A stretch of 64,000 nucleotides of DNA from Escherichia phage L14: the sequence record OQ992558.1. One strand, given 5' to 3'. How positions within the stretch are numbered: the first letter of the stretch is position 1; each line of letters begins with the position of its first letter. This document shows, piece by piece, positions 1 through 64,000 of the stretch. A program made the translations under genes and the position numbers. Under the pieces are notes generated by a model. The model saw only the letters and a list, made by a program, of their open reading frames with translations, searched no databases and was not told where the DNA came from.

Positions 1-642
1 ATTTTCTAAAGCAATAGAAGCAGCAACAGCAACAGCTTTAGGAACAGCATTACCTGTTTTAACATCTACATAAACATCACCAACCTTTGATTCAACTTTT
101 GTGAATAACTCAGTTGAAATAGGAGGTACACCTGGAATGTCTTCTAAATTGGCATTTTTACGATAAACCATAATATATGCGTACTTTTTATCATAATCCC
201 AGATTTCCTTTAAAAGAACATATCGACCTGCTCCTTTAGTACGTACTAAACGGTCAGCAATAACTTGCATTTGACGAGCAGCGCCATTTGTTTTACTCTT
301 TAGTACGCGGAATAAGCATGCATCAATTTTATACTGTTTCATTGTTTGAAGAGCAGTATCAAAAACCGCATTAATGACACCAATTGGATTTCCACCCAAG
401 TTTTTAAGTTTAACTAATGATAGTTTCTCATTAACACCTATCATTACGATATGCATCATTTTATCGCCTGGCTTAACGTTTTTATTTGTATCACCGCCAG
501 AGGTGTATGTACAAAATCTAAATCCAGGAAGCACGCTTTCTTCACCGGCTTGAATAGCAAAAATTTGAGGTATTTTATGCTTAGGATTTAAGTTAACAAC
601 CGGCGCCGAAGCGCCGTCAAATAATTCTGTAATAAGTTCCAT
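1..642 (-). CDS. Alt-like ADP-ribosyltransferase paralog, N-terminal part only (gene runs off the window edge)
   Basis: Minus-strand ATG at 640-642 preceded by AAGGA; my translation (MELITELFDGASAPVVNLNPKHKIPQIF...) is open to position 1 and clearly homologous to the N-terminus of the adjacent alt ORF. Confidence 0.7.
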   Translation of the reverse strand, partial: MELITELFDGASAPVVNLNPKHKIPQIFAIQAGEESVLPGFRFCTYTSGGDTNKNVKPGDKMMHIVMIGVNEKLSLVKLKNLGGNPIGVINAVFDTALQTMKQYKIDACLFRVLKSKTNGAARQMQVIADRLVRTKGAGRYVLLKEIWDYDKKYAYIMVYRKNANLEDIPGVPPISTELFTKVESKVGDVYVDVKTGNAVPKAVAVAASIALEN

Positions 643-645
643 GAT

Positions 646-2739
646 TTATCCTTGAATGAACTTGTAAGGCATGTTTGCAATATCTATGCAAGATGCAATA
701 ATTCCAAGAGATGATTCTACTTTTTGTTTAACATTTGATGAAACAAATGATGCAAAGTCAACTCTGTCTTCTATTTCAATATCACCTGTCATTGCAACTA
801 CTTCACCAGTTTCCATTAGACGGTCACCGTCATAAATTACTGATTCAGTGAGTTCTTCCGTAGTCATAACTTCAGCTTGAATGAGTTTTGTATTATTAGA
901 TGTTGTTCCGTCATTATTAGAAGCATCAGTTATTTTATTAACTTTGACCATCAATCCGCGTGGTAGAATAACTTCAGCTTCTGTTGCTATTCCGAGGCTT
1001 CCTGGATATACAACATTAACTTTATGAGCTCCATCAATTGCCCATCCTATTTGAACTTTAACGTATTCGGGATTTTCTTTATACGCTCTTATTTCGTTTG
1101 AATTAATAGTTATTCCTTCTTCATTTTTATCAACTGTCAATTCATTACGAGCTTCTGGTTCTAAAAGACCAATACCAGCATGTGTAATTCCAAAACGTCC
1201 AAAAATGATAGGAGTTAAAGAAGTAGATACAAAATTTCTGAAATAGAACACTTTATTTTTAACTAGTGCTTCGTATATAGGAGCAGTCATGCTTTGAGCA
1301 CGATAAACTGTAATGCCTTCTGGTATACGGTCACCATTTTCAAAGGCTGAATCTAAATTATTTATCGCAGATTCAATTTCTTTTTCACTCATTACCTCAT
1401 ATCGTTCTGGATTGTAGCGACCTAAAAGAAGATTATTGATGTCAGTATATCCTGAACCACAATACTCTCTGATGCCGCGCTTTTGTGATGGAGTATATTT
1501 AGAACCATCACGAGCAATAGTAATATCAATCATTGGACCTGCACCAATTCCAGAAAAACTATAAATCATTCTTTTGAGGAATTTAGTTTTTGCTGCGTTC
1601 CAGGAATTTTTAGTTATTTCTTCCCAGACTTCATCTGTCTGTCCTTTACGAGTTTTATTATGTTTATCAAGCCAGTTATCTTTATATTCTTCAAATAATT
1701 GATTAACAGCTGCTGCGTATTTCTCTAAACATTTTATTGAAGTAGTTGGTTCATTTTTAATCGCATTAAGAATTACATCTTTAATTTTTTCAGAAACTTC
1801 ATTAACCTCACTTTTTGAAAAGAATTTATAGTCATAATGAAGTTCATCTGCAGTTCCTTCAGCAATAATTTTTGCTGCCTTAGTTTTAGAAGCTAATGAA
1901 TTAATTCCAAGCTTCATTTCTTCTGCTTCGGGAATTAAAGGAGCTGTAGCAGGTTTATTGAAATTAGCTGCGGTAGATTCATACTTCTGGAATAATTCAC
2001 TTTCAAATCTAGAAGATTCTAATGACTGACTTTGTGCAATTGCTCTACGGGAAATTTTAACTTTAACGATTACAGCTTGATCAGAACGTTTATCGTTTTC
2101 TTGCGCAATAGATGCTGCAATTGCCTCATTTTTAGTTACTTGAGCTCCAGTATCTTTATTGATATAAACATCACCGACCTTCGATTCAACTTTAGTAAAG
2201 AGCTCGGTACTAATTTCCGGAACTCCTGGAATGTCTTCTAGTGATACATTTTTGCGATGTATAAGAATATATGCATACTTTTTATCATAATCCCAGAGTT
2301 CCTTAAGAAGGACGTATCTGCCACCTGAACGACTACGGATAAGTCTATCAGCAATAACTTGAATTTGTCGAGCTTGACCAGCGGTTTTAGACTTAAGAAT
2401 ACGAAGCATACAAGCATCAATTTTATACTGACGCATTGTTTGCATTGCAACAGTAAAAACTGAATTGATATAATTAATTGGGCTTGGACCAAGACCTTTT
2501 AATTTAGCAATTGAACCTTTAGCAGTTAATGTAAAAGGAACAATATGCATCATTTTATCGCCCATTTTTAAATCGCGATTAGTATCACCTCCAGATGTAT
2601 AGGTACATAAACGAAAGCCTGGTTGTTCAATTGCATCATCAACATGAACTGAAAAAATTTGCGGTATTTTCTTCTTTGGATTTAAGTTTGTAATCGGAAG
2701 AGTAGTATCTTCGTCAAATAATTCTGTAATAAGTTCCAT
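646..2739 (-). CDS. alt: Alt ADP-ribosyltransferase (packaged internal head protein)
   Basis: 698-aa ORF recognised as T4 Alt; start moved to second ATG (MELITELF) which has GAGG at 5-nt spacing. Confidence 0.85.
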   Translation of the reverse strand: MELITELFDEDTTLPITNLNPKKKIPQIFSVHVDDAIEQPGFRLCTYTSGGDTNRDLKMGDKMMHIVPFTLTAKGSIAKLKGLGPSPINYINSVFTVAMQTMRQYKIDACMLRILKSKTAGQARQIQVIADRLIRSRSGGRYVLLKELWDYDKKYAYILIHRKNVSLEDIPGVPEISTELFTKVESKVGDVYINKDTGAQVTKNEAIAASIAQENDKRSDQAVIVKVKISRRAIAQSQSLESSRFESELFQKYESTAANFNKPATAPLIPEAEEMKLGINSLASKTKAAKIIAEGTADELHYDYKFFSKSEVNEVSEKIKDVILNAIKNEPTTSIKCLEKYAAAVNQLFEEYKDNWLDKHNKTRKGQTDEVWEEITKNSWNAAKTKFLKRMIYSFSGIGAGPMIDITIARDGSKYTPSQKRGIREYCGSGYTDINNLLLGRYNPERYEVMSEKEIESAINNLDSAFENGDRIPEGITVYRAQSMTAPIYEALVKNKVFYFRNFVSTSLTPIIFGRFGITHAGIGLLEPEARNELTVDKNEEGITINSNEIRAYKENPEYVKVQIGWAIDGAHKVNVVYPGSLGIATEAEVILPRGLMVKVNKITDASNNDGTTSNNTKLIQAEVMTTEELTESVIYDGDRLMETGEVVAMTGDIEIEDRVDFASFVSSNVKQKVESSLGIIASCIDIANMPYKFIQG

Positions 2740-2763
2740 CATAGCCTCTCTAGTGTTTATTCT

Positions 2764-2771
2764 ATTTATAA
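2764..2771 (-). promoter_or_regulatory. T4-type late promoter (TATAAATA) upstream of alt
   Basis: Exact TATAAATA on minus strand about 24 nt upstream of alt ATG; Alt is a virion protein so late expression is expected. Confidence 0.5.
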
Positions 2772-2791
2772 AATTAAAGGCCCGAAGGCCT

Positions 2792-2980
2792 TTAGTAATC
2801 TAGTGGTAAGAGAGTACGATATATTTCAAACTTTGGTCCTTTTTCATAGGCATCAAATGTTTCTGTAAATTTATTATAAGCGTATGCATCTACAAATTCG
2901 AGAATGACTTGTGATACAGAAGTAGAAACATCTCCACCTTCTTTTTGAGCAATGACAATTGTTTCTAAGTAAGCTTTCAT
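2792..2980 (-). CDS. hypothetical protein (62 aa) between ligase and alt
   Basis: ORF on coding strand, start overlaps ligase stop; followed by C(UUCG)G hairpin. Confidence 0.55.
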   Translation of the reverse strand: MKAYLETIVIAQKEGGDVSTSVSQVILEFVDAYAYNKFTETFDAYEKGPKFEIYRTLLPLDY

Positions 2981-4440
2981 AGACCAGTTACCTCATGAAA
3001 ATCACCAAATACATCCTCGAATGTATTAGCTTTAGTTTTATCTTCACGTAAACGAATCGCAATCGGAAGAAATAATTTAACGTAATCAGTGCGGCCATCA
3101 GATTTTAACCAACCGTTGCATTCGCACTCTAGAATTTTTCCAATATAATAATTTTGGTTTTCCATAATGCGAGTACGGTCAAGTTCATGCGATTTTACAC
3201 CGGCTTTATCTTTTAAGCCTGAACCAGCATTTACTTTAATTTTTCCACACTCTGACTCAAGAATAAATCCACCTGCTTTAGTAGGGTCTTTACGGTGAGG
3301 ATAAATTCCTACAATTTTTAAATCAACATCAATTACTTCTTTAAATTTATAGAGATTTTTTGAACGAGCATTTTCCCATAATCCATCGATATTTTTGAGA
3401 ATAATACCTTCAAGACCTTGGTCAATATACTTTTTATAAATTACCTTAGCTTCATCTAGGTTATTTACTACCTGGTTTTCAATTAAAATTACTTTATCAT
3501 ATCCCGATGTCATTTGTTCTAGTTTAGAAAAACGTACATCATATTTTAAACGAAACGCTGGAAGACCGTATATTTCTACCAACGGGACATAATCCCAGAC
3601 CTGAAACTTCATACATTGAGCTTCTTTTTCAGAAATGGTTCCCTTTAAAGATTTATTGGCGATGCCATTAGATGCAGTACGTGATTCAGCTACTTCGGCG
3701 AATTCTTTAGCTTTACTGTTTTCAGGATAAGCATCAAAAAGAAAATCTAGGCCTTCTGGCTCCTTTTCAACTTGCTCATGGTATACCAATTCGCCATCAA
3801 TTAACACGCCTTCTGGATGAATCTGGCGGGCTTCAGCGGTCATTTTGATTAATTCTTCCTTAAGAAGATCTAATCCTAGATATTCATTACCAGCTCGTGA
3901 TAAAAGACGAACGTCATCTAATTCATCACCTCTGACTTCGGCAAAGCACCGAGCTCCATCTGCTTTTAACTGGGCAAAGGCTGGAAATTTGATATTCTTA
4001 TTAATGCCTTTTTCATCATAAGAACTTGCGAGCATTTGAGGTTGTTCAGGAATTAAACCTGGCCAAACTTTGTTTGCAATAGATACTGAAGCACCACATT
4101 CAAGGTCTCGCATCATCACTCGACGCAAAACTTCAACATCATCTTTTTTACCGTCAGTAATATAACCTACTAATTCCTCAATTGCCGCATTTCCGGTCAA
4201 TTTTCGAGTAGCTAATGTAAATTCAATGAAGTCAAGCATATCAGTAATAGTCAGCATTCCAAAACTCTGGGTAGCAATACCAGGTTTAGGCCATTTCTTG
4301 ATATAATACTGTAACCCACGAGAATAAGTCAGACGATATACTCGTTTAAGCAATTCATTATCTTTATTCTTTTCAAGAATTGCTTGCTTCTGCTTAGTTG
4401 AACCAATAGATGCTATTTCGTTCAGAATTTTAAGAATCAT
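2977..4440 (-). CDS. 30: ATP-dependent DNA ligase
   Basis: 487 aa, recognised as T4 gp30; adenylation motif KADGAR. Confidence 0.93.
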   Translation of the reverse strand: MILKILNEIASIGSTKQKQAILEKNKDNELLKRVYRLTYSRGLQYYIKKWPKPGIATQSFGMLTITDMLDFIEFTLATRKLTGNAAIEELVGYITDGKKDDVEVLRRVMMRDLECGASVSIANKVWPGLIPEQPQMLASSYDEKGINKNIKFPAFAQLKADGARCFAEVRGDELDDVRLLSRAGNEYLGLDLLKEELIKMTAEARQIHPEGVLIDGELVYHEQVEKEPEGLDFLFDAYPENSKAKEFAEVAESRTASNGIANKSLKGTISEKEAQCMKFQVWDYVPLVEIYGLPAFRLKYDVRFSKLEQMTSGYDKVILIENQVVNNLDEAKVIYKKYIDQGLEGIILKNIDGLWENARSKNLYKFKEVIDVDLKIVGIYPHRKDPTKAGGFILESECGKIKVNAGSGLKDKAGVKSHELDRTRIMENQNYYIGKILECECNGWLKSDGRTDYVKLFLPIAIRLREDKTKANTFEDVFGDFHEVTGL

Positions 4441-4706
4441 TGTTCATCCTTTAGAGTTTGGTTTACAGCTCTATTATAAATCAATTCATCATTAAGCTCA
4501 GTCAAAGACCTGTGGTACGTGGTTCTAACTTTATTTCCTTGCATCCAGTGCTTGACGTAAATGAAACCTTGCTCTACGCATTTTTTAAAAATTCGTTCGT
4601 CTTTTTGAGCTCGGAATTCTGGATTGCATCTAAAAAATTGATTTACGTGACCGTAATCACGTGTAGTATTACCTTCATTTTCATAAATAGTGTGAACAAC
4701 AAACAT
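4437..4706 (-). CDS. hypothetical protein (30.1 position)
   Basis: 89-aa ORF, coding strand, stop overlaps ligase start. Confidence 0.6.
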   Translation of the reverse strand: MFVVHTIYENEGNTTRDYGHVNQFFRCNPEFRAQKDERIFKKCVEQGFIYVKHWMQGNKVRTTYHRSLTELNDELIYNRAVNQTLKDEQ

Positions 4707-5542
4707 TAGAATGCTCCTTGGAAAATATTATTAGCACCAGTAGGTCTATTATACAAATACTCTATGCCACCGGGTTTAATATAGTTCCATGTCTGAAACG
4801 GATGCGTCTGATATGGATGATATGGATTATAAGGATTAAATCCAGGAGTTCTCCAGGTAGTGTTCCAAGGAAAAGAATCGTTTTTGATCATCTTCTCAAT
4901 TACATCTTTTATAACTTTTTCACTATCAAAACTTTCTTTATTTTCCTTCGATGGAAAAAGCTTATTCTCTACATCATTCCATGTATAAACTCGCTGAGCA
5001 GTTTTTGGAATATTGTCACGCTCTCCTCGAGCCATCCAATAAACAGGAACATTTAATATTTCACTCGCATGATCGCAATGGTGAGCGAGATCGTCAATAT
5101 AACAAATCACGTTATATTTCTCTTTTGCCTTTTTAAACAACTCTTCTTTTGAAGAATCATGACCACACATCAGTACTTCTGAGAAGGCACCAGGAAAAAG
5201 AGCGTTTAAATTAAATTGACGATTCAGCAGAGCGTCAATAGAATCACCCAATGCTGTAACAGCTACAAAATTATAATCTTCTTTTAATTTGTTAATTACA
5301 CACAGGGCATCTTTATATGGAGACAAGTAACGAATAAAATCTGAACGATTGTATTTTTCAATTAGCTTGACGCCAAGTTCTTCGTCACAATTAAAGAGTT
5401 TACCTGGAGAAATAAATTTCTCATCCTGGATCATTTTTAAAATATGTTCTAACGGAAGATTATATTTCTGAGCAAAATAAGGAAGACCTGATTGCCAGCT
5501 TAAACATACTCCATCAATATCAGTTAAAATAGTAGGCTTCAT
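4706..5542 (-). CDS. HAD-like hydrolase family protein (30.2 position)
   Basis: 278 aa; N-terminal DIDGV motif typical of HAD phosphatases/nucleotidases. Confidence 0.65.
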   Translation of the reverse strand: MKPTILTDIDGVCLSWQSGLPYFAQKYNLPLEHILKMIQDEKFISPGKLFNCDEELGVKLIEKYNRSDFIRYLSPYKDALCVINKLKEDYNFVAVTALGDSIDALLNRQFNLNALFPGAFSEVLMCGHDSSKEELFKKAKEKYNVICYIDDLAHHCDHASEILNVPVYWMARGERDNIPKTAQRVYTWNDVENKLFPSKENKESFDSEKVIKDVIEKMIKNDSFPWNTTWRTPGFNPYNPYHPYQTHPFQTWNYIKPGGIEYLYNRPTGANNIFQGAF

Positions 5543-6003
5543 AGAGAGTCTCTTAATAGGTTTAACACATCAATAAATTCAGCTTCGGTTAGTATTGTAT
5601 CATCTTTTGTTAGACCACTAGCCATGCTGTGCTTCAAAACTTTTCCTTTCGAGGCTTGTAATGCATCACGAAAGCCCTTGTTTTGAATCGCTGCTTCAAA
5701 ATATGCATTTGTGTATAATTCTTTCCACGCCGGGGAGTATCTTGAAAATGGAACTCCAAGCCAGAAGAGGGTCCCACGGTCCTGAGCTCTAGCATAAGAC
5801 CTTCCAGCTTGTTGAGCGGCAAGCCCGGATAACCCAAATATACGACGTTGTTGTTCAACGTTTTTCACCTTGCATCCTTGGAGGAATCCTTCAAGACCTC
5901 CAAATTGAATACCATCCATAACGAAAGGCCAATGGGCGAAATTACTTAATGCACATGATGGCCACCTAAAATTACTTCTAATCTCTAACTCAGACATTTT
6001 CAA
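5539..6003 (-). CDS. putative NADAR (DUF1768)-like protein (30.3 position)
   Basis: 154 aa; resembles what I recall of T4 gp30.3 / YbiA-like family; family assignment from memory only. Confidence 0.55.
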   Translation of the reverse strand: MKMSELEIRSNFRWPSCALSNFAHWPFVMDGIQFGGLEGFLQGCKVKNVEQQRRIFGLSGLAAQQAGRSYARAQDRGTLFWLGVPFSRYSPAWKELYTNAYFEAAIQNKGFRDALQASKGKVLKHSMASGLTKDDTILTEAEFIDVLNLLRDSL

Positions 6004-6196
6004 TGCTTATAATTTCAACATCAGCCCAATGACCATAGTTTGGTAGACGAAATTCAACTGGCCAGTCACTGCCTTTTTCTAATATAATAGACTCAATTTG
6101 TGGTTCTTCATGTTCATCGGTATATGGATTTTTATCTGTTACTTTATATGTGACCTTAATGTACTGAATTCCAAAAATCTTATTAATTATATTCAT
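5990..6196 (-). CDS. hypothetical protein (68 aa)
   Basis: coding-strand ORF in tightly packed 30.x array. Confidence 0.5.
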   Translation of the reverse strand: MNIINKIFGIQYIKVTYKVTDKNPYTDEHEEPQIESIILEKGSDWPVEFRLPNYGHWADVEIISIENV

Positions 6197-6390
6197 ACTA
6201 ATTCCTTTAATCCGTAGATAGGAGATAATTCATCGCCCATACGAAGGTCTTCATTTCCATCTACCCAAGAAACAATATAAGCCTCTTTTATTTGAATACC
6301 ACTCCATTTAAACGAAGGTAGAACCTTAGAAATTAATCCAGGTATATCAACTCCCTTTAATTCAACGGTTTGATCTAAAAAGAATTTCAT
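6193..6390 (-). CDS. hypothetical protein (65 aa)
   Basis: coding-strand ORF, overlapping stop/start with neighbours. Confidence 0.5.
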   Translation of the reverse strand: MKFFLDQTVELKGVDIPGLISKVLPSFKWSGIQIKEAYIVSWVDGNEDLRMGDELSPIYGLKELV

Positions 6391-6677
6391 TAGAACCTCA
6401 TCTGAAAACCATGCGATTTAACATTACCTCCACCAATATCAGAAATATTAATTTCGCGCGCAATTGAAGGGTCAATGTCAATTTCACGATTGAGTTTAGT
6501 GATAGCTAAAGTATCGCGCCCATTTACAGTACGAAACTCTAAAGGACAAACCACATCAACGTAGTTTTTAATCGATTCGCTAGTAGGCTGCAAATGTGCA
6601 GGAAGGTCTTTAGGCGCCTTTGAGAAAACTACTTCGCAGAAGTTTTTACGAGTATCAAAATAAGTGGTCATAAACAT
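6390..6677 (-). CDS. hypothetical protein (95 aa)
   Basis: coding-strand ORF; GAGGAAA RBS; preceded by GGGGC-UUCG-GCCCC hairpin. Confidence 0.55.
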   Translation of the reverse strand: MFMTTYFDTRKNFCEVVFSKAPKDLPAHLQPTSESIKNYVDVVCPLEFRTVNGRDTLAITKLNREIDIDPSIAREINISDIGGGNVKSHGFQMRF

Positions 6678-6716
6678 AATATTTTCCTCAGTAAGGGGCC
6701 GAAGCCCCTTTTTATT

Positions 6717-7082
6717 TTAAATATCAAATTCGTTAAGAACTACATCAAAGATTGCTTCAAGATGCTCAGGTTTAGCTCTATTACTCAGAATATGACGAAT
6801 CCAAGTTTTAACCAGAAGCTTACGATTAACACCATTCCAGCAAGGATGAGTCCCTAAATCACGTTGACGAAAATCATCATCTAATGCGATTTTAAAAGAA
6901 GAACCTTCTTTCGTGATTGAAACTGTAATACCGTTTTCAAATCGCATATAAACGTAATTAGGAGTCATATACTGTTCAATTTCGCATACTGATCCATTTT
7001 GATGTTTCCAAAGGCAGATAGTATCAATAGAACCTGCAATACCATTAGAAACATATTTACGCTCAAAGTTGATGTAGTTCAT
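6717..7082 (-). CDS. hypothetical protein (121 aa)
   Basis: coding-strand ORF with RBS. Confidence 0.6.
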   Translation of the reverse strand: MNYINFERKYVSNGIAGSIDTICLWKHQNGSVCEIEQYMTPNYVYMRFENGITVSITKEGSSFKIALDDDFRQRDLGTHPCWNGVNRKLLVKTWIRHILSNRAKPEHLEAIFDVVLNEFDI

Positions 7083-7150
7083 TTTTATTCTCCGAGATGT
7101 TTAATTGCGGTACAGGTATATAATATCATATCCTGTACCAAAGTAAACAA

Positions 7151-7483
7151 TTATTTTACTACTTTCCAGTGTTGCATGTCAAGTTTACCGACTTTTTTCA
7201 TCTTCTCAATTAAGCGTTCGGCACGTTGGCGAGCTGTAACATAATGCCATTCGCCTAATTCATTTTGTTCAATTTTTCCAACGATTACTGTATTCAATTC
7301 ATAAATCCAACCAGTAAAGAAATTATGAACTTGAATTGTAAAGGTGAAATCTGTTCCCATACCTTCTGTTGTTTCTACTTCAATAATATCACCTTCAACT
7401 GCCATTAAGAACCACATAGTTTCATCATATTTACCATTGAAGCATTTAGTTTTAACTGCAGCGTTCAGATTAATCGTTTTCAT
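7151..7483 (-). CDS. hypothetical protein (110 aa)
   Basis: coding-strand ORF; GGAG RBS; early promoter immediately upstream. Confidence 0.6.
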   Translation of the reverse strand: MKTINLNAAVKTKCFNGKYDETMWFLMAVEGDIIEVETTEGMGTDFTFTIQVHNFFTGWIYELNTVIVGKIEQNELGEWHYVTARQRAERLIEKMKKVGKLDMQHWKVVK

Positions 7484-7510
7484 TTTATTCTCCTTTGTTT
7501 GTGTAAGATA

Positions 7511-7540
7511 ATACTATCACAAAGGAACCATACTGTAAAC
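7511..7540 (-). promoter_or_regulatory. T4-type early promoter (GTTTAC -35, TAGTAT -10)
   Basis: minus strand reads GTTTAC-18nt-TAGTAT just upstream of ORF 7151..7483. Confidence 0.5.
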
Positions 7541-7560
7541 AACTTTGTGCAATCTTTGGA

Positions 7561-7588
7561 AAATAAAAAAGGACTCCCGAAGGAGTCC
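7561..7588 (-). terminator. rho-independent terminator, GGACUCC-UUCG-GGAGUCC stem-loop plus U-run
   Basis: perfect 7-bp stem with UUCG tetraloop followed by UUUUUUAUUU on minus strand, directly after ORF 7594..7770. Confidence 0.7.
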
Positions 7589-7593
7589 TCAAC

Positions 7594-7770
7594 TTATGCT
7601 TTCTGCTTACCAAAACGAGAAGCATCATCTCGAAGAACCGCACGTGCTCGGCGCATGATCTTCTCAACAGTTTGATTGATACGAGAGTTCGACCCACGCT
7701 TGTAGCCAGCGCGTTTAGAATCACCAACTTTCTTTTCAACTGCTTTCTTTGCTTTAACTTGTTTTGCCAT
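7594..7770 (-). CDS. small basic protein (58 aa, 30.9 position)
   Basis: ORF track gives 72 aa; I chose internal ATG (MAKQVKAKK...); lysine/arginine rich; ends just before a strong terminator. Confidence 0.5.
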   Translation of the reverse strand: MAKQVKAKKAVEKKVGDSKRAGYKRGSNSRINQTVEKIMRRARAVLRDDASRFGKQKA

Positions 7771-8016
7771 TATAAATTCTCTTTTAAATGAAAATGCAGG
7801 ACTTATTGGCATTGCCTGCGCAAGCCCTCAAGGGGAACATAGGTTTTTGGATATTTAACGACCAGGATAACCATAAACCCGTCATCATTCACATTCAAGA
7901 GGTACACCGTAAAAACTGCCGGGGTCTTAAAACTATAATGATTCGCAAATCATTAATCAGACAATTTCGACGGCTCCTCGATTTTAGCTCACACTAAGGC
8001 AGTGAATCTCCATAAA

Positions 8017-8265
8017 TTACTTCAATGTTACCACAAAGTGACGAACTGCTTTTCGTGCAGCAGAAGCCAGAGGCTTAGCATATTTAAGTTCATCTTTTTC
8101 CTGAAGCTCAGCAGCTAGTGCAGTTTGAGCAGGATTCAGATGTTTGAAATAACGCAGGATTTCAAGAGCTTCGGCTTCAACATCAATAGATGCGCCATAG
8201 TTTTCGTGACCATTATTCCATGCGTTTCGTTGCAGTTCAAGAGCGTGTTGTAATTGTTTAATCAT
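8017..8265 (-). CDS. rIII: lysis inhibition accessory protein rIII
   Basis: 82 aa, size and position between 31 and the 30.x block match T4 rIII; sequence recognised from memory. Confidence 0.75.
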   Translation of the reverse strand: MIKQLQHALELQRNAWNNGHENYGASIDVEAEALEILRYFKHLNPAQTALAAELQEKDELKYAKPLASAARKAVRHFVVTLK

Positions 8266-8412
8266 TTAAAAATTCTCGTTAGAGATTAAAACTCGGTAGT
8301 CACGTTCTTCTGAATTTCATCTTCTTTCGACAGATCTCTCAGTTGTAGACTACCACATAGAATTGTTCGGTTAACTTATTATTCCGACACCCAATTCATA
8401 TTATTATTTATA

Positions 8413-8748
8413 TCACTTATAAAGACACGGAATAGCTTTATAGTGACAGGTAACGAATTTTTGTTTAATTTCTTTTGGCTGCTTAAGACCCAGAGCTACA
8501 AGAGGATGCGGAACGTTTCGAATTTGACCAACTGGAAGAGAAGTCAAATCACCAACTTCGCAGAAACCTTCAGGAACATCAGGACCAACAGAGTGAATTA
8601 CACACAGTTCAGGAACTTCACCTTGAACACGTTTACCGATAATAAGTCCTGATTCTGTAACTTCTTCATCACCAGCCTGTGCAGGTTCAGAAACTAAAAT
8701 AACATATTCACCGACAGCACGAATTGGCAGCTGTTGTACTTCAGACAT
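8413..8748 (-). CDS. 31: co-chaperonin (GroES analogue) for capsid folding
   Basis: 111 aa, recognised as T4 gp31. Confidence 0.9.
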
Positions 8749-8804
8749 CGTTTTTCCTTTTTGTTAACAGATGAATTAATAATAACAAATAATTCTTAAA
8801 GCAT

Positions 8805-9113
8805 TTATTTACCAATAAATTGGAGTAAATGCTCAACTTTCATACCATTAACGGAAATCAATTTGTCAATAGAAAAACCTCGCCATGCACCAAGCTCAAC
8901 ATCAAATACTGGAATCATGTCAGTAGATTCTTTCCGAGTAGATTCAGTCAATTTGTCAGTTTGTATGGTTGGCATAAAGTCTGCATCACGAGTACCTTTC
9001 ATGGTACGAATAGTACCATCAGACTTTTCAAAAACTACGTTTGAAATACCCATGGACAATTTAGTTTTCAAAATTTCACGAATTGCTACTTTTTGTTCAG
9101 TCGTCAGTTTCAT
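8805..9113 (-). CDS. hypothetical protein (31.1 position)
   Basis: 102-aa coding-strand ORF. Confidence 0.55.
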   Translation of the reverse strand: MKLTTEQKVAIREILKTKLSMGISNVVFEKSDGTIRTMKGTRDADFMPTIQTDKLTESTRKESTDMIPVFDVELGAWRGFSIDKLISVNGMKVEHLLQFIGK

Positions 9114-9350
9114 TTATTTACCTATTACAGTTTTAATATGAGTTGTTCCACGTTCTTTAAGAGTGGAAAGTAATTTTTGGCATTTTTCTAAATCAGATTT
9201 CCAACTATGTGGTCTATCAATACAAACCCAGTTTGACTTATAATACTGCTTCCATTTAGAGAAAAAATACTTCTTATACTCTACAGCAAATGAAATGTTC
9301 TCGTTGGAATAAGAACTAATTGCTGTGAGTTGTACCAAACGAAATTTCAT
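9114..9350 (-). CDS. hypothetical protein (31.2 position)
   Basis: 78-aa coding-strand ORF, abuts cd. Confidence 0.55.
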   Translation of the reverse strand: MKFRLVQLTAISSYSNENISFAVEYKKYFFSKWKQYYKSNWVCIDRPHSWKSDLEKCQKLLSTLKERGTTHIKTVIGK

Positions 9351-9931
9351 TATTCACCACAGAATTCGTTGATATTTTCCCAGTTTAACTTATTCAAGTT
9401 TTTCTTAGGAACATTAAACACTTCAATACCTGCATTTCGCAGAATATCATCCCAGCCAGGTTTATTTTTATCGTATGTTTCACAATAAACCAGCTTTTTA
9501 ATTCCAGATTGAGCTATTGCTTTTGCACAATCTGGGCAAGGAGAAAGTGTTACATACATAGTAGCACCTTCAATTGAAGAACCGTTTCGTGCAGCAAACA
9601 AAATAGCATTTAGTTCAGCATGAATTTCATTTTTAGACGACCATTCAGAGTGCGCGCTACGATGTTCTTTCGCCAATACAAAACGATCAGTTGAACCAAA
9701 CGATACACATTCAGGCTTATGACCTTGAATGATAGTATGTTTAGGCTTATTCAGCAACCAACCTTGCTCAGCAGCATAATCACAGCAGTTCACACCACCT
9801 GCAGGTGAACCATTATATCCAGTAGAAATAATACGTCCATTCTTTTCAATTACTGCTCCTACTTTCCAGGAGCAACATTTTGATTCTTGTGATACTAAAT
9901 ATGCAATTTGAAGTACTGTACTCGCTTTCAT
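9350..9931 (-). CDS. cd: dCMP deaminase
   Basis: 193 aa; zinc-binding HAE...PCxxC cytidine/deoxycytidylate deaminase motifs. Confidence 0.9.
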   Translation of the reverse strand: MKASTVLQIAYLVSQESKCCSWKVGAVIEKNGRIISTGYNGSPAGGVNCCDYAAEQGWLLNKPKHTIIQGHKPECVSFGSTDRFVLAKEHRSAHSEWSSKNEIHAELNAILFAARNGSSIEGATMYVTLSPCPDCAKAIAQSGIKKLVYCETYDKNKPGWDDILRNAGIEVFNVPKKNLNKLNWENINEFCGE

Positions 9932-10266
9932 TTCATAATCACCAGATAAGCAGATTTAGCAGTTTCAACACGATAAATTTCGTGACGAAGTTTAGTTATA
10001 CTTTTAATAACAGAACTAATTATATTCTGCCCATCTTTAAAGCGGTTTTTCTTATCAATAAAAATTGCGCCAACCATCTTTTTGTGAAGCTCAACCGGAT
10101 ACTTCGTCACAATAATAGCATCATACACAGAAGGATGAATACTATTCACCAGAGTATCATTCATTAAAGTTATTCTAATGAACTTTGCTGTTTCAGAGTC
10201 AAGCGCTCTATGATCGCCAGTATCATTTTCAAGACAATTATCAATTATATCAGTTAAATTCATCAT
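9928..10266 (-). CDS. hypothetical protein (112 aa)
   Basis: coding-strand ORF, overlapping stop/start. Confidence 0.55.
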   Translation of the reverse strand: MMNLTDIIDNCLENDTGDHRALDSETAKFIRITLMNDTLVNSIHPSVYDAIIVTKYPVELHKKMVGAIFIDKKNRFKDGQNIISSVIKSITKLRHEIYRVETAKSAYLVIMK

Positions 10267-10499
10267 AGTACGCCATACACCCTTTGTGCTTCAACTAATC
10301 CATCAAAATCCAATTTGAGATGTGTTATTTGGTCACCATCACCTGGATTCACAATTACTAATACTGAACGAGGAGTTTCGGTAATAACACGAACCGATGT
10401 TTCGGGAAATCGTTCAGAAACCTTATTTACTAATTCCTGCGCAAATAGTTTAACTTTTTCTTGGAATTCTTTAACAGTAATTGGTTTTTCACTTAGCAT
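10263..10499 (-). CDS. hypothetical protein (78 aa)
   Basis: coding-strand ORF. Confidence 0.5.
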   Translation of the reverse strand: MLSEKPITVKEFQEKVKLFAQELVNKVSERFPETSVRVITETPRSVLVIVNPGDGDQITHLKLDFDGLVEAQRVYGVL

Positions 10500-11020
10500 G
10501 TTGATCCCAGCTCCTTACTTTCAACGTTTTTAACTAATTTGACAGAAACTAATTCAGCATCTTGGGTAATCATTACCGGGCCTTCTTCATACTCTTCAAG
10601 ATATTCTAGAGCTTTCTTTTTAGCTTCTTCCTTTGTATCAGTTTGAGCATAGATATAAAACATGCAACCAGTAATACCTACTACTTTCCACTTAATTTCT
10701 TTATCAGTTTTAATTTCAAATTTACTGGCAGAATCATCTTTTTGAACTTCTTCGAAAAAAGAATATTCTAACATATAAGCAATTGAAAATAACGGGCTAA
10801 CTTTATAGGATTCACCCATTACATCAACAGCTTTATACCAACAATCATCAATTTCGCGTTTAATGCTAATAACATTCTTTGCAGGGTCAATTTTTACTTT
10901 AAATGAATTTTCCCCAATAAACTGGGCGATTCGTTTATTAGCCCCGCAAGTTTCATTAAAAATATCTTTATACCCAGTTTTAAAGCGATAAACCTTATCT
11001 TCTTCAAACCATTCGCTCAT
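10493..11020 (-). CDS. hypothetical protein (175 aa)
   Basis: coding-strand ORF, GAGGAAA RBS, early promoter upstream. Confidence 0.55.
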   Translation of the reverse strand: MSEWFEEDKVYRFKTGYKDIFNETCGANKRIAQFIGENSFKVKIDPAKNVISIKREIDDCWYKAVDVMGESYKVSPLFSIAYMLEYSFFEEVQKDDSASKFEIKTDKEIKWKVVGITGCMFYIYAQTDTKEEAKKKALEYLEEYEEGPVMITQDAELVSVKLVKNVESKELGSTC

Positions 11021-11082
11021 TTCAATTTCCTCATTTGTTTTGGTAGAGCTATAATATCACAACTCTACCGTAAAGTAAACCA

Positions 11083-11388
11083 TTAAATCGCTTTGAATTC
11101 CGCAGTTTGAGATTCAAAGCGAATGTCGCCTTTGATAACTAGCTCAGCATCAAGACCGAATACAACAATGATATGCGCGGAACCTGGATACAACGTAATG
11201 GCAATAGAATCCACCTGGTCTGGAAGCAAAGTGTTCAATACATGAGTCACTTGAGCGTGGATTCGAAGCTCAGCTGCGTTATCAAGTTTTTCAAACATAT
11301 TATTAGCGATAATTTGGCTAAACACTACTTCTACGATTTTAGAGTAAGTCGGAAACATATTTACCTCACATAATTTTCTTCGAGCCAA
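11083..11388 (-). CDS. hypothetical protein (about 101 aa)
   Basis: coding-strand ORF; true start may be internal. Confidence 0.5.
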   Translation of the reverse strand: MARRKLCEVNMFPTYSKIVEVVFSQIIANNMFEKLDNAAELRIHAQVTHVLNTLLPDQVDSIAITLYPGSAHIIVVFGLDAELVIKGDIRFESQTAEFKAI

Positions 11389-11422
11389 TTAATAATAGTC
11401 CAAGTTTCATGGTGCAAAGCCA

Positions 11423-12623
<1,201 letters not shown>

Positions 12624-12627
<4 letters not shown>

Positions 12628-12854
12628 TTATTTTTCTCAACCAATGATTGAATATAATCATGCAGGTCTTTAGATGCTTTACCCCACTTATTTTGATATT
12701 CATTTTTAAGATTAGCACGTGATTGAGCTAATAAAACATCATTAGTTGGAGGTAAAGATTCTAATCGCTGAATCTGGCGTCCATAAATCATTGCAGCCAT
12801 CTCGGATTCATAAATCAATCCTTTGAGATGTTCAAATTGATGCCATGAAATCAT
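12624..12854 (-). CDS. hypothetical protein (76 aa)
   Basis: coding-strand ORF. Confidence 0.5.
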
Positions 12855-13150
12855 TTACATTTATCCTCTTTTAACTCTTGACGATAATAACATATCATAG
12901 TTTTCTGATCATGTACATATCGTTTTACATCATTAAGCCAAATACGAAATTCCTGGGAATCTTCGAATGGCATACCGACCCAAGCTTTACCATCAATAAC
13001 TTTAACTTGCCAAGATAATTTAGCTTCGTCATATGACTTTATTTGTACAGGCCAATTAGGATGAACTGTTTCTTTCTTTACTTCTAGAGGCTTTGTCGAA
13101 CAACCAACTAGAAGACCAATAGATAATATTACTGCTGATAGTTTAATCAT
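12851..13150 (-). CDS. pseT.2: outer-membrane spanin lipoprotein (Rz1 equivalent)
   Basis: 99 aa; signal peptide with lipobox LLVGC; adjacent to TM/coiled-coil partner. Confidence 0.7.
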   Translation of the reverse strand: MIKLSAVILSIGLLVGCSTKPLEVKKETVHPNWPVQIKSYDEAKLSWQVKVIDGKAWVGMPFEDSQEFRIWLNDVKRYVHDQKTMICYYRQELKEDKCK

Positions 13151-13500
13151 TTAGAAAGGTCCTGGATGTCTTCTGCGAACTTGTTGAAGGAGTTGTTGAT
13201 TTGTTTTTCAACCAATCCTGGCTTATGAGCCACCACATCCGCCTTCTTTGCATCTTTGCGCAGTTTTTCATTTTCACGCTCAATAGCAGCAATTGCCTCA
13301 CGATTTTTATTATTCATCGCATCAATATAATTATACTGAATTCGCAAATTATTTAATGCTAAGGCGTTTTCATTGGCCGTTTTTGTAATTTCAGTAACTG
13401 ATGTTTCTAATCTTTCTACCTTATTTTTTAAAATAATAGATGTTCCGCCAAATGCTATTACAAGTAATAGCAATCCAGCTGTAAAATTACTTACATGCAT
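13147..13500 (-). CDS. pseT.3: inner-membrane spanin (Rz equivalent)
   Basis: 117 aa; N-terminal TM helix then charged coiled-coil-like region; overlaps o-spanin start. Confidence 0.65.
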   Translation of the reverse strand: MHVSNFTAGLLLLVIAFGGTSIILKNKVERLETSVTEITKTANENALALNNLRIQYNYIDAMNNKNREAIAAIERENEKLRKDAKKADVVAHKPGLVEKQINNSFNKFAEDIQDLSK

Positions 13501-13994
13501 AAAGTTTTAATAACCTCTATAATATCGTCTTGAGAAAGACCGTTAATTAAAATATGATGTTCAGCCGGAGATTTAGAAATTTTAAAGCACGCCGCAACAT
13601 CTTCTGCCATATCCGATGCGCTACGATTTGGATTACTAATTCCAAGACGATGCTTTCCTGTCAAAGGATTAACGATGATATAGCATTTGCAGCTATTGAT
13701 ATGAACATTAGGTTGAGTCTGATTAATAAACACTTCACAATCATACTTAGCGAGCTGATTTTCTAAAAAGACTTTCATCTCCTCAACCGCATCAGGAAGC
13801 ATATCACGGGCTTGCTCAAGACGACGATTTCGATATTCTTTAATGGTTGTTTTCCGCTTTACTTGCTTAGCTAAATCTTTCTTAAGATCGGTGATATATC
13901 CAACTCGACGATTTCCTTTGAATACAGAAATCCCATCTGTAGTATCACCGTATGCTTCAACGACCATTTCAGTAGTAATGAGCTGCAAATCCAT
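13491..13994 (-). CDS. alc: Alc, inhibitor of host transcription elongation on cytosine DNA
   Basis: 167 aa from second ATG; recognised as T4 Alc; GAGGA RBS; early promoter upstream. Confidence 0.75.
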   Translation of the reverse strand: MDLQLITTEMVVEAYGDTTDGISVFKGNRRVGYITDLKKDLAKQVKRKTTIKEYRNRRLEQARDMLPDAVEEMKVFLENQLAKYDCEVFINQTQPNVHINSCKCYIIVNPLTGKHRLGISNPNRSASDMAEDVAACFKISKSPAEHHILINGLSQDDIIEVIKTLCM

Positions 13995-14025
13995 CATAAA
14001 GTCCTCATGTTATGTCAGTAAGATT

Positions 14026-14055
14026 ACTATAACACAACACGAGGGACTTGTAAAC
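14026..14055 (-). promoter_or_regulatory. T4-type early promoter
   Basis: minus strand GTTTAC-18nt-TATAGT upstream of alc. Confidence 0.5.
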
Positions 14056-14058
14056 AAC

Positions 14059-15646
<1,588 letters not shown>

Positions 15647-15673
15647 AATAAAATGGGCCTTGCGGCCCACTCC

Positions 15674-16852
15674 TTAAAAGTATTTTTTAAAACTCATCAT
15701 AACTTTATCATCAACATCATTATCAATCTGTGCAACAAGATAAGATGACAGTTCTACTTCTTGTGGCGCTGATTGAACATTATCAGAATTAAGATATTCA
15801 CGAATCCAAGGATATGGATGTTTAACCGGAGCATCGGTAATTGGGCATGGAAGACCGCACTGTTTCATACGAGATACAGTTAAGTAATCAATAAAGCTCC
15901 ACATGCTATTTGTATTTAATCCAGGAACATCGCCATCTTTAAATAAATGAACTGCCCAATCTTTTTCTTGACGGTTAACTTCCATGAAAATATCAACTGC
16001 TTCTTGTTCACACTCTTGAGCAATTTTAACCCATTGATCGCCATCAGTACCAGATTGAAGTTGACGAATAATATATTGTGTACCTTTAAGATGAAGCTGC
16101 TCATCACGTGCAATGAACTTCATAATCTTGGCATTACCTTCCATGATTTCCATGTTTTTATGGAAGTTAAAGGTACACGCAAAGGATACATAAAAACGAA
16201 TAGCTTCTAATGCATTAATAACGTGCAAACAGAGGTAAAGAGATTTCATTAGCTCACGCTTCCAATATGTCTCATGCTCAATAGCATCTTCAATAACGTC
16301 TTCGTCTGCATTAATTTCTTTTTGGTATTCGATATCAGCTTTAGCGTTTTCCCAATAACGAGTTTTAATCAGAACATCATCATAATAACGTCCAATGGAT
16401 TCAGCACGTTTCATAATAGCTTCATCTAATACAATTTCATCAAATACCTTCGATGGATCAGTATAAAGATTTCGCATGATATGAGTATATGAACGACTGT
16501 GAATAGTTTCACTAAAAGTCCATGTAGCAACCCATGTATCAAGGCTTGGGTCTGAAATTAATGACATAAGTACAGCAGATGGCGCGCGACCCTGAATGCT
16601 ATCTAAAAGTGATTGATACTTCAAGTTGTTAGTAAAAATATTTTGCTGATACTGAGGAAGCTTATTAAACTGTGCAGCATCCATCATCAAGTTTACTTCT
16701 TCAGGACGCCAGAAAAATGATAATTGCTTTTCGGTTAAATCTTCAAAAACTTTATGACGTTGAATATCATAACGCGCAATACCAAGACCTGAACCAAAAA
16801 ACATAGGTTCTTTTAAAACATCAACTGGATTTGTATTAAAAACTGTGCTCAT
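15674..16852 (-). CDS. nrdB: aerobic ribonucleotide reductase small subunit, uninterrupted
   Basis: 392-aa continuous ORF with class I RNR beta features; no intron. Confidence 0.93.
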   Translation of the reverse strand: MSTVFNTNPVDVLKEPMFFGSGLGIARYDIQRHKVFEDLTEKQLSFFWRPEEVNLMMDAAQFNKLPQYQQNIFTNNLKYQSLLDSIQGRAPSAVLMSLISDPSLDTWVATWTFSETIHSRSYTHIMRNLYTDPSKVFDEIVLDEAIMKRAESIGRYYDDVLIKTRYWENAKADIEYQKEINADEDVIEDAIEHETYWKRELMKSLYLCLHVINALEAIRFYVSFACTFNFHKNMEIMEGNAKIMKFIARDEQLHLKGTQYIIRQLQSGTDGDQWVKIAQECEQEAVDIFMEVNRQEKDWAVHLFKDGDVPGLNTNSMWSFIDYLTVSRMKQCGLPCPITDAPVKHPYPWIREYLNSDNVQSAPQEVELSSYLVAQIDNDVDDKVMMSFKKYF

Positions 16853-16903
16853 AAATTTTCCGCTTAGTTAATAGTTGGTGACTCGTCCGTGAGTCAAATT
16901 ATA

Positions 16904-19168
16904 TCATAATTTACAGGATGAACAATCTTCAGCTTTTGGAGTTTCTATTTCATAATCATCAGTACCAGAACCATCGCGTGTATTATGATAATAGAAATTT
17001 TTAATGCCATAATACCATCCGTATAGCATGTCATCAATCATTATTGACATTGGAACCTTTCCTTTTGGAAAAATCTGCGGATCATAATATGTATTCGCTG
17101 AAGCTGATTGACATACCCATTTCAGCATAATAGCTACCTGCGTAAGATAAGGTTTATTACCTTTCTTGGCTAATTTCCATGTATAATCATAGAGGTCTAT
17201 GTTATGCTCAATATTCGGAACAACTTGATTAAATGAACCATCTTTTGATTCTTTAACACTTACCGGTCCGCGTGGAGGCTCGATGCCGTTTGTACTGTTA
17301 GATACCTGACTGGACGATTCACAAGGCATAAGTGCTGATAATGTGCTATTACGGATGCCAAAGAGCTTAAGGTCTTCCCGCAGCGCCGACCAGTCACAAA
17401 CGTATTTTGGAGCTGCGATTTGGTCAATCTTTTTATTGTACCAGTCGATAGGTAATTCGCCTCGAGACCAACGAGTGTCTGAATAATATTCGCAAGGTCC
17501 TTTTTCTTTGGCGAGCTTAATGGATGCTTTAATGAGTCCATACTGTAATCTCTCAAATAATTCATGTGTTAAATCGTTAGCATCTTCATAAGAAGCAAAG
17601 TTACTTGCCAGCCAAGCTGCATAGTTGGTAACACCTACACCAAGGTTACGGCGCTTTTTAGCTTTTTCTGCTTCAGGAACTGGATATCCTTGGTAATCCA
17701 ACAGATTATCAAGAGCACGAACTTGAACTTCTGCCAATTCATTAATTTTATCTTGGTCTTGCCAGTCAAAATTATCTAGTACGAATGCAGAGAGAGTACA
17801 CAATCCAATTTCAGCATCAGGACTATTCACATCATTTGTTGGAATAGCAATTTCACAGCACAAGTTACTCTGACGAATAGGCGCCTTTTCACGAATAAAC
17901 GGAGTATAGTTATTCGTATTATCAATGAACTGCACATAAATCCTTGCGGTTCCTGAACGTTCAGTCATGAGCAATTCAAATAGTTCACGGGCTTTAATAC
18001 GCTTTTTACGAATATTAGGGTCTTTTTCTGCTGCTTCGTATAATTCACGGAAACGGTCTTGGTCTTTAAAATAAGAATAATAAAGCTCGCCACCCATTTC
18101 ATGCGGACTGAACAAAGTAATGTAATCATTCTTTCCGAATCGTTCCATCATCAAATCATTCAGTTGAACACCATAATCCATATGACGAATGCGGTTTTCT
18201 TCTACGCCTTTGTTATTTTTCAAAACAAGAAGATTTTCAACTTCCAAATGCCAAATAGGATAATAAGCAGTAGCAGCGCCGCCACGAATTCCACCCTGTG
18301 AGCATGATTTAACAGCAGTCTGAAAATGTTTCCAAAAAGGAATAACACCAGTATGGCGTACTTCACCCATGCCAATCTTAGAACCTTCAGCACGAATCAT
18401 ACCAACGTTAATACCAATTCCAGCGCGTTTAGAGATATATTCAACAATTGAAGCAGAAGCCTTATTGATAGACTTCAGTGAATCGCCTGCCTCAATAACA
18501 ACACATGAACTAAACTGCCGAGTTGGAGTACGGCAACCAGCCATAATAGGAGTTGGTAATGAAATCTGTCGAGTAGATACCGCTTCATAAAAACGGATAA
18601 CATGTTTTAATCTATCAACAGGTTCATCTTGATGCAATGCCATTCCAATAGTCATAAATGCAAACTGTGGAGTTTCATAAATTTGACCAGTGGTTTTATC
18701 TTTAACTAGATATTTTTCTTTTAATTGCATCGCCCCGGAATAAGTAAATTCCATATCCCGCTCGTGCTTAATTTTTGATTCTAAAAATGTAATTTCTTCT
18801 GCTGAATATTTTGACAATAATTCAGGGTCATATTTACCTTCATTTACACAGTAAGAAATATGGTCAATAAATGAACGTGGTTCATACTGCCCATAAACAT
18901 GCTTACGAAGAGCGAACATTAAACAACGTGCAGCTACATATTGATAATCAGGCTCTTCAACCGAAATAGAATTCGCAGCGGCCTTAATGACAATAGTCTG
19001 AATATCATCAGTTGTCATTCCATCACGGAGATAAGATTTAATATTTTCATATAATTCATAAGGATCTACTGATGTTCCTTCAGCTGCCCAAGATAAAACT
19101 TTAATAATTTTTTGCGGGTCAAAGCTCTGAGAAACACCACTACTTTTGATAACATTAATTAATTGCAT
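16904..19168 (-). CDS. nrdA: aerobic ribonucleotide reductase large subunit
   Basis: 754 aa, recognised as T4 NrdA. Confidence 0.95.
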   Translation of the reverse strand: MQLINVIKSSGVSQSFDPQKIIKVLSWAAEGTSVDPYELYENIKSYLRDGMTTDDIQTIVIKAAANSISVEEPDYQYVAARCLMFALRKHVYGQYEPRSFIDHISYCVNEGKYDPELLSKYSAEEITFLESKIKHERDMEFTYSGAMQLKEKYLVKDKTTGQIYETPQFAFMTIGMALHQDEPVDRLKHVIRFYEAVSTRQISLPTPIMAGCRTPTRQFSSCVVIEAGDSLKSINKASASIVEYISKRAGIGINVGMIRAEGSKIGMGEVRHTGVIPFWKHFQTAVKSCSQGGIRGGAATAYYPIWHLEVENLLVLKNNKGVEENRIRHMDYGVQLNDLMMERFGKNDYITLFSPHEMGGELYYSYFKDQDRFRELYEAAEKDPNIRKKRIKARELFELLMTERSGTARIYVQFIDNTNNYTPFIREKAPIRQSNLCCEIAIPTNDVNSPDAEIGLCTLSAFVLDNFDWQDQDKINELAEVQVRALDNLLDYQGYPVPEAEKAKKRRNLGVGVTNYAAWLASNFASYEDANDLTHELFERLQYGLIKASIKLAKEKGPCEYYSDTRWSRGELPIDWYNKKIDQIAAPKYVCDWSALREDLKLFGIRNSTLSALMPCESSSQVSNSTNGIEPPRGPVSVKESKDGSFNQVVPNIEHNIDLYDYTWKLAKKGNKPYLTQVAIMLKWVCQSASANTYYDPQIFPKGKVPMSIMIDDMLYGWYYGIKNFYYHNTRDGSGTDDYEIETPKAEDCSSCKL

Positions 19169-19485
19169 AAGTCCTCAACTTGAAAATCGTCTTTAAACAA
19201 TCGGTTAACTATATGAGCTATTATATCACCATGACACGGCTTTGGTTTACATGTGCATCCTAGCCTCATTCCACGTAAAGGCTCTAAATGTGCTTTAGTT
19301 ATTTCTCCGGATTTAATTCGACGTATAAAATCTTTTTTGAATAATTCAATGGCAGCCTCCCGGCTGCCAGCATCTTTACCGACGTAATTTCCCCAAAATG
19401 TACCACGGTGAATATTAACATCAAAGTCGGATTTATATTTATTCACTACCTGGCATAGACGGCCCGCGCGGTGATAATTCGTCAT
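19159..19485 (-). CDS. hypothetical protein (108 aa), Cys/His cluster [11 protein letters not shown]
   Basis: coding-strand ORF between td and nrdA. Confidence 0.5.
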
Positions 19486-19702
19486 ATTGTTTTTCCGTTA
19501 AAACAGTAATATCATAGTAACAATCAGAAGAAGTTTTAACTGTAGAAATTTTATTATCAAAATACTCACGAGTCATTTTATGAGTATAATATTTTTTGCC
19601 ATAAATGATAATAGGCTGATTTGGTCCTGGAACTTCTAACTCACTTGGGTTAGGAAGTGTAAAAAGAACTACACCAGAAGTATCTTTAAATCGTAAAATC
19701 AT
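19439..19702 (-). CDS. hypothetical protein (87 aa)
   Basis: coding-strand ORF; overlaps next ORF by 47 nt so start/stop relationship uncertain. Confidence 0.45.
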
Positions 19703-19725
19703 AAATCCTCACAATTAAATTAAAA

Positions 19726-20037
19726 TTACACCGCCATTTTTCCTTTCAAGACGCCGTGGGACTGATAATCTTTGAGAACGAAATCTTTAGGCCTGAGTTT
19801 AAGAATGTATTCCAATTGTTCTTTAGTAGAAAGATAGCGGAATTTATAAGGCAATCCGCCTATTACCAGTTCACAAAGCTCTTTAGGTTCACGACGCAAA
19901 ATTTCTTTACATTGTTCTACGTGATTCATATAGATATGAGTATTACCACCGGAAAATATCAAATCTCCCGGAATAAGATTACACATCTTAGCTACAATAT
20001 GAACTAACGTAGCATATGATGCAATATTAAATGGAAG
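19726..20037 (-). CDS. td: thymidylate synthase, exon 2
   Basis: encodes LPFNIASYATLVHIVAKMC...; the ATG at the ORF start is the last 3 nt of the intron (omega-G). Confidence 0.9.
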   Translation of the reverse strand, partial: LPFNIASYATLVHIVAKMCNLIPGDLIFSGGNTHIYMNHVEQCKEILRREPKELCELVIGGLPYKFRYLSTKEQLEYILKLRPKDFVLKDYQSHGVLKGKMAV

Positions 20038-20357
20038 CATTATGTTCAGATAAGGTCGTTAATCTTACCCCGGAATTATATCCAGCTGCATGTCACCATG
20101 CAGATCAGACTATATCTTCAACTTGTTAAAGCAAGTTGTCTATCGTTTCGAGTCACTTGACCCTACTCCCCAAAGGGATAGTCGTTAGGCATTTATGTAG
20201 AACCAATTCCATTTATCAGATTTTACACGGTAAGTAACTAATCCTGATGAAATTATTAAAGGGTAGTCCTACAATTTAGCACGGGATTGTCTACTAGAGA
20301 GGTCCCCCGTTTAGATAGATTACAAGTATAAGTCACCTTATACCTAGGCCTCAATTA
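20038..20357 (-). ncRNA. group I self-splicing intron in td, about 320 nt, no internal ORF
   Basis: intron ends match my memory of the T4 td intron (5-prime UAAUUGAGGCCU..., 3-prime ...CUGAACAUAAUG); in-frame TAA directly after exon 1; no ORF over 60 aa inside. Confidence 0.85.
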
Positions 20358-20906
20358 ACCCAAGAAAACATCTACACTGCGTTGATACCATTGTAAATCA
20401 AGATAACCATTACGCACATTAAACTGATAGAACATATGACAAGGTGGTAATGCCATATATTTAAGTTCAGCTGGATTCCACGCAGAAACAATTTGACGCC
20501 TATCACTTGGTAGTTTTTTAATACGATCAATAACTTCTATAATTTGGTCTACACCGCCAAAATCGCGCCACTGTTTTCCATAAATTGGGCCAAGTTCACC
20601 ACTATGGTATCCTAAATCTTTTGCCTGATTTTCGTAATTTTCATCCCAAACTGTTTTGCCTTGGATTAACGAATCATGCTGAATTAATCGTAAATCATTG
20701 ACATTTGTGCTTCCTGATAAAAACCAAAGTAGCTCAGCAATGCAAGCTTTCCAGGCGAGCTTCTTAGTTGTTACCGCAGGAAAACCTTTAGTTAAATCCC
20801 AGCGTAATTTAGTACCGAATAAAGCAATTGTTCCTGTGCCTGTTCGGTCATCGGTTTCATAGCCATTTTCAAAAATGTCTTTAATTAAATCTTGGTATTG
20901 TTTCAT
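20358..20906 (-). CDS. td: thymidylate synthase, exon 1
   Basis: 183 aa ending ...VDVFLG, then intron. Confidence 0.9.
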
Positions 20907-20951
20907 TTAGTACCTTATATAAATTATAATACATTTTATGAAGCTAAATAA

Positions 20952-21299
20952 TCAATACGGTTTAGCATCAAATTTTCTCTCAATTTCAGGTGTGAAATAT
21001 AATTCTTTACCACGTTTGGAAAAGCGACCAATAATATGATAATTATTCTCATCAAACGTGATATTACCAATATCCATAGCTTTCAACCAAATATCGATAT
21101 TTCTATCCAGCTTTATGTCAAAATTCCAATACGGAGAACTATTACCGAAAATACTGCAAGCGGATTCAGTGAAACAACTGCTATAAATCTTGTCTTTAGG
21201 AACTACTAATTGATAGACACCTTTAATAAACTGAGGACCCTGCCACTTTGGCTGTTTCGTGTCTTTTTCTAATAGAATAGGGTAATAATTAAAATTCAT
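20952..21299 (-). CDS. hypothetical protein (115 aa) inserted between frd and td
   Basis: coding-strand ORF MNFNYYPILLEKD...; no motif recognised. Confidence 0.55.
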   Translation of the reverse strand: MNFNYYPILLEKDTKQPKWQGPQFIKGVYQLVVPKDKIYSSCFTESACSIFGNSSPYWNFDIKLDRNIDIWLKAMDIGNITFDENNYHIIGRFSKRGKELYFTPEIERKFDAKPY

Positions 21300-21318
21300 A
21301 TTTCCGCCACGCGTTATT

Positions 21319-22145
<827 letters not shown>

Positions 22146-22156
22146 ATTGCCTCCTA

Positions 22157-22489
22157 TTAAAAAGGATCAGTAACATATCCGCTAGCTTTAATCATTTTAA
22201 TTAACGTTAACATTCCTTTGTTAACTGCTCGTGAGATTTCATCAAAAACTTCATCACTAAAAAGTTCTAACACGCCCTTCTGAACTTTTAATTTACAGCC
22301 AACAATTTCGTCATCTCCTATAGTAAATTCGCTTCCGCCAATTCCGCCGAAAAACTTAATTACGCCAGTTAACTGTCTTCCACGAGAATATGGGTCGTGT
22401 GATAAAGTAATATGAGTCACCCCAGGTACAGTTTTAAATTGGCAGCGGATGTTTACTTGAGCAATTCCAGTTACATGAATGTCAGACAT
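22157..22489 (-). CDS. hypothetical protein (110 aa)
   Basis: coding-strand ORF. Confidence 0.55.
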   Translation of the reverse strand: MSDIHVTGIAQVNIRCQFKTVPGVTHITLSHDPYSRGRQLTGVIKFFGGIGGSEFTIGDDEIVGCKLKVQKGVLELFSDEVFDEISRAVNKGMLTLIKMIKASGYVTDPF

Positions 22490-22499
22490 ATTATTTTCC

Positions 22500-22742
22500 T
22501 CAAACAGACTTTTTCACAATTTTCCAATCAGCTTTAAACTGATCAACATCAGAATGATAAATCCAGAATCCTGCGCTTTCTCCGTCTTCATAAAGAGGAC
22601 ATCCATCACATTCATCTTCCCACCCCATATCGCGTAAAAGATGTTCAGCTTTTTCAACAAGCCCAGAATCTTTACCGATGATATTAAAATACCATTTACC
22701 TTTAACTTCTGAATCTTTGATGCTCTGGCGTTGTAATCTCAT
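22500..22742 (-). CDS. hypothetical protein (80 aa)
   Basis: coding-strand ORF. Confidence 0.55.
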   Translation of the reverse strand: MRLQRQSIKDSEVKGKWYFNIIGKDSGLVEKAEHLLRDMGWEDECDGCPLYEDGESAGFWIYHSDVDQFKADWKIVKKSV

Positions 22743-22851
22743 TTTATTCTCCTTAACAAGCTTTAATCAAAAGATATAAACAGACCAACATAACTGCTGC
22801 CATAATATAAGGTGCGAACATTTTCTTTTCTCCATTAGTTTTGATAGGGTA

Positions 22852-22881
22852 ATAGTATCACACTACTACCCTTCTGTAAAC
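22852..22881 (-). promoter_or_regulatory. T4-type early promoter
   Basis: minus strand GTTTAC-18nt-TACTAT; followed by a possible 21-aa hydrophobic peptide with GGAG RBS. Confidence 0.45.
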
Positions 22882-23261
22882 TACTTTTTGAAAGTTTTTC
22901 GCAAAAGTTCAATGATTTCATCTACATTGTTTTCGTCAACAATGCAGTGAATTTTTGTTACGCCAGAAACTTTGTCTTTGACTTCATCTTCTTCAGAAGT
23001 CGGTTCTTTATACTCACGAAAACAATGAAATTCGTCTTCACAAACGTTAAAGTAAAAATGCTTTCCATTTGCGCATTCAATGTGTTTTATTACTCTAAAT
23101 CCATCAACAAAGAAAGCTTCTTTAACTTCAAACCATCCGCCATTTTCTTGAATAATTTTAACTATTGCTGAATTAGAACGTGGGCGATAATTAATAAATG
23201 TATCAATAAGTCTTGGAACAAGTTCATACTTTTTGCCGATTTCCATTTTGATTTTCCTCAT
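22881..23261 (-). CDS. hypothetical protein (126 aa)
   Basis: coding-strand ORF. Confidence 0.55.
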   Translation of the reverse strand: MRKIKMEIGKKYELVPRLIDTFINYRPRSNSAIVKIIQENGGWFEVKEAFFVDGFRVIKHIECANGKHFYFNVCEDEFHCFREYKEPTSEEDEVKDKVSGVTKIHCIVDENNVDEIIELLRKTFKK

Positions 23262-23291
23262 TTTAATAGGGGCTTAATAGCCCCTTGATAA

Positions 23292-23519
23292 TTATTGTTC
23301 AATCATTCCCATGTAAAATTCTGTGTCTTCAGCATCCATACCATCACAATATTCATTAGCCATAAAGCGGGTGAGGTCTTCAAGAGGACCTTCAATAACG
23401 ATTTGAATACTCCAAAACTTAGAATCTTGTACGCTTGTGATACTAAGTTCAGGATAACGATTACGAATAATTTCTTCAATATATTCAAAATCAACGATGT
23501 CAATATCAACTTTAGCCAT
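23292..23519 (-). CDS. hypothetical protein (75 aa from MAKVDIDIV)
   Basis: internal ATG with strong AAAGAGGAAA RBS; ORF-track 5-prime extension overlaps the promoter. Confidence 0.5.
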
Positions 23520-23562
23520 ATTATTTTCCTCTTTAATTATCAGCAGTATTGCCGATAGTTGT

Positions 23563-23592
23563 ATAGTACCATGGAAGGACAAGGATGTAAAC
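23563..23592 (-). promoter_or_regulatory. T4-type early promoter with A/T-rich upstream element
   Basis: minus strand GTTTAC-18nt-TGGTACTAT; conserved flanks shared with elements near 40.25 kb and 43.9 kb. Confidence 0.5.
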
Positions 23593-23620
23593 CGTTTTGT
23601 GAAAAAATTTTTGAAATAAA

Positions 23621-23652
23621 AAAGGGGACCTCTAGGGTCCCCAATTAATTAG
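23621..23652 (-). terminator. rho-independent terminator downstream of gene 32
   Basis: GGGGACC-loop-GGUCCCC stem followed by UUUUUUAUUU on minus strand. Confidence 0.6.
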
Positions 23653-23664
23653 TAATATAATCTA

Positions 23665-24573
23665 TTAAAGGTCATTCAAAAGGTCATCCAGGTCTGTGTC
23701 ATCAGCACTAGATGAACTGCCAGAGCTTGAGCTCATAAAATCATCTTCAGTTTTTGTTTTGAAGTCATCAACATTGAATGCATCCAAATCATCAGCAACT
23801 TTATCAGCTTTCTTAGCGGCAGTTGCAGCGGCACCACCCATTGCAGCAGTTCCCATAACTTGACTGAACTTAGTGCTCAGTTCTTCAAATGATTTGAATT
23901 TATCTTTAGAAGTCATTTCAGAAAGGTCAACCATTTGTTCGAACAGTTCTTTCTGGAAAGATTCATCGTCAATGTTTGGAATCGCAGATTGATTCAGGAA
24001 TTTAGATTCGTCGTAGTTACTAAATCCAGAAACCTGTTTAACTTTCAGTACAAAGTTAGCACCTTCCCACGGACAAGTTACATCAACCGGAGTTTCACCC
24101 ATTTCAACATCAACCGCAATCATCGCGTTGATTTTATCCCAGATTTTCTTACCGAAACGATATTTAAATACTTTACCTTCATTTTCTGGAGCAGCTGGGT
24201 CTTTTACAACAAGAATATTAGCCCAGTAAGAAGTTTTACGTTTAACAAGACTGTACTCTTTATTGTCAGTGTTGTACAGATCATTTTTACTGATGTACTG
24301 ACATACTGGACAAGAATCGTAATCACCGTGGGTAGATGAACAGTTTTCAATATACCATTTACCATTTTTCTTGAAACCGTGATTTACAAGAATTGCGAAT
24401 GGTGCTTGTTCATCATTTTTAGACGGAAGAAAACGAATTACTGCTTGACCGTTACCCGCATTGTCGAGTTTCAGTTTCCACTCGCCTTTATCTTCAGAAG
24501 AAAAACCACCTTTATTTCCAGCCAGTTTAGCCATTTGTGCAGCGAGTTCAGCAGTAGATTTACGTTTAAACAT
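23665..24573 (-). CDS. 32: single-stranded DNA-binding protein
   Basis: 302 aa, recognised as T4 gp32 including the acidic Ser/Asp-rich C-terminal tail. Confidence 0.95.
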
Positions 24574-24660
24574 TTTTATTTCCTTTTTTAATTTAATTAA
24601 CAGTTGGTGCTATGACGATGTATGACCTCATAGCTGGTCAGTGAGATAATTATAATCTAT
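24574..24660 (-). promoter_or_regulatory. gene 32 translational operator (5-prime leader pseudoknot plus A/U-rich tract)
   Basis: leader contains GCUAUGAGGUCAUACAUCGUCAUAGCACC then UUAAUUAAAUUAAAAAAGGAAAUAAAA-AUG, matching my memory of the T4 autoregulatory site. Confidence 0.6.
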
Positions 24661-24673
24661 TTATAATAAGCAA

Positions 24674-25327
24674 TTAATACTTGCAAGATTTCACAGTTTC
24701 AATGAAAACATTTTTAGCTTTCTGTGAATCAATATTTAAAATTTTTCTATAAGCCTTTAACTTTATAGAATAATTATTCCAGACTAAATTATCAGTCTGT
24801 TCATCGTGTTTATCAATTATATTTAAAAACGAATCAAGCAAGATAAACGTTTCAAACGAAATTATATTCGATTGAAGTAGTTTAAAAATATAACTTGATT
24901 GAACTTTTGGATTATACTCAAAGATTTCTTTAAAAGCAGAAACTTCAACTTTTTTACTAAAATAGTAAATATTGCGAATATCTTCTTCAAACTTAAATTT
25001 AATTTGCTTTAAGCGTCCGATATATTCACGATAAAACACAAGTGCATCAGCGTCAGAGATGTCGCCAATCCAAGCATCCTGGTTAGCAACAAGATTGCTT
25101 ATAAAGATTAAAGCAAGTTCCTTTAATTTATATTTTTCTGATAACTTCTGGAAAAAATACTTATCCCTTCGCTTTTGATAAGCGGCATCAGACACCCGCA
25201 TGCACCAATTATACTTAATAACATCATACTTTCCATTCATATGCTGTTTTATCATTAAGTATAATTTATAAACTGATTTACCATCAATGTATCTTTCACC
25301 ACCAGCAGGCATGCGGAGTTTAATCAT
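24674..25327 (-). CDS. 59: helicase loader
   Basis: 217 aa, recognised as T4 gp59. Confidence 0.9.
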   Translation of the reverse strand: MIKLRMPAGGERYIDGKSVYKLYLMIKQHMNGKYDVIKYNWCMRVSDAAYQKRRDKYFFQKLSEKYKLKELALIFISNLVANQDAWIGDISDADALVFYREYIGRLKQIKFKFEEDIRNIYYFSKKVEVSAFKEIFEYNPKVQSSYIFKLLQSNIISFETFILLDSFLNIIDKHDEQTDNLVWNNYSIKLKAYRKILNIDSQKAKNVFIETVKSCKY

Positions 25328-25662
25328 AGTAGAAAATCTAATGTATTAGTTTTTTCACAACGAACAACAGAAGGACGTAAAAGATTTTCGTCAATGGCTT
25401 CTGACTGAATTTTTTCAATTATACCCGAAGGAATAAATTTAGCAAATTGAGTTTCAGGAATAGAGTTTTCTTCCAAGAATGCTGTCGTAGCTTCAAGATA
25501 ACTCATTCCAAACTCTTCTACCATTTTTTCAATAATAAATCCATTTTCTTGGCGGTCAAGAAGCTTTGCAATTTCATCCTTTTCTTTCTTGATTGAAAGT
25601 TCTTTTTCTGAAAGCCCGGTCTCATCAACCGGACGAATATCATTTAGAGAAAACTGTGTCAT
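25324..25662 (-). CDS. 33: late transcription co-activator
   Basis: 112 aa from ATG at 25662 (MTQFSLNDIRP...). Confidence 0.85.
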   Translation of the reverse strand: MTQFSLNDIRPVDETGLSEKELSIKKEKDEIAKLLDRQENGFIIEKMVEEFGMSYLEATTAFLEENSIPETQFAKFIPSGIIEKIQSEAIDENLLRPSVVRCEKTNTLDFLL

Positions 25663-25909
25663 AAAGTTCAACTACCTCTTCAGTTTCAGCTTCAAACACA
25701 TCACGGTTATCTTTATGATACAAAGCTAATAGACGATTAAACATCTTACCATCAACGCCAAGTTCATCTTTGGCACGAATTCGAATATCTTTAATCAATT
25801 CATTATAACCGGAAATTTTCAGTTTATGATCAGATGCTTCTTTAATAAATTTAGCCAAGTCTTCGCCATGGATAGCTTCATCAAATTCAACCATTTCTTT
25901 TTTAGCCAT
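25640..25909 (-). CDS. dsbA: double-stranded DNA-binding protein DsbA
   Basis: 89 aa, recognised as T4 DsbA. Confidence 0.85.
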   Translation of the reverse strand: MAKKEMVEFDEAIHGEDLAKFIKEASDHKLKISGYNELIKDIRIRAKDELGVDGKMFNRLLALYHKDNRDVFEAETEEVVELYDTVFSK

Positions 25910-25917
25910 TATTCACC

Positions 25918-26835
25918 TCAAAATTCATTAATGCTATTAGTTAATTTAGAAAGACCCGCTTTTACAAAATATGAATAAATTTTGCCACGCGGTGGTAATT
26001 TATATGAATTATAGTAATTCACAATGTTTGAAGCAATATTATCAGGAATATAATCAAAATCAATTAGAACTAAATTTTCTTTATAACGATTATATTCAGA
26101 TTCTGTGAGAAGCACCTTAGCTTGCTCACGGTCATTAGCAATAGCTTCAACGATTGAAGTTTTCATTGAAGGAGTCCGTTCACCTTCAACTCTGGTAAAC
26201 CAAAAGTCAGAACGTACTTTAACTGAAGCAACGTTATCCTTTTTGTCACCCTTAAGAATTTTAGTCATACAATCAATTTCAGCAGAACCGCTTTTAATTT
26301 TAACCCATTTCTTGTGCATCGGTGACCATTGCTTAACATTTGGATATTTGTGAAGTTGAGTAAAGTCACCGTCCGATGAAATGATTAAAATCTTATGTCC
26401 TTCTAAAGAGAACTTTTTAACAAGAACAGCAATGTGGTCATCTGCTTCATACTTATCAATATCCATAACAATGTATGGCATATAAGCTTTCAATTCATCT
26501 ATAACTTTATGGCTGGATTCAAAATAACCTTCCCAGTCCCAAGTAGATTCTTCTCGTGCTTTTCCACGGTTTTTCTTATAATAATAAGCGAAATCACGGC
26601 GCCAGTATCCAGATTTCGCGTTATCAATACACAGCACAATTTTAGTGTATCCAAGCGTTTTTGCTTTTTTGACATTAAACTTAATTGAGTTCAATATCAA
26701 ATGACGAACCATTGATAAATTAATTTTTTCTTTATCTGGGAAGTTTACCAGAGCAGTTGAAAGAGCAATTTGACTAAAGTCAATAAAGCAAATTCCTTCT
26801 TTGTAATCTTCATCCAGCATCATTTCTAAATCCAT
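25918..26835 (-). CDS. rnh: RNase H (5-prime to 3-prime exonuclease, FEN family)
   Basis: 305 aa from ATG at 26835 (MDLEMMLDEDYKEG...) with GAGG RBS; ORF-track start is a TTG extension. Confidence 0.9.
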   Translation of the reverse strand: MDLEMMLDEDYKEGICFIDFSQIALSTALVNFPDKEKINLSMVRHLILNSIKFNVKKAKTLGYTKIVLCIDNAKSGYWRRDFAYYYKKNRGKAREESTWDWEGYFESSHKVIDELKAYMPYIVMDIDKYEADDHIAVLVKKFSLEGHKILIISSDGDFTQLHKYPNVKQWSPMHKKWVKIKSGSAEIDCMTKILKGDKKDNVASVKVRSDFWFTRVEGERTPSMKTSIVEAIANDREQAKVLLTESEYNRYKENLVLIDFDYIPDNIASNIVNYYNSYKLPPRGKIYSYFVKAGLSKLTNSINEF

Positions 26836-26897
26836 ATGAACCTCGTTCAATTAGTGAGATTTCTATTATATACTATCCAAATCTTAAAGTAAACAAG

Positions 26898-26905
26898 TAT
26901 AAATA
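26898..26905 (+). promoter_or_regulatory. T4-type late promoter for gene 34
   Basis: exact TATAAATA about 35 nt upstream of gene 34 ATG. Confidence 0.6.
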
Positions 26906-26939
26906 CTTATTATTGAAAACACAATAGGAGCCCGGGAGA

Positions 26940-29900
26940 ATGGCCGAGATTAAAAGAAAGTTCAGAGCAGAAGATGGTCTGGACGCAGGTGGCGATAAAA
27001 TAATCAACGTAGCTTTAGCTGATCGTACCGTAGGAACTGACGGTGTTAACGTTGATTACTTAATTCAAGAAAACACAGTTCAACAATATGATCCAACTCG
27101 TGGATATTTAAAAGATTTTGTAATCATTTATAATAATCGTTTTTGGGCAGCAACGGATAATATTCCAAAACCTGCTGGAAATTTTAATAGAATTCGTTGG
27201 AAAGCATTACGTACTGATGCTGTATATACAACCGTATCATCTGGACCATATCAATTAAAATCCGGAGAAGCAATTTCAGTAGATACATCAGTTGGCAATG
27301 ACATTGAGTTTACTTTACCACCTTCTCCGCTTGATGGAGAAACCGTAATAATTCAAGATATCGGTGGAAAACCTGGCATAAATCAGGTTAAAATAAATTC
27401 TTCAAATCAGAGTATTGTCAATTTTAGAGGTGAACAGGTACGTTCAGTTTTAATGACTCATCCAAAGTCACAGATGGTATTCATTTTTAATAACCGTTTG
27501 TGGCAAATGTATATTGCTGATTATAGCAGAGAAGCTGCGATTGTTACTCCATCGACTGCATATCAAGCACAATCTAATGATTTTATCGTGCGTAGATTTA
27601 CTTCCGCTGCGCCGATTAATATTAAACTTCCAAGATTTGCCAATCATGGAGATATCATTAATTTCGTTGATTTAGATAAATTAAATCCACTTTATCATAC
27701 AATTGTTACGACATATGATGAAACGACGTCAGTGCAAGAAGTTGGAACTCATTCCATTGAAGGCCGTACATCGATTGACGGTTTCTTGATGTTTGACGAT
27801 AATGAGAAATTGTGGAGATTGTTTGACGGGGATAGTAAAGCACGTTTACGCATTATAACAACTAATTCAAATATTCGTCCAAATGAAGAAGTCATGGTAT
27901 TTGGTGCGAATAACGGAACAACCCAAACAATTGAACTTCAGCTTCCGACTGATATTTCTGTTGGTGATACTGTTAAAATTTCCATGAATTACATGAGAAA
28001 AGGACAAACAGTTAAAATCAAAGCTGCTGGTGAAGATAAAATTGCTTCTTCAGTTCAATTGCTGCAATTCCCAAAACGTTCAGAATATCCGCCTGAAGCT
28101 GAATGGGTAACAGTTCAAGAATTAGTTTTTAATGGTGAAACTAATTATGTACCAGTTTTACAGCTTGCTTATATCGAAGATTCTGATGGAAAATACTGGG
28201 TTGTACAGCAAAACGTTCCAACAGTTGAAAGAGTCGATTCTTTAAATAATTCTACTAGAGCAAGATTAGGCGTAATTGCTTTAGCTACACAAGCTCAAGC
28301 AAATGCTGATTTAGAAAATTCTCCACAAAAAGAATTAGCAATTACTCCAGAAACGTTAGCTAATCGTACTGCTACTGAAACTCGCAGAGGTATTGCAAGA
28401 ATAGCAACTACTGCTCAAGTAAATCAGAACACCACATTCTCTTTTGCAGATGACATTATCATCACTCCTAAAAAGCTGAATGAAAGAACTGCTACAGAAA
28501 CTCGTAGAGGTGTTGCTGAAATTGCTACGCAGCAAGAAACTAATACAGGTACTGATGATACTACAATCATCACTCCTAAAAAGCTTCAAGCTCGTCAAGG
28601 TTCTGAATCATTATCTGGTATTGTAACTTTTGTATCTACTGCAGGAGCTACTCCAGCTTCTAGTCGTGAATTAAATGGTACGAATGTTTATAATAAAAAC
28701 ACTAATAATTTAGTTGTTTCACCTAAAGCTTTGGATCAGTATAAAGCTACTCCAACGCAACAAGGCGCAGTAATTTTAGCAGTTGAAAGTGAAGTAATTG
28801 CTGGACAAAGCCAAGAAGGATGGGCAAATGCGGTTGTAACACCAGAAACGTTACATAAAAAGACATCAACTGATGGAAGAATTGGTTTAATTGAAATTGC
28901 TACGCAAAGCGAAGTTAATACAGGAACTGATTATACTCGCGCAGTCACTCCTAAAACTTTAAATGACCGTAGAGCAACTGAAAGTTTAAGTGGTATAGCT
29001 GAAATTGCTACGCAAGTTGAATTCGACGCAGGCGTCGACGATACTCGTATCTCTACACCATTAAAAATTAAAACCAGATTTAATAGTACTGATCGTACTT
29101 CTGTTGTTGCTCTATCTGGATTAGTTGAATCAGGAACTCTCTGGGACCATTATACCCTTAATATTCTTGAAGCAAATGAGACACAGCGTGGTACACTTCG
29201 TGTAGCTACACAAGTTGAAGCTGCTGCAGGAACATTGGATAATGTTCTAATAACTCCTAAAAAGCTTTTAGGTACTAAATCTACTGAAGCACAGGAAGGC
29301 GTTATTAAAGTTGCAACTCGGTCTGAAACTGTAGCTGGAACGTCAGCAAATACTGCTGTATCTCCAAAAAATTTAAAATGGATTGTGCAGAGTGAACCTA
29401 CTTGGGCAGCGACTACTGCGATAAGAGGTTTTGTTAAAACTTCGTCTGGTTCAATTACATTCGTTGGTAATGATACAGCTGGTTCAACACAGCCATTAGA
29501 ATCATATGAGAAAAATGGTTATGCAGTATCACCATATGAATTAAATCGCGTATTAGCAAATTATTTGCCATTAAAAGCAAAAGCCGTAGATAGTAATTTA
29601 TTAGATGGTCTAGATTCGCTCCAGTTCATTCGTAGGGACATTGCACAAACAGTTAATGGTTCACTAACCTTAACCCAACAAACGAATCTGGGTGCCCCTC
29701 TTGTATCATCTAGTACTGCTACATTCGGTGGATCAGTTTCAGCAAATAGTACATTAACTATTTCTAATACTGGAACGGCAACTCGTCTGATTTTTGAGAA
29801 AGGACCTCAAACTGGAACAAACCCGGCTCAAACGATGACAGTCAGAGTGTGGGGAAATCAATTTAGCGGGGAATCAGACACAACACGTTCTACCGTATTT

Positions 29901-30809
29901 GAAGTTAGTGATGAAACGTCTAGTCATTTTTATTCTCAGCGTAATAAAGCTGGAAATATAACATTTAATATCAACGGTACAGTAACACCGATAAATGTTA
30001 ATGCTTCAGGAACATTGAATGCAAATGGTGTAGCAACATTTGGTAATTCAGTCACTGCAACTGGTGAAATTATTTCTCGAAGCGCAAATGCTTTCCGTGC
30101 TATTAGCGGAAATTATGGTTTCATTGTTCGCAATGACGGGTCAGTAACGAATTTTATGCTTACTGCATCGGGTGATCAGACTGGTGGATTTAATGGATTA
30201 CGTCCATTGTCCATTAATAATCAATCTGGGCAGGTCACAATTGGTGAAAGCTTGATCATTGCTAAAGGTGCTACTATAAATTCAGGTGGTTTAACTGTTA
30301 ACTCGAGAATTCGTTCTCAGGGCACTAAAACATCTGATTTATACACCCGCGCTCCAACATCTGATACTGTAGGATTCTGGTCAATTGATATTAACGATTC
30401 AGCCACTTATAACCAGTTCCCGGGTTATTTTAAAATGGTTGAAAAAACTAATGAAGTGACTGGGCTTCCATACTTAGAACGTGGCGAAGAAGTTAAATCT
30501 CCTGGTACATTGACTCAGTTTGGTAACACACTTGATTCACTTTACCAAGATTGGATTACTTATCCAACGACCCCAGAAGCACGTACCACTCGCTGGACAC
30601 GTACATGGCAAAAAACTAAAAACTCTTGGTCAAGTTTTGTTCAGGTATTTGATGGAGGTAACCCTCCTCAACCTTCGGATATAGGAGCAATTCCATCTGA
30701 TAATGGAATAATAGGTAATCTTACTATTCGTGATTTCTTACGAATTGGTAATGTTCGCATTATTCCTGACCCAGTGAATAAAACTGTTAAATTTGAATGG
30801 GTTGAATAA
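26940..30809 (+). CDS. 34: long tail fibre proximal subunit
   Basis: 1289 aa, recognised as T4 gp34; internal fibrous repeats. Confidence 0.95.
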   Translation: MAEIKRKFRAEDGLDAGGDKIINVALADRTVGTDGVNVDYLIQENTVQQYDPTRGYLKDFVIIYNNRFWAATDNIPKPAGNFNRIRWKALRTDAVYTTVSSGPYQLKSGEAISVDTSVGNDIEFTLPPSPLDGETVIIQDIGGKPGINQVKINSSNQSIVNFRGEQVRSVLMTHPKSQMVFIFNNRLWQMYIADYSREAAIVTPSTAYQAQSNDFIVRRFTSAAPINIKLPRFANHGDIINFVDLDKLNPLYHTIVTTYDETTSVQEVGTHSIEGRTSIDGFLMFDDNEKLWRLFDGDSKARLRIITTNSNIRPNEEVMVFGANNGTTQTIELQLPTDISVGDTVKISMNYMRKGQTVKIKAAGEDKIASSVQLLQFPKRSEYPPEAEWVTVQELVFNGETNYVPVLQLAYIEDSDGKYWVVQQNVPTVERVDSLNNSTRARLGVIALATQAQANADLENSPQKELAITPETLANRTATETRRGIARIATTAQVNQNTTFSFADDIIITPKKLNERTATETRRGVAEIATQQETNTGTDDTTIITPKKLQARQGSESLSGIVTFVSTAGATPASSRELNGTNVYNKNTNNLVVSPKALDQYKATPTQQGAVILAVESEVIAGQSQEGWANAVVTPETLHKKTSTDGRIGLIEIATQSEVNTGTDYTRAVTPKTLNDRRATESLSGIAEIATQVEFDAGVDDTRISTPLKIKTRFNSTDRTSVVALSGLVESGTLWDHYTLNILEANETQRGTLRVATQVEAAAGTLDNVLITPKKLLGTKSTEAQEGVIKVATRSETVAGTSANTAVSPKNLKWIVQSEPTWAATTAIRGFVKTSSGSITFVGNDTAGSTQPLESYEKNGYAVSPYELNRVLANYLPLKAKAVDSNLLDGLDSLQFIRRDIAQTVNGSLTLTQQTNLGAPLVSSSTATFGGSVSANSTLTISNTGTATRLIFEKGPQTGTNPAQTMTVRVWGNQFSGESDTTRSTVFEVSDETSSHFYSQRNKAGNITFNINGTVTPINVNASGTLNANGVATFGNSVTATGEIISRSANAFRAISGNYGFIVRNDGSVTNFMLTASGDQTGGFNGLRPLSINNQSGQVTIGESLIIAKGATINSGGLTVNSRIRSQGTKTSDLYTRAPTSDTVGFWSIDINDSATYNQFPGYFKMVEKTNEVTGLPYLERGEEVKSPGTLTQFGNTLDSLYQDWITYPTTPEARTTRWTRTWQKTKNSWSSFVQVFDGGNPPQPSDIGAIPSDNGIIGNLTIRDFLRIGNVRIIPDPVNKTVKFEWVE
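28350..29430 (+). repeat. internal tandem-like fibre repeats within gp34 (about 6 copies of a roughly 40-aa unit)
   Basis: recurring pattern TE(T/S)R(R)G(I/V)A(E/R)IAT..E.N.GTDDT.IITPKKL visible in the translation. Confidence 0.5.
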
Positions 30810-30817
30810 GAGGTATT

Positions 30818-31933
30818 ATGGAAAAATTTATGGCAGAGTTTGGACAAGGATATGTCCAAACGCCATTTTTATCGGAAAGCAATTCAGTAAGATATAAAAT
30901 AAGCATAGCGGGCTCTTGCCCGCTTTCTACTGCAGGGCCATATGTTAAATTTCAGGATAATCCCGTTGGAAATCAAACATTTAGTGCAGGTCTTCATTTA
31001 AGAGTTTTTGACCCTTCTACGGGAGCATTAGTTGATAGCAAGTCATATGCTTTTTCTGCTTCAAACAATACAACATCTGCCGCTTTTGTCAGTTTCATGA
31101 ATTCTTTGTCAAACAATAGACTTGTTGCTATATTAACTAGCGGAAAGGTTAATTTTCCTCCTGAAGTGGTATCTTGGTTAAGGGGAGCAGGAACTTCAGT
31201 TTTTCCATCAGATTCAGTATTGTCAAGATTTGACGTGTCATATGCTGCTTTTTATACTTCTTCTAAAAGAGCTATTGCATTAGAGCATGTTAAACTAAGT
31301 AATAGAAAAAGCACAGATGATTATCAAACTATTTTAGATGTTGTATTTGATAGTTTAGAAGACGTCGGAGCTACAGGATTTCCTAAAAGAACATATGAAA
31401 GTGTAGAGCAATTCATGTCAGCAGTTGGTGGAACTAATAACGAAATTGCGCGATTGCCAACTTCAGCTGCTATAAGTAAACTTTCTGACTACAATTTAAT
31501 TCCTGGTGATGTTCTTTATCTTAAAGCACAACTATATGCTGATGCTGATTTACTTGATCTTGGAACTACAAATATATCTATTCGTTTTTATGATGCATCA
31601 AATGGATATATTTCCTCGACCCAAGCTGAGTTTACTGGGCAAGCTGGGTCTTGGGAATTAAAAGAAGATTATGTAGTTGTTCCTGAAAATGCAGTAGGAT
31701 TTACGATATATGCACAAAGAACTGCTCAAGCAGGTCAAGGCGGCATGAGAAATTTAAGTTTTTCTGAAGTATCAAGAAATGGCGGCATTTCAAAACCTGC
31801 CGAATTTGGCGTCAACGGTATTCGCGTTAATTATGTCTGTGAATCGGCTTCACCTCCAGATATAATGGTACTTCCTACACAAGCCTCTTCTAAAACTGGC
31901 AAAGTGTTTGGACAGGAATTTAGAGAAGTTTAA
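30818..31933 (+). CDS. 35: long tail fibre hinge connector
   Basis: 371 aa, position and size match T4 gp35. Confidence 0.88.
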   Translation: MEKFMAEFGQGYVQTPFLSESNSVRYKISIAGSCPLSTAGPYVKFQDNPVGNQTFSAGLHLRVFDPSTGALVDSKSYAFSASNNTTSAAFVSFMNSLSNNRLVAILTSGKVNFPPEVVSWLRGAGTSVFPSDSVLSRFDVSYAAFYTSSKRAIALEHVKLSNRKSTDDYQTILDVVFDSLEDVGATGFPKRTYESVEQFMSAVGGTNNEIARLPTSAAISKLSDYNLIPGDVLYLKAQLYADADLLDLGTTNISIRFYDASNGYISSTQAEFTGQAGSWELKEDYVVVPENAVGFTIYAQRTAQAGQGGMRNLSFSEVSRNGGISKPAEFGVNGIRVNYVCESASPPDIMVLPTQASSKTGKVFGQEFREV

Positions 31934-31938
31934 ACTGA

Positions 31939-31965
31939 GGGAGCCTTCGGGTTCCCTTTTTCTTT
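31939..31965 (+). terminator. stem-loop with UUCG tetraloop and U-run after gene 35
   Basis: GGGAGCC-UUCG-GGUUCCC followed by UUUUUCUUU. Confidence 0.55.
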
Positions 31966-31972
31966 ATAAATA
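31965..31972 (+). promoter_or_regulatory. T4-type late promoter for gene 36
   Basis: exact TATAAATA about 24 nt upstream of gene 36 ATG. Confidence 0.6.
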
Positions 31973-31995
31973 ATATTAAAATAAAGGGGCATATA

Positions 31996-32646
31996 ATGGC
32001 TGATTTAAAAGTAGGTTCAACTGTAGGTGGATCTGTCATTTGGCATCAAGGAAATTTTCCATTGAATTCAGCCGGTGACGATGTACTCTACAAATCATTT
32101 AAAATATATTCAGAATATAATAAACCACAGGCAGCTGATAACGATTTCGTTTCTAAAGCTAATGGTGGTACTTACACCGGTCCAATTACTATTAATTACG
32201 GGGTAAATAGTTATCTTCAATTAAGTAATAATGAAACCCCCATTCGAATTCGTTCTGGTGGCGGTACCGGTAATACTCTTGTAGTTGGCGGCTCTTCCGG
32301 CGGTATTAGTTTTAGACCTGCAGGTAGTGAAATCACTACTGGACAAATTACTATTACACCAGAAGGTTTGACAACATTTACCAGGGCTGTAACGGCTCCA
32401 TCGGTAACTGTTACATCTACTCCTTCCGCAGCATCTGATGTTACTCGCAAAGATTATGTTGATGGAGCAATAAATACTGTTACAGCAAATGCAAACTCTA
32501 GGGTATTACGCTCTGGAGACACTATGACAGGAAATTTAACTGCGCCAAACCTTTTTTCACAGAATCCTGCATCTCAACCTTCACACGTTCCACGATTTGA
32601 CCAAATCGTAATTAAGGATTCTGTTCAAGATTTCGGCTATTATTAA
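31996..32646 (+). CDS. 36: long tail fibre distal connector
   Basis: 216 aa, position and size match T4 gp36. Confidence 0.88.
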
Positions 32647-32654
32647 GAGGACTT

Positions 32655-35639
32655 ATGGCTACTTTAAAACAAATACAATTTAAAAGAAGCAAAATTGCAG
32701 GTCAACGTCCTGCAGCTTCAGTATTAGCCGAAGGTGAATTGGCTATAAACTTAAAAGATAAAACAATTTTCACAAAAGATGACTCAGGTAGTGTTATAGA
32801 ATTAGGTTTAAAATATGGAGGAACAATTGATGGTTCTTTAACTGTTAATGGAAATATAATTGGAAATTTAACAGGTAACGCTGCAACTGCAACGAAATTA
32901 AAAACAGCACGAAAAATTAATGGTATATCCTTTGATGGGTCAAAAGATATCACGCTAACTCCATCTGACATAAATGTCAATAGCACAACGTTTATAAAAA
33001 ATAATGGCGAATTACCTGTTGATGCTAATTTAGATACGTATGGGCCTGTTGAAGAATATCTTGGAGTTTGGTCGAAAGCAACTTCAACCAACGCTCAACC
33101 AGCAAATAAATTTCCAGAAGAAAATGCTGTAGGTGTGCTAGAAGTATTTGTGGCCGGTCAATTTGCTGGTACTCAGAGATATACAACTAGATACGGAAAT
33201 GTTTATATTCGTTCCTTGACTGCTACATGGAACGGAGTAAATGGTCCGTGGAGTGTGTGGCGAAATATTCAATCCGGTACTCGTCCACTGTCAACAACAA
33301 TTGATCTTAATGATCTAGGAGGCGCTGAACACTTTGGTTTGTGGCGAAATAGTTCAAATTCCATTGCTACCTTTGACAGAAATTTCCCAGAAGAGGGGTC
33401 GTCAGCTCAAGGTCTTTTGGAAGTATATGAAGGTGGAAAATATTCTCGTACACAAAGATATACAACCAGATTTGGTGTTGTATATACTCGTTGTCTTGCT
33501 GCCGCGTGGGATGCTTCCGCGCCTAAATGGGGACCGTGGCAACAAGTCGGTAATGTCACACCAGCGACTTTCTATGACGGAGATCTGAATGATTTTAAAA
33601 CCCCTGGGTTATATAATATTTTAGGCACTGATGCCGTTATTAACTGTCCTACAGGTGAAGGTTTGCCGCCTGTTATTATTGGTTTACTGGAAGTTAAACA
33701 GCGTGCTTCCGGTGGTGCTATTTTCCAAAAATTTACTACTGCCGGAACGGGTGCAACTACTCGCGGACGTATTTTTGAGCGTGCATATACTGGTGGTGCG
33801 TGGGGCGCATGGAACGAAGTATATACATCTTATTCTCTGCCAATTACTTTGGGTATGGGTGGTATTAAAACTCAATTAGCGGAGCTAGATTGGCAAACAT
33901 TTGATTTTGTTCCTGGTAGTATGTTTAGCGTTCCTTTGAACAAAATAAAGAACATGCCAGCAAATATGGATTGGGGCACGATTGATGGAAACTTGATTAT
34001 GTTTTCCGTCGGTCCTAGCGAACACACTAGCACAGGGCGTACTGTTCAGGTTTGGCGTGGTACTGTATCCCAGACAAACTACCGTTATTTTGTCGTTCGT
34101 GTATTCGGTAATTCAGGAAATAGAGCTTGCACAGTTCGTCGTGTTGTTCTTGAAGATGGTCGCCACAAATGGACAGCGCAACAAGATTTTAATGGTGCTG
34201 TTAACTTCGGTGCTCCTACCAATTTTAACTCTACTGTTAACCTTAATAACACTACCACTTTTAAAACAGAAGTTAAATTTCGCTCATTGAATGCATTCCG
34301 TATGTATGGCGGAAAATTTGGTACATTTTTACGTAATGATGGAGAGAGTCTTTATATTCTTTCCACCGACGAAGATGATCAAGATGGAAACTTTAATACA
34401 AATAGACCTTTCCGTTATGAATTAAGAACTGGTGATGTTACTTTGGGTGGTGCTAGTGGTGCTAACGTTTTAAAATTAAAACGTGATTCTCTCACCGCAT
34501 TTTTTGGTGGTGATATTAACATGAAAGGCTTGATGACTTTTGACGCCGGACGTTTAGGATCACGAGATTATTTTAAATTTAACCATTGGGGTGATAGCAA
34601 TAACGCTCGTGATAACATTATTCAGTTAGAAGATAGCAAAGGCGTTCATTTTTCCACTGAACGTACTTTAGCGACTGGTGCAATTAAAACTAAATTCTTT
34701 GGTGAAGTTGAATCAACTGGTCGATTGACTATTAAACGTCCGGGTGATGCGATTGTATTATCGACTACAGCCAGCAACTCTTTGCATATTCGTGGTGACG
34801 TAGACGGGACTGGTAACTGGTATATTGGCAAGGGTGGTGCTGATAATGGATTAGCGTTCTATAGTTATGCTACTAATGCTGGTGTATACATTACAAACGG
34901 AGGGGATATCGCGCTAAGTCCAAAAGGTGTCGAAATGGCTCAGGTCAATAACGTTCGATTATATGTTCATGGTGAACGTTGGACCGCTAGTCAACCAGGT
35001 GATTGGGGTAGTCAGTGGCAAGTGGAAGCGCCAATATTCGTCGATCATGGTTATGTTTCACAGGATTGTTATTATCCAATTATTAAAGGAAGAAGTGTAA
35101 TCACCAATCAAGGGTATGTAACTGCCGTCGATCTTGGTATTCGTCGTGTCAATAACAATTGGGGACAAGCAATTATTCGTGTTGGATCTGCAGAGGCATC
35201 GCCAGCGGCTGGACACCCTAACGCGGTATTTGAATTTCATTACGACGGTACTTTCTATTCTCCTGGTAATGGTAATTTTAGCGATGTGTATATTCGTTCT
35301 GACTCCCGTCTCAAGATTAATAAAGAAGAATTAGAATATGGAGCGGTCGAAAAAGTTTGCCGACTAAAAGTTTATATTTACGATAAAGTTAAGTCTATTA
35401 AAGACCGTAGTGTTATTAAACGTGAAGTTGGTATTATTGCTCAGGACCTTGAAAAGGAATTGCCGGAAGCTGTATCTAAAGTTGAAGTTGATGGATCTGA
35501 TGTTCTGACAATTTCTAACTCTGCTGTGAATGCTCTTTTAATTAAGGCCATTCAGGAAATGAGCGAAGAAATTAAAGAATTGAAAACACCTTTCTTCACT
35601 AAAATTGCTCGCAAAATTAGTAATTATTTTAAATTCTAA
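32655..35639 (+). CDS. 37: long tail fibre distal subunit with C-terminal intramolecular chaperone domain
   Basis: 994 aa; C-terminal about 113 aa carries an S74-like SDxRxK motif (SDSRLK). Confidence 0.93.
35298..35636 (+). other. predicted self-cleaving intramolecular chaperone domain of gp37
   Basis: motif SDSRLK followed by a coiled-coil-like tail. Confidence 0.55.
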
Positions 35640-35671
35640 CAGCAGGGGGCTTTGCCCCTTTGGAGAAAATT

Positions 35672-36454
35672 ATGGCAGTAGTTGGTGTTCCTGGTTGGAT
35701 TGGTAGTTCATCCGTAAATGAAACAGGACAACGATGGATGAGTCAAGCGGCTGGTCAATTAAGATTGGGTATTCCTTGCTGGATGAGTCAATTTGCAGGT
35801 CGCTCAAGAGAAATTATTCACACGCTTGGAGCAGACCATAACTTCAATGGTCAATGGTTCCGAGATAGATGTTTTGAGGCAGGTAGTGCACCTATAGTGT
35901 TTAATATCACTGGAGATTTAGTATCATATTCTAAAGATGTTCCTTTATTCTTCATGTACGGAGATACACCGAATGAATATGTTCAGTTGAACATACATGG
36001 TGTAACGATGTATGGCCGTGGCGGGAATGGCGGTAGCAATAGTCCTGGCTCAGCTGGGGGTCATTGTATTCAAAATGATATTGGTGGGAGACTAAGAATT
36101 AATAATGGTGGAGCTATTGCTGGCGGCGGTGGCGGCGGGGGCGGCGGGTATTATTCTCCTTTTTCACAAATGAGATTGACCTTTGGCGGTGGCGGCGGTC
36201 GTCCGTTTGGCGCACCGGGCGGATCTATTGATATGCAATCAGGAGCAACTGCTGGTACTATTTCTGCGCCAGGCGCAGGGTCTGTGAACGGTATCTACAA
36301 CGGCGGGTCTGGTGGTGAAGTTGGCTCCGCAGGAGGTAGATGTAATATTCGTGGTCAAGGATATGAATACGATGGCGGAGCTGCTGGTTATGCCGTCATA
36401 GGGTCTACACCGACATGGCAAAACGTTGGAGCAATATATGGTCCAAGAGTATAA
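35672..36454 (+). CDS. 38: tail fibre adhesin gp38, T2-type with glycine-rich motifs
   Basis: 260 aa from ATG at 35672 (GGAG RBS); C-terminal half has GGGGGGGG and other poly-Gly segments separating variable stretches. Confidence 0.85.
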
Positions 36455-36486
36455 TTTTTGAATAAATACCCTTAAAAGGAGGGTCT

Positions 36487-37143
36487 ATGGCAGCACCTAG
36501 AATATCATTTTCGCCCTCTGATATTCTATTTGGTGTTCTAGATCGCTTGTTCAAAGATAACGCTACCGGGAAAGTTCTTGCTTCCCGGGTAGCTGTCGTA
36601 ATTCTTTTGTTTATGATGGCGATTGTTTGGTATAGGGGAGATAGTTTCTTTGAGTACTATAAGCAATCAAAGTATGAAACATACAGTGAAATTATTGAAA
36701 AGGAAAGAAATGCACGCTTTGAATCTGTCGCCCTGGAACAACTCCAGATAGTTCACATATCATCTGAGGCAGACTTTAGTGCGGTGTATTCTTTCCGCCC
36801 TAAAAACTTAAACTATTTTGTTGATATTATAGCATATGAAGGAAAATTACCTTCAACAATAAGTGAAAAATCACTTGGAGGATATCCTGTTGATAAAACT
36901 ATGGATGAATATACAGTTCATTTAAATGGACGTCATTATTATTCCGACTCAAAATTTGCTTTTTTACCAACTAAAAAGCCTACTCCCGAAATAAACTACA
37001 TGTACAGTTGTCCATATTTTAATTTGGATAATATCTATGCTGGAACGATAACCATGTACTGGTATAGAAATGATCATATAAGTAATGACCGCCTTGAATC
37101 AATATGTGCTCAGGCGGCCAGAATATTAGGAAGGGCTAAATAA
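36487..37143 (+). CDS. t: holin T (lysis timing, lysis inhibition target)
   Basis: 218 aa, recognised as T4 holin; single N-terminal TM and large periplasmic domain. Confidence 0.9.
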   Translation: MAAPRISFSPSDILFGVLDRLFKDNATGKVLASRVAVVILLFMMAIVWYRGDSFFEYYKQSKYETYSEIIEKERNARFESVALEQLQIVHISSEADFSAVYSFRPKNLNYFVDIIAYEGKLPSTISEKSLGGYPVDKTMDEYTVHLNGRHYYSDSKFAFLPTKKPTPEINYMYSCPYFNLDNIYAGTITMYWYRNDHISNDRLESICAQAARILGRAK

Positions 37144-37416
37144 TTATTTGTTCGTATACATTTCTAGATATCGATATACACCCTCAAAACCCTCGTTGAA
37201 TTCATCGATGAGGGTTTTCTTATCTTCTTGAGTTAATTCAGAAACAATTTTACGAAATGAATTCTGATTTAACTTTCTACCTTCATGCGTTACTCCAATC
37301 TCATTAAGAAATGCAATAAAATTAGCACGATTCTCAACAATATCTTCTCTGGAAAATTTAATCAAAATAGATGCAACAGTAATAATTTCACGAACTGTAT
37401 CAATGTTTTTATTCAT
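37144..37416 (-). CDS. asiA: anti-sigma70 factor AsiA
   Basis: 90 aa MNKNIDTVREIITVASILIKF..., recognised as T4 AsiA. Confidence 0.9.
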   Translation of the reverse strand: MNKNIDTVREIITVASILIKFSREDIVENRANFIAFLNEIGVTHEGRKLNQNSFRKIVSELTQEDKKTLIDEFNEGFEGVYRYLEMYTNK

Positions 37417-37577
37417 TAACTATACCACTCAATTAGTTGACTTTGTTATAATATCATCAGACGCTTGATTTGTAAACTGGTCTGTGTTATTTTCTTCAAA
37501 AATTTTTTCTACGAATTCCTTGAACGACTCGCGTTCCTGAGCTACATTATGCTCGATTACCTTTTCAAGATTATGAC

Positions 37578-37856
37578 TCATTCGAAATAATCTTCAATTT
37601 CGTAATCATGGACATAAATCATTATAGTTTTTAATACATCATCAATACTTTTTCCTGGAGCTGGAATTACGTAAAAATATCCTGCTTTTGAGAGGTCTTT
37701 ATAAGTTCCAATCAAGAAATCATTATTCTCAAGATGTAACTCTTCAACTAATTCATTGACAATTGAATGGTATAGGTTTGGTAGAAACTTATATAGCTTT
37801 TCTAGAATATCAATTTTGATTGTGTATTGAACCATGGACTGAGAATCAATAATCAT
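37578..37856 (-). CDS. arn: putative Arn (anti-restriction, McrBC inhibitor)
   Basis: 92 aa, size and position next to asiA as in T4; sequence identity not verified. Confidence 0.65.
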   Translation of the reverse strand: MIIDSQSMVQYTIKIDILEKLYKFLPNLYHSIVNELVEELHLENNDFLIGTYKDLSKAGYFYVIPAPGKSIDDVLKTIMIYVHDYEIEDYFE

Positions 37857-37933
37857 AGACCTTCCCCTTATGTTTCTGTTTGCGATTAGATTCTTTAAAC
37901 GCTTTCTTCTTATCCTTATGGACAGAAGCTTTA

Positions 37934-38158
37934 TTAAAATTGTGTTTTGCGACTAAATTGTTCATAGTGCTGAATTACCTCTCTCAAACACTTGCATGTG
38001 AATGAAAACTTTTTAGCTACACCACATTCAAATATATGTTCTCTTAAATCACGTGTGTCAGTATATCCCATCTCAACAATAAAATGTCTTATTAGATTTT
38101 TATCTTTATCATTGAGAGAATTAAAATAATCGGATTTTGAATTAATTTCCCTGGCCAA
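37934..38158 (-). CDS. hypothetical protein (74 aa)
   Basis: coding-strand ORF. Confidence 0.5.
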   Translation of the reverse strand: MAREINSKSDYFNSLNDKDKNLIRHFIVEMGYTDTRDLREHIFECGVAKKFSFTCKCLREVIQHYEQFSRKTQF

Positions 38159-38438
38159 ATTGAATCACCTTCAGTTGACGTTTTAGTTCTTTTATCATTT
38201 CTTCGTTCATCGCAATATAAAGATCGCGTAAAGCAGGTTTTAACATTCCATTTACTGGAGAACTAAATGGACATACATAATCTTTTCCTACGAGCTTTTT
38301 GGTGAATTCCATATCACAGAACTGAAATGCCGGTTCATTGGCATAAATTCCCCAATTAGTTGACATCATTTTATTGGCATATTCCAACGCCTGGATTTGA
38401 TTCTTAATTCCATCAATTTGAAACTTTTTAATATTCAT
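38142..38438 (-). CDS. hypothetical protein (98 aa)
   Basis: coding-strand ORF. Confidence 0.5.
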   Translation of the reverse strand: MNIKKFQIDGIKNQIQALEYANKMMSTNWGIYANEPAFQFCDMEFTKKLVGKDYVCPFSSPVNGMLKPALRDLYIAMNEEMIKELKRQLKVIQFGQGN

Positions 38439-38899
38439 TAGTAAAGGTCCTCAGAGTAAAGTTCTTTTTCACTACCACCGCGTTCAATACGTACTTGTCC
38501 GGCGTAAGTTGCAATAATCATTGCTTCTTCACGTGTCCAGTAATTGCTATACTGATCAATAAACCCTTGGTCATCATCACAAACTTGCTGAGTAACTAAT
38601 TGGGGTTTAACTACATCTAAAACTTCTGCCATATCTTTAGAATAATGACGAGCACCTGGAATAACAAGAGTTCGTCCATCTTTTAATTTAAAACGGTTGG
38701 CGGCACAAACAATTCGTCGTTGATACTTTTGGTTTTCATCCCAGTATGCGGTCTGCCAACAGATTTCAGGAACTTCTTTTAGAATATCTTCTTCTGTGCA
38801 TTTATAACCATGCGCTTTAAATTTTTCAACAAGACTTTCTGGAGTTTCACGACATAAAGGAACATTCAGCATTTTTAAACGATTAATAAATGGGTTCAT
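38438..38899 (-). CDS. hypothetical protein (153 aa)
   Basis: coding-strand ORF. Confidence 0.55.
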
Positions 38900-39225
38900 T
38901 TAAACCATCCTTTAATACGTTGCCATAAAGTTTTCTGTTGAGCTTTGTTAACACCAATTGAACGAATAACTGGTTGAGATTCCTGAAATTCTTTATAATC
39001 AGCAAGGTAAATTTCGTAAGCTGCATCCGTAAATGAACTTATCGCTGCCATAAAATTATTGCGAATACCTACTGGAGCATCTTTACTTTCACGAATAATC
39101 ATGTATTTACCAGTCTTAATCTTTACGATAGTTCCAAGATAAGCTCCATGGTACCAGATGTCCCAACCCTCTTGAGTAGGTTCTACACAACGACGAAGTT
39201 CATTGACAATTTCTAACTTGTTCAT
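38896..39225 (-). CDS. hypothetical protein (109 aa)
   Basis: coding-strand ORF. Confidence 0.55.
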
Positions 39226-39235
39226 TATTTATTCC

Positions 39236-39871
39236 TCACAGTTCAGATGCTACAGTGATTACAGCTTCAATGTTTTCTGCCGAGCGTTTAATGTCAAGAT
39301 ACACATTACCGTTTTTAGCGATTTTACATGACATTCCGATATCAGTAAATTTCTGAATATGGTGTTCCATCATTTTGTATCCAAAAATTCGCATATTTCC
39401 GTTGTTGTTAATTTCAAAATTGCGAATTCCGTGAGTACGTTTTTCTAAAATAGCAAGATAGTTACTGCGGTAAGTTTCAACTTTTTTAAGAACAAATCCA
39501 TTTTCATCTAAAAGTTTTAGCATAAGGTCTTTATCTTCTTCCATATCGGAAGTAATCTCACGAGCTTTACGAGTTGCTCGTTTTTTCAGTAGTTCAGGAG
39601 CATTTTCCTGTGCATATAAAGTTGCTGCATTTGAAATAATATCCTGAGCTTCTCCTGTAATGATTAATCCATCACCAGATTTCTCTACCAGACCTTTTTT
39701 AATCAATACCCCAATATTACTATTAACTACTGCATTACCTAAATCTGGATGCACCTCACGAACTTCTGCAGCTGTAATGAAATCTTTCTTAGCAATGGTA
39801 ATTAAAATCGCAGCAGTTTTTTCATTCAGAACATCGTTAGAAGCTTTGATGATGTAAGTTACTTTAGACAT
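39236..39871 (-). CDS. motA: middle-transcription activator MotA
   Basis: 211 aa, recognised as T4 MotA; GGAG RBS; early promoter upstream. Confidence 0.9.
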   Translation of the reverse strand: MSKVTYIIKASNDVLNEKTAAILITIAKKDFITAAEVREVHPDLGNAVVNSNIGVLIKKGLVEKSGDGLIITGEAQDIISNAATLYAQENAPELLKKRATRKAREITSDMEEDKDLMLKLLDENGFVLKKVETYRSNYLAILEKRTHGIRNFEINNNGNMRIFGYKMMEHHIQKFTDIGMSCKIAKNGNVYLDIKRSAENIEAVITVASEL

Positions 39872-39908
39872 TTTAATCTCCGTTTCAGTTCATTTATTTG
39901 ATAGGTCT

Positions 39909-39937
39909 ATAGTATCACGTTTAAAGCAGAAGTAAAC
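39909..39937 (-). promoter_or_regulatory. T4-type early promoter for motA
   Basis: minus strand GTTTAC-17nt-TACTAT. Confidence 0.5.
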
Positions 39938-39976
39938 ACTTTTTTGCACTATTTTTCAAGAGCTCTAATAAAGTAC

Positions 39977-40204
39977 TTACTTAATGTTCAGATTACGAAC
40001 TTCGATTTCGTCTTCATGGGCAAAATCAAACTGTTTGAATTCTGTGTCACCTTTAAATTTAAAAATCATTGTGAAGAAAGTCAGAACACCAGGTTTTTCT
40101 TCACGAACTCCACAAATATCATATTCAATACCATCTACAACCAGTTTGTTAGCAGTCAGAGCATTTTTAGCTTTAACGATTTCGTTTTCGATTTTAAATT
40201 TCAT
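39977..40204 (-). CDS. hypothetical protein (75 aa)
   Basis: coding-strand ORF with GGAG RBS. Confidence 0.55.
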   Translation of the reverse strand: MKFKIENEIVKAKNALTANKLVVDGIEYDICGVREEKPGVLTFFTMIFKFKGDTEFKQFDFAHEDEIEVRNLNIK

Positions 40205-40253
40205 TTTTTGTATCTCCGGGTTGTTTGTTTCAGTTCATTTATTTGATAGTTGT

Positions 40254-40283
40254 ATAGTACCATAAAGCTTTATGCTTGTAAAC
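40254..40283 (-). promoter_or_regulatory. T4-type early promoter
   Basis: minus strand GTTTAC-18nt-TGGTACTAT. Confidence 0.5.
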
Positions 40284-40300
40284 CGTTTTGTGAAAAAATT

Positions 40301-40333
40301 TTGAAATAAAAAAGGGAGAGCCGAGGCTCTCCC
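40301..40333 (-). terminator. rho-independent terminator after the gene 52 operon
   Basis: GGGAGAGCC-loop-GGCUCUCCC stem followed by UUUUUUAUUU on minus strand. Confidence 0.6.
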
Positions 40334-40338
40334 TAAAA

Positions 40339-40488
40339 TTACTGCATGACTGTGATAACTGTCATGATAACACGTTGAATTCCGAACGCAAGAAGACCTC
40401 CTGCTACGGCAGGAACAACACCTAAACCCGACAGTAAAATGCCACCAGATACTAATGCAGCGCTTGTAATACCTATGAATGGACTCAT
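40339..40488 (-). CDS. small hydrophobic protein (49 aa)
   Basis: not in ORF track (under 60 aa); ATG overlaps gene 52 stop (ATGA); two predicted TM segments. Confidence 0.4.
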   Translation of the reverse strand: MSPFIGITSAALVSGGILLSGLGVVPAVAGGLLAFGIQRVIMTVITVMQ

Positions 40489-41813
40489 TTGATTTCCTCT
40501 AAATCTTTGGTGTATTCTGTAACTACATCAGTAGTTTTCCAATATTCGTTTTCTTCTTTTTTAGCTTTAGCTTCTTCAGCAAGTTTCTTTGCTTCGTCGG
40601 AAGTCATATGAAAAATATTCATTCCAACTAGTTTATCAACATAAGAAGAATACATATCAATTTTAGAAAGTTCTTCGGTCAGTTCTTTGCGAGTTTTACC
40701 CTGCACAACAATTTCACCTGAAATTACTTTCTTAATGAAATGTGCCTTGGCAAAAGCTAAACGAAATGCTGATTCAGTTTCTTTGATTTTGTTATCAATT
40801 CGTTTTTGGACATAAGTTTTACGAACTTCAACGAAGTCTTTGATTAAATCAACTACATTATCGTAAACTTGCAGCTTTCCTTTCTCATTAATGACGGTAA
40901 TATTCTGGGAACGACGCTCAATCAACCCGAAGTCTTTCATAATTTTTGCATGGCGTTCTTCTTCATTATCGCTTAAGGAATATTCTTTTCGGAATTTAAC
41001 TTTGAAGCCAAAGCCATGCTCACCACAAGCATCATCCCATGTAATGAAGCCTTTATCTTCAAGCGGGTCTAAGATTTTACTCACATAAGTTTCACGATCA
41101 TACTTATATGGAATCTCAGTGATATGCATTTGAGTTCGTGAAGTAAACTTATATGTTCCACGAATTTCATATTGCCCATCAATTTCAACGACTTCACCAC
41201 GAAATTCTGGGAATTCTACCTTCGGTTTAGTTACTTTCTTTCCTTGAAGAGCTTGCAGTACAGCTTTCTTGACAGAAGAAACACTATGAGGAAGAATGTA
41301 AGTTGCATAACCAGTTGCAATACCGGAAACGCCATTAAGAAGAACAGTAGGAATAATAGGCAAATAGAAAGCAGGCGGAATGTGTTCTTTATCTTGATGT
41401 ACTGGAGCATATTCAGTATCTTTATATACGTTATAGAAATTTTTACTTACACGAGCAAAAATATAACGACTTGCTGCTGCCTTTTGGACAGTACGAGAAC
41501 CAAAGTTTCCTTGACCGTCTAACAGAGGAAAGTTATTATTCCAAGTGTTAGCCATCAAAGCACCTGCGTCTTGCGCAGAGTTTTCACCATGATGATATCC
41601 AAGGTCCGCTACACCGCCTGCGATAGAAGCGAGTTTGTGAAACTTATCTTTATTTCCTCGTGCCAAATCAAGAGCTCGAGCAATAACAAATCGTTGAACT
41701 GGCTTAAATCCGTCAATCATATTTGGAATGGCACGATTTTCAACCGTGTACATAGCATAAGCCAATGCTTCATTATCAATGATACTTTTTAAATCACGAT
41801 TATTCAGTTGCAT
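40485..41813 (-). CDS. 52: DNA topoisomerase II medium subunit (GyrA-like)
   Basis: 442 aa, recognised as T4 gp52. Confidence 0.93.
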   Translation of the reverse strand: MQLNNRDLKSIIDNEALAYAMYTVENRAIPNMIDGFKPVQRFVIARALDLARGNKDKFHKLASIAGGVADLGYHHGENSAQDAGALMANTWNNNFPLLDGQGNFGSRTVQKAAASRYIFARVSKNFYNVYKDTEYAPVHQDKEHIPPAFYLPIIPTVLLNGVSGIATGYATYILPHSVSSVKKAVLQALQGKKVTKPKVEFPEFRGEVVEIDGQYEIRGTYKFTSRTQMHITEIPYKYDRETYVSKILDPLEDKGFITWDDACGEHGFGFKVKFRKEYSLSDNEEERHAKIMKDFGLIERRSQNITVINEKGKLQVYDNVVDLIKDFVEVRKTYVQKRIDNKIKETESAFRLAFAKAHFIKKVISGEIVVQGKTRKELTEELSKIDMYSSYVDKLVGMNIFHMTSDEAKKLAEEAKAKKEENEYWKTTDVVTEYTKDLEEIK

Positions 41814-41950
41814 AAATTTACCATACTAGTGAATGTAGTGCCATAATAACATCAGAAATGAAAAGCACGACTTGAATTAATCCGAACATTATTCCGTAAT
41901 ATAATGCTATCAATAAAATAGCAAGGGCTAATGAATAGCCCAAGATTTTC

Positions 41951-42109
41951 TTAATCATTAGTAGATAACAACACAAATGTTAAATATGCACACATACCCT
42001 GAGCTAAAGCTTGCGAAAACACACTGCTGGCATCAATACAGATAGTTAAAACACATGCTACTATCCAACAAATAAATGAAATAACTCCTAATAATTTTGC
42101 GATATTCAT
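41951..42109 (-). CDS. ac: small membrane protein (52 aa), ac-like
   Basis: not in ORF track; ATG with GAGGAAAAT RBS overlapping stp stop; hydrophobic; size and position match T4 ac, sequence identity not verified. Confidence 0.55.
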   Translation of the reverse strand: MNIAKLLGVISFICWIVACVLTICIDASSVFSQALAQGMCAYLTFVLLSTND

Positions 42110-42116
42110 ATTTTCC

Positions 42117-42197
42117 TCACTGGCGTCCGAAGACGCCTTTAGTTTTAAGATTATTACGATAGAACTGCATCACGTGTTCGTTGTGGAAATTACTCAT
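42117..42197 (-). CDS. stp: Stp peptide (26 aa), activator of host anticodon nuclease PrrC
   Basis: not in ORF track; translation [26 protein letters not shown] matches my memory of T4 Stp; ATG overlaps ndd stop. Confidence 0.8.
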
Positions 42198-42655
42198 TAA
42201 TATGCCTGCAAAACGAATTTAAAATTATCAGCCAACATACGGTTCATTTCTTCAAGTGTTTGATACTCAGAATGATGATTACGAGTAAACGCTAAAGCTA
42301 ACTGTCCTTTTCCAAATCCCGTCGTCAGAGGTTTCATCTTAGAAGCAGGCAGATAAAATACTGTGTATGGAACATTGTTATTTGCAATAGTACGTGCAAG
42401 CTGAGACCGACGTTGACGAATATGACTTAGAACTGCACTGAATCCTTGCTTAGAACGCTGATTACCTACATAAAATCGTGCAGACACGCATGGATTACTA
42501 AATGGACGACCATCTAATTTACTCACTAAAAAGTAAAATCCAGGTTTAGATAAAAAGTCTTTATGCGGAGTTCCCAAAAACCATTCACCGTTCTTGATTG
42601 TACCAATAACGGTAGCGCCCGCATTATTCAGATCAGTAACAGTCATGTATTTCAT
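42197..42655 (-). CDS. ndd: nucleoid disruption protein Ndd
   Basis: from internal ATG ([16 protein letters not shown]...) with GAGGA RBS; ORF-track start is a GTG extension. Confidence 0.8.
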
Positions 42656-42715
42656 ATTAATTTCCTCTAAATTATTTTCTACTCCAAGGCCGCATGAATA
42701 CACACGGCCATTAAA

Positions 42716-42931
42716 TTAATCGTCGCAGTCGACGCTCAATTCCCAAAACTCTTCTACAGTATAAGTTTCAGTATCATTTTCAATACAGAAACGTTCATTA
42801 CTATTATTTGCTAAAGTAGCATTAACTGTCGGTTTCTCGCTAGTGCTCTTAAGAGGTGAAATACGAATTAACTGATCACCGTTATCTAAACAGAAAATTT
42901 CACCAACTTTTACATCTTTAAAACTTTTCAT
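42716..42931 (-). CDS. hypothetical protein (71 aa)
   Basis: coding-strand ORF. Confidence 0.5.
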   Translation of the reverse strand: MKSFKDVKVGEIFCLDNGDQLIRISPLKSTSEKPTVNATLANNSNERFCIENDTETYTVEEFWELSVDCDD

Positions 42932-43046
42932 AATTCACCTCAAGGAGTATAAAATCCGAATGCAGTTGTTGACCATCCCATCCAGTATAGGAAATTTGCA
43001 CCAATGTAAAACATAAGAATATAAAACCAACCGCTCAGCAAATTCA

Positions 43047-43265
43047 TTATTTTACACCATTCCAAATTGTTTCAACCACGGATTTTAAACCATTTTGATG
43101 AATATCAATTCCGACTACTGTCATCAAATAGATTCCAACCACAACTGAACCCAAGGCGAAAATCAGCATGAAAATGAATAAAGCCGGAAAAATATTATCG
43201 AAAAACCATTCAATAAATGTAAAAGCACTGCGTTTACGCTTCATATTTTCCTCACATAAATCCAA
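43047..43265 (-). CDS. small membrane protein (72 aa)
   Basis: coding-strand ORF with hydrophobic segments. Confidence 0.5.
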   Translation of the reverse strand: MDLCEENMKRKRSAFTFIEWFFDNIFPALFIFMLIFALGSVVVGIYLMTVVGIDIHQNGLKSVVETIWNGVK

Positions 43266-43365
43266 AGTAAGCGTTTAATACATCAATCATTAAAACGATT
43301 GGGAATATACTCAAAACTATTAGTATTATAACTACATTCCATATAGCTTTAATAATCTTTTTCAT
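43252..43365 (-). CDS. small membrane peptide (37 aa)
   Basis: internal ATG with GGAGG RBS; longer ORF-track version overlaps an early promoter. Confidence 0.4.
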   Translation of the reverse strand: MKKIIKAIWNVVIILIVLSIFPIVLMIDVLNAYFGFM

Positions 43366-43393
43366 TTTCTGTTCCTCCGTAGTTGATAGAGTA

Positions 43394-43423
43394 ATAGTAC
43401 CACGGAAGAACAGTCTTGTAAAC
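43394..43423 (-). promoter_or_regulatory. T4-type early promoter
   Basis: minus strand GTTTAC-18nt-TACTAT. Confidence 0.5.
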
Positions 43424-43608
43424 AACTTTTTTAAAAATATTCGTAATAAATGTGAATACCAACTACTACCGCTGAAACCTGTGCAACCCACCACGCGCAA
43501 GCAATAAGTACAGAATTCAAAATTTTCATAATAACCTCATTACAAAAGTAAATGTTAAACAAATTACTGGAATACTAATTAACCAAACAAAACACCACCA
43601 TAATGAAC

Positions 43609-43872
43609 TCATAGTTCAATCTCAACGATTTTCATTTCATTACTATTAATAGCCTCTTTAAGACTATCTGAAAGAATTACATTCCAGTGGTCATTCATAT
43701 GACCATTAACTAAGCGTGTAATTTCTTCAGGAGTTGAAAAATAAGGCTGATCGGACTCCCAATGCGATAATCCTAAGCGAGTATAAATCATACCTTCATC
43801 ATCGCTAGAATATTCAACTGACACAAACTCATCAGTTATTTTATGCTTAGCATAATAAAATTTAAATTTCAT
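43609..43872 (-). CDS. hypothetical protein (87 aa)
   Basis: internal ATG with GGAG RBS; ORF-track 5-prime extension overlaps an early promoter. Confidence 0.5.
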   Translation of the reverse strand: MKFKFYYAKHKITDEFVSVEYSSDDEGMIYTRLGLSHWESDQPYFSTPEEITRLVNGHMNDHWNVILSDSLKEAINSNEMKIVEIEL

Positions 43873-43906
43873 TTTACTCTCCAAATCCGTATCAGTTGAT
43901 AGTTGT

Positions 43907-43936
43907 ATAGTACCACGGTCCTTGTGGTATGTAAAC
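43907..43936 (-). promoter_or_regulatory. T4-type early promoter
   Basis: minus strand GTTTAC-18nt-TGGTACTAT. Confidence 0.5.
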
Positions 43937-43952
43937 CGTTTTGTGAAAATTT

Positions 43953-44510
43953 TTAAATGGAAAGATACCATCCGTTGTAGTTGCTTTTTCTTACAACCTT
44001 ACGAAGGTCTTCTCTATCACCGATGAACTTCGGAGTGTACTGGATGACACCTGGGTGAATTTCTTTAGTGTTGAATATAATTATACAGTCAGCGACCTGA
44101 TGATTCAGAATGGGCCCTAGATTTATTCCAGAACCGTATGGATACTCTCCGCTGCATCCTGTTGTTACAGAAATCCAACGTGAGTCAGTTTGATGTGTCT
44201 TAACTTCTACACGAAGCCCACAGTATCTTGGATGTGCTAAAACATCCCATGCATATGTATACGGATCATCGACATCTTCTTGGCCTTTATTGACATATCC
44301 GCTTAGCCAATCTGCCACAAAAAACTCTGCGTACACAGCGATACGACATCTTTCGATAACTTCTGCCTTATCCTGATTTGGGTTTTGTTTTAAAGAGTAT
44401 CTTGCAGTATCAGCAATTTTGACCTTCATTTCACTAGTCAAGTCACTGTTCGATAGGGTAAATGTCGGAATCTGAAATAGTCTCTGTAAACCCGGATTCG
44501 TTTTCTGCAT
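43953..44510 (-). CDS. denB: endonuclease IV (cytosine-DNA specific)
   Basis: 185 aa, size and position match T4 denB; AGGAAAG RBS; sequence recall moderate. Confidence 0.7.
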   Translation of the reverse strand: MQKTNPGLQRLFQIPTFTLSNSDLTSEMKVKIADTARYSLKQNPNQDKAEVIERCRIAVYAEFFVADWLSGYVNKGQEDVDDPYTYAWDVLAHPRYCGLRVEVKTHQTDSRWISVTTGCSGEYPYGSGINLGPILNHQVADCIIIFNTKEIHPGVIQYTPKFIGDREDLRKVVRKSNYNGWYLSI

Positions 44511-44772
44511 TTAGACTTTCCTTTTTACCGCTGAGATAAGCGTTATATACTTTAAGAGTGCCGTAATAAATTCGGTCATTTTCATCTAAAGACTCACGGT
44601 CAAGTTCATCGAGTTCCTTTTTATCCATGACTATAACATCATTGCAGTAAAGAAACCCAAGTTTTTCGTGACCAAACTCAAATTTATTGCAGTACACAAT
44701 ATTAGCGTGATGATTTCCGTGTAGATTAATCTCTTTTATGTCGGAATCACCGATATTCATACAATAAATCAT
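44443..44772 (-). CDS. hypothetical protein (109 aa)
   Basis: coding-strand ORF with AAGGAAAAATT-ATG; overlaps denB start by 68 nt. Confidence 0.45.
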   Translation of the reverse strand: MIYCMNIGDSDIKEINLHGNHHANIVYCNKFEFGHEKLGFLYCNDVIVMDKKELDELDRESLDENDRIYYGTLKVYNAYLSGKKESLNAENESGFTETISDSDIYPIEQ

Positions 44773-44810
44773 AATTTTTCCTTAAAACAAAAGGGCCGAA
44801 GCCCCTTATT

Positions 44811-45005
44811 TTATTTGAATTGTGCAATTCTTTTTTCTAAACAATCTGCGTAAGATTTCATTGAGATGAACTGTGAAAGCAGTAATTCTTGCTCAACTTC
44901 ATTAATCGTTAGAAACTTTGTGCTTTCTAAAAATTTGCTCAGTGCATTAATTTTGAGCATTAATTGATCGTATTCTTCTTTTACTCGTGCTTGATAACCT
45001 AACAT
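44811..45005 (-). CDS. hypothetical protein (64 aa)
   Basis: coding-strand ORF flanked by two C(UUCG)G hairpins. Confidence 0.5.
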   Translation of the reverse strand: MLGYQARVKEEYDQLMLKINALSKFLESTKFLTINEVEQELLLSQFISMKSYADCLEKRIAQFK

Positions 45006-45033
45006 AATTTTCCTTAGTTAAGGGCCGAAGCCC

Positions 45034-45972
45034 TTATTTAAATTGTTCAGTAACGTCTTCAACTACTTCGTATTGGCAGGTACGCATTTTAGCATCGTTG
45101 TAATCAATCGGAATTGATACTACATCACGCGGATGCACTTTAACTTTTACAACTCGACTGGTTGAACTGCCAAAGTGACGAATATAAGATTTAGAACACA
45201 CATGCAGACCACGAGAACAAGTTTGTGTATCATCGTCATTCACACGAGTACGTGGCATTTTAACTACTTTACCAGGACTGTTATCAAAAGTATTTGAATG
45301 ACAGTCAAAGTAATTGCTGCGAACTACTTTCCAAGCATAGAAGTAACCATCTTCTGTAATTTCAATATCGTTTGCTACCAAGAAATCAAAGAGTCGAGAT
45401 ACCGCTTTTTGGCTTGGGTTTTCCAACAGATTTTCCAAGAACGGAAAATAAAATTCAAAGTTTTCGCCTTTTTCCATCGAATCGAGAATACGATCAACTA
45501 AACCAGACCGCAATTCAATATTTTGATAGAACAAGCTTCCACCTTCAATTCGAACATCACCGGAAATATATTTTTCAACGGCGCGACGAACGTTAATTTT
45601 TTGCGCCGCTTCTTCCAATTTATCTGTAACAAGCAGATTAAGAATTTCCTGGAAGTTTGAATGAGTATTAGGAGTTGCGTTATAAGTTACACCGTCAACA
45701 GTAATTGAAATGAATTTTTTAGATGCATTCCAAATAATGTCAGATTTAGCAACTGGAGCAATAACTGCATCGCTATTAACTTTAACTGTAATGTCACCGC
45801 TAATAGTAACTTTAGAGCGTTCTGCTTCTTCAGCATTTTTCAAAACACGACGGATTGTGTCAACCGATACACCTTGCCAATCAGCCAATTCCTGCTGGGT
45901 GTAATTACCACTTGAATACAGTTTAACAATTTCAGCTTGTTCGTTTTTGGTCAGGCATTTAATATTGTACAT
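45034..45972 (-). CDS. rIIB: rIIB (rapid lysis / Rex exclusion escape)
   Basis: 312 aa, recognised as T4 rIIB. Confidence 0.9.
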   Translation of the reverse strand: MYNIKCLTKNEQAEIVKLYSSGNYTQQELADWQGVSVDTIRRVLKNAEEAERSKVTISGDITVKVNSDAVIAPVAKSDIIWNASKKFISITVDGVTYNATPNTHSNFQEILNLLVTDKLEEAAQKINVRRAVEKYISGDVRIEGGSLFYQNIELRSGLVDRILDSMEKGENFEFYFPFLENLLENPSQKAVSRLFDFLVANDIEITEDGYFYAWKVVRSNYFDCHSNTFDNSPGKVVKMPRTRVNDDDTQTCSRGLHVCSKSYIRHFGSSTSRVVKVKVHPRDVVSIPIDYNDAKMRTCQYEVVEDVTEQFK

Positions 45973-45983
45973 AATTTTCCTTA

Positions 45984-48161
45984 TTAGGCCGCAAGGGCCT
46001 TCATAGTTTTAGCGATTTGAGAAACTTCATCATCACTTAAAGAGTTGCGATATCCGATGAAGTCGGAAACAATACGGAATTTCTTGGTAAACTCAGCAAC
46101 CATTTTATCACTGTTTTTTGAAGCATTATTTGATAATACATCAAAAAGATTAGTTACTGTCCAGATATCATGACCGATGGTATCTTTTCCACCATTAAAA
46201 TATACACCGCGCAATGAACTAACTATATTAGCGAGTCGTGTATATTCTTCAGAAACTTCATCTGTACTGAAGTACTTCATCATAAAATCTAGTTCAGGAT
46301 ACTTGATAATTTTATCAATATATCGTTGAGCTGAACTTGAATAACCTACATACTTATCATAATCTACATCATCAAAAGCATCTACATATAAATCACGCAA
46401 AGCTTCAAAAATACATTGGCACTGACCGAGTTCTTTTACCTTTTTCTGTAAAAGCGGACGAATAACATAAAATTCATTAATGCCAATAAGATTAGCCATA
46501 CGAATCAAAATATTCATAGATGGATGACAAAGAGATGTAGTACCATCCATAGAGAAAATATCAGAACGATGCATATACGCTACATAACCAGTAATTTCAT
46601 CTGCTTCTGATGTGAGCGTAAACAGTTCCTCTTTTTCCCATCGCCCATCTTTAATTTCAAACTTAAATGCTGTAGCAGCTTTAGGACGAGGAGCTTTACT
46701 TTTAACTACCTTTGGAATATAGCTTTTAACTAAAGCTTCAATTTCTGACAAATAATGAATGTTAACTTCATCACTTTCAAACATCGCCATAATATCAGGA
46801 AGTAAATCAATCTGCGATTCTACTTCTGGATTAATAAACAGAAGACGCTCATTGTGATGAATATTCAAAGTGTTATTAAATTCACTATCATCTAACGCAT
46901 GTGCTAATCCACGGACAATATTAACACGATTTTTAATATTATCAATAACGATATTAATTTTTGTTGTATTAATACCGAACAGACGATAACTTGATGCAAC
47001 GGCTGAAGTTTCATGACTTTGCTTAATGCGTTTCAGTCGAGGGTCAAGATTTACTTCATACACAACTCCTGCATTGCATAGTTTACTATCAGGTTCAAAC
47101 ATGCTTTGCATCTTTTTATATGACAGATTTTTAGTCGTAAATTTGACTGAATTACTAATCATATAATCTCGAGCAGAATATCCCATCTTCATCAATTCAC
47201 GGTATGTATGACGAGGAGATGTAGATTCTTTAAATCGTTTTACATCTTCATTGAATGCCTTCTCACTAAGCTCTTTAACGCGCTCAATAATATTTTTACG
47301 AGTACGATCATCTAGTGAAAGAGCTTCGCGTGATGGAGCAATATCAAGTGAACCCATTGGAAACTTAATGTAATTCACTTCATTGCGGATGCTTAACCAG
47401 TTACGGTCTCTAATAACGCCATCGATAGGATAAACAATACCACCATAGATAGCATACAATCCACCACGATCTGGCCAATATCTTTCTGGATTTACGCCGT
47501 AATAGTCATCAAAATCCGGAAAATAATCAATTTCGCGGTCAAGACCATTAATGATAGCCAAATCTTTGAATGGTCGCATGATATAAGAAACTTCATAAGC
47601 AAAGTTTCTAAAGTCCTTTTCTTCAACTGGAACTACGATTTCAATACCAGTTTTATCATCTGGACCCATTTCTTTTACGAACGTAGGTTTAATTTGCGGA
47701 CCATCACCATCCATGTAAGCTACATAACCACGAATTTCGCCTTTATGATATGAAGTAATACTAAATGTATCAGTATAACTAAACGGAGATTTAGAACCTA
47801 AACCAAATCCACCAATGAAATCGTTAGATTCAGCCTTAGATGAACTAAAGTATGAATTATACAACCCAGGAGAATTATCATCACCTTGAATATCAAAATC
47901 GCTCATACCCGGACCAAAATCTCGGCAAACAAATCGCGGATCTAATCGTCCTGGAACTTGAATGATAAATTTTTCATGATTTCCATTGAGAGCATGGGCG
48001 TCAATCATGTTGGTAATCAATTCACGGACTACTGCGCGAATCTTGTTTGTATACAAATCAGATGACAGAATTTTAAATACTTTAGGAGATGCTGTGATGC
48101 TAAATGCTTTTGATTTAGAACCATTGCCAAGAATTGTTTCTTTTTCAGTGGTGATAATCAT
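45984..48161 (-). CDS. rIIA: rIIA (membrane-associated, GHKL-ATPase-like N-terminus)
   Basis: 725 aa, recognised as T4 rIIA. Confidence 0.93.
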
Positions 48162-48171
48162 AATTTCCTCA

Positions 48172-48375
48172 TTAATTCATATTACGCTTAATAACTTCAG
48201 CAACTTCTAGTAATTCATCTTTAGTTGCAGTGTCGGATTGAATTTTATCTCTAATATCTTTAAAGCGGTTTTTAAATTCTTCGGCTTCTCCCATATCGAA
48301 AAAGCGTTGAATGATTCTATATTCTCGATGAACTGCTTTATCAAAAAGTTCTAAATTTACTTTATATGATTTCAT
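48172..48375 (-). CDS. hypothetical protein (67 aa, rIIA.1 position)
   Basis: coding-strand ORF with GAGGA RBS and early promoter upstream. Confidence 0.55.
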
Positions 48376-48400
48376 TTCAATATCCTCATTTGCCCAATTA

Positions 48401-48430
48401 ATTATACCACATCCTTGTGGTAAAGTAAAC
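48401..48430 (-). promoter_or_regulatory. T4-type early promoter
   Basis: minus strand GTTTAC-18nt-GGTATAAT. Confidence 0.5.
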
Positions 48431-50250
48431 TACTGGCTCATCCATTCTTTACGAAGGTCAGCATTATCTCCCATGAGCATTTCAAAAAGCTCTTTCCAGT
48501 TCTCAGGAAGTTTAACAACATCATATACTGGATTTTGAATCATCTCACGATATTCAGATTTTTCCAAAGAGCCAAGTCCTTTAATATAACGGATGCTATG
48601 TTTAGGTAGAGCATCTTTAGCACTCTCATATTCAGCGACTGTATAAAACCATTCTTGTTTTTTACCGACCTGAGCGATGATTACAGGAGTTTTGACAAAA
48701 CGAATTCTTCCTTGCTCAAACAGTTCTGGCCAATTACTAAAAAACCCGAGCAGAGAAGGATAAATGCTTCCTAGACCATCATGGTCAGCATCAGTCATAA
48801 TAGCAATATTATGATAATTCAAGTTTTCAGCTTTTTCACCGAGAACTAATCCAGTGATTGCGCAAATATCAAACAATTCTTTGTTTTTAAGCATATCAGC
48901 ATATGACATACCCCAACTGTTGAGAACTTTACCGCGCAATGGATAACCACCATGAAGTTCTTTATCACGAACATCAATAAGATATCCGATAGCAGAATCA
49001 CCCTCAGTCAAGAAAAGAGTAGTGTCAGCATCTTTACCGCAAAGATTCGCTTTAATGTGTTTATGAACCTTAGCTTTAGAAGCCTTTTTAGCTGCTTTAG
49101 TTTCTGCTGCCTTTTCTGCCGCCAATTTACGAGCCAAAGCAGCTTCAATAATTGGCATTAAAATTGCTTCATTGTTTAAAATAGCACGTGAAATCTTTTT
49201 AGCATCAAGCTGAATATGACTACGAATTTCACCAAATGGAGAAGTCAAACGCTCTTTAGTTTGAGAATCAAATCGCATGTTTTTCATATCACGAACAAAC
49301 ATAACGATAGTCAAACATTCTTTAACACGTGCTTTAGTTACATCAATTTTGAACTTACGTTTGATTTGTGGAATAAGGTCTTCACAAATATCATCCATAA
49401 CACAGTCAATGTGATGGCCACCATTCTTAGTGTGAATGTTATTGACGTATGTTAATTGACGAAAACCATCCGGTGAACGACCAACCGCAATAGAACAATT
49501 TTCTTGTTCTTGAACAATAGCATGCTCATCATATTGGCGTGCATATTTCTTAAAATTGCCCTGAACCTTTTTACCATTAAAGGTAAATTGAATATCAGGA
49601 TAAACTACTGCAAGTGTCTGGAGACGATCTAGTGTAATGTCAAGATAAACTTGGGACAGCTCATTAGTTTCAAATGACATAAAATCAGGAATGAAAGTAA
49701 CACGAGTTCCTTTCCATTTTCCAGGAATAGTTTCCCATGATTTATTTTCCATGCCATTTGAACAACGAACTACAATATTATTTTGACCATCACCAGTTTC
49801 ACCGACAAACATCACAGAAAAAATGTTTGTCAAACTAGAACCAACACCATTCATACCGCCAGTGACGCGTTCTTTATCATCACCGAAGTTACCACCTGCT
49901 TTTGGAATAGTCCATGCAGCAACAGGACCAGGAATTTCTTCACCGGTAGGTGTTTTAACCATCGCCTGCGGAATACCACGACCGTTATCTTCAACTGTTA
50001 CTTGATTGTTTTTAATAGTAACATTAATTTTATTTGCGAATTTAAACTTAGTACGAATACCTTCATCTACTGAGTTATCGATAATTTCATCAATAAGCTT
50101 AACAAGACCAGGTACATACTGAACACTTTCCCATTTACCAAACAGAAAGCGCTCATGCATTTCATTAGCAGAAGAGCCAATATACATGCCGCTACGCTTT
50201 TTGATATGTTCAATATCACTCAGAATTTTAATTTCATTCTTAATCATCAC
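48430..50250 (-). CDS. 39: DNA topoisomerase II large subunit (GyrB-like ATPase), continuous
   Basis: 606 aa single ORF spanning what T4 splits into gene 39 and gene 60. Confidence 0.93.
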   Translation of the reverse strand: MMIKNEIKILSDIEHIKKRSGMYIGSSANEMHERFLFGKWESVQYVPGLVKLIDEIIDNSVDEGIRTKFKFANKINVTIKNNQVTVEDNGRGIPQAMVKTPTGEEIPGPVAAWTIPKAGGNFGDDKERVTGGMNGVGSSLTNIFSVMFVGETGDGQNNIVVRCSNGMENKSWETIPGKWKGTRVTFIPDFMSFETNELSQVYLDITLDRLQTLAVVYPDIQFTFNGKKVQGNFKKYARQYDEHAIVQEQENCSIAVGRSPDGFRQLTYVNNIHTKNGGHHIDCVMDDICEDLIPQIKRKFKIDVTKARVKECLTIVMFVRDMKNMRFDSQTKERLTSPFGEIRSHIQLDAKKISRAILNNEAILMPIIEAALARKLAAEKAAETKAAKKASKAKVHKHIKANLCGKDADTTLFLTEGDSAIGYLIDVRDKELHGGYPLRGKVLNSWGMSYADMLKNKELFDICAITGLVLGEKAENLNYHNIAIMTDADHDGLGSIYPSLLGFFSNWPELFEQGRIRFVKTPVIIAQVGKKQEWFYTVAEYESAKDALPKHSIRYIKGLGSLEKSEYREMIQNPVYDVVKLPENWKELFEMLMGDNADLRKEWMSQ

Positions 50251-50316
50251 TTATCCTCGTTTGGTTTCGGGAATATTATACTCCGGTAATCATAAAGCTA
50301 AAGGCCCGAAGGCCTT

Positions 50317-50586
50317 TTATTTAAAACGGATAGTCGAATCCTTGAAGAATAGACCAGAACACACGGTTCCTTCTACTTTCTGCCCAGTAGGTCCAATAGC
50401 ACGAAATCCAGTATGTTGAAAATCATTTTCAGAGCAACCGAACCAGTTGTATCCAGTGATTTCAATATTAGTAAAACCACTTGAAGACAAAACTTTGGTT
50501 GCATTATCAGCATCAGTACATCCTGCTAAAGACACTGCTAATACTAATGCTGCGATAGAACGATTAATATATTTCATAGTTTTCAC
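50317..50586 (-). CDS. putative lipoprotein (89 aa)
   Basis: signal peptide plus lipobox LAGC. Confidence 0.6.
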   Translation of the reverse strand: MKTMKYINRSIAALVLAVSLAGCTDADNATKVLSSSGFTNIEITGYNWFGCSENDFQHTGFRAIGPTGQKVEGTVCSGLFFKDSTIRFK

Positions 50587-50954
50587 TTAAATTTAATGGC
50601 TTGAAGGAGACTAATAATTCTCAAGCGACTTCTTTCATCTTTAACCGTAAATGAAAGAGGGTCACCAGATTTCATAATGATAGTGCATTCAAAATCAAAA
50701 TCTTCGGGAACTTCTTCGAAGAAGTCAAATTCTTCATCATATATTAGAACATTACTCTGAAAACTGTGAAGAATTTTTCCATCATTTCCAGATGCTGTAC
50801 TAATCATTGTAACATTATTACCTTTCATATCTTCAACGATAAATTCGCTTGTAGATATTACGGCATTAATAGAACCATTCCTATAAATAGCAGAAAATAG
50901 ATATTTCTTTTCTTCACCTTCGCGAATGCGATATTTCTTACCAATTTTAAACAT
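50583..50954 (-). CDS. hypothetical protein (123 aa)
   Basis: coding-strand ORF. Confidence 0.55.
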   Translation of the reverse strand: MFKIGKKYRIREGEEKKYLFSAIYRNGSINAVISTSEFIVEDMKGNNVTMISTASGNDGKILHSFQSNVLIYDEEFDFFEEVPEDFDFECTIIMKSGDPLSFTVKDERSRLRIISLLQAIKFK

Positions 50955-50956
50955 AA

Positions 50957-51133
50957 TTACCCTTTAAGTAAGTCGTAAAAACCACCATTCACATGCTTAG
51001 GAGCGGAAACTAACCGAATAGCAACCCGATGACAATCAGGACATACATCAGTATCCCTTTCAGAAATTTTCTTGATTTTTTCGTATTCTTTTGCACAGTC
51101 TTTGGATTGACATTTATAATCATAAAGCGGCAT
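50957..51133 (-). CDS. small Zn-ribbon protein (58 aa), FmdB-like
   Basis: not in ORF track; MPLYDYKCQSKDC...CPDCH, two CxxC pairs; AAGGA RBS. Confidence 0.45.
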   Translation of the reverse strand: MPLYDYKCQSKDCAKEYEKIKKISERDTDVCPDCHRVAIRLVSAPKHVNGGFYDLLKG

Positions 51134-51135
51134 AA

Positions 51136-51549
51136 TTATTCCTTAAAGTGAGCTTTCAACATCTGATACAAAGACCATGCCTGTTCATTATTTTCAATAG
51201 TAACGTTCATGACCGGGAATTTAGATGGATCAGTTATTGTTGCAGATTCTTCCTGCTCTTCAGCTGCCTGGTATGGATTTTCAACTTCATTAAAGAATTC
51301 AGCTTCATTCGATGAAAGCCAAATAAAATCTTCATCCAAAATATCTTTACCAGAAGATAGTACTAAATTTCCAGCAAATGACATAATTTTAATAGGACGC
51401 CCAAGAGCATCCACATCTAAAATTTTAAAAGGATGCATACCTAAACGGCGTGCATAGATTCCGTTATCAGTATGGTCTTTAATAAAATTTTCTTGAGCTT
51501 GTTTATTTTTAAATTGATACCATTTATTAACTTCAAATTTAATAGCCAT
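51136..51549 (-). CDS. hypothetical protein (137 aa)
   Basis: coding-strand ORF. Confidence 0.55.
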
Positions 51550-51764
51550 TAATAAATTTCCTTCCAGTAAGTTGTACCGTCTTCAGTGATTTCACGAAAT
51601 ACACCGTAAATTGGTTGTTTATCCCCAACCTTTTCATACACATAAACCGAAGTCAAGTGAGTAAACTTAGCAGTGTGTTCCTTTTGAACTACTACCAAAT
51701 CTGGATCGAATAACACATCTTCAAATTCGTCATTAGTGCAGTTCTGAACAATTTTACGTTTCAT
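51549..51764 (-). CDS. hypothetical protein (71 aa)
   Basis: coding-strand ORF. Confidence 0.5.
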
Positions 51765-51935
51765 TACAATTTCCTCGTTAATTGAACATTGGAGCGATGC
51801 GTTTCAGAAGAGTAGCAGCACCTTTGGCAAATTTTCCATTTTATTCTCCAAGTTATTTTCTGTATCAGTAGTTGATATTGATATAGTACCATAATCAACT
51901 ACTGATGTATATAGTTTTATGAAAAAATTTAAACT

Positions 51936-52433
51936 TTATGCATAGCGAGCTTTGCTATAGTGTTTAATCCAACTTTCAGGAATGACTTTGTATGTTCCTA
52001 AAAATACTGCGTTGTACAACTTAACGCCATCTTCTACCCACTGATCGGTAATGTATGCACACATAGCGCGAGTACGGTGTTTTTGAACAACCCCTTCTTC
52101 GTCTTCGGTAAATTCAAATTCATAAGGAGCGACGAACTTAATAGCTTGACCGAGTTTCCACTTAAAGTCTACACCTACGTGCGAAGTATCAATCGTTTCA
52201 ATTCCTTTAGCAGGAACAGCTTTCAAAAACGCAGATTCAAGAAATTTCGCACGAACATAGCCAAACTGAGGTTTAGACTTTCCATCTTTAGGAATGATAC
52301 GCACTTTTACTTCAGAATCTTCATCTTTAACACCATGTTTAAGCTGAATGCTTACAATTTCAACCAATTTTCCTGCTGCTTTAGAACGGGATTTATCAGA
52401 TACACGAGCAATTTCACCAATATTAATAATCAT
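51936..52433 (-). CDS. hypothetical protein (165 aa), paralog family with 52510..53052
   Basis: shares C-terminal motif ITDQWVEDGVKLYNAVF with the next ORF. Confidence 0.55.
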   Translation of the reverse strand: MIINIGEIARVSDKSRSKAAGKLVEIVSIQLKHGVKDEDSEVKVRIIPKDGKSKPQFGYVRAKFLESAFLKAVPAKGIETIDTSHVGVDFKWKLGQAIKFVAPYEFEFTEDEEGVVQKHRTRAMCAYITDQWVEDGVKLYNAVFLGTYKVIPESWIKHYSKARYA

Positions 52434-52509
52434 AGTTATCTCTCACTTGTTAAAAAGATTTTATACTCCACGGGACCATTATACTCTGGTCCCAAGAGTT
52501 TGTAAACTA

Positions 52510-53052
52510 TTAATTCAAAATAGCTACCACTGCGCTACGAGGTACTACGCTAAAATCACCTGCATGAACAACGTTCAGGAGTTCAACGCCATCTTCAATC
52601 CACTGGTCTGTTACCCAACCACAGACCGAAATAAATGGAGTCTTGATAGCTACTGCACGAGTCAAAAGGTCAGTAGGATCGCATTCTTGGAAGAGGATAA
52701 GCTCTGCTTCAAAGACTATAGTTTTAATTACTTCATCATTATCTAAGCGATGTGCTCGAATCACGTAAGCTTTATTCTTATCATACCAATTACTTTTTGA
52801 AAAACTTTTAACCACAAACTCGCCTTCACCAAAAACACTAGTCAATGCTTTATAACCCAAATCTAGTTCAGTAGTTTTAATTTCAGTTTCAACCAGTTTG
52901 TAGATTTTGCCAATTTCGATGGTCCGAGCAGTCATAAAGGTTTCCTTAATTTCTATTGGTTTAACAAGAGTACCGTACATGCTTGCTATATCCATATCAA
53001 GCAGCTTATATACAGGATTCGGTGTGCATTCAGGATTATAATTAAATTTCAT
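52510..53052 (-). CDS. hypothetical protein (180 aa), paralog of 51936..52433
   Basis: C-terminal VTDQWIEDGVELLNVV motif. Confidence 0.55.
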   Translation of the reverse strand: MKFNYNPECTPNPVYKLLDMDIASMYGTLVKPIEIKETFMTARTIEIGKIYKLVETEIKTTELDLGYKALTSVFGEGEFVVKSFSKSNWYDKNKAYVIRAHRLDNDEVIKTIVFEAELILFQECDPTDLLTRAVAIKTPFISVCGWVTDQWIEDGVELLNVVHAGDFSVVPRSAVVAILN

Positions 53053-53054
53053 AA

Positions 53055-53555
53055 TTATCTCATTTCAATAAAATCTACAAGTTCAGCATGGGATTTGCGG
53101 AACATTACTTGGTGTCCGCCAATGATAACTTGGTCATCTGGCACTTCGTATACAGCAAGATAAAATCCTTTAGAAGATAATTCTTCACGCTCTTCTCGTG
53201 TGAACCATCTCATCATATCATATTCGCTAGCGAAAGCAAAATGATAAAGAGCTATAAACCATCCTGGAATATGATATTCTACTCCAACATAATCTTTCTT
53301 GAACTTAGTATTAATTACTATATTAGCGTTTTTAACTAATAGTTTATCTTCATGCGGTACAGGAATTCTTTTATTATCATCACTATGATGCATAAAATTA
53401 GGTCTACTATAACCTACCCGTAATAGCCACTCTTCGCTCCATGAATCCATTATACTCCTGTATGGCGTAATTTGAACGCAAAGATTTCGACGTATTGTTA
53501 TAGCGTCTTCATAATTAAGAATACTAAAAGATGATTCAACACGATAAATTTTCAT
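53055..53555 (-). CDS. hypothetical protein (166 aa)
   Basis: internal ATG with GAGGA RBS; ORF-track start is a TTG extension overlapping the promoter. Confidence 0.55.
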   Translation of the reverse strand: MKIYRVESSFSILNYEDAITIRRNLCVQITPYRSIMDSWSEEWLLRVGYSRPNFMHHSDDNKRIPVPHEDKLLVKNANIVINTKFKKDYVGVEYHIPGWFIALYHFAFASEYDMMRWFTREEREELSSKGFYLAVYEVPDDQVIIGGHQVMFRKSHAELVDFIEMR

Positions 53556-53582
53556 TTTATTATCCTCAGTAGCTATGGTGTT

Positions 53583-53612
53583 ATAATACCACAACTAACC
53601 GAGGAAGTAAAC
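53583..53612 (-). promoter_or_regulatory. T4-type early promoter
   Basis: minus strand GTTTAC-18nt-GGTATTAT. Confidence 0.5.
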
Positions 53613-53618
53613 AACTTT

Positions 53619-54302
53619 TTATCGTTTTGTTGGAAGAGATAGAGGATCGCATTCTTCCTCTGACGGAGCATCTTCAAGACCCATAGCATATCGCAAAGCA
53701 TACTTCATCATCAGGATGTCTTTAGCGCAGTCATGAATAGAATCATGTGCAACGAATCCATCTAAAGTTCCTTTTGGAAGAGGACACGTGGTCATATCAC
53801 GAACAAGCAGAAGTGCTTCAATTCTAGTACGAATATCACGCTGATTCCAGAATTTACATGGTTCTAACTTAAATGTGTCAAGCTCATTCTCAGAAACGCC
53901 ATTAAGACGTTGAATATCACGAATGAGATCGACTAAAATTGGAAAATCAAACGACATTCCACGGCACCAACCCTGAGATTTCCAGGGATCGATATTATGC
54001 GCATTGATATAATCATTAAATTTTGCAATACCATCAATGGTGCTTACATCTTCATCTGATGGTGCAATATTTTTTCGAGCTTCAGGAGACTGATTTTTCC
54101 ACCATTCGATAGTGCTTTTAGTAAAAAGACGGTGTCCTTTTTGGCTTTTTAAATCAAATTTGATTTTAATGCCACGTGAAACTAATTCATCAAATGTTTC
54201 AACTACTTCTGGATTAGGGTCAAAGGCAATAACAGCCAAATCAATAACAGCTGCCTTTTCACCGCTTCCCATTGTTTCAAAATCTATAATAAAATCAAAC
54301 AT
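53619..54302 (-). CDS. dexA: exonuclease A (DEDD 3-prime to 5-prime exonuclease)
   Basis: 227 aa; N-terminal FIIDFET exonuclease motif. Confidence 0.85.
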   Translation of the reverse strand: MFDFIIDFETMGSGEKAAVIDLAVIAFDPNPEVVETFDELVSRGIKIKFDLKSQKGHRLFTKSTIEWWKNQSPEARKNIAPSDEDVSTIDGIAKFNDYINAHNIDPWKSQGWCRGMSFDFPILVDLIRDIQRLNGVSENELDTFKLEPCKFWNQRDIRTRIEALLLVRDMTTCPLPKGTLDGFVAHDSIHDCAKDILMMKYALRYAMGLEDAPSEEECDPLSLPTKR

Positions 54303-54577
54303 TAAATTTTCCTTGCTAAATCGCGAATTTGACCTACAGTATAATCTTGAATATAAACTTTATTAATAGGCTCATCAATAAATTTTGCCATAGATTCAAT
54401 ATCTTTTTGTATCTCTTCAAGACTGTATACTATCTTTAAAGCTTTTTCGCGAATAGTAACATTATCAGGTCCTGGATTTTCTTGAATGACAGCTTTAACA
54501 TTTGTCATAAGAGATTTAAACTGATGCAAACTTAATTCAATCATTAATAACCGCCTTATAAAGATGGCTAATTTCAC
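54302..54577 (-). CDS. hypothetical protein (91 aa)
   Basis: coding-strand ORF. Confidence 0.5.
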   Translation of the reverse strand: MKLAIFIRRLLMIELSLHQFKSLMTNVKAVIQENPGPDNVTIREKALKIVYSLEEIQKDIESMAKFIDEPINKVYIQDYTVGQIRDLARKI

Positions 54578-54797
54578 CTAAAACATAATCACTGATTGTA
54601 ACAGTTTTCACTTCACCGCAAAAGAATTCTAATGCAATCAAATCTCGTTCAATTTCTTCCAATTGAAGCATTAACTTGCCTGATTCAATTTTCACGTTTT
54701 TGCGATTTTTACTATAAGCTATTTCATAAATTTCGCTCACTTTATCTTGAAGCAGATAAAACTGGTCTTTAGTTATTTCCACGAATAGCTTCCTCAA
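54537..54797 (-). CDS. hypothetical protein (86 aa)
   Basis: coding-strand ORF. Confidence 0.5.
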   Translation of the reverse strand: MRKLFVEITKDQFYLLQDKVSEIYEIAYSKNRKNVKIESGKLMLQLEEIERDLIALEFFCGEVKTVTISDYVLGEISHLYKAVIND

Positions 54798-55029
54798 ATT
54801 TAATCAGCAGCTTACAGACACTTTCATCTAATGTAATTACCGTGTCTGTATTACTATGATATGATTGTTTTTCAATTCGTTTAATTGCTAGTATAGTATC
54901 ACTTATAAGATTAAGTTTATAAAGGAGCTCAGCTCCTGTTACCATAACACTGAGGTTATCTTGCTTATCAGTATGCTTCTTTATACCATCTATTAGACGA
55001 TTTAAATATTTTGAATTGATGTTAATCAT
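54769..55029 (-). CDS. hypothetical protein (86 aa)
   Basis: coding-strand ORF. Confidence 0.5.
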   Translation of the reverse strand: MININSKYLNRLIDGIKKHTDKQDNLSVMVTGAELLYKLNLISDTILAIKRIEKQSYHSNTDTVITLDESVCKLLIKFEEAIRGNN

Positions 55030-55035
55030 ATATCC

Positions 55036-56355
55036 TCACACATAAAACACATCATAACGACCACGAGTAACACCAACATAAAGAAGCTGCTGAGCTAGTT
55101 CAGCATCTGCATAATGAATACAAGGCGTATAGATGAAAGCACGGTCTACAGACATACCCTGCGCTTTATGGAACGTTGATGCAGGAAGTGCTTTCACTTT
55201 ACTAAACTGTGATTTAGCATCCCAAAAATCACTCCATGGAGCTTTTCCACCTTTATTCCAATTTTTATAAGTTTCTGCCGTTTTACCTAAAAATAGGTTA
55301 AACTTATATAGCTCTTCATCAGATGAAATTATTTTAATCTTTTCACGATAATATTCATCATCGCCGTAAGTTTCTACTGTTAAATCCCAATGACGAATTA
55401 AGTATTCTCCAGGAACACCACGAGCTTTAACAAACGTCGATGTATACTCTGCTTCTATAATACGAACTAATTGTCCGTTATTAAAAATAATTTCTGACAC
55501 AGGCTTTCCATCAATTTTATATGTTTTAATTAATGGTTCCTGCATTACAATAATTTCACCGACAATAAAATCTTTATCAGTTTCAAAAATCTTTTTACGA
55601 ATAATGCTATTTAACTTGTCAACAGATTTATTTGTAAATGCCATTACGCGATTTTCAAACAAATCGTCTAGTGATTTTACGATTGAAAAATAATTTACCA
55701 TAAAATCGCGTAAAGCGGTATCACCAGTAAATCCACGTACTCCATGGCCGTCAACAACTTTATCATAAATCCACTTACCGTTGCGAACATCAGTAGCTAC
55801 ATCAATAATAGGAGCATTACTGCGTTTAACTTCAGTGAGTTCACGCTGATAAAAATCTTTGTGTGTAAAGAATGGACTGATATAAGCAGTATTTTCTCCT
55901 GGATCAACAGGTCTAATTTGCTTATTATCACCTATTCCAATTATAGTACACCAAGGTGGAATAGTTGAAAGCAGAATTTTAAATAGCTTTCTATCATACA
56001 TTGACACTTCGTCGCAGATTAATACCCTGCATTTAGCTAAATCTGGTACTTCCTTCTGTTCAAAAAGAACGTTTTCTTCATACGTAACTGGGTTAATTTT
56101 AAGAATACTGTGAATAGTACTCGCTTCTTTCCCTGATAGTTTTGAAAGAATCTTTTTAGCTGCATGTGTAGGAGCTGCCAAAATGATACCAGTTTCGCCC
56201 GTAGATATTAAAGCTTCAATGATGAACTTAGTAAGAGTAGTCTTACCAGTACCAGCAGGTCCATTAATAGTTACATGATGTTTCTTTTCTTTAATAGCCC
56301 TCATAACGATGTTAAAGGCATTTTTCTGGCCTTCAGTCAAATCATCAAATGTCAT
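55036..56355 (-). CDS. dda: Dda DNA helicase (SF1B)
   Basis: 439 aa; Walker A GPAGTGKT; recognised as T4 Dda. Confidence 0.93.
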   Translation of the reverse strand: MTFDDLTEGQKNAFNIVMRAIKEKKHHVTINGPAGTGKTTLTKFIIEALISTGETGIILAAPTHAAKKILSKLSGKEASTIHSILKINPVTYEENVLFEQKEVPDLAKCRVLICDEVSMYDRKLFKILLSTIPPWCTIIGIGDNKQIRPVDPGENTAYISPFFTHKDFYQRELTEVKRSNAPIIDVATDVRNGKWIYDKVVDGHGVRGFTGDTALRDFMVNYFSIVKSLDDLFENRVMAFTNKSVDKLNSIIRKKIFETDKDFIVGEIIVMQEPLIKTYKIDGKPVSEIIFNNGQLVRIIEAEYTSTFVKARGVPGEYLIRHWDLTVETYGDDEYYREKIKIISSDEELYKFNLFLGKTAETYKNWNKGGKAPWSDFWDAKSQFSKVKALPASTFHKAQGMSVDRAFIYTPCIHYADAELAQQLLYVGVTRGRYDVFYV

Positions 56356-56663
56356 CGTAAATTCCCTGCAATTGGTATACTAACAATACGCCCAGTATCT
56401 AAAATTCGCTGATATAATCTTTGCGTGTCTACGTCAGGCTTAACATGTTTAACTTCTATTTTATTAAACCAAAATTTACGTGGAGTCTCAACTAATCTTG
56501 GAATTCCTTTACCTAAAGCTAGTCGATACTGTTCTTTAAGAGTGGTAAATACTTTATCAGCAATCTTCCATTCAAAAAATACAGCAGGACGATGTTCATC
56601 AAGTGGAACTGGCGCCGTAAATCCGTCTTTGTCTCGGTAAACTATCGCATATACATAAACCAT
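56352..56663 (-). CDS. hypothetical protein (103 aa, dda.1 position)
   Basis: coding-strand ORF. Confidence 0.55.
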   Translation of the reverse strand: MVYVYAIVYRDKDGFTAPVPLDEHRPAVFFEWKIADKVFTTLKEQYRLALGKGIPRLVETPRKFWFNKIEVKHVKPDVDTQRLYQRILDTGRIVSIPIAGNLR

Positions 56664-56664
56664 A

Positions 56665-57411
56665 TTATCCTCGGATAAGTTTAAAAATTGAACAATTTAG
56701 CGGGTATCCTCTTTTCAGTTTAAGTTTATCAATAAAAGACAAGTTTTGATACCGCTCTACACCTTGAATAATTTTATCACACATATCATATTGCATTTCT
56801 GCTTCTGACAACTTTTTCACAGTTTTCCAATCCGAGCCTTTAAGAAGAACGTTCAATTTAACAACTTCAGCGCCTTCTGCTATACGAGAACCATCAATAC
56901 GAGCTTTAAGTGCTATAATTCTTAGCTTAATGTCAGAGGTCTGTTTTGATTTAGAAAGCTGAGAAATGTGTTCAATTCGGTTTTCACGTTTTTTCTGTAT
57001 AGCTTTAATTTGATTATAGGTCTTTTTGATTTTAGCCCATTTCTTTTCATCTAAATTTAGTTTATGAACTTTTTTCGCAGATGAACGACCAATTCGCAAA
57101 GCAAATAAATCACGCTTTTCAATCAACTCTTCTAAAGTATAATCAGAACGAAATGTATTATACTTTTTCTTTACTGCAATAACATTCCCTTTAATGTATC
57201 CAACGTTATTATCAAAACGTTCTAATGATAATTTCTCTCCTTCAATACGATTATCAAAAGGTTCTCCTGAGTAAGCGCAAACTTTCTGATCTAAAATATT
57301 CTTAATATAATTGAAGTCTAAGTTAAAATCTTTAGAACGTCTTTTTGCAGATGCCTGAGTATGCTCTAGACGACGTTTAATTTTACGAATTTGGTTATTA
57401 GATAGCTTCAT
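56665..57411 (-). CDS. putative Srd-like protein (248 aa)
   Basis: size and position between dda and modA match T4 srd; sequence identity not verified. Confidence 0.55.
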   Translation of the reverse strand: MKLSNNQIRKIKRRLEHTQASAKRRSKDFNLDFNYIKNILDQKVCAYSGEPFDNRIEGEKLSLERFDNNVGYIKGNVIAVKKKYNTFRSDYTLEELIEKRDLFALRIGRSSAKKVHKLNLDEKKWAKIKKTYNQIKAIQKKRENRIEHISQLSKSKQTSDIKLRIIALKARIDGSRIAEGAEVVKLNVLLKGSDWKTVKKLSEAEMQYDMCDKIIQGVERYQNLSFIDKLKLKRGYPLNCSIFKLIRG

Positions 57412-57447
57412 ATTTTTCTCACATCTTACGGACGGTTAACTACTTAT

Positions 57448-57477
57448 ACTATAACATTTTTACTTCAGCTTGTAAAC
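57448..57477 (-). promoter_or_regulatory. T4-type early promoter
   Basis: minus strand GTTTAC-18nt-TATAGT. Confidence 0.5.
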
Positions 57478-57534
57478 AACTTTATGTAAAAATGCTTTAA
57501 AACTTTCATGGTATAATGAATCTAAGTCCTTCCA

Positions 57535-58137
57535 TTATAGATTAAATCCTTCAAAATCAAGAGTATAGATAGTGTATGTTGAATACTTTTTGTACTCATA
57601 TCTATCTGCAATTCTAAATACACTTCCAGCTGGTATCATTACTTCTTGTTCATCTGAAACTAATTCCATATTACGATAACGATGGCTATCTGGAAACTTA
57701 AAACTTGGACTATATTCTTTACAACGTAGAGCTTTTATAGCATACTCCTGGAAATTAAATACCATAGGAGCTTTGAATTCAAAAATAACTTGTGTGTTAT
57801 ACTCTAAACCGGAAGCAAAATGTAGAGCTATATTTTTATCATATGAAGCTGATACTACTTTATCAAATGTAATAATATCAATTCCTTGATTTAATACTTG
57901 CTTAGTCTCAGCTGGAACACCTCTCCAAAGAGGTTTATCGTTTGGTTCCAAACGAGATTTGATTATTTCATTTAACCAAGTATGGTCATCTGGTTTATTA
58001 GTAATACAATGAATTAAAAGTTCAATTTCAGATAAATTAAACCCTTCAGAAAGTAATTCTTCACGAATAGAAGCACGCACCGATGCATCCATTGATTTTA
58101 TTTTAAAATCTTTTAGTTGCATTACTGAGTATTTCAT
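57535..58137 (-). CDS. modA: ADP-ribosyltransferase ModA
   Basis: 200 aa; R-S-ExE pattern (LWRG, SAS, EQEVMIP). Confidence 0.8.
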   Translation of the reverse strand: MKYSVMQLKDFKIKSMDASVRASIREELLSEGFNLSEIELLIHCITNKPDDHTWLNEIIKSRLEPNDKPLWRGVPAETKQVLNQGIDIITFDKVVSASYDKNIALHFASGLEYNTQVIFEFKAPMVFNFQEYAIKALRCKEYSPSFKFPDSHRYRNMELVSDEQEVMIPAGSVFRIADRYEYKKYSTYTIYTLDFEGFNL

Positions 58138-58757
58138 TCAACTACCTCAATATCATAAACTTTAAATGTTCCAAATGAATCGTGTAATTTTTCTTTTGAA
58201 ATAGAAGTTATTCTATACTTTCCAATTGGAATCATCCATTCTTGTTCACGCACAATCATCATTAAGTTATCAGTACGCTCTGAATCTAGCCCATCAGTAT
58301 CTTCATACGTGTACTTAAACTCAGTATTAGGAGAAGAAAGTATAATATCGCTGATATGGTCAGAATAATTAAAAGCTTTATCAGTTTTTAAGCGAAATAT
58401 TATTTCAGTGAAATACTCAACATAAGAAAAACCACATGCTGTGTGCAAACTAGTAGTAAATGAATCTACCCTATTCGTTGAAAACACTTCTCCAACTTGT
58501 AAATCTTTAATGAGTTCTTTTGTCGATTTTGATATACCACGATATAACTGATAAGGTGATTTAGTTAAATGCTTTTTAACGATTTTATTCAACTGCCGAT
58601 GAAGAGCTTCATTCTTTTTAGCTTCCATACATTGCCAAAGAACTGACTGCTCAAAGTCAGTAAATTTTTCACAGACCTTTTTATACATATCATATTGAAA
58701 ATCAACGCTTTCAGCTTTTATAGATAACTGTTCAACATCTGCAAGATTAATAATCAT
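58134..58757 (-). CDS. modB: ADP-ribosyltransferase ModB
   Basis: 207 aa; paralog of ModA with LYRG ... EQEWMIP; GGAGG RBS. Confidence 0.8.
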   Translation of the reverse strand: MIINLADVEQLSIKAESVDFQYDMYKKVCEKFTDFEQSVLWQCMEAKKNEALHRQLNKIVKKHLTKSPYQLYRGISKSTKELIKDLQVGEVFSTNRVDSFTTSLHTACGFSYVEYFTEIIFRLKTDKAFNYSDHISDIILSSPNTEFKYTYEDTDGLDSERTDNLMMIVREQEWMIPIGKYRITSISKEKLHDSFGTFKVYDIEVVE

Positions 58758-58783
58758 GATAGCCTCCGTATACTTCAGAAGCT

Positions 58784-58813
58784 ATCATATCATCGTTAGA
58801 AAGGAAAGTAAAC
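58784..58813 (-). promoter_or_regulatory. T4-type early promoter for modB-modA
   Basis: minus strand GTTTAC-18nt-TATGAT. Confidence 0.5.
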
Positions 58814-58824
58814 AACTTTTTGAA

Positions 58825-59007
58825 TTATTTTGCCCAAGGAGCCCAAGGCGGAGGGTCAAGATGGTATGAAGCTAGTTCTTCTAGAAGAGCATCTGGGGCT
58901 TCAATTCCATAATTCTGTAATACTATACGGTACTCTTTCTTATAATCACTAGAATCATTCTGGATATTCGTAGAATGATTATCTTCTAACATCTCAAATA
59001 AATCCAT
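58825..59007 (-). CDS. hypothetical protein (60 aa)
   Basis: coding-strand ORF. Confidence 0.45.
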   Translation of the reverse strand: MDLFEMLEDNHSTNIQNDSSDYKKEYRIVLQNYGIEAPDALLEELASYHLDPPPWAPWAK

Positions 59008-59015
59008 ACTAATTC

Positions 59016-59486
59016 CTAGCGATAAAAACCAAATTGACGATTAGCTTCAATAATCTTTCTTTCTTCTTCGGACATTCTCCAGCGTAGTCCAACATCAAAA
59101 TGAGCCCAGACCATCTTAACAAATGCATTTATATCTTTAATATCTTCAATAATGAATGATTTACTTTTAGAAGGTTGACTCGCTAATTTAACTTTATCGT
59201 CTTCAAACAGGTCAAAAAGACCATATTCATGGGCTCTTTTATAGCCTTTAATAGTTAAAGCTTCAGAAGAAGAAAAAGGTGAATCAGTATTCTGCAAAAT
59301 ATCTTCAGTATGCTTTATAATTAGAATAACATTTTCTGGATATTTTCTTTCTTTTATATCTTTAATTAAAAAATCCGGATTTTCTGCTAAAGGAATAATT
59401 AATGAGCATTTTTTACCAAGAGTATTTACTGATTTACCTTCTTTAGACATGAATTCTACTGAATAATGTTTTGCTACTTCAATCAT
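59016..59486 (-). CDS. hypothetical protein (156 aa)
   Basis: coding-strand ORF. Confidence 0.55.
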
Positions 59487-59639
59487 GTGATTTCCTTTTG
59501 CCTACTAATGGACCATCGGGAATTTTGTTTTCCTGGATATATTTCTCATTTTCTTCCATCATTTTACTACCGATTTTAAGAAGCAAATCCATTGCTTCAT
59601 TTGCTTTAGCTTTAGCCTCTTCTAATATCATATCTCTGT

Positions 59640-59843
59640 TCACGATTTATCCCCATAGATGTCTCTCATTAATTTAAGCGCTGAGCGTTCTAATTTCTTT
59701 TCTTTCTCAGCACTAATCATTGATTTCATCCATTCTTCCGATTCGTTCTGCATTTCTTTATTTGCTTGTTCAACCCAACCATCATCAATATACATCGAGT
59801 TTGGTCTATTGAACCATTCAAGCATCTTCTTCAGAGCTTTCAT
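59640..59843 (-). CDS. hypothetical protein (67 aa)
   Basis: coding-strand ORF. Confidence 0.45.
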
Positions 59844-60315
59844 TTGTTTTACCTAAAACAACAGTAGGAGCATCATCAAATTCATGAATTTTGAGCAAAT
59901 TTGGATGTAAACTATTCCATACAGAAGAAATAAAGTATGATAAAGCATCTTCACTCGCAATTATAAATTTATTTCCTTTATCTATTTTCCAACTATATAC
60001 TGAATCGTACGAATAAAAAGATAAAGGTTTATTATTATATTGTTCTGCGCTAACATTAATGTATTCTGATTTAGTAAATGCTTCAATTGCTCTAAACGGA
60101 ATATTTGGTACAGTTTCAATAATACCAATCTTTTTAAGTTTTATTTCAGCATCTTCTGGAACTGGCATTGAAACGAAATTTTCTACGAGATACATTGGGT
60201 CACAATAACCCTTATCAATCATTACTGCTACGGTAATTGGAACGTCTTTAGCAAACGACATACTATTACTGCTAATATACATTTCAAACAAAATCGCTTC
60301 CATAATTTTCCTCAA
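59818..60315 (-). CDS. hypothetical protein (165 aa)
   Basis: coding-strand ORF. Confidence 0.5.
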
Positions 60316-60653
60316 TCACAAGATGTAGATGAACAACTAGAATCACAAGAACTTCCACATGAATCGCCTTCCCATACATGAACAGGAACATTAGTATCAT
60401 ATGAATCAGAACTAGACTGTGTATTCTGCGTATTAGATGATGTAGTAGGTGTTGACCAGCGCCAAGGATTTTTATAATATTCTTGGGCTTCTTCATAAGT
60501 CATAGTAACTGCTTCTACTGTTCCATCTCCCATATAAACATACTCAACTACAGTTAAAGGAAGGTAGTCATTTGAAATAGGAACTACACCTTCTCCGGGA
60601 GTTGTAGAGAAAAAATCCGTAAAGAAACTTTTAAACCAATTAAAGATAAACAT
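60312..60653 (-). CDS. hypothetical protein (113 aa) with Cys/Ser-rich C-terminus
   Basis: C-terminal ...[19 protein letters not shown]. Confidence 0.5.
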
Positions 60654-60859
60654 TACAAAAAGCCTCTTTTGAATTCAACTTGCTTCTCGCCATAATCATA
60701 TCGAATCTCTGCATTAAATTCAACAGAACCATCTGCGTACATCATAAATGAATGCACAACAACTTCTGTAGACCATGGCTGTAGTTCATATTTCTTCATT
60801 ACATGCCGTGAAATGATAATATCTAAATCTTCATTTGGTTTAATCCAGCGATTTAACAT
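60653..60859 (-). CDS. hypothetical protein (68 aa)
   Basis: coding-strand ORF with GGAG RBS and early promoter upstream. Confidence 0.5.
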   Translation of the reverse strand: MLNRWIKPNEDLDIIISRHVMKKYELQPWSTEVVVHSFMMYADGSVEFNAEIRYDYGEKQVEFKRGFL

Positions 60860-60885
60860 AGTGCTCTCCTCTATAAGATAATTCT

Positions 60886-60915
60886 ATTATACCATACTCA
60901 TTTTGGAAAGTAAAC
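60886..60915 (-). promoter_or_regulatory. T4-type early promoter
   Basis: minus strand GTTTAC-18nt-GGTATAAT. Confidence 0.5.
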
Positions 60916-60921
60916 CGGTAA

Positions 60922-60949
60922 AATGAAAAAAGGACTCCCGAAGGAGTCC
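60922..60949 (-). terminator. rho-independent terminator after soc (same GGACUCC-UUCG-GGAGUCC hairpin as at 7.57 kb)
   Basis: stem-loop plus U-run immediately downstream of soc stop. Confidence 0.7.
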
Positions 60950-60957
60950 TTGAATTA

Positions 60958-61194
60958 TTAACCACCTATTTCTGTAGGCGTAAACATTGCAGCATTCTTA
61001 GTTTTCCAAGTTGTTGCATCGGAAACTACATCAGAATAAGCTGCTTTTTCTGACGGAAAGATTTGATAATGAGAATCTGCAATACGGTGTTCATTTGAAT
61101 ATACATCAAATGCTACAGAAACTTCCATACCTTTAACTTCTTTGCCTTCACCTGCTGGATGAGTAAAGGTCTTGATGTTAACGAAACCACCCAT
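60958..61194 (-). CDS. soc: small outer capsid protein
   Basis: 78 aa; shares FVNIKTF ... SVAF ... HYQxFPSEKAAYS with my memory of T4 Soc; late promoter upstream. Confidence 0.85.
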   Translation of the reverse strand: MGGFVNIKTFTHPAGEGKEVKGMEVSVAFDVYSNEHRIADSHYQIFPSEKAAYSDVVSDATTWKTKNAAMFTPTEIGG

Positions 61195-61225
61195 AATAAA
61201 CTCCTTTATTGTTTAATTACAGGTG

Positions 61226-61233
61226 TATTTATA
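61226..61233 (-). promoter_or_regulatory. T4-type late promoter for soc
   Basis: exact TATAAATA on minus strand about 30 nt upstream of soc ATG. Confidence 0.55.
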
Positions 61234-61403
61234 TCAGTCTTCAATGAAAACTTGTGCCAGGAATTCGTGTTCATCTTGAATTTGTTTATATAAAGCCATT
61301 ACAGCATTTATATTAGATCTATCTACTTTAAGTTGATAGGCATACCACTCGTATAAATTAATTAAAGCTTTTTGTCGTCTAATAAATTCTTCTTTGGATA
61401 TTT

Positions 61404-61604
61404 TCATTTTGAATGCTCTATAATTAATTTTAAGGCTTCTTTACTGACAAAAATTTCATCAAGACCTTCTTCTACACCCCAATCAACTACACGAAGCTGA
61501 TTAGATAAGAGCTCGTATGTGAGCTCCTTGTCATAATTTTTAAATAGCTGGTCAATACGTTTCTTGTGGGCTTTCTTAAGCTGGCGTTTATTTAAACGAG
61601 CCAT
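61404..61604 (-). CDS. hypothetical protein (66 aa) between 56 and soc
   Basis: coding-strand ORF. Confidence 0.5.
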   Translation of the reverse strand: MARLNKRQLKKAHKKRIDQLFKNYDKELTYELLSNQLRVVDWGVEEGLDEIFVSKEALKLIIEHSK

Positions 61605-62122
61605 TAATAACCTCGGTCTTGACGAGCGAAGTTTTCAGCATTTTTCAGATAATAAAGTTTAAAGATTTCTTCAGCCGTAAGACCGAGGCCTTGGAACATG
61701 TTCAGAACGAAATGAAGAATATCAATCATTTCGAATTTAATTTCCAACTGGTCTTGTGGAGACAAATCAGTAATCAGAGTTTCACGTCGTTCACCATGTT
61801 GAGCTTTCCAAGGCTTCCATACAGCAGATGCATCTTTTTCACCATTGCTCATACCACCAAGAGAAGTCAATAGTTCGCGGAATTCATCATCAATATAATC
61901 TTTCTGATTACGCAGCCAATCAACAACTTCACCCGCAGTAGCCAAATCATCAGGATGACGGTTATATTCAGGTTTATCTTTAGCTAAACGAACCTGCAGA
62001 GATTTCTGCATATCAAGCATAACTTGCAACGGGTCTTTTTCATCACCGAGAATATCCCAGTATTCATTTTGAGCTTTATCAGCGCCTTCAATCAGTTGTG
62101 AACATTCATTAAAGTATGCCAT
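61604..62122 (-). CDS. 56: dCTP/dCDP pyrophosphatase (MazG-like)
   Basis: 172 aa from ATG at 62122 (MAYFNECSQLIEGADKAQNEYW...); ORF-track N-terminal extension is hydrophobic and probably not translated. Confidence 0.88.
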   Translation of the reverse strand: MAYFNECSQLIEGADKAQNEYWDILGDEKDPLQVMLDMQKSLQVRLAKDKPEYNRHPDDLATAGEVVDWLRNQKDYIDDEFRELLTSLGGMSNGEKDASAVWKPWKAQHGERRETLITDLSPQDQLEIKFEMIDILHFVLNMFQGLGLTAEEIFKLYYLKNAENFARQDRGY

Positions 62123-62193
62123 TATTTTTCCTTTCAATTCATGGGTTAGTAGATTAATTATACAATAAATATATAAAGCAATAAGGAGGACAT

Positions 62194-62394
62194 ATGGTAC
62201 AAAAATTAATGGCACTTGTTAATGCCATCAAAGGTAATAAAAAGCGTATAGCTTTTACTATTTCTGCTATGGTAGGAATTTTACTCTGGAACTTTATTTT
62301 ATCACCAATTGCAATTGCGCATGGTGTTAATATTCCAGTAGTTACTCTTGATACATTCGTAGATCTAGCATTTGCTTTAGTTGGGTTAATTTAA
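62194..62394 (+). CDS. small membrane protein (66 aa) on the opposite strand between 61 and 56
   Basis: strong AGGAGG SD 5 nt before ATG; two predicted TM helices; only convincing plus-strand ORF in a minus-strand block. Confidence 0.4.
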   Translation: MVQKLMALVNAIKGNKKRIAFTISAMVGILLWNFILSPIAIAHGVNIPVVTLDTFVDLAFALVGLI

Positions 62395-63419
62395 ATCTTG
62401 GCATATTTAGATAACCGCATTTTAGCCATTAACCCCTGGGCAATATTATTTTTCATATATTCCATAATTTGTTCAGGGGTTGCACCTTCCTTTCTAATCA
62501 TATCATTAACATCTTTTGATTTCCAGGGAGATTTATCCCAAAACATAACCCTTTCTCCTGCATCAACTAATTTAGTCATTCGCTTGATAGTGTCAGGGTG
62601 ACGAGGTTCATTATCTAAAACCCACACTCGTCTATCTTTAAATGGAACAACTTCTAGGTCTAATTGACCACCCGTAATAGCTATACCATTTTCAATAAAA
62701 AGTGAATCTATAGGTCCTTCTAGAACATATACATCACCATCTTTAACTCGTTCGACTCCATATATTTTTGTTGCCTCAGGATAAGCTTTGATGGTGATAT
62801 ATTTTTGAGGAGCATCTTTCTTTAATGCACGTCCTTGAAAAGACTCAGCTTTTCCGTTAGCATTATAAATTGGAATAACAAGACGAGGCTCAGGTGTTTC
62901 CTTTTTATATGTTCCTGGAGCTATACTATTAACTAATTTAGGCCATTCAGTTGTAAACCAAAGATATTTCCATTTATCCTTTGGAATACAACGAGCTTTT
63001 ACATATTTTATAATTGGATGGTCTTCCGCCAGTTTATCTAATCGAACACATGACGGAAGAGATTTAATTATTTTCTTCTCAGGTTGTTTAGGAAGTTCTT
63101 TAGGTTTTTCTACTGGACGACTTTTACCTTTTTCTTTTCTTATTTCAAAGATATACTCACGATATAAATCAGGTTCAAACTCCTTTAAATATATTCCGAT
63201 TGGCGCATGATAGTTACAGTTATAACAATGAATATTTCCTTCATTATTATCACCATAATACCATCCACGAGCTTTATTCTGGTCGGTTTTTGAATCTCCA
63301 CAAACAGGGCATCTAAACCGCAATTTAAAAGTTGAACTATTATTTACTTGTGTGAATTTAGGTAAATGAGCTAATGCACGATACGCAAACTCATTATCAA
63401 TCCAAGGTATTGATGACAT
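62391..63419 (-). CDS. 61: DNA primase
   Basis: 342 aa; N-terminal zinc ribbon CPVCG ... HCYNC and TOPRIM VLEGPIDSLF. Confidence 0.92.
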   Translation of the reverse strand: MSSIPWIDNEFAYRALAHLPKFTQVNNSSTFKLRFRCPVCGDSKTDQNKARGWYYGDNNEGNIHCYNCNYHAPIGIYLKEFEPDLYREYIFEIRKEKGKSRPVEKPKELPKQPEKKIIKSLPSCVRLDKLAEDHPIIKYVKARCIPKDKWKYLWFTTEWPKLVNSIAPGTYKKETPEPRLVIPIYNANGKAESFQGRALKKDAPQKYITIKAYPEATKIYGVERVKDGDVYVLEGPIDSLFIENGIAITGGQLDLEVVPFKDRRVWVLDNEPRHPDTIKRMTKLVDAGERVMFWDKSPWKSKDVNDMIRKEGATPEQIMEYMKNNIAQGLMAKMRLSKYAKI

Positions 63420-63421
63420 TT

Positions 63422-63586
63422 TTACTCTTCTTTTTCTTTAGATTCCTCTTTTTTCTTTTTAGGAATCTGTTCAGGACCTTTATTTACTACAGCACCTGAC
63501 GTTGTTCCAGTGGAGATATTTTCAGGATTACCACCTGAATCTCCAGCTACCATATCTTCTTTAATAAATTCTTTATATGTTTTCAT
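63422..63586 (-). CDS. small charged protein (54 aa)
   Basis: not in ORF track; ATG with GAGG RBS immediately after stop of the upstream ORF; lysine/glutamate-rich tail. Confidence 0.35.
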   Translation of the reverse strand: MKTYKEFIKEDMVAGDSGGNPENISTGTTSGAVVNKGPEQIPKKKKEESKEKEE

Positions 63587-63587
63587 A

Positions 63588-63944
63588 TTAACCTCTATTC
63601 ATAAAAGCATTAAAAATTTGGTCATCAATCGATGGAATAGTAACTTTTTCTGCATCATTTAGCAAATCATTAATTTCATCAGATAGCATAACGCATGTAC
63701 CTTTATTTCCTGTAATTGCTACTGCACAATTACGAACGTTTTCTTTATCAAATTTTAGGTTAATATTTTCGTAGTGAAAATCCTTTAATGCCGAATATAT
63801 TTTTAAAATGAAATTGTCTTTTACTACAATAAACCCAACCTCACTATTAAAACGTGGTTCATGGAAACTGTAATAAACCTTTTCATCTATAAAATCGTAT
63901 GAAATTTTTTCCATTTTTAAATATGAAAATTCAGAACTATACAT
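63588..63944 (-). CDS. hypothetical protein (118 aa)
   Basis: coding-strand ORF with GAGG RBS. Confidence 0.5.
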   Translation of the reverse strand: MYSSEFSYLKMEKISYDFIDEKVYYSFHEPRFNSEVGFIVVKDNFILKIYSALKDFHYENINLKFDKENVRNCAVAITGNKGTCVMLSDEINDLLNDAEKVTIPSIDDQIFNAFMNRG

Positions 63945-64000
63945 ACTAACCTCTAATTATTCACCTACCACTTCAGCGATGATATTTTTATTATTAAAGT

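Follow-up and report, generated by a model that had tools for sequence, protein, structure and literature searches.

T4 Alt (gpAlt) is packaged in the phage head, injected into the host and acts as a mono-ADP-ribosyltransferase, with RNA polymerase alpha and other host proteins as its targets. In the window analysed here, a stretch of 64,000 nucleotides from Escherichia phage L14 (sequence record OQ992558.1), which derives from a Tequatrovirus (T4-like phage), the alt gene at the left edge is directly followed by a second, Alt-like gene that runs out of the window. The locus raises the question of whether this second gene (copy B) is a true paralogue of alt (copy A), whether it is intact, and what its product could do during infection.

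Two Alt-family genes at the left edge of the window

Copy A occupies 646..2739 on the minus strand and was identified as alt from its open reading frame and PF03496; with the ATG at 2739..2737 as its start, it encodes 697 aa. The ORF listing gives 698 aa from the adjacent ATG at 2742..2740, but the Shine-Dalgarno sequence GAGAGG (2745..2750, minus strand) stands 5 nt upstream of the ATG at 2739 and just 2 nt upstream of the one at 2742, and the start at 2739 is therefore favoured; relatives are also annotated with the 697-aa form. A look-up of exact products returned neither the 697-aa nor the 698-aa protein. The protein is 99.6% identical to Alt of phage Killian and 72% identical overall to T4 Alt, and the gene is the T2/T6-type allele. 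Its N-terminal domain (aa 1-238, 2026..2739, minus strand) shares ∼100% identity with T4 Alt and 68% with copy B, and its ADP-ribosyltransferase (ART) domain (aa 378-627, 859..1608, minus strand; PF03496, E = 3.1e-37) contains the catalytic motif, composed of R480 in VYRAQ (1294-1308), STS 505-507 in VSTSL (1216-1230) and E587-x-E589 in EAEVIL (964-981), all on the minus strand.

On the same strand, the alt stop codon TAA (648..646) is followed by ATC (645..643) and the ATG of copy B (642..640), so that the second gene begins 3 nt past the stop, where the initial annotation had placed it. Codons 1-214 of copy B, the 5' part of an alt.-2 ortholog matching PHROG 802, occupy 1..642 on the minus strand; the frame is free of stops over these 214 codons (642 nt) and is still open at position 1, in agreement with the earlier view that only the N-terminal part of the gene is inside the window. 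The initial annotation had also proposed that the two genes are tandem Alt paralogues, with N-termini that are homologous yet diverged, and had asked for their pairwise alignment. Both proposals hold: the 214 aa and the Alt of the window share 144/215 identities in BLASTP (67%, E = 3e-104), the matching stretch of DNA is 68.4% identical with its first 27 nt unchanged, and the fragment matches the PHROG 802 family 'Alt-like RNA polymerase ADP-ribosyltransferase' over positions 2-217 (E = 1.2e-104). The BLASTP E value to Alt rules out a chance ORF or a repeat artefact, and alt and copy B are true tandem paralogues of the T4 Alt family. A homolog search with the 214-aa fragment returned five proteins, of which four were partial, and an AlphaFold2 model of the fragment, computed with an alignment of only 7 rows, reached a mean pLDDT of 54.8 and a pTM of 0.47, values too low for the model to strengthen the case.

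Identity and domain make-up of the second gene

The 214 aa of copy B match the beginning of a 685-aa gene of phage Killian at 100% identity and are 98.6-100% identical to the alt.-2 orthologs of T2, RB14, RB32, RB51, RB9, RB68, Shfl2, Killian and several hundred further Tequatrovirus records, the label alt.-2 being the one used in the Shfl2 and RB68/RB9 records. In these relatives alt.-2 is found between alt and alt.-3 with a spacing of 3 nt, both as in L14, and no difference from copy B is detectable over the 214 aa in the window. Copy B is the known gene alt.-2, and the tandem arrangement is likewise already known, having long been annotated in hundreds of related phages. At full length the orthologs measure 2058 nt (685 aa), with ∼1416 nt beyond the edge of the L14 window; these 3' two thirds would hold the ART domain and catalytic residues of copy B, both of which were read in the orthologs.

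The Killian ortholog, identical to the window fragment over its first 214 aa, matches PF03496 with E = 2.8e-20, at a score of 72.9 bits for the copy B ortholog compared to 128.3 bits for copy A, and six related contigs carry precomputed PF26846 (Tevenvirinae_ADPRT) matches on both copies. In all 12 of 12 related loci read, alt.-2 is an intact 685-aa ORF with YR.Q, STS and EAEVIL, and the R / S-T-S / E-x-E motif (LYRGQ, VSTSL, EAEVIL) is present in each of these 12 orthologs. Divergence between copies A and B is unevenly distributed along the protein, with identities of 68% for the N-terminal domain, 14-22% for the middle region, 35% for the ART domain and 42% for the tail. The copy B family shares with T4 Alt the Tevenvirinae_ADPRT N-terminal domain, a variable middle, ADPrib_exo_Tox and a C-terminal tail, as well as the R-S-ExE motif and the protease motifs ITE-6 and L-x-E; identity between copy B and T4 Alt is 46% overall (N-terminal domain 68%, middle 22%, ART domain 36%, tail 42%). 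Within the copy B family, six orthologs gave dN/dS values of 0.015-0.046 at dS of 0.10-0.27, and they are under strong purifying selection. A few metagenomic proteins (P0089, P0085, P0097 and P0096) combine the Alt N-terminal domain with C-terminal regions in which no ART domain shows.

A search of PDB sequences with full-length copy B gave no match, whereas the ART domains alone returned weak matches to binary toxins (E = 1e-2 for copy B and 3e-5 for copy A). By sequence, the solved structures nearest to these domains are VIP2, iota toxin Ia and CdtA, and the alignments cover the arginine and ExE regions: SEAEVIL of copy B falls on the stretch SEKEILL of Vip2, and EAEV of Alt on the stretch GEYEVLL of CdtA, which we take to be the catalytic ExE of the toxin. 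Unlike the Alt family, the binary toxins have eukaryotic actin as their target and carry unrelated delivery domains.

Predicted expression, processing and fate of the copy B product

Inspection of the DNA upstream of alt by pattern search identified one match to the T4 late-promoter consensus TATAAATA (2763..2770, minus strand), 23 nt upstream of the alt start, and it is the sole such motif upstream of alt and copy B. The window contains 8 occurrences of TATAAATA against 9.1 expected; since this count is no higher than chance, only the position of the site at 2763..2770 is meaningful. A terminator scan revealed a G+C-rich hairpin with a T-run, resembling an intrinsic terminator, at 2775..2794 on the minus strand, where it ends the upstream early unit (ligase, alt.1); a conserved terminator upstream of alt has been described in T4-like phages (Nolan et al. 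2006, PMC1524935). Between alt and copy B, neither a late-promoter motif nor a terminator was found by the same pattern search and scan, and a separate late promoter for copy B was rejected, as none is present by pattern search. A Shine-Dalgarno-like AAGGA (649..653, minus strand) lies 6 nt upstream of the copy B ATG, inside the last alt codons (TTCAAGGATAAATCATG).

The prohead protease gp21 cleaves T4 Alt at ITE-6 and LTE-619 (PMC5694885). The first nine residues, MELITELFD, are shared and invariant in both copies, and I-T-E at codons 4-6 of copy B (625..633, minus strand) is identical to the ITE-6 motif. At the C-terminal L-x-E position, copy A has LTE (aa 630-632, 844..852, minus strand), homologous by alignment to LTE-619 of T4 Alt, and the copy B orthologs have LEE. 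Predicted gp21 motifs are hence kept by the copy B orthologs at both T4 Alt cleavage positions.

Taken together, we consider it likely that alt and alt.-2 form a tandem in which copy B encodes a second head-packaged and injected arginine ADP-ribosyltransferase with host targets different from those of Alt. In this scheme a single late transcript starting at the TATAAATA promoter ahead of alt would cover alt and copy B, with copy B translated from its own AAGGA site overlapping the alt end. Alt and Alt.-2 would then enter the prohead core via the conserved N-terminal domain and the propeptide, gp21 would cleave both after ITE-6 and at the C-terminal L-x-E (LTE in copy A, LEE in copy B), and both would leave the head together with the DNA and enter the cell, each to mono-ADP-ribosylate arginines of host proteins using NAD+. 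Co-transcription of the two genes, packaging, cleavage and ejection of the copy B product, and its arginine specificity are predictions. Divergence between the copies is much greater in the ART domain (35% identity) and the middle region (14-22%) than at the N-terminal domain, so that copy B most likely modifies other host proteins, and the diversification of targets suggested by the initial annotation is a reasonable reading. The Alt N-terminal domain may in addition be a general head-delivery module, in line with the metagenomic proteins that join it to other C-terminal regions.

A product that is intact and catalytic yet unpackaged, and that acts in the cell late in infection or is redundant with Alt, seems improbable to us. 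Such a situation is not foreign to the T4 family, since ModA and ModB are ARTs that act without packaging (PMC5512222), and our literature search, in which Nolan et al. 2006 was the one relevant paper to mention alt.-2, found no virion proteomics, activity or target data on Alt.-2, and thus no proteomic evidence of it in virions; but copy B begins with the same nine residues as Alt, ITE-6 site included, and even with the same 27 nt, and it keeps the C-terminal L-x-E site. In addition, the N-terminal domain is its best conserved part (68%), as expected if this domain touches conserved head components. Redundancy with Alt is hard to square with 35% identity of the ART domains and a dN/dS of ∼0.03.

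It is very unlikely that the L14 gene is a pseudogene, truncated or frameshifted past the window edge, even if this is what has happened in T4. There, the second copy is a frameshifted 348-nt remnant split into two short ORFs, alt.-1 and alt.-2, which correspond by homology to nt 1-348 of copy B and are 88% and 82% identical in amino acids to the Killian copy B versus 59% and 55% to Alt; in the T4 GenBank record itself, the remnant is traced to an old duplication of the beginning of alt. The T4 copy has two lesions: the reading frame shifts near codons 55-62, and a deletion of ∼1.69 kb after nt 348 spared only the last ∼20 nt. Loss is recurrent: the gene is gone in T4 and ∼95 other records, which retain only the first 348 nt (17% coverage), and a different deletion in phage sutha left only the last 128 nt. 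On laboratory hosts at least, the second copy is therefore dispensable. The T4 lesions are, however, absent from the readable part of the L14 gene, which stays in frame for 642 nt and past both of them, and a T4-type pseudogene is rejected for this part. Among 497 matching phage records, 401 span 80% or more of the gene, a number that matches the 396 records in which the N-terminus is at least 95% identical to copy B (tblastn; T2 is included in both sets). The 12 intact loci described above point the same way, and the 685-aa copy B is also intact in all six related contigs retrieved through the ligase and in the closest relative (98.6% DNA identity). By extrapolation from relatives with a DNA identity of 98-99%, copy B is probably full length in the L14 genome.

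Least probable of all is that copy B is catalytically inactive and accompanies Alt in the head core in a structural or chaperone-like role. Its lower ART Pfam score (72.9 versus 128.3 bits) could speak for this, but R, S-T-S and E-x-E are kept in every ortholog read, and in the alignment to Vip2 they fall on the R and E-x-E stretches of the toxin.

Related duplications and significance of a second Alt

Duplication of alt is not confined to the relatives of L14, as tandem, diverged full-length or partial copies have been reported in 44RR (ORF187c/188c) and RB49 (ORF183c) (Nolan et al. 2006, PMC1524935), and a tblastn search with copy B matched two places each in 44RR2.8t, dhabil and Merlin. The 44RR and RB49 duplications differ from the L14 pair in belonging to other genera and in their much lower identity (∼41% in the N-terminal domain for 44RR). 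Another comparison is offered by ModA and ModB, small proteins (∼200 aa) expressed early, whose differing substrates set an example of how tandem duplicates can diversify in their targets. They are an adjacent, diverged pair of R-S-E ARTs of T4, from the same phage family, and unlike the Alt family they are without the Alt N-terminal domain and are not packaged (PMC5512222).

The practical point of the tandem alt pair is modest and adds nothing beyond the existing public annotation. For the biology of the family, T4, on which all Alt biology is based, is atypical at the alt locus, and about three quarters of sequenced Tequatroviruses, T2 included, encode an intact second Alt-like enzyme. It is an evenly balanced proposition that Alt.-2 would be a fourth ART in most Tequatroviruses, delivered by the virion, with targets unlike those of Alt and possibly including anti-phage defence proteins; Alt.-2 would have been overlooked because the laboratory model T4 has only the remnant. 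For studies of host takeover by T-even phages, and for the engineering of therapeutic T4-like phages, the number of ARTs to be reckoned with should be four, not three (Alt, Alt.-2, ModA and ModB).

Tandem alt genes and their earlier description

The gene order of T4 is kept on the minus strand at the left end of the window, where the ORF list contains gene 30 (DNA ligase, 4440..2977), a homologue of alt.1 (62 aa, 2980..2792) and an Alt homologue of 697 aa (copy A, 2739..646). The ORF call for alt is one codon longer, from an ATG at 2742; the ribosome-binding site GAGAGG has a spacing of 5 nt to the start at 2739 and of just 2 nt to that at 2742, and the 697-aa form is the one annotated in relatives. 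The initial annotation had placed a second gene directly downstream of alt, and the sequence bears this out: after the TAA stop of alt (648..646) come ATC and the ATG of the second gene (copy B, 642..640), 3 nt past the stop. The frame of copy B runs without a stop through 214 codons, from 642 down to position 1, and only its N-terminal part lies inside the window, as had been stated. The proposed homology of these 214 residues to Alt, with divergence, also holds, at 67% identity to the Alt of the window (E = 3e-104, BLASTP); at the DNA level copy B and alt share 68% identity and their first 27 nt are the same.

A megablast search with positions 1..2800 matched 538 phage records, nearly all Tequatrovirus, with Escherichia phage Killian on top (98.6% identity). 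In Killian and Shfl2 the gene after alt is a complete 2058-nt ORF (685 aa) between alt and alt.-3, annotated as 'Alt-like RNA polymerase ADP-ribosyltransferase' with the note 'similar to RB14, RB32 and RB51 alt.-2', and the 214 residues of copy B match those of the Killian protein at 100% identity. By sequence comparison, copy B belongs to the T4 Alt family and is the orthologue of the gene annotated as alt.-2 in T2, the RB phages and Shfl2. The duplication of alt is already known: the T4 GenBank record and Nolan et al. 2006 (PMC1524935) both document it, and hundreds of genomes carry it in their annotation. Among paralogous duplications of alt, Nolan et al. list T4 alt.-1/alt.-2, RB49 ORF183c and 44RR ORF188c, and they describe 44RR ORF187c as a full-length one. 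Our literature search found no experimental work on Alt.-2, virion proteomics included, and the nearest functional precedent for diverged tandem ADP-ribosyltransferases (ARTs) within the same phages is ModA/ModB.

Maintenance and loss of copy B

At least 80% of Killian copy B is covered in 401 of the 497 records that match it, the remainder being mostly T4-like with 17% coverage. By tblastn, 396 records, T2 included, encode an N-terminus with 95% or higher identity to the fragment in the window, and about 130 have an Alt-type match alone, at 60-80%. In all 12 related loci that were read, copy B encodes 685 aa and contains YR.Q, STS and EAEVIL. Pairwise dN/dS among six orthologues is 0.015-0.046 (dS 0.10-0.27), which indicates that copy B is maintained by selection.

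In place of copy B, the T4 reference record lists a pair of short ORFs, alt.-1 and alt.-2; its notes ascribe the two jointly to an old duplication that covered the first part of alt and was interrupted by a stop codon. Their identity to copy B is 88% and 82%, against just 59% and 55% to Alt, which makes them the remnant of copy B rather than the product of a separate duplication. When T4 was mapped onto Killian, two lesions became apparent, a 1-nt frameshift within the remnant and a deletion of ~1.69 kb from copy B nt 349 to ~20 nt short of the stop codon, leaving nt 1-348 and the last ~20 nt, frameshifted (T4 locus L003, 5066-5451). Phage sutha carries a different deletion, with the last 128 nt alone kept (locus L008, 5012-5128), so copy B has been lost independently at least twice. 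A T4-type pseudogene is ruled out for the readable part of copy B in phage L14, the frame being intact well past both T4 lesions. Because of this intact frame, and because the 396 intact N-termini match the 401 full-length records, copy B of phage L14 is very probably full length, though about two thirds lie beyond the window edge.

Other differences from T4 were also observed. A group I intron is found in td (20086-20367, minus strand; Rfam RF00028, 70.3 bits), with no homing-endonuclease ORF in it, and no sequence of the window corresponds to the T4 stretch 143768-144458, which overlaps I-TevI. By blastn against T4, further T4 mobile elements also lack counterparts: the nrdB intron with I-TevIII, nrdB.1 plus mobE, and segG (window positions ~16176, ~16852-16908 and ~24637-24673). 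Conversely, minus-strand ORFs without a T4 counterpart at their places encode 175 aa between cd.2 and cd.3 (10493-11020), 100 aa adjoining pseT (12325-12627), 115 aa between td and frd (20952-21299), and 81 and 110 aa after frd (21900-22489). The distal tail-fibre module (32174-36462, plus strand) is unlike that of T4, comprising gene 36, a gp37 of 994 aa and a gp38 of 264 aa, and blastn gives no match to T4 over the greater part of it; we take a gp38 of ~264 aa to be a T2-type adhesin.

Modular divergence of the Alt proteins

Alignment of the two copies, a check proposed in the initial annotation, revealed modular divergence: along the Alt of the window, identity to copy B is 68% in the N-domain (residues 1-238), 14-22% in the middle (239-420), 35% in the ART domain (421-630) and 42% in the C-terminal tail (631-697). 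Against T4 Alt (L003 5455-7503) the same regions are ~100%, 35%, 66% and 94% identical, the first 238 residues and the ~65 at the C-terminus being 94-100% identical, and dN between the two Alt types is about 0.21. Because its middle and ART domain diverge between near-identical flanks, the Alt of phage L14 is a second allelic type relative to T4 Alt, and the difference looks like a central cassette swapped between conserved flanks. Each Alt type is found together with intact copy B.

Pfam detects ADPrib_exo_Tox (PF03496) in the Alt of the window (residues 378-627, E = 3e-37), T4 Alt (374-614, E = 6e-36) and Killian copy B (414-620, E = 3e-20), and the R, S-T-S and E-x-E motifs are kept in all three. 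In PDB sequence matches, SEAEVIL of copy B pairs with SEKEILL of Vip2 and EAEV of copy A with GEYEVLL of CdtA, toxin stretches that carry the catalytic E-x-E. E-x-E, unlike Q-x-E, is typical of arginine-specific ARTs (R-S-E clade).

In a full HMMER scan covering 1.84 billion representative proteins, just 103 clusters reached E <= 1e-3, of which 59 reached E <= 1e-30; the majority are 600-710 aa long, share the two-domain layout and have a middle region that could not be aligned. Four metagenomic representatives (P0089, P0085, P0097 and P0096; 347-1142 aa in total) match the Alt N-domain only (PHROG 802, N-terminal part), with no ART or other Pfam match in their remainder, which hints that the N-domain could serve as a module for delivery via the head, with other effectors as cargo.

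Proposed expression and delivery, and the alt region

Directly downstream of copy B, outside the window, lies alt.-3 (96 aa; 9277-9567 in the related locus L001). T4 mutants escaping the CmdTAC defence map to alt.-3, via C-terminal extensions (PMC11618068), and alt, alt.-2 and alt.-3 may together form a small island for interaction with the host.

Upstream of alt, a terminator-like hairpin (2794..2775, minus strand) is directly followed by the T4 late-promoter consensus TATAAATA (2770..2763, minus strand). A pattern search for this motif and a terminator scan found neither between alt and copy B, and AAGGA is located 6 nt upstream of the copy B start codon. A T4 head contains about 40 copies of Alt (PMC9026906), and the prohead protease gp21 cleaves T4 Alt at ITE-6 and LTE-619 (PMC5694885); MELITEL is unchanged in copy B, which has LEE at the site homologous to LTE. 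In the best-supported reading, alt and copy B would form a single late transcription unit, both products would enter the prohead via their conserved N-terminal part, be trimmed by gp21 and be ejected along with the DNA, and each would ADP-ribosylate arginine residues in host proteins, with a substrate range for copy B that differs from that of Alt. For copy B, we infer packaging and ejection as well as its enzymatic activity and its targets.

What the first reader, a model, noticed from the sequence alone, without database searches (positions are those of the whole stretch)
7813..8016. About 200-nt non-coding, relatively GC-rich island between rIII and the small basic-protein gene
Gene spacing in this window is usually under 60 nt, but here about 200 nt lack a convincing ORF on the coding strand. 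The segment is noticeably more G+C-rich than its surroundings and contains several complementary stretches, including a GCAGG ... CCUGC hairpin just upstream of the next gene's RBS. It could be a structured 5-prime leader, a small RNA, or a remnant of a deleted gene.
Basis: seen in the sequence. Interest (0 to 1): 0.45.

Follow-up and report, generated by a model that had tools for sequence, protein, structure and literature searches.

The report
Structured RNA array with antitoxin mimic
The unannotated 246-base gap between phage T4's rIII and 30.9 genes is neither junk nor a dead gene: it is a chain of conserved, separately folding RNA modules, one being a diverged copy of the ToxI antitoxin RNA that restrains a bacterial anti-phage toxin, so it is probably a counter-defence and/or regulatory RNA.

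Summary
The window is a T4-type phage (99% identical to T4). The gap is real and larger than reported: 7771..8016, 246 nt, minus strand, unannotated in the T4 reference. No ORF in it is conserved, even among near-identical relatives. It is not richer in G+C than its flanking genes.

In 41 related loci the rIII-30.9 gap (120-420 nt) is a mosaic of small RNA modules that are gained, lost and re-ordered. The window carries A-B-E-F1-F2.
- E (7883..7840) is an H-type pseudoknot present in every gap-bearing locus. Covariation is strong: 94% of cells paired against 70% shuffled, and 10 of 13 pairs have compensatory changes. It is single-copy in the window.
- B is a three-way junction with 40 G·U against 3 A·C pairs, which places the fold on the sense-strand RNA.
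- A (8011..7982) is a diverged orthologue of a module that in relatives is 85-91% identical to ToxI, the RNA antitoxin of the ToxIN abortive-infection system, and to phage ΦTE's "pseudo-ToxI".
It is followed by a U-rich tract and the 30.9 RBS.

Nothing matches Rfam 15. Function is inferred: trans-acting decoy RNAs and/or a cis-acting leader for 30.9.

The parts
7982..8011 (-). Module A: diverged ToxI-like (pseudo-ToxI) pseudoknot, GGAGAUUCACUGCCUUAGUGUGAGCUAAAA. S1 is GGAG/UGCC, with one A·G mismatch. S2 is CAC/GUG. The 3' tail ends in AAAAU, which matches the ToxN AA^AU motif.
   Evidence: It sits at the same position (first module after the rIII stop, followed by module B) as module A of relatives. 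Those copies are 85-91% identical to the 36-nt ToxI repeat. With the L014-type copy as query it is the unique best site in the window (score 42 against 28 for the next). Direct ToxI similarity is only 25/34 and ties with chance sites. Pseudoknot pairs: 96% of cells paired, 3 of 7 pairs compensatory, and the T4-type copies break pair 8/17.
7895..7981 (-). Module B: ~87-nt three-way junction. P1 is GAGG/CCUC, P2 is GCCGU/ACGGU, P3 is GAAAUUGUC/GGCAGUUUU. The two arms are AAUGAUU-UGCG-AAUCAUU and GUU-UUAA-GAC.
   Evidence: It is the centroid of the single-sequence fold. RNAalifold on 13 distinct sequences gives 25 pairs, 5 of them with compensatory changes. It has 40 G·U against 3 A·C/C·A pairs, so the fold is on the sense (minus-strand) RNA. 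It is 95.7% identical to L013, although rIII is only 84%.
7840..7883 (-). Module E: H-type pseudoknot, universal in the locus family. S1 is 7883-7878 with 7866-7860. S2 is 7875-7869 with 7845-7840. The invariant L1 is UU. The conserved A-rich L3 is GUUAAAUAUCCAAA (7859-7846). A conserved UGAUGA lies just upstream (7890-7885).
   Evidence: On 31 distinct sequences, 94.3% of cells are paired against 69.5% in shuffles, and 36-52% when partners are slid. Ten of 13 pairs have compensatory changes (the alignment was hand-fitted). A covariance model finds one copy in the 64-kb window (48.3 bits, E 1e-8; the next is 17 bits). It also finds held-out loci L126, L102 and L100. The module is present in 38 of 38 extracted gaps and in 3 further loci.
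7821..7838 (-). Module F1: conserved motif GU(U/A)CCC-loop-GGG(C/A)CUUG, a short C/G hairpin with conserved flanks.
   Evidence: It is single-copy in the window. There is an exact pattern match in 30 loci, always inside this gap, and close variants in most others. It is absent from L102. Its position relative to E differs between phages: before E in L021, L023, L029 and L041, after E in T4.
7796..7819 (-). An alternative inner hairpin GGC-AAU-GCC is possible.
   Evidence: Seen directly in the sequence. The stem covaries (GAACUGG/CCAGUUC in L018 and L033) with a conserved loop ..GCCAAUAAG... Every locus has a G+C-rich hairpin at this place, but its sequence is often unrelated.
7771..7795 (-). 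U-rich tract AUUUUCAUUU (7795-7786), Shine-Dalgarno region AAAAGAGAA (7785-7777) and spacer up to the 30.9 start codon (7770-7768).
   Evidence: Seen directly in the sequence. A hairpin followed by a U-rich tract and then the RBS recurs in all loci. The terminator scan did not call it, because its loop is longer than 8 nt.

Best explanation
The gap is a functional non-coding RNA region. It is transcribed on the minus strand as part of the rIII-30.9 message, since no promoter-like site lies inside it. It folds into a chain of autonomous modules (A, B, E, F1, F2). SHOWN: the RNA is under purifying selection; modules B and E, and module A across its family, keep their base pairs through compensatory changes; across T4-like phages the modules behave as cassettes that are gained, lost and re-ordered; module A belongs to the ToxI/pseudo-ToxI family. 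INFERRED: the array works mainly in trans as decoy RNAs that phages use against RNA-binding defence nucleases. Module A would bind ToxN-type endoribonucleases of type III toxin-antitoxin abortive-infection systems, as ΦTE's pseudo-ToxI does. Its AAAAU tail offers a ToxN cleavage site. The universal pseudoknot E and junction B would be analogous ligands, or scaffold and processing elements, for partners not yet known. The terminal hairpin plus U-tract (F2) would define a 3' end or attenuate read-through into 30.9 and set the context of its RBS. This mirrors the repeats-terminator-gene layout of type III loci. Because rIII has early, middle and late promoters, the RNA would be supplied throughout infection, when host toxI decays.
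For: FUNCTIONAL RNA. Covariation supports E, B and A. The G·U to A·C ratio is 40:3 in B. Shared modules are 92-96% identical where rIII is 84% and 30.9 is 70%. No ORF is conserved. CASSETTE BEHAVIOUR. In 41 loci modules A, B, C, D and G are optional and their order varies. TOXI LINK. The recalled 36-nt ToxI repeat is 100% present as tandem copies directly upstream of ToxN/AbiQ toxin genes in pECA1039 and about 75 enterobacterial plasmids. Module A of Klebsiella-type T4-likes hits these at 91-94%. ΦTE's annotated pseudo-ToxI shares its first 25 nt with the L015/L052-type module A. The window's A is the positional orthologue. TRANS ACTION. Single ToxI-like units lie between tRNA genes in a T5-like and a Roskildevirus phage, and after a tRNA in ΦTE. 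These are stable-RNA processing contexts. The whole T4 gap, without 30.9, has been transferred into the tRNA cluster of Justusliebigvirus phages. 30.9 homologues exist without the leader (L035, L123). TIMING. rIII has early, middle and late promoters (PMC9409239). BIOLOGICAL PLAUSIBILITY. T4-like phages are aborted by ToxIN and TenpIN (PMC5449768, PMC3401426). RNA mimicry of ToxI is an established escape route (PMC3475682).
Against: The window's own module A is degraded relative to ToxI. Direct identity is about 25/34 and no better than two chance sites in the window. One S1 pair is broken in all T4-type copies. It is a single copy, whereas ΦTE needs 4-5 repeats and its single wild-type repeat is reported to be inactive (PMC3594212). 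T4-like phages rely on the protein TifA against ToxIN (PMC10853763), which implies that the RNA alone does not protect. The JS98-type phages lack A altogether (L010-L013, L019). Only A has a bacterial counterpart. B, C, E, F and G match nothing in 72,556 plasmids or 5,426 E. coli genomes. No processed small RNA from this region is documented in the papers I could search. The fixed position next to the 30.9 RBS and the co-occurrence with 30.9 fit a cis role equally well.
Confidence: 0.42

Rival explanations
1. A cis-acting leader or intercistronic control region for gene 30.9. Pseudoknot E, together with F1, would be an operator or aptamer. F2 plus the U-tract and the RBS-proximal sequences would be the expression platform, working by attenuation or RBS masking. 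The bound factor could be the small, very basic gp30.9 itself. That would be autogenous control, as with the T4 gene 32 pseudoknot or the E. coli S15 and S4 leaders.
For: The element always lies between the rIII stop and the 30.9 RBS, on the sense strand. E plus a terminal hairpin, U-rich tract and RBS are present in all 41 loci that have both the gap and 30.9. Five distant T4-likes lack both the gap and 30.9. The minimal gaps (L023, 120 nt) reduce to F1-E-hairpin-RBS, an aptamer-plus-platform layout. gp30.9 is a 58-aa lysine/arginine-rich, phage-only protein. Pseudoknot operators are established in T4 (PMC3014915).
Against: Module order is not conserved: F1 lies before or after E, and A before or after E. 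This is unusual for mutually exclusive cis structures. Large optional modules (C is ~140 nt; B is 87 nt) are hard to explain as operators. The leader and 30.9 do not co-evolve: JS98-type phages share near-identical E/F with T4 but only 65% gp30.9 identity, whereas Klebsiella types have 86% gp30.9 identity with a more diverged E. 30.9 homologues exist with no leader (L035, L123). The leader was transferred without 30.9. Module A is homologous to a trans-acting antitoxin.
Confidence: 0.3
2. A structured 3' UTR of rIII, or mRNA processing and stability elements. The modules would protect the rIII or 30.9 message from RNase E, RegB or 3' exonucleases, or direct its cleavage. They would have no ligand of their own.
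For: F2 resembles a weak intrinsic terminator that could end rIII transcripts. GGAG, the RegB motif, occurs in A and B of the window. The neighbouring 30.9-30.8 junction is a known terminator, early promoter and RegB control region (Truncaite 2006, cited in PMC9409239).
Against: GGAG is not conserved in A (GGUG or AGUG in relatives), and in B it is GAGAAG in L033. Simple stabilisers do not need an H-type pseudoknot with an invariant loop sequence, or a ToxI homologue. Conservation of loop sequences in E (L3) and F2 points to specific recognition.
Confidence: 0.15
3. A DNA-level element, such as a promoter, a replication or recombination signal, or a PeSL-type shuffling cassette, rather than an RNA.
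For: The modular shuffling resembles that ascribed to PeSL promoter-terminator cassettes in T4-type genomes (PMC2839356, PMC4122927). L3 of E contains GTTAAATA, two mismatches from the T4 late-promoter box TATAAATA (own knowledge).
Against: There is no promoter-like site in the gap. Compensatory changes keep pairing, not sequence. The strong G·U over A·C asymmetry fits only the sense-strand RNA. The late-promoter-like box is not kept in relatives (GTAAAACA, GTAAAATA).
Confidence: 0.05
4. A remnant of a decayed gene, or one or more small protein-coding ORFs: the 34-aa sense ORFs, as annotated in some records, or the 69-aa antisense ORF.
For: Some GenBank records annotate a 34-aa 'hypothetical protein' here, for example G2540. 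The window has a 69-aa antisense ORF.
Against: These ORFs are broken by 1-nt indels among phages 96-99% identical, and are absent in many relatives. There is no family match. Conservation exceeds that of the neighbouring real genes and follows base pairing.
Confidence: 0.03

Closest known systems
Pseudo-ToxI of Pectobacterium phage ΦTE (Blower et al. 2012, PMC3475682; annotated ncRNA in NC_020201.1)
   Same: It is a phage-encoded, non-coding copy of the ToxI antitoxin unit. Module A of L015/L052-type T4-likes shares its first 25 nt with ΦTE's repeat. It has the same two pseudoknot helices with covariation. It lies in a stable-RNA or untranslated context.
   Different: ΦTE carries 1.5 repeats next to a tRNA and escapes ToxIN only after expansion to 4-5 repeats. 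Here there is one unit embedded in a multi-module array between two protein genes. The window's copy is further diverged (about 74% to ToxI, one helix pair broken) and no activity has been shown.
ToxI, the RNA antitoxin of the type III toxin-antitoxin / abortive-infection system ToxIN (pECA1039 and E. coli, Salmonella and Klebsiella plasmids)
   Same: A 36-nt pseudoknot unit with GGUG/UACC and UGC/GCA helices and a GCUAGAAAU tail holding the ToxN site. The locus layout is RNA units, then a terminator hairpin, then a gene.
   Different: In the bacterial locus the unit is repeated 2-5.5 times in tandem and is followed by toxN. The phage locus has one unit, other unrelated modules, and is followed by a 58-aa basic protein with no similarity to ToxN.
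T4 gene 32 mRNA pseudoknot operator (autogenous translational control; PMC3014915)
   Same: An H-type pseudoknot in a T4 5' untranslated region, followed by A/U-rich sequence and the RBS of the downstream gene.
   Different: There is no sequence similarity and no Rfam match. E lies ~70 nt from the RBS with two further modules between. No binding protein is known. The 2010 T4 review does not mention rIII or 30.9.
PeSL promoter-terminator cassettes of T4-type phages (PMC2839356, PMC4122927)
   Same: Short conserved non-coding cassettes that accompany modular shuffling in T4-type genomes. A PeSL-like terminator plus early promoter lies immediately downstream of 30.9 (7590-7511).
   Different: The gap modules contain no promoter and are defined by RNA base-pair covariation, including pseudoknots. 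They are single-copy and specific to this locus, not dispersed through the genome.
RNA anti-CRISPRs (solitary CRISPR-repeat mimics in phages; recalled from memory, Camara-Wilpert et al. 2023)
   Same: The concept is the same: a phage carries a single copy of a host immune RNA repeat that acts as a decoy. From memory, T4's module A and ToxI itself share UUCACUGCC...GCAGCUA(A)GAAA-like stretches with the type I-F repeat.
   Different: The Cas6f stem (CUGCC/GGCAG) is not kept in module A. No CRISPR-DR family of Rfam matches the gap even at E up to 10. BLAST finds no link to E. coli genomes. I treat this as an untested lead only.

Membership tests
ToxI / pseudo-ToxI (type III antitoxin RNA) | Sequence similarity to the 36-nt ToxI repeat | tested here: inconclusive
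   Relatives' module A is 85-91% identical to ToxI, and BLAST gives 91-94% to toxI plasmids. The window's copy aligns 25/34, a score that ties with two chance sites in the window. Through the L014-type intermediate and its identical position it is clearly orthologous (score 42 against 28 for the next).
ToxI / pseudo-ToxI (type III antitoxin RNA) | Pseudoknot with two short helices (GGUG/UACC and UGC/GCA) kept by compensatory change | tested here: met
   Across 19 sequences 96.2% of cells are paired against 87.5% in shuffles, and 3 of 7 pairs are compensatory. The window keeps S2 through a double change (CAC/GUG), but one S1 pair is broken (A·G), as in all T4-type copies. The helix assignment is my own inference from covariation and was not checked against the crystal structure.
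ToxI / pseudo-ToxI (type III antitoxin RNA) | Tandem repetition (at least ~2 units), so that ToxN can excise complete active units | tested here: not met
   There is one unit per phage locus. ΦTE's single wild-type repeat is reported to be inactive and needs expansion (PMC3594212).
ToxI / pseudo-ToxI (type III antitoxin RNA) | ToxN recognition motif (AA^AU / GAAAU) at both ends of the unit | tested here: inconclusive
   The 3' end has AAAAU (7985-7981). The 5' flank reads GUAAUUUAUGG, with no AAAU. Motifs are taken from PMC10853763 and from my own knowledge of Short et al. 2013.
ToxI / pseudo-ToxI (type III antitoxin RNA) | Binds and neutralises a ToxN-family endoribonuclease | not testable with these tools
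   This needs ToxN toxicity-rescue, binding and phage-plating assays.
Any curated RNA family (Rfam 15: riboswitches, leaders, sRNAs, CRISPR repeats, ribozymes) | Covariance-model match | tested here: not met
   There is no hit in the gap apart from a 17-bit chance match to MtlS, and none in 8 related loci. Caveat: Rfam 15 has no ToxI model, because an authentic toxI array gives no ToxI hit.
Intrinsic (rho-independent) terminator (for F2) | G+C-rich stem-loop immediately followed by a U-run | tested here: inconclusive
   The 5-bp stem GCAGG/CCUGC has a 14-nt loop and is followed by AUUUUCAUUU. The scan does not call it, because its loop limit is 8 nt. A hairpin plus U-rich tract recurs in all loci, but the U-tracts are interrupted. 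No 3'-end data are available.
Autogenous pseudoknot operator (T4 gene 32 / S15 type) | Pseudoknot in the 5' UTR that is bound by the product of the downstream gene | not testable with these tools
   The pseudoknot in the 5' UTR is shown. Binding by gp30.9 is untested. The lack of leader/protein co-variation argues weakly against it.
Protein-coding gene / decayed gene | A conserved reading frame or a protein-family match | tested here: not met
   Frames are broken among close relatives. There is no Pfam or PHROG match.
PeSL promoter-terminator cassette | Early promoter plus stem-loop, with dispersed copies in the genome | tested here: not met
   There is no promoter-like site in the gap. The motifs are single-copy in the window.

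The most novel reading that the evidence does not exclude
The rIII-30.9 gap of T4-like phages is an evolvable 'RNA anti-defence island'. It would be an array of shuffled, independently folding decoy RNAs, each mimicking a different host immune RNA. ToxI is the only one recognised so far. The universal pseudoknot E, junction B and the ~140-nt module C of relatives would be mimics or inhibitors for RNA-regulated defence systems not yet identified. The small basic protein gp30.9 might act as their partner.
Probability: 0.22. Interest if true: 0.88.

Novelty: new variant of a known kind. Interest (0 to 1): 0.68.

Why it matters
T4 is the best-studied virulent phage, yet this 246-nt stretch is blank in its reference annotation. 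It is also absent from the main review of T4 post-transcriptional control.

The analysis shows three things:
- a covariation-proven pseudoknot that is conserved across enterobacterial T4-like genera;
- a cassette-like array of RNA modules, an organisation usually associated with anti-defence protein genes;
- a direct homology link to ToxI, the RNA antitoxin of an abortive-infection system known to act on T4-like phages.

If the modules are decoys, phage RNA mimicry of immune RNAs would be widespread rather than a laboratory curiosity of ΦTE. The unidentified modules would then point to unknown RNA-regulated defence systems. If the region is instead a cis-leader, it would be only the second pseudoknot operator in T4 and would give a first handle on the unknown gene 30.9. 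Either outcome can be tested directly with simple T4 genetics.

Tried and rejected
1) Single-sequence folding statistics for the whole gap were not significant (z = -0.76 and -0.45).
2) Rfam 15 at permissive thresholds on the gap and on 8 relatives gave nothing. A control showed that Rfam lacks ToxI.
3) The promoter and terminator scan found nothing inside the gap.
4) Gap ORFs had no Pfam or PHROG match. gp30.9 had no PDB or Pfam match and only phage homologues.
5) BLAST of the gap and of all modules against E. coli genomes and plasmids matched only module A, which hit toxI.
6) T4's stable RNAs rnaC and rnaD showed no resemblance to the modules when read by eye.
7) The F1 motif scan of IMG/VR gave mostly chance hits outside T4-likes.
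8) A scan of bacterial genomes for the T4-type spacing variant of module A gave one chance hit inside a coding gene.
9) I tried to compare module E with TenpI antitoxins. The supplementary sequences are not held. The tenpIN locus of Y. pseudotuberculosis p153kb could not be found from annotation or tandem-repeat search (the last 3 kb was not fetched).
10) Nine full-text searches for an existing description of this RNA found none. Driukas & Nivinskas 2003 (expression of rIII and 30.9) and Guegler & Laub 2021 are not held.
11) Readings considered and dropped: a C/D-box or k-turn reading of the UGAUGA upstream of E, loop-loop pairing between A and E, and a MotA-box reading of F1. None was consistent across relatives.

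Full report
IDENTITY OF THE WINDOW AND THE OBSERVATION. The 1-kb stretch around the finding is 99% identical to phage T4 and many Tequatrovirus genomes. All genes here are on the minus strand. rIII is 8265..8017 and 30.9 is 7770..7594 (58 aa in the T4 reference). Between them the T4 reference annotates nothing. The true gap is therefore 7771..8016, 246 nt. G+C is 39.4% (42.2% for 7813-8016) against a window mean of 35.4%. But rIII (41.0%) and 30.9 (44.1%) are as rich or richer, so the 'island' is relative to the genome and not to its neighbours. Whole-gap folding energy is unremarkable on both strands. The GCAGG/CCUGC hairpin exists at 7819..7796.

NOT CODING, NOT A RELIC. The two 34-aa sense ORFs and the 69-aa antisense ORF are broken by single-base indels in phages that are 96-99% identical. 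Several relatives have no ORF of 25 aa or more in the gap. None matches Pfam or PHROGs. The DNA is nevertheless strongly conserved. Against a JS98-type phage (L013), the shared gap segments are 95.7% and 91.8% identical. rIII is 84% identical (66% at third codon positions) and 30.9 is 70%. That pattern is the opposite of a decaying gene.

A MODULAR LOCUS. I fetched loci through rIII, through a conserved gap motif and through 30.9. In 41 enterobacterial T4-like loci a gap of 120-420 nt lies between rIII and 30.9. It is a mosaic of recurring short modules whose presence and order vary. T4 and the window have A-B-E-F1-F2. Other phages have F1-E-hairpin (120 nt, L023), E-A-C-F1-F2, C-E-F1-F2, G-E-A-C-F1-F2, and so on. 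Modules C (~140 nt), D (~45 nt) and G are absent from the window. Five more distant T4-likes have neither the gap nor 30.9. Two have a 30.9 homologue with no leader. The motifs are single-copy in the 64-kb window.

MODULE E, A UNIVERSAL PSEUDOKNOT. Every gap contains a ~45-nt element (window 7883..7840). Its two helices cross, giving an H-type pseudoknot. It has an invariant UU between them and a conserved A-rich loop GU(U/A)AAA(U/C)A..(A/G)AAA. I aligned 31 distinct sequences by hand in register with the structure. On that alignment 94.3% of cells form standard pairs, against 69.5% after shuffling and 36-52% when partners are slid. Ten of 13 pairs show changes on both sides, for example UA:17/AU:13 and CG:21/GC:6/UA:4. 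The hand alignment leans towards the structure, but the compensatory substitutions can be seen in the raw sequences. A covariance model finds exactly one copy in the window (48.3 bits; the next is 17 bits). It finds three held-out loci and the transferred copy in phage PD06. It finds nothing in gap-less T4-likes, in T4's tRNA/rnaC/rnaD region, or in ToxI-bearing plasmids and phages.

MODULES B, F1 AND F2. B (7981..7895) folds as a three-way junction. This is the centroid of the single-sequence fold and the RNAalifold consensus of 13 sequences, with five compensatory pairs. It holds 40 G·U pairs but only 3 A·C/C·A pairs, so the fold belongs to the sense-strand RNA. F1 (7838..7821) is a short C/G hairpin with conserved flanks. 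Its stem covaries while its loop (GCCAAUAAG) is kept. In more distant phages it is replaced by unrelated G+C-rich hairpins. In every locus the hairpin is followed by a U-rich tract and the 30.9 RBS. No promoter-like site lies in the gap, so it must be transcribed from upstream. rIII has early, middle and late promoters (PMC9409239).

MODULE A IS A TOXI RELATIVE. The sequence of module A in relatives (AGGUGAUUCGCUACCUUAGUGCGGCUAGAAAA) recalled the 36-nt ToxI antitoxin repeat of the ToxIN abortive-infection system, so I tested that memory. The recalled repeat is present, 100% identical and in tandem, in pECA1039 and about 75 small plasmids of E. coli, Salmonella and Klebsiella. It lies directly upstream of genes annotated 'type III toxin-antitoxin system ToxN/AbiQ family toxin'. 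A Klebsiella-type phage gap hits those plasmids, and E. coli plasmids, only with its module A, at 91-94% identity. The reverse search finds 215 phage records. They include about 170 Klebsiella T4-likes at this locus and ΦTE, whose match is annotated 'pseudo-ToxI'. ΦTE's repeat shares its first 25 nt with module A of the L015/L052 type. Across ToxI, ΦTE, other phages and the T4-like copies, two crossing helices are kept in 96% of cells with three compensatory pairs. The window's copy (8011..7982) is more diverged. It is 25/34 to ToxI, a score that ties with two chance sites in the window. With the phage intermediate as query it stands out (42 against 28) and it occupies the orthologous position. 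It keeps helix 2 through a double change but has one broken pair in helix 1. It ends in AAAAU, a ToxN-type site. Rfam missed all of this because it has no ToxI model.

CONTEXT THAT BEARS ON MECHANISM. Single ToxI-like units in other phages sit exactly between tRNA genes (a T5-like phage and a Roskildevirus), after a tRNA (ΦTE), or before a terminator (a Kuravirus). These are places where a short stable RNA would be released by tRNA processing. The complete T4-type gap (97-98% identical), joined to the last 84 nt of rIII but without 30.9, has been inserted into the tRNA cluster of Justusliebigvirus phages. The insertion used a 13-nt homology with the 5' flank and first 8 bases of tRNA-Gln. Related phages show the empty site. 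These facts favour RNAs that work on their own. Other facts favour a cis role: the fixed place next to the 30.9 RBS, the co-occurrence with 30.9, and the aptamer-plus-platform look of the minimal gaps. Published work shows that T4-like phages are aborted by ToxIN and TenpIN (PMC5449768, PMC3401426). It also shows that ΦTE escapes by expanding pseudo-ToxI, a single repeat being inactive (PMC3475682, PMC3594212), and that T4-likes use the protein TifA against ToxN (PMC10853763). None of these papers, nor the T4 post-transcriptional review (PMC3014915), mentions an RNA element between rIII and 30.9.

VERDICT. It is shown that the gap is a conserved, sense-strand, structured non-coding RNA region made of cassette-like modules. 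The function is inferred. I rate trans-acting decoy RNAs against RNA-binding defence nucleases at about 0.4. A cis-acting leader for 30.9 is about 0.3, and mRNA end or stability elements about 0.15. The remaining probability goes to DNA-level or coding readings. The kind (phage mimic of an immune RNA) is known from ΦTE. The multi-module array, the universal pseudoknot and their presence in T4 itself appear to be new.

Noticed in passing
L043/L045 (Escherichia phage PD06, MH816848, locus L043 1293-1636); empty site in L044 (VivaForever): The whole T4-type rIII-30.9 gap (97-98% identical) is inserted in the tRNA cluster of Justusliebigvirus phages, between tRNA-Gly and tRNA-Gln. It is a circularly permuted piece: the gap up to the 30.9 ATGG is fused in frame to the last 27 codons of rIII. 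It is flanked by a 13-nt direct repeat, TTTATTGGAGATT, that is also the 5' flank and first 8 bases of tRNA-Gln. Seventeen phage records cover at least 80% of the query that spans the insertion.
   Followed up: partly
Related loci, e.g. L013 gap 95-235, L022, L026-L032, L072, L078, L126; absent from the window: Module C is a ~140-nt G+C-rich RNA with covarying helices, a conserved GAAA tetraloop hairpin and an apparent loop-loop (kissing) pairing. It occurs once per genome at this locus in 404 phage records. It has no Rfam match and no counterpart in plasmids or E. coli genomes. It looks like a new complex-fold RNA class.
   Followed up: partly
L133 401-439 (Salmonella T5-like Kenya-K36), L135 401-439 (Erwinia phage IT22), L134 (Kuravirus XT18), L132 (ΦTE): Single ToxI-like units, 91-97% identical to ToxI, lie exactly between two tRNA genes in unrelated phage families, or just upstream of a terminator. 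This suggests that solitary antitoxin-mimic RNAs released by tRNA processing are widespread in phages (215 records).
   Followed up: partly
L130 840-1120 (authentic toxI array of pECA1039): Rfam 15 gives no ToxI-family hit on the genuine toxI array. 'No Rfam match' therefore cannot exclude type III antitoxin RNAs.
   Followed up: yes
window 8011..7982 and the ToxI repeat: From memory, the type I-F CRISPR repeat (GUUCACUGCCGUAUAGGCAGCUAAGAAA) shares UUCACUGCC and AGCUAA.AA with T4's module A, and GCAGCUA(A)GAAA with ToxI itself. The Cas6f stem is not kept in module A, and no Rfam CRISPR-DR model hits the gap. This may be coincidence.
   Followed up: no
window 7590..7511 (minus strand): A strong intrinsic terminator follows 30.9 directly (7590-7569, 9-bp stem plus U-run). 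A sigma-70/T4-early-like promoter follows it (7539-7511) ahead of 30.8. This is a PeSL-like terminator-promoter cassette. The terminator gives a spurious 31-bit match to the Rhizobiales sRNA Atu_C8.
   Followed up: partly
window 7594..7812 and public records: The start of gene 30.9 is annotated inconsistently: 58, 72, 97 or 102 aa. The longer forms run through the F2 hairpin and are not conserved. Several RAST-annotated genomes label this 58-aa protein '1,4-alpha-glucan branching enzyme, GH-13-type', which is clearly an annotation error.
   Followed up: partly
Related loci: L004, L006, L009-L012 (between B and E); L021, L029, L041, L052 (inside the terminal hairpin); L026, L100, L102, L126: Two further small modules occur. 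D is GCGUCAG(A/C)AAAAGGUUA(U/G)CUGUCUAAG, with a CAGA/UCUG to CAGC/GCUG compensatory change. G is CCCAC-stem-UGUACG-stem-(G/A)UAAC, with a covarying stem. The same module can sit at different places in the array.
   Followed up: no
L034, L036, L037, L039, L040; L035; L123: More distant T4-like phages have no gap: rIII is followed at once by an unrelated ~105-aa gene. Two phages carry a short 30.9 homologue with no structured leader. One sits directly after rIII. The other sits after gene 31 with its own early-type promoter.
   Followed up: partly

Follow-up and report, generated by a model that had tools for sequence, protein, structure and literature searches.

The stretch of DNA analysed here (the window) is 64 kb of the approximately 168-kb genome of Escherichia phage L14. 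It very probably holds no homing endonuclease gene, and its unoccupied loci at the nrdA–nrdB, 32–59, and 56–soc junctions and within gene 39 are ordinary alleles of a T4-like (Tequatrovirus) phage, as in phage T2; its td gene carries a group I intron from which I-TevI was deleted. The positions of the features are listed in Table 1. The six homing endonuclease ORFs of T4 that map to the interval covered by the window (I-TevIII, mobE, I-TevI, segG, mobA, and segF) are all absent, and the other nine of the 15 T4 endonuclease loci are located outside it. These are clean presence-or-absence differences from a reference genome, and therefore the absence of the T4 endonucleases is not a matter of chance. 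A preliminary description of this DNA had called the lineage apparently largely free of the T4 endonuclease load. The statement holds for the six T4 genes of the interval, but not for the td intron with its remnant of I-TevI. The T4 gene order on which the description relied agrees with the annotation of the T4 record NC_000866, in which nrdB is in two pieces around I-TevIII, followed by nrdB.1, mobE, and nrdA, while segG separates gene 32 from gene 59 and segF separates soc from gene 56.

Table 1 Positions of genes, spacers, and endonuclease-related sites in the window
Feature	Position	Strand	Description
Window-only ORF	10493–11020		175 aa; phrog_3710, no known function
nrdB	15674–16852	minus	Single 392-aa ORF, intronless; length equals T2 nrdB
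Empty nrdB intron insertion site	16176/16177	minus	Site intact; blastn breakpoint against T4
MobE nick region of nrdB (nt 114–131)	16722–16739	minus	T2-type sequence; codon 42 is AAG (alignment)
nrdA–nrdB spacer	16853–16903	minus	51 bp, ORF-free
nrdA, large subunit	16904–19168	minus	Uninterrupted 754-aa ORF
td exon 2	19726–20037	minus	Alignment to T4 td
td group I intron, without I-TevI ORF	20038–20357	minus	320 nt; 696-nt deletion relative to T4
I-TevI 3′-end remnant	20185–20265	minus	Last 26 codons and stop; overlaps intron core
td exon 1	20358–20906	minus	ORF and alignment to T4 td
Window-only ORF between td and frd	20952–21299		115 aa; absent in T4; phrog_1928, no known function
32–59 spacer (T4 segG site)	24574–24673	minus	100 bp; same as T2 spacer except one extra A
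Gene 39, unsplit	48430–50250		606-aa ORF
T4-insert position within gene 39	48766–48829	minus	T4 holds 1117 bp: gene 60 bypass region, 60.1, mobA
Window-only ORF	50583–50954		123 aa; no known function
56–soc interval (T4 segF site)	61195–61603	minus	409 bp; two small ORFs instead of segF
Small ORF 2 of 56–soc interval	61234–61407		57 aa; unrelated to second small ORF of T2
Small ORF 1 of 56–soc interval	61404–61604		66 aa; homologous to T2 ORF at equivalent place

The nrdA–nrdB junction lacks an intron and mobE

The genes nrdA and nrdB form a compact pair, with a 51-bp spacer between them. The preliminary description had placed the two genes about 50 bp apart and nrdB in one continuous 392-aa reading frame without an intron, and both statements were confirmed. 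Rfam models identified no intron in nrdB or nrdA, and no group I intron other than that of td is present in the 64 kb. In the blastn map against T4, the 598-bp nrdB intron of T4 corresponds to a gap of zero length at window position 16176/16177, and the exon-junction sequence of the window has one mismatch in approximately 40 positions to the spliced nrdB junction of T4. The T4 genes nrdB.1 and mobE, which span 700 bp, correspond to window positions 16853–16907. There is no ORF between the stop codon of nrdA and the start codon of nrdB, and thus no MobE-type free-standing HNH gene at this place.

The window has the gene order and orientation of the nrd–td region in common with T4, and the nucleotide identity to T4 is 96–97% in nrdA, nrdB exon 2, and td. 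What T4 has and the window lacks are mobE, nrdB.1, the nrdB intron, and the ORF of I-TevI. Identity to T4 drops to only 85.7% where nrdB aligns with T4 exon 1, and the 3′ end of nrdA differs between the two phages. The I-TevIII of T4, which is defective, is itself a deletion derivative.

The organization of the junction is that of T2, which has a spacer of the same length and an intronless nrdB encoding the same number of residues. The spacers of the two phages are identical in 47 of 51 positions, and nrdA has a nucleotide identity of 97% to T4 and T2 alike. The window also shares with T2 the AAG at codon 42 of nrdB and the sequence of the MobE nick region. The MobE nick sites were mapped in T2 nrdB to nt 122–126, and AAG is present in all phages lacking mobE (PMC2790892).

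Phages without mobE have no terminator in the nrdA–nrdB spacer (PMC2790892), and the spacer of the window agrees with this in having no terminator-like site. In such phages, nrdB promoter and ribosome-binding signals have been reported within the spacer. The spacer of the window contains a TATAAT hexamer directly after the nrdA stop codon, which, together with the published reports, suggests that it may carry nrdB promoter and ribosome-binding signals as well. A sigma-70 scan of the spacer gave only 9-of-12 matches. A middle promoter with a MotA box was also looked for by eye; the poor MotA-box-like sequence ATTGTTCAT, positioned 14 nt upstream of TATAAT, was not counted as evidence.

The 32–59, 56–soc, and gene 39 loci

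The 32–59 and 56–soc intervals had been described as too short for the seg genes that T4 carries there. Indeed, segG and segF are absent from these intervals of 100 bp and 409 bp, but the 56–soc interval is not empty. In the blastn map against T4, the segG segment of T4 (623 bp) falls at window positions 24638–24672, and segF corresponds to positions 61234–61640, which hold a different sequence. PHROGs placed the two small ORFs of the 56–soc interval in phrog_5782 and phrog_9053, which are both non-nuclease families.

The similarity to T2 extends to these loci. The T2 32–59 spacer, of approximately 100 bp, is identical to that of the window apart from one A, and gene 39 is unsplit in both phages. 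T2 has a homolog of the first of the two small ORFs that follow gene 56, and between td and frd it carries the same 115-aa ORF. Nevertheless, the two phages differ elsewhere: td of T2 is intronless, whereas that of the window holds an ORF-less intron; T2 has dam, which the window lacks; and soc is only 62% identical between them. Gene 56 is a third allele, only 74% identical to that of T2 and 76% to that of T4, and therefore sensitivity to SegF cannot be inferred from it. The T2 loci are the standard recipient alleles in studies of T4 × T2 marker exclusion and of homing into intronless sites.

Unoccupied sites are common among T4 relatives

A contiguous nrdA–nrdB junction is present in 376 of 511 matching phage records, a contiguous 32–59 junction in 356 of 429, and an unsplit gene 39 sequence in 452 of 472, whereas only 118 records contain the T4 nrdB intron at a coverage of at least 80%; because the records include duplicate and laboratory-strain entries, these are not counts of independent lineages. 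The preliminary description had regarded the absence of endonuclease genes as a property of this lineage, but most sequenced Tequatrovirus records share it, as does T2. That most relatives of T4 lack its endonuclease genes is already known, and T4 has been called an outlier in a review (PMC2988022).

The sites could alternatively be secondarily empty, if mobE, the nrdB intron, segG, and segF had once been present and then disappeared without a trace, as could happen through recombination with empty alleles. We consider this unlikely, but not to be dismissed lightly. From the td intron it is clear that an endonuclease was once present in the genome, or in its td segment, and that loss of I-TevI is possible, yet no remnant whatever is present at the nrdA–nrdB, 32–59, and 56–soc junctions. 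The part of nrdB most diverged from T2 is nt 400–700, around the intron site, with an identity of 83–88% per 100 nt, but the spacers are almost the same as those of T2. T-even genomes are mosaic, with the best-matching record shifting between segments, and empty alleles could therefore be re-imported; however, a deletion of mobE from T4 would remove the middle promoter of nrdB and be selected against (PMC2790892). The preferred reading is that the sites are ordinary unoccupied alleles, as in T2.

Searches for endonuclease genes in the window

The window-specific and junction segments contain no HNH or GIY-YIG match to Pfam in any of the six frames, and the window-specific ORFs have no such match to Pfam or PHROGs. 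These profile searches identified no degenerate endonuclease remnant at nrdA–nrdB, 32–59, or 56–soc, in agreement with the preliminary description. The sole GIY-YIG match to Pfam in the window is DenA, which also served as a positive control. Another positive control was the insert of phage U115, which was detected as a homing endonuclease (phrog_655, E 2.4e-57). Custom profiles made from nine GIY-YIG and seven HNH proteins of T4 performed weakly against 1206 six-frame ORFs. With the GIY profile, even DenA reached an E-value of only 1.5, and the searches with Pfam and PHROGs were therefore preferred.

The 15 T4 endonuclease proteins, used as queries in tblastn and phmmer searches, identified no endonuclease gene, but detected the I-TevI remnant in td. 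For mobA–E and I-TevIII, the best E-value of the two programs anywhere in the window was 0.045, and for segG the best tblastn match had an E-value of 2.9. A weak match of segF at positions 1963–2298 (E 0.021) is located inside alt, in the reading frame of alt itself, and was treated as a chance similarity.

An alternative is that one of the window-specific ORFs encodes an unrecognized endonuclease of a new family, in which case the window would contain an endonuclease gene after all. The window-only ORFs without a known function lie between conserved genes, which is also where free-standing endonuclease genes are located. However, Pfam and PHROGs detect no nuclease domain in them, all the candidates are shorter than would be expected of a homing endonuclease with two domains, and the 115-aa ORF and an 81-aa ORF are equally placed in T2, a classic recipient in homing crosses. 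A hidden endonuclease is thus very improbable, and we favor a window without any homing endonuclease gene.

The td intron contains a remnant of I-TevI

The td intron is the one trace of endonuclease history in the 64 kb. It matches the Rfam family RF00028 with a score of 70.3 bits (gathering score 50; E 8e-16) over model positions 1–253 of 253, and its predicted fold has a minimum free energy of −85.6 kcal/mol and a z-score of −2.76. The insertion site is identical to that of the T4 td intron, the splice junctions align with those of T4, and the core sequences are approximately 97% identical. Exons 1 and 2 joined together encode a 286-aa thymidylate synthase, 274 residues of which are identical to the protein of the intronless T2 gene. 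The intron, at its T4 position, is predicted to be splicing-competent.

Within the intron, 22 of 22 aligned residues are identical to I-TevI (tblastn E 1.9e-9; phmmer E 2.4e-11). The remnant also matches the Pfam family PF20987 (I-TevI_DNA-bd) with 33.6 bits, above the cut-off of 27, although only over profile positions 32–51 of 51. It has no start codon and is a fragment rather than a gene. The deletion removed the start codon of I-TevI, the region upstream of it, and approximately 219 codons, so that no N-terminal GIY-YIG domain is left. The remnant differs from T4 in three nucleotides, none of which changes an amino acid when read in the I-TevI frame. What is left of the gene is confined to the 3′ codons overlapping the ribozyme core, and therefore these codons were probably retained for the function of the RNA rather than of the protein. 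The deletion endpoints lie within short direct repeats TTTAA(T/A)AA, which are present in the T4 sequence, and the I-TevI gene was lost by deletion between these repeats. Phages e11/2 and CJY920 have other deletion endpoints within the same intron. The preliminary description had named degenerate remnants as evidence against an endonuclease-free state, and this single one is located in td, outside the three junctions considered there.

That the short intron is ancestral and never contained an ORF, with I-TevI inserted later in T4, is disfavored and scarcely credible: although an ORF-less origin of group I introns, with later invasion by endonuclease genes, has been proposed (PMC3073962), approximately 78 nt of I-TevI coding sequence are retained in frame, only approximately 20 nt of the ORF have been reported as contributing to the intron core (PMC3073962), the retained stretch exceeds the curated Pfam cut-off for the I-TevI DNA-binding family, the three differences from T4 are all synonymous, and the endpoints coincide with T4 direct repeats and differ from those of e11/2 and CJY920. 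Deletion of I-TevI from an ORF-containing intron is the preferred explanation. The searched literature yielded no description of a natural ORF-less td intron, but the allele may have been described before. The work of Sandegren and Sjoberg from 2004 is reportedly the likeliest source of such a description.

Phage U115 and the life cycle of homing endonucleases

The genome is, as judged from sequence comparisons, a mosaic. No record matches the window over its whole length, and the closest record changes by segment, from U115 (MZ753803; 98.9% identity over window positions 15000–20000) to Elenatom or Pinarejo (approximately 97%) and SHFML-26 (96.6%). U115 and the window are identical over positions 17652–21500 and share the ORF-less td intron and the same nrdB. 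Unlike the window, U115 has a gene for a 243-aa MobE-like HNH protein between nrdA and nrdB, and the first 105 residues of this protein have an identity of 62% to T4 MobE. The two phages have 41 differences at window positions 16908–17651, approximately 750 bp of the 3′ part of nrdA adjoining the MobE-like gene.

Homing endonucleases are said, in the model of Goddard and Burt, to pass through a life cycle of invasion, fixation, degeneration, and loss. The window resembles the degeneration stage in that it keeps an intron from which the endonuclease ORF has been deleted, and several independent td deletion alleles exist among its relatives, of the window/U115, e11/2, and CJY920 types. It is possible, with a likelihood somewhat short of even, that such a life cycle is in progress within one phage backbone. 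The intron stripped of I-TevI would still block the homing site as a form of heritable immunity, at least three I-TevI deletion alleles would have arisen independently, two of them between short direct repeats, and a MobE-like gene would only recently have converted the empty allele in U115, a near-clonal sister, leaving approximately 750 bp of asymmetric flank.

The preliminary description regarded the unoccupied loci as natural targets in mixed infection. This corresponds to the established marker exclusion between T2 and T4 (PMC2790892, PMC2988022), but the loci are not uniform in this respect: gene 56 is a third allele, and td would not be a target of I-TevI because it is occupied by the intron. 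Experiments with T2 suggest that, on co-infection with a relative that carries the endonucleases, the empty nrdB site would be nicked and converted. I-TevI recognizes the intronless exon junction, and the intron in the homing site is thus expected to protect td. Conversion of T2-type empty sites is already known, and it explained the marker exclusion between T2 and T4 decades after this was first seen.

For annotation, td should be treated as split by a 320-nt intron, and the I-TevI fragment within this intron should not be listed as an endonuclease gene. The pair formed by the window and U115, together with the ORF-less td introns, could provide natural material for estimating how long co-conversion tracts are and how fast endonucleases decay. 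If the life cycle is indeed in progress within this backbone, the gain and decay of homing endonucleases in nature, and the lengths of their co-conversion tracts, could be measured from public Tequatrovirus genomes.

Gene content of the window

The window is a Tequatrovirus (T4-like) segment, oriented like the T4 reference (NC_000866). According to the ORF layout and alignment to T4, it carries alt and gene 30, followed by cd, pseT, rnlA, denA, nrdB, nrdA, td, and frd; then 32, 59, 33, rnh, and the tail-fibre genes 34-38; and finally motA, 52, rIIB, rIIA, 39, dexA, dda, modA/B, soc, 56, and 61. The blastn identity to T4 exceeds 90% across the window, save for a short list of window-only segments. 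Positions 15000-20000 are 98.9% identical to Escherichia phage U115 (MZ753803) and about 98% identical to many phages of E. coli, Shigella, and Yersinia. Over the full 64 kb, there is no one record in the database that matches.

Features of the td, nrdA-nrdB, and gene 39 loci
Feature	Position	Strand	Description
nrdB	15674-16852	minus	single 392-aa ORF
nrdA	16904-19168	minus	single 754-aa ORF
td exon 2	19726-20037	minus	
td group I intron	20038-20357	minus	320 nt, I-TevI ORF deleted
td exon 1	20358-20906	minus	
gene 39	48430-50250		single 606-aa ORF; lacks the gene 60 split, the 50-nt translational bypass, and mobA

Empty endonuclease sites

The preliminary description of nrdB as intronless, and of the nrdA-nrdB locus as free of endonuclease genes, is borne out: each gene is uninterrupted, the two are 51 bp apart, and an Rfam scan of the whole window detected no intron in either. 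Its account of the T4 gene order also agrees with the T4 record: there, nrdB is assembled from two pieces that flank the defective I-TevIII gene, the space between nrdA and nrdB is taken up by nrdB.1 and mobE, segG separates 32 from 59, and segF separates soc from 56. In the blastn map, the 598-bp T4 nrdB intron corresponds to a zero-length point in the window (16176/16177), and the insertion site is undisturbed; the 700 bp of nrdB.1 and mobE correspond to 55 bp (16853-16907). The seg genes are likewise missing, as proposed: the 623 bp of segG are represented by 35 bp, and the segF position is occupied by 407 bp of unrelated sequence. The 1117 bp of T4 that comprise the gene 60 bypass region, 60.1, and mobA, which had not been mentioned, are absent as well. 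In total, six of the 15 T4 endonuclease genes map to the interval covered by the window and none of the six is present, the other nine loci being outside the 64 kb.

Degenerate remnants were sought at the junctions. With the 15 T4 endonuclease proteins as queries, neither tblastn on the window nor phmmer on its 1206 six-frame ORFs gave a significant match at any junction. Since the window aligns to T4 except in the window-only segments, a further endonuclease gene would be located in those segments. Their ORFs contain no nuclease family from Pfam or PHROGs, and six-frame translations of all window-only segments and every junction contain no HNH or GIY-YIG family from Pfam. As positive controls, DenA was recognised as a GIY-YIG protein and the U115 insert as a homing endonuclease (E 2.4e-57).

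Codon 42 of nrdB is AAG in the window, surrounded by T2-type sequence, and CGG in T4. The MobE nick sites in T2 nrdB are at nt 122-126, and AAG is present at codon 42 in all phages that lack mobE, for which a spacer without a terminator has also been reported (PMC2790892). No terminator-like site was found in the nrdA-nrdB spacer of the window. Both nicking at the nrdB site and promoter function of the spacer are putative. The part of nrdB corresponding to T4 exon 1 (16177-16852) is 85.7% identical to T4, compared with about 97% in exon 2 and nrdA; relative to T2, the identity of nrdB dips in the neighbourhood of the intron insertion site (nt 400-700).

Decayed I-TevI in the td intron

The proposal that the lineage is largely free of the T4 endonuclease load holds for the six mapped genes, but it overlooked a group I intron in td, about 900 bp upstream of nrdA, that retains a decayed I-TevI. 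The intron covers the whole Rfam model (70.3 bits; gathering score 50) and shares its insertion site with that of T4. It is predicted to splice, and once joined, the two exons specify a 286-aa thymidylate synthase. Relative to the 1016-nt T4 intron, 696 nt are gone: the stretch preceding I-TevI, the start codon of that gene, and about 219 of its codons, with the deletion endpoints inside TTTAA(T/A)AA repeats. The final 26 codons are kept: 22 of 22 residues match T4 (tblastn E 1.9e-9; phmmer E 2.4e-11), and the sequence differs here from T4 at three nucleotides, each a synonymous change in the I-TevI frame. The fragment scores 33.6 bits (cut-off 27) against the Pfam I-TevI DNA-binding profile (PF20987). 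Intron structures needed for splicing draw about 20 nt from the 3' end of the I-TevI ORF (PMC3073962), and the survival of this end can probably be attributed to this contribution.

The ORF-less form of the intron is present at ≥99% identity in 30 of 291 intron-matching records. Phages e11/2 and CJY920 have other deletion endpoints, those of e11/2 being between CATTTTAAA repeats. An ancestral intron that never contained an ORF was set aside on the basis of the remnant and the deletion endpoints. Because the endpoints differ among phages, lie in repeats in the window and in e11/2, and in the window leave a synonymously changed remnant, the td intron form is read from these sequences as the product of recurrent I-TevI decay.

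Additional differences from T4

Gene 56 (dCTPase; 61604-62122) is a third allele, with nucleotide identities of 74% to T2 and 76% to T4, and soc (60958-61194) is about 62% identical to either phage. Both are far more diverged than their neighbours (95-98% identity); the same region flanks segF in T4. The dam gene, positioned between 56 and 61 in T4 and T2, is absent: about 20 bp (62163-62182) replace 899 bp of T4, and Dam has no tblastn match anywhere in the window.

Window-only ORFs of 175 aa (10493-11020, between cd.2 and cd.3) and 123 aa (50583-50954, between 39.1 and 39.2) are related through phrog_3710 and phrog_622, with weak Pfam FRD2 and goF-like similarity. A 115-aa ORF (phrog_1928; 20952-21299) separates td and frd, which overlap in T4; it is shared with T2 and U115. 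The distal tail-fibre region (32810-36461) does not align to T4, and the gene 38 position is occupied by a 264-aa ORF (35660-36454; 183 aa in T4), which we take to be the T2-type adhesin arrangement. The match of a 118-aa ORF (63588-63944) to Pfam AdfA (anti-DarT factor A) is confined to the C-terminal half of the profile (113-211/211); the T4 gene at this position, 61.2, is longer, whereas the short form recurs in T2.

Intergenic stretches of 60-120 bp (14002-14058, 23509-23626, 40243-40329, 43361-43437, 43867-43958, 51830-51930, and 60862-60946) each have matches of 78-97% identity in several unrelated intergenic loci of T4 (for example T4 27033-27101, 55344-55430, 70614-70720, 146837-146909, and 163592-163707), and may represent early-promoter or stem-loop cassettes present in multiple copies.

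Empty sites among related phages and mixed infection

The endonuclease-poor state is not peculiar to this lineage. Counted in database records, some of them duplicates, so that the frequencies are approximate, the nrdA-nrdB junction is contiguous in 376 of 511 records matching a 211-bp probe (the rest being split by an annotated homing endonuclease), the 32-59 junction in 356 of 429, and gene 39 is unsplit, its common state, in 452 of 472; only 118 records contain the T4 nrdB intron at ≥80% coverage. T2 has the same organization, with a 51-bp nrdA-nrdB spacer (47/51 identical), a 392-aa NrdB, an unsplit gene 39, and a 32-59 spacer differing by one base. Empty sites are a common and already well-known condition; T4 is the outlier, and most related genomes contain few endonuclease insertions (PMC2988022).

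Phage U115 has no mismatch to the window over 3.85 kb (17652-21500), and its nrdB is nearly identical. In contrast to the window, it has a gene for a 243-aa HNH protein between nrdA and nrdB, with 62% identity to T4 MobE across the first 105 aa. The 41 mismatches between the two phages cluster at 16908-17651, the 3' approximately 750 bp of nrdA, adjoining the MobE-like insert. Homing accompanied by one-sided co-conversion would be expected to leave such a pattern, and, judged from the alignment, it looks like the trace of a recent event, which may have been a gain in U115 or a loss in the window.

Endonuclease targeting is the established explanation of T2 marker exclusion in T2 x T4 crosses (PMC2790892, PMC2988022). 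The suggestion that the empty loci are targets in mixed infection fits nrdB, with its T2-type nick region and intact insertion site, but it cannot be extended to SegF at gene 56, since that gene is a third allele. A second exception is td, which should be protected from cutting by I-TevI because its intron occupies the site.

Follow-up and report, generated by a model that had tools for sequence, protein, structure and literature searches.

Escherichia phage L14 (OQ992558.1) carries a thymidylate synthase gene (td) that is interrupted by a group I intron holding no endonuclease gene, and the questions raised by this locus are whether a homing endonuclease gene (HEG) was lost from the intron or never entered it, and whether the remaining ribozyme can still splice. 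The window analysed here, a stretch of 64,000 nucleotides, belongs to a T4-like phage of the genus Tequatrovirus. Escherichia phage U115 and Shigella phage ESh30 match it at 100% identity over the td region.

An initial annotation, made from the sequence by a model, had proposed that td is split by an intron of about 320 nt of the T4 td type which contains no endonuclease ORF. Each of these points was borne out, the intron boundaries being exact (Table 1). The group I intron model RF00028 matched positions 20367..20086 (minus strand) with 70.3 bits (E 8e-16, model positions 1-253 of 253; gathering score 50 bits) and was the sole Rfam family matched in the whole 64-kb window. Alignment with the 1016-nt td intron of T4 (KJ477684), in which I-TevI occupies intron nt 132-869 in T4 numbering, gave a single 696-nt gap and nine substitutions over 320 positions, so that the assumed homology to the T4 intron holds for 311 of 320 bases. 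The spliced product of 286 amino acids aligns over residues 1-286 with T4 thymidylate synthase (1TIS; E 5e-194) and is colinear with it through the splice junction (...VDVFLG/LPFNIASY...). The first three nucleotides of the intron, TAA (20357..20355), place an in-frame stop after exon 1, and the final six bases of that exon, UUGGGU, form the 5' strand of P1. The longest ORFs inside the intron encode 32-33 amino acids, and a tblastn search with I-TevI returned residues 224-245 only.

Table 1. Features of the td locus in the window and of short td introns in related phages (intron nt are those of the 320-nt intron; a slash marks the deletion join)
Feature	Position	Strand	Remarks
td exon 1	20906..20358	-	183 codons; ATG 20906..20904; C-terminal ...VDVFLG, GGT at 20360..20358; last bases GTTTTCTTGGGT
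td group I intron, IA2-type	20357..20038	-	320 nt; starts TAATTGAGG, ends ...GAACATAATG with terminal G at 20038; RF00028, T4 alignment, helix check, fold
P6a stem	20273..20196	-	intron 85-94 with 153-162; closes shortened L6a loop
Deletion junction ...CCCTTTAATAA/TTTCATCAGG...	20256..20252	-	intron nt ~103-105; 696 nt of HEG+ alleles absent
I-TevI remnant, codons 224-245 (ISSGLVTYRVKSDKWNWFYINA) and stop	20253..20188, stop 20187..20185	-	tblastn
P7, guanosine-binding helix	20183..20108	-	intron 175-179 with 246-250; helix check
td exon 2	20037..19726	-	103 codons and stop; opens CTTCCATTTAATATT; LPFNIASY...KGKMAV*
nrdA	16904..19168	-	gap to nrdB 16853..16903
nrdB	15674..16852	-	
571-nt-deletion allele	L013 (G28), L014 (F1), L015 (e11/2), around 1944..2389		
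215Ecol030PP short td intron	L017 2014..2275		262 nt
Klebsiella phage EI short td intron	L016 1944..2258		315 nt; ribosome-binding-site leader kept

The block missing from the window corresponds to T4 intron nt ~105-800 and so comprises codons 1-223 of I-TevI together with the final ~28 nt of its leader. The gap thus maps to the L6a/ORF block, in agreement with the prediction that the absent part is the I-TevI gene of the P6a loop. In T4, the leader contains the ribosome-binding site of I-TevI, its hairpin and a late promoter/operator. What survives of the gene is ~70 nt of its 3' end, with no start codon upstream, in which all 22 residues are identical to those of I-TevI (tblastn, E 1.9e-9); no second copy of I-TevI was found by tblastn across the whole window. 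The last ~20 nt of the remnant are at the same time P6a/P6/P7 core sequence, and published work has found that the core structure (P6a, P7) uses just the final 20 nt of the I-TevI ORF (PMC3073962), which leaves ~50 nt as pure coding remnant. The remnant differs from T4 at three positions, all of them synonymous, and at each the window has the base of the intact but divergent I-TevI of phages VEc20 and TuIa; the changes therefore fit an origin while the ORF was still under selection. The intact GIY-YIG ORF of a mobile intron/HEG composite is missing, with codons 224-245 alone remaining. Since the last 22 codons and the stop persist, the I-TevI gene was evidently lost from the td intron rather than never acquired. 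The initial annotation had allowed for both ("loss of, or never invaded by"); its first option stands, and the second falls on this in-frame remnant.

The allele in which the deletion occurred can also be traced. The 1016-nt td intron of phage VEc20 (MN022785) encodes an intact, divergent I-TevI (218/245 amino acids identical to T4 I-TevI) and shares seven of the nine differences that separate the window from T4 (A13, G14, G54, A94, A806, A809, C824). An AGT serine codon at positions -21 to -19 of exon 1 is common to both phages. Because the diagnostic SNPs flanking the deletion match the window, sequence comparison identifies the parent as a td intron of the TuIa/VEc20 type and not T4's own allele. 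Removal in silico of 696 nt after position 103, 104 or 105 of the VEc20 intron yields the window intron with six mismatches, and these three equivalent cut placements imply a 2-nt (AA) microhomology at the join, the partners being ...TTTAATAA/ATAC... and ...TTTTGAA/ATTTC.... The HEG alleles of VEc20 and phage TuIa (AY262157) are 99.9% identical; alleles of this type occur at 95% identity or above in ~33 phage records, and ~161 records have the T4-type allele. Of the members of the AY262148-158 series examined for an HEG-less td intron, LZ2, RB3, T6 and AY262155 have full-length introns, and TuIa carries the HEG.

The AGT codon (20376..20378 in the window, minus strand) replaces the serine codon TCA and lies directly 3' of the I-TevI cleavage motif CAACG (-27 to -23). 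It is present in the window clade and in the HEG+ VEc20/TuIa-type allele, and absent from T4-type alleles. The switch may have to do with the cleavage site that the variant endonuclease prefers.

To assess the ribozyme itself, the helices of the td intron were mapped onto the window and 20 related alleles. All 70 pairs checked in the window are standard (P1, P2, P3, P4, P5, P6, P6a, P7, P7.1, P7.2, P8, P9). In P1 the exon sequence UUGGGU pairs with intron nt 9-14, and the splice-site U(-1)·G9 is kept in 21 of 21 alleles; the UUGGGU substrate and the G78-C865 pair described previously (PMC2729099), C865 being nt 169 of the window intron, agree with the assignment of P1 and P6. Those substitutions relative to T4 that fall in helices keep pairing, both in P1 (-6/14, U-A to U·G; -5/13, U·G to U-A) and in P6a (94/153, G·U to A-U). 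The remaining differences are in junctions and include A54G in J4/5 and G240A in J8/7, of which G54 also occurs in VEc20, whose allele is intact, and A240 agrees with the Rfam consensus. P7 encloses P7.1, P7.2, the 3' strand of P3, P8 and J8/7, and the two helices typical of subgroup IA2, P7.1 and P7.2, are present as hairpins at intron nt 180-191 and 195-208.

Folding for an intact P1-P9 core, a check suggested by the initial annotation, gave a consistent picture. The unconstrained minimum free energy (MFE) structure (dG -90.7 kcal/mol, z -2.6) recovered P2, P3, P4, P5, P6, P7.1, P7.2, P8, P9 and a P6a which the I-TevI remnant extends by 7 bp (105-111 with 146-152). P7 is missing from this structure because it is pseudoknotted with P3, and P1 is missing as well. 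The window core scores higher against RF00028 (70.3 bits) than the T4-like 320-nt allele of phage MLP2 (66.9 bits), which was used as the T4-like comparator; the introns of T4 and G28, with their large inserts, are below the gathering threshold. As the introns of the set are so similar, mostly >97%, few helix pairs vary, and the evidence from the fold and the covariance model is indirect.

The exons point in the same direction. Between the window and MLP2 they differ by 26 synonymous and two nonsynonymous codon changes, and between the window and phage Shinka by 28 and five, respectively. Judged from these codon changes, purifying selection acts on the td exons in the short-intron carriers, which implies that td is expressed and hence that splicing is required. 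As td is non-essential in thyA+ hosts, selection for splicing could be weak. Laboratory td introns with a shortened or replaced P6a/L6a self-splice both in vitro and in vivo (PMC2729099, PMC8565351), and by analogy with them the natural deletion sits in a region known to be dispensable. With its core helices intact, its changes pair-preserving and its exons evolving mostly by synonymous substitution, the td intron is most likely a working but immobile ribozyme, and guanosine-dependent self-splicing is what we infer from the integrity of the core together with the activity of the laboratory deletion constructs.

A search with a 131-nt probe spanning the deletion join found the identical contiguous junction in at least 16 phage records. 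These carriers were U115, ESh30, HP3 (four records), Pinarejo, SYGD1, Elenatom, Shinka, C2-3, 101112UKE3-1, PYps55T, MLP2, UPWr_E2 and 235Ecol030PP, isolated in Spain, Germany, Chile, Poland, China and the USA on E. coli, Shigella and Yersinia. One HP3 record (NC_041919) is filed as Rosemountvirus, and its genome is Tequatrovirus-like. The exact junction had no match in IMG/VR. Two JGI metagenome matches to a 21-nt junction motif (L022 554..578; L023 780..808) were rejected as unrelated A/T-rich coincidences with 25-29 nt of similarity. A94, A806 and A809 adjoin the junction in every carrier fetched, which indicates a single deletion event. The carriers fall into two intron haplotypes, the first (window, HP3, SYGD1, Elenatom) being VEc20-like throughout and the second (MLP2, Shinka and the rest) T4-like at positions 13, 14, 54 and 824, with position 936 varying within the group. 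The pattern of the second haplotype points to later recombination with T4-type introns. Exon 2 shows 0/312 differences among nearly all carriers and exon 1 up to 40/549 nt.

The gene upstream of td differs among the carriers: the window clade and MLP2 have a 115-aa ORF there, the Shinka group a DUF4858 ORF of 68 aa. The former (20952..21299, minus strand, between frd and td) belongs to PHROG 1928 (function unassigned), has no Pfam match and no nuclease domain, and is optional: T4, G28, F1 and e11/2 are without it, and frd and td overlap there. It is replaced by the 68-aa ORF in Shinka, C2-3, PYps55T and UPWr_E2.

The explanation we regard as very probable is that one 696-nt deletion of I-TevI in a TuIa/VEc20-type intron left a core that would still splice in an intron that would be immobile and immune to cleavage. 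The history began with a 1016-nt td intron of this type carrying the diverged I-TevI allele in loop L6a. A single illegitimate deletion between two A/T-rich sites sharing AA then took the leader sequence and codons 1-223, sparing the final 22 codons and the ribozyme core. The pre-mRNA would adopt the P1-P9 fold and undergo the usual guanosine-initiated splicing in two transesterification steps, so that ...FLG is joined to LPF... and full-length thymidylate synthase is made. Because I-TevI is gone, no autonomous homing is expected, and inheritance would be vertical or by ordinary recombination; work on td homing uses the ORF-deleted tdΔ1-3 construct as its standard negative control (PMC1865063). 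The flanking ORFs examined held no free-standing endonuclease beside td able to mobilise the intron in trans, as collaborative homing would need: the neighbours of td belong to PHROG 1928, DUF5496 and DUF4326, and the gap between nrdA and nrdB, the mobE/hef position, contains no HEG. The allele would also be protected from the I-TevI of co-infecting phages, since the intron still splits the recognition site, and disruption of the homing site by intron insertion is known to make an allele immune to its own endonuclease (PMC3984707).

The part of the genome around this nrdA-nrdB gap is unusually free of HEGs, and nrdB has no intron. Phage U115, despite its 100% identical td region, has a 243-aa putative HEG between nrdA and nrdB.

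An intron that is compact and without an ORF could also represent the ancestral state before any endonuclease was present, and ORF-less group I introns preceding HEG acquisition have been discussed in connection with collaborative homing (PMC3984707). Such a history is scarcely credible here and is effectively refuted by the coding remnant, as the ~50 nt outside the 20-nt core overlap are codons 224-239 of I-TevI in frame with the retained stop, the three synonymous differences carry the bases of the intact VEc20 allele, and the left junction lies inside the I-TevI leader, the rest of which is missing. A dead ribozyme, with td a pseudogene and dTMP supplied by the host thyA, is improbable to a somewhat lesser degree. 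The dispensability of td on thyA+ hosts and two substitutions in catalytic junctions (J4/5 and J8/7) would suit it, but both exons are intact (286 codons with no frameshift), substitutions among the carriers are mostly synonymous, every carrier has intact core helices in which the changes preserve pairing, and the two junction bases are, respectively, also that of an HEG+ allele with an intact I-TevI ORF (G54) and that of the family consensus (J8/7). That the short intron is an artefact of assembly or of the laboratory has nothing specific in its favour, is the least probable reading of all and is excluded by independent replication, the same junction, with linked SNP variation, being present in 16 records that come from different countries and from laboratories independent of one another.

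A further proposal refines the deletion history rather than opposing it, namely that the HEG-less intron is a selectively favoured, 'vaccinated' allele, a stable end state spread by recombination in Tequatrovirus. Such an allele might block cleavage of td by I-TevI or I-TuIaI, avoid the cost of the endonuclease to splicing and expression, and stall the homing cycle. One deletion is now found in at least two intron haplotypes, on exon-1 backgrounds as divergent as noted above and beside either of two optional genes that precede td, its carriers come from six countries and three host genera, and td splicing is known to be impaired by untimely I-TevI translation (PMC2988022). However, near-full-length I-TevI occurs in ~187 records against 16 with the deletion, making HEG+ alleles ~10 times commoner, and in T-even phages, which are highly recombinogenic, neutral recombination would yield the mosaic pattern equally well. 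We consider the favoured spread unlikely on balance and retain the single deletion with a functional core as the preferred explanation.

The window allele has counterparts among its relatives, in whose td introns I-TevI was deleted independently at least three more times. In G28, F1, e11/2 and FL18 a 571-nt internal deletion between GGCATTTTAA repeats leaves a 55-aa stub, and 215Ecol030PP and Klebsiella phage EI have short introns of other lengths (Table 1); from the span of its match, 236Ecol005PP may hold another short allele. HEG loss is thus recurrent in td introns. The right-hand end point CATTTT(A/G)AAATTTC is common to two of the deletions. Exon 1 of td in 215Ecol030PP (L017 1324..2016) is annotated as 693 nt and not 552 nt, and its 5' half is highly divergent (187/549 mismatches when compared with the window without gaps), pointing to an indel or to mosaicism at the 5' end. 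Within Tequatrovirus, td alleles that lack the intron are common (e.g., SH7, PE37 and teqhad), so that with the HEG+ and HEG-deleted alleles all three states of the homing cycle coexist within one genus.

Three previously described systems bear comparison with the window intron. It shares with the T4 td intron the insertion point after the Gly183 codon (GGT), the bases outside the deletion at 311 of 320 positions, the P1-P9 architecture with P7.1 and P7.2, the TAA at nt 1-3 and the terminal G, and differs from it in the absence of 696 nt, in its TuIa/VEc20-type origin and in its expected immobility. With the TuIa/VEc20-type intron it has in common all diagnostic SNPs at the deletion flanks and the AGT codon of exon 1; that parent has 1016 nt and an intact GIY-YIG ORF, and the window intron is its Δ696 derivative. 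The laboratory td introns (tdΔ1-3, shortened-P6a and theophylline-aptamer forms) likewise lack L6a and the ORF and keep the core; self-splicing of such ORF-deleted introns takes place both in vitro and in vivo, and tdΔ1-3 shows no homing (PMC2729099, PMC8565351, PMC1865063). The window allele, by contrast, is natural, has other end points, and retains 70 nt of the ORF 3' end where ~20 nt are needed.

A natural parallel is offered by the nrdB intron of T4 with its truncated I-TevIII, which, according to PMC1865063 citing Eddy and Gold (1991), is a deletion derivative that is splicing-competent and non-mobile. In both, a T-even phage intron has undergone a natural deletion within its endonuclease gene, but the nrdB case concerns another gene and an enzyme of the H-N-H family and keeps part of the ORF, nearly all of which is gone in the window. 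No publication on the Δ696 td allele or on its TuIa-type origin was found. Several HEGs of T-even introns were reportedly found by Sandegren and Sjöberg in 2004 to carry inactivating deletions. Both the kind of element and the mechanism of HEG loss seen in the td intron were already known and fully anticipated, and the Δ696 intron demonstrates no new mechanism and no new kind of element.

The finding has a practical use for annotation, as many GenBank records split td into two genes and add spurious small ORFs in the intron. The records of 101112UKE3-1, UPWr_E2 and Elenatom, for example, give td as two separate CDS and annotate three 'hypothetical proteins' of 99-102 nt within the 320-nt intron (1947..2270 of L005, L008 and L012, respectively).

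The cycle proposed by Goddard and Burt comprises the birth, degeneration and loss of intron/HEG pairs (as summarised in PMC5009752). The td alleles follow it without contradiction, with three states in one genus and recurrent HEG deletions. The bearing on the intron/endonuclease cycle that had been claimed for this locus is therefore real: with an I-TevI remnant, an HEG+ parent of the VEc20/TuIa type and intronless td alleles all in evidence, the td intron of the window is a textbook example of the degenerate-HEG stage. As the deletion is traceable to a specific parent allele and junction, it could seed studies of HEG turnover at the population level.

Follow-up and report, generated by a model that had tools for sequence, protein, structure and literature searches.

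The DNA analyzed here is a 64,000-nt stretch of Escherichia phage L14 (record OQ992558.1), referred to as the window in its entirety. On its minus strand, a 115-aa open reading frame (ORF) lies between frd, which encodes dihydrofolate reductase, and td, which encodes thymidylate synthase and is split by a group I intron (Table 1). After td, the same strand continues with nrdA.2 (DUF5496), nrdA.1 (DUF4326), and nrdA. A preliminary description of this DNA had reported a 115-aa ORF on the same strand as frd and td and between them, and both its coordinates and its account of the layout are correct. The ATG of the ORF follows the frd stop codon at a distance of 19 nt, and a ribosome-binding site is annotated at the position of the GGCGGA motif in the record of Escherichia phage U115, a Tequatrovirus. 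An 801-bp query across the ORF (20700-21500) is 100% identical to U115 and finds query coverage of at least 80% in 355 records; over the wider region, identity to U115 is 99.5%, with one additional ORF in the window. A second copy of the gene within the 64-kb window was considered and rejected, as an HMM search of the window's ORFs with the family returns this ORF alone.

Table 1. Features of the frd–td region in the window, with related features of other genomes
Feature	Position	Strand	Remarks
td.1 coding sequence	20952-21299	minus	ATG start, TGA stop, 115 aa; PHROG 1928 member
frd (dihydrofolate reductase), upstream neighbor	21319-21900	minus	193 aa; Pfam DHFR_1, E 3.6e-19
td exon 1 (thymidylate synthase), downstream neighbor	20355-20906	minus	183 aa; Thymidylat_synt, E 4.2e-64
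Group I intron of td, Rfam match	20086-20367	minus	RF00028, 70 bits
Group I intron of td, extent	20041-20354		~314 nt, no I-TevI ORF
td exon 2	19726-20040	minus	
Weak Shine-Dalgarno-like GGCGGA	21303-21308	minus	just 5ʹ of the td.1 ATG
td.1–td spacer	20907-20951	minus	45 nt; td ribosome-binding site AAGG and TATAAT hexamer
Direct repeat, copy 1	21317-21325	minus	TAAATGAAA on the coding strand; includes the frd stop codon
Direct repeat, copy 2	20901-20909	minus	TAAATGAAA; includes the td start codon
First ORF of the frd/frd.1 interval	21900-22145	minus	81 aa; phrog_3183; alias RB32ORF231c
Second ORF of the frd/frd.1 interval	22157-22489	minus	110 aa; DUF7247; phrog_3566
Gene 3ʹ of nrdA (U115_239)	~16170-16904		labeled putative homing endonuclease in U115; 243 aa
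68-aa gene (phrog_9550), Shigella phage JK08	L013:2578-2784		
68-aa gene, other genomes	L010:3648-3854; L029:4670-4879		
T4 td intron segment missing from the window	L002 5769-6459		~690 bp

Neither of the gaps flanking the ORF contains a predicted intrinsic terminator. The sole terminator-like site of the interval falls within frd and scores no better than chance in the promoter and terminator scan, and a generic promoter scan of the spacer before td likewise gives one promoter-like site at chance level. The TATAAT of this spacer is a perfect hexamer, and approximately 10-12 nt upstream of it lies TTTAGCTTCA, which we take to resemble the MotA-box motif of T4 middle promoters. If this promoter is real, td would have a middle promoter of its own, lost by T4 along with the deletion described below.

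Comparison with database records indicates that the ORF is td.1, a T-even gene that is already annotated and therefore not a new observation. The name derives from the T2H record AY262132.2 (protein ABI48932.1), and the gene appears under the alias RB32ORF229c in the records of RB32, RB14, RB51, and T6. Its carriers include T2, T6, RB14, RB32, RB51, RB68, AR1, HP3, and PST. The T2H protein has the same length and the same position between frd and td, and it is 99% identical, with one substitution (T14A); the window copy is another allele of that gene, with no difference of substance. AY262132.2 is the source of the T2 sequence used by Wilson and Edgell in 2009, where td.1 is not mentioned (PMC2790892), nor is it mentioned in a review by Edgell (PMC2988022). 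Literature searches found no paper on td.1. Four records that carry the same ORF (MZ501052.1, PQ571308.1, MW749000.1, and OM386666.1) give it conflicting labels, namely "putative homing endonuclease" (the label in MZ501052.1, the AugustSocin record), "putative dihydrofolate reductase", and "putative glucose-1-phosphate adenylyltransferase". Domain and structure searches give no support for any of the three. A dihydrofolate reductase identity in particular was rejected, as td.1 has no DHFR_1 match, whereas the adjoining frd matches this domain clearly (Table 1).

It is virtually certain that td.1 is a real, conserved gene. The match to phrog_1928 (E 1e-35) places residues 4-111 on positions 2-125 of a 126-position profile, and within Tequatrovirus the protein is 97-100% identical. 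Codon differences between the window and T2 comprise 14 synonymous and 1 non-synonymous changes, and those between T2 and T6 comprise 11 and 0; judged by these counts, td.1 is under purifying selection. Among 25 divergent members of the family (homologues at 26-66% identity), Q16, W19, G27, G91, K95, and G97 are invariant, and L9, Y29, R92, F93, and F102 are nearly so. The corresponding family motifs, Q-x-x-W, (H/K)G-x-Y, and G-R-F-x-K-x-G-x(4)-F, are all present in the window copy. The predicted product is a hydrophilic protein of 13.7 kDa with a pI of 8.5 and 17% aromatic residues, and the GC content of the gene (32%) is not foreign for the genome. A functionless ORF, either a chance frame or a pseudogene in decay, could be argued from the lack of a known domain and from the fact that T4 lives without it. 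However, this reading has practically no probability left, being refuted by conservation: the 14:1 and 11:0 ratios, a full-length frame in at least 362 records, motifs invariant across the 25 divergent members, and a confidently predicted fold all speak against it. The preliminary description would have given up its interpretation had conservation and coding signal been lacking; the codon differences, the PHROG match, and the motifs provide both.

The overlap of frd and td in T4 is reported to have been described by Purohit and Mathews in 1984. The complete T4 sequence (NC_000866) shows an overlap of 4 bases (ATGA) with no gene between the two, and GenBank M12742.1 is the record for this overlap. 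The preliminary description had given the T4 genes as adjacent, with overlapping stop and start; the genome record and the alignment of the junction bear this out, and T4 itself does not carry the ORF in its frd–td interval. The flanking genes are the same in T4 as in the window, at approximately 95% nucleotide identity, but T4 is missing a segment of 416 bp. On the coding strand, the window reads ...GTATA-TAAATGAAA-TAACG... at the frd stop and ...GTAC-TAAATGAAA-CAATAC... at the td start when aligned with T4, and the T4 junction reads GTATA-TAAATGAAA-CAATAC. The T4 sequence GTATATAAATGAAACAATAC thus has the left-hand flank from copy 1 and the right-hand flank from copy 2. In the window, 416 bp separate the two 9-bp copies, copy 1 marks the boundary of the T4 deletion by alignment, and on the T4 side the blastn alignments of the two flanks share 12 bases. 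The ATGA overlap of T4 therefore corresponds to a fusion of the two repeats that flank td.1 in the window, and the junction has exactly the sequence expected of recombination between two 9-bp direct repeats. The possibility that T4 retains a paralogue of td.1 elsewhere was rejected: when the ORFs in all six frames of the complete T4 genome were searched by HMM, no member of the PHROG 1928 family was found (best E 0.06).

The repeats alone cannot settle the direction of this event because an insertion with target duplication gives an identical pattern. A tblastn search with the td.1 protein returned 580 phage records, with 362 at 90% identity or more and 218 below 60%; the latter are other genera of Tevenvirinae. 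Comparing the frd–td junction across T4-like genomes had been proposed as a check in the preliminary description, and td.1 homologues were found in the slot. At every inspected locus a homologue lies between frd and td: in Edwardsiella phage PEi26 (Kanagawavirus), Klebsiella phage Mineola (Jiaodavirus), Erwinia phage Cronus (Roskildevirus), Salmonella phage STML-198 (Gelderlandvirus), Citrobacter phage Moon (Moonvirus), Serratia phage CHI14 (Winklervirus), Klebsiella phage Biddle_MM4 (unclassified in its record), and a single metagenomic contig. The homologue is immediately 3ʹ of frd in all of these except Cronus, where a paralogue comes first. Homologues in the other genera are 26-48% identical to td.1, and their start and the frd stop usually share 1-23 bp. 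Relative to the window copies, identities in other genera are 32-44% for td.1, 45-54% for Frd, and 78-84% for Td, which fits vertical descent with td.1 evolving faster. The metagenomic contig departs from this pattern (63% for td.1 and 49% for Frd), so some exchange is possible. Because td.1 shares both slot and descent across genera, T4 would be a deletion derivative and the phage studied here would not have gained the gene. We therefore consider it very probable that td.1 is ancestral to the frd–td interval of Tevenvirinae and was deleted in T4.

This reverses the view of the preliminary description, in which the ORF had been inserted between frd and td; homologues occupy the same slot across other genera, and the T4-type junction is a minority. 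An insertion could have taken the form of a recently arrived mobile cassette, such as a free-standing or degenerate homing endonuclease gene. Presence and absence do vary among close relatives, the segment is bounded by 9-bp direct repeats, homing elements (I-TevI, mobE) abound in the region, and the AugustSocin record carries the homing endonuclease label. However, the 25 family members give no match to a GIY-YIG, HNH, or other nuclease domain at E up to 1, there is no nuclease among the structural neighbors, and orthologues hold the same position in seven other lineages, with a divergence that roughly parallels that of Frd. With the T4-type junction confined to a small minority and a GC content that is not foreign, a mobile cassette is very unlikely and already largely refuted; the lack of a nuclease domain and a distribution that is not sporadic speak against its homing endonuclease form in particular.

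Within Tequatrovirus, sequence comparison indicates that the frd–td slot is an accessory site with three alleles, bounded by flanks that are at least 95% identical. td.1 is carried by approximately 70% of Tequatrovirus-type records, and about 362 records, including T2, T6, and U115, have td.1 only. Approximately 135 records, including the JK08 and SH7 group, have only a gene encoding 68 aa, and about 20-40 of 514 junction-matching records have neither; these include T4 and its derivatives, HY03, and vB_EcoM_F1. Most of the other genera inspected have a second ORF in the interval, encoding 113-144 aa, that is a paralogue of td.1 (for example, PEi26 ORF-252, Moon gp253, and Cronus AWD90399). The two match with an hhalign probability of 99.5% (E 4.8e-23) and hit the same PHROG, and BFVD models of the paralogue align to the td.1 model with TM-scores of 0.64-0.71. 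Both share an N-terminal LxLxxxDxxQKxW motif, an HGxY motif, and a C-terminal GRFxKxGxxxxF motif. The paralogue differs by an insertion of approximately 14 residues (APTIEQYKRNPxKY) after the conserved Trp, and it is only 19-26% identical to td.1. This tandem paralogue is absent from the window and from the Tequatrovirus genomes examined.

The 68-aa gene, found just 5ʹ of td in some genomes, is a third gene of the interval and unrelated to the other two. In JK08-type phages its product is basic, and the gene extends over the frd stop at one end and the td start at the other. A Klebsiella phage and a metagenomic contig each encode the protein at 81% identity, and homologues at 40-44% identity occur in unrelated large myoviruses such as phAPEC8; the gene may have moved between phage groups. 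The idea that the JK08 allele is a truncated td.1 was rejected, as the hhalign probability is 0.5% and the PHROG is different.

Two further regions near the slot vary among these phages. The interval between frd and frd.1 contains two small minus-strand ORFs that have no T4 counterpart (Table 1). The second of them is also missing from U115, which is otherwise the closest record, and the window is therefore not identical to U115. By these comparisons, the interval 5ʹ of frd appears as polymorphic as the frd–td slot. The td intron of the window contains no I-TevI ORF and lacks approximately 690 bp relative to T4; the blastn alignments on either side of the gap share 8 bases (window 20253-20260), which suggests that the ORF-less intron reflects a further short-repeat deletion. 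Among broadly sampled phage records, I-TevI is present in nearly every td intron, and only SYGD1 matches the ORF-less form in one piece. A dependence of td.1 on the state of the td intron was rejected because T2, T6, and the window show three different combinations: td.1 occurs with an intronless td in T2, with I-TevI in T6, and with the ORF-less intron in the window. Further along, at the position equivalent to that of the gene 3ʹ of nrdA (U115_239), T4 has mobE, which is shorter (141 aa).

The PHROG 1928 family appears to be a tiny, single-domain family restricted to T4-like phages. Of 1.84 billion representative proteins searched exhaustively by HMM, 22 matched, two of them spurious repeat proteins and the rest 95-116 aa long. 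A broader profile collected 28 phage proteins of 113-148 aa, without Pfam domains and without fusions. In a scan of IMG/VR, all loci were on T4-like contigs, most of approximately 170 kb. No relatives were found in 185,579 bacterial and archaeal species, searched as one genome each with patterns that suit close relatives only. Domain searches with td.1 itself gave no Pfam match at E up to 0.1 and nothing meaningful in NCBIfam, Pfam gave nothing meaningful for the 25 family members, and a sequence profile search of the PDB with td.1 returned noise only (best E 0.078).

Structure prediction of the 115-aa protein, which the preliminary description had also proposed, gave a confident model. From an alignment of 25 sequences, AlphaFold2 produced a model of td.1 with a pLDDT of 92.2 and a pTM of 0.85. 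Strands are predicted at residues 6-12, 27-34, and 62-64, followed by a helix at 68-77 and strands at 80-82, 86-96, and 99-104. The predicted protein is a single compact domain in the order β1-β2-β3-helix-β4-β5, which is the strand order of the OB fold. Independent BFVD models of family members match it with query-normalized TM-scores of 0.64-0.81. None of the structure-search matches is a significant structural neighbor; the weak neighbors in the PDB are mostly OB-fold nucleic-acid binders (HIN, Teb1, S1, RecO, RPA, and SSB). td.1 thus has the same predicted strand order as the OB folds of SSB, RPA, S1, HIN, and Teb1, but the structural matches to them are weak. In OB folds, the β1-β2 loop and the β4-β5 hairpin form the ligand cleft. 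By sequence position, Q16 and W19 of td.1 fall in the β1-β2 loop and R92, F93, K95, and G97 in the β4-β5 hairpin, so that the conserved aromatic and basic residues would sit in the loops of the cleft, a further likeness to OB folds.

td.1 is non-essential, has no catalytic signature, and is encoded within the frd-td-nrdA run. Since it has no catalytic motif, an OB-like strand order, and invariant residues in loops, it may be a non-enzymatic binding protein, a reading that we put at even odds; that the ligand would be nucleic acid is rather unlikely. In T4, transcription of the frd-td-nrdA region precedes DNA replication; td.1 would presumably then be made together with the enzymes of nucleotide-precursor synthesis. 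The mechanism that we propose is that td.1 is probably transcribed along with frd and td ahead of DNA replication, that its translation is probably coupled to that of frd or td in most genera, and that the predicted protein would most likely bind single-stranded nucleic acid or a partner protein, being dispensable on laboratory hosts. With low confidence, td.1 is thus regarded as a dispensable, non-enzymatic binder produced early with the nucleotide-precursor enzymes. The explanation as a whole, combining an ancestral td.1, its loss in T4, and an early non-enzymatic binder, could equally prove right or wrong.

The dispensability of td.1 and the polymorphism of its slot make it plausible that td.1 is an accessory or host-interaction gene. 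In the most specific form of this idea, td.1 would be an anti-defense or host-takeover protein that binds and neutralizes a host immune sensor, effector, or other factor, with its target present in some natural strains of Enterobacterales. This overlaps with the reading of td.1 as a binder and differs from it in naming a host target. Such a role would account for the dispensability of td.1 to T4 on laboratory E. coli and for the turnover of the slot, where three alleles occur among phages with flanks at least 95% identical, and the tandem duplication and differential loss in other genera point the same way. Moreover, the protein is small and without an enzymatic domain, its gene lies in an early region, and the family is confined to phages of Enterobacterales. 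However, literature and database searches link the family to no defense system. PADLOC, which covers defense rather than anti-defense proteins, assigns td.1 to 0 families at E up to 1, and the 97-100% identity within Tequatrovirus, along with the fixed position adjoining frd, fits a housekeeping-adjacent role equally well or better. We consider an anti-defense function unlikely.

The same fixed position speaks for the idea that td.1 serves the deoxynucleotide-synthesis machinery as an accessory subunit or adaptor, binding to Frd, Td, or ribonucleotide reductase and adjusting their activity, stability, or assembly. The position between frd and td is constant over eight lineages, start and stop codons overlap with frd or the downstream gene in most genera, suggesting coupled translation, and td.1 belongs to one operon-like run with nrdA.2, nrdA.1, and nrdA. 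Yet Frd and Td are functional without td.1 in T4 and in JK08-type phages, and in T-even genomes the neighbors of a gene say little about its function; an adaptor role is accordingly quite improbable. A bolder variant of the early-binder reading, in which PHROG 1928 (td.1 and its tandem paralogue) would be an unrecognized fold family or an extremely diverged OB fold whose early-made members bind nucleic acid or a host factor and so counter a defense or regulate nucleotide supply, is speculative and, by our estimate, unlikely.

td.1 is in itself of little moment, being annotated in hundreds of T-even genomes and named in the record behind the 2009 paper. What the comparison changes is the view of T4: the textbook ATGA overlap of frd and td would be the scar of a deletion mediated by short repeats, and T4 would be the exception among its relatives. 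If the more speculative reading of PHROG 1928 is true, the loss of td.1 would contribute to differences in host range or sensitivity to defense between T4 and phages of the T2 and T6 type. Furthermore, should the family have a role in host interaction, T2 or T6 compared with T4 would constitute a ready-made natural knock-out pair.
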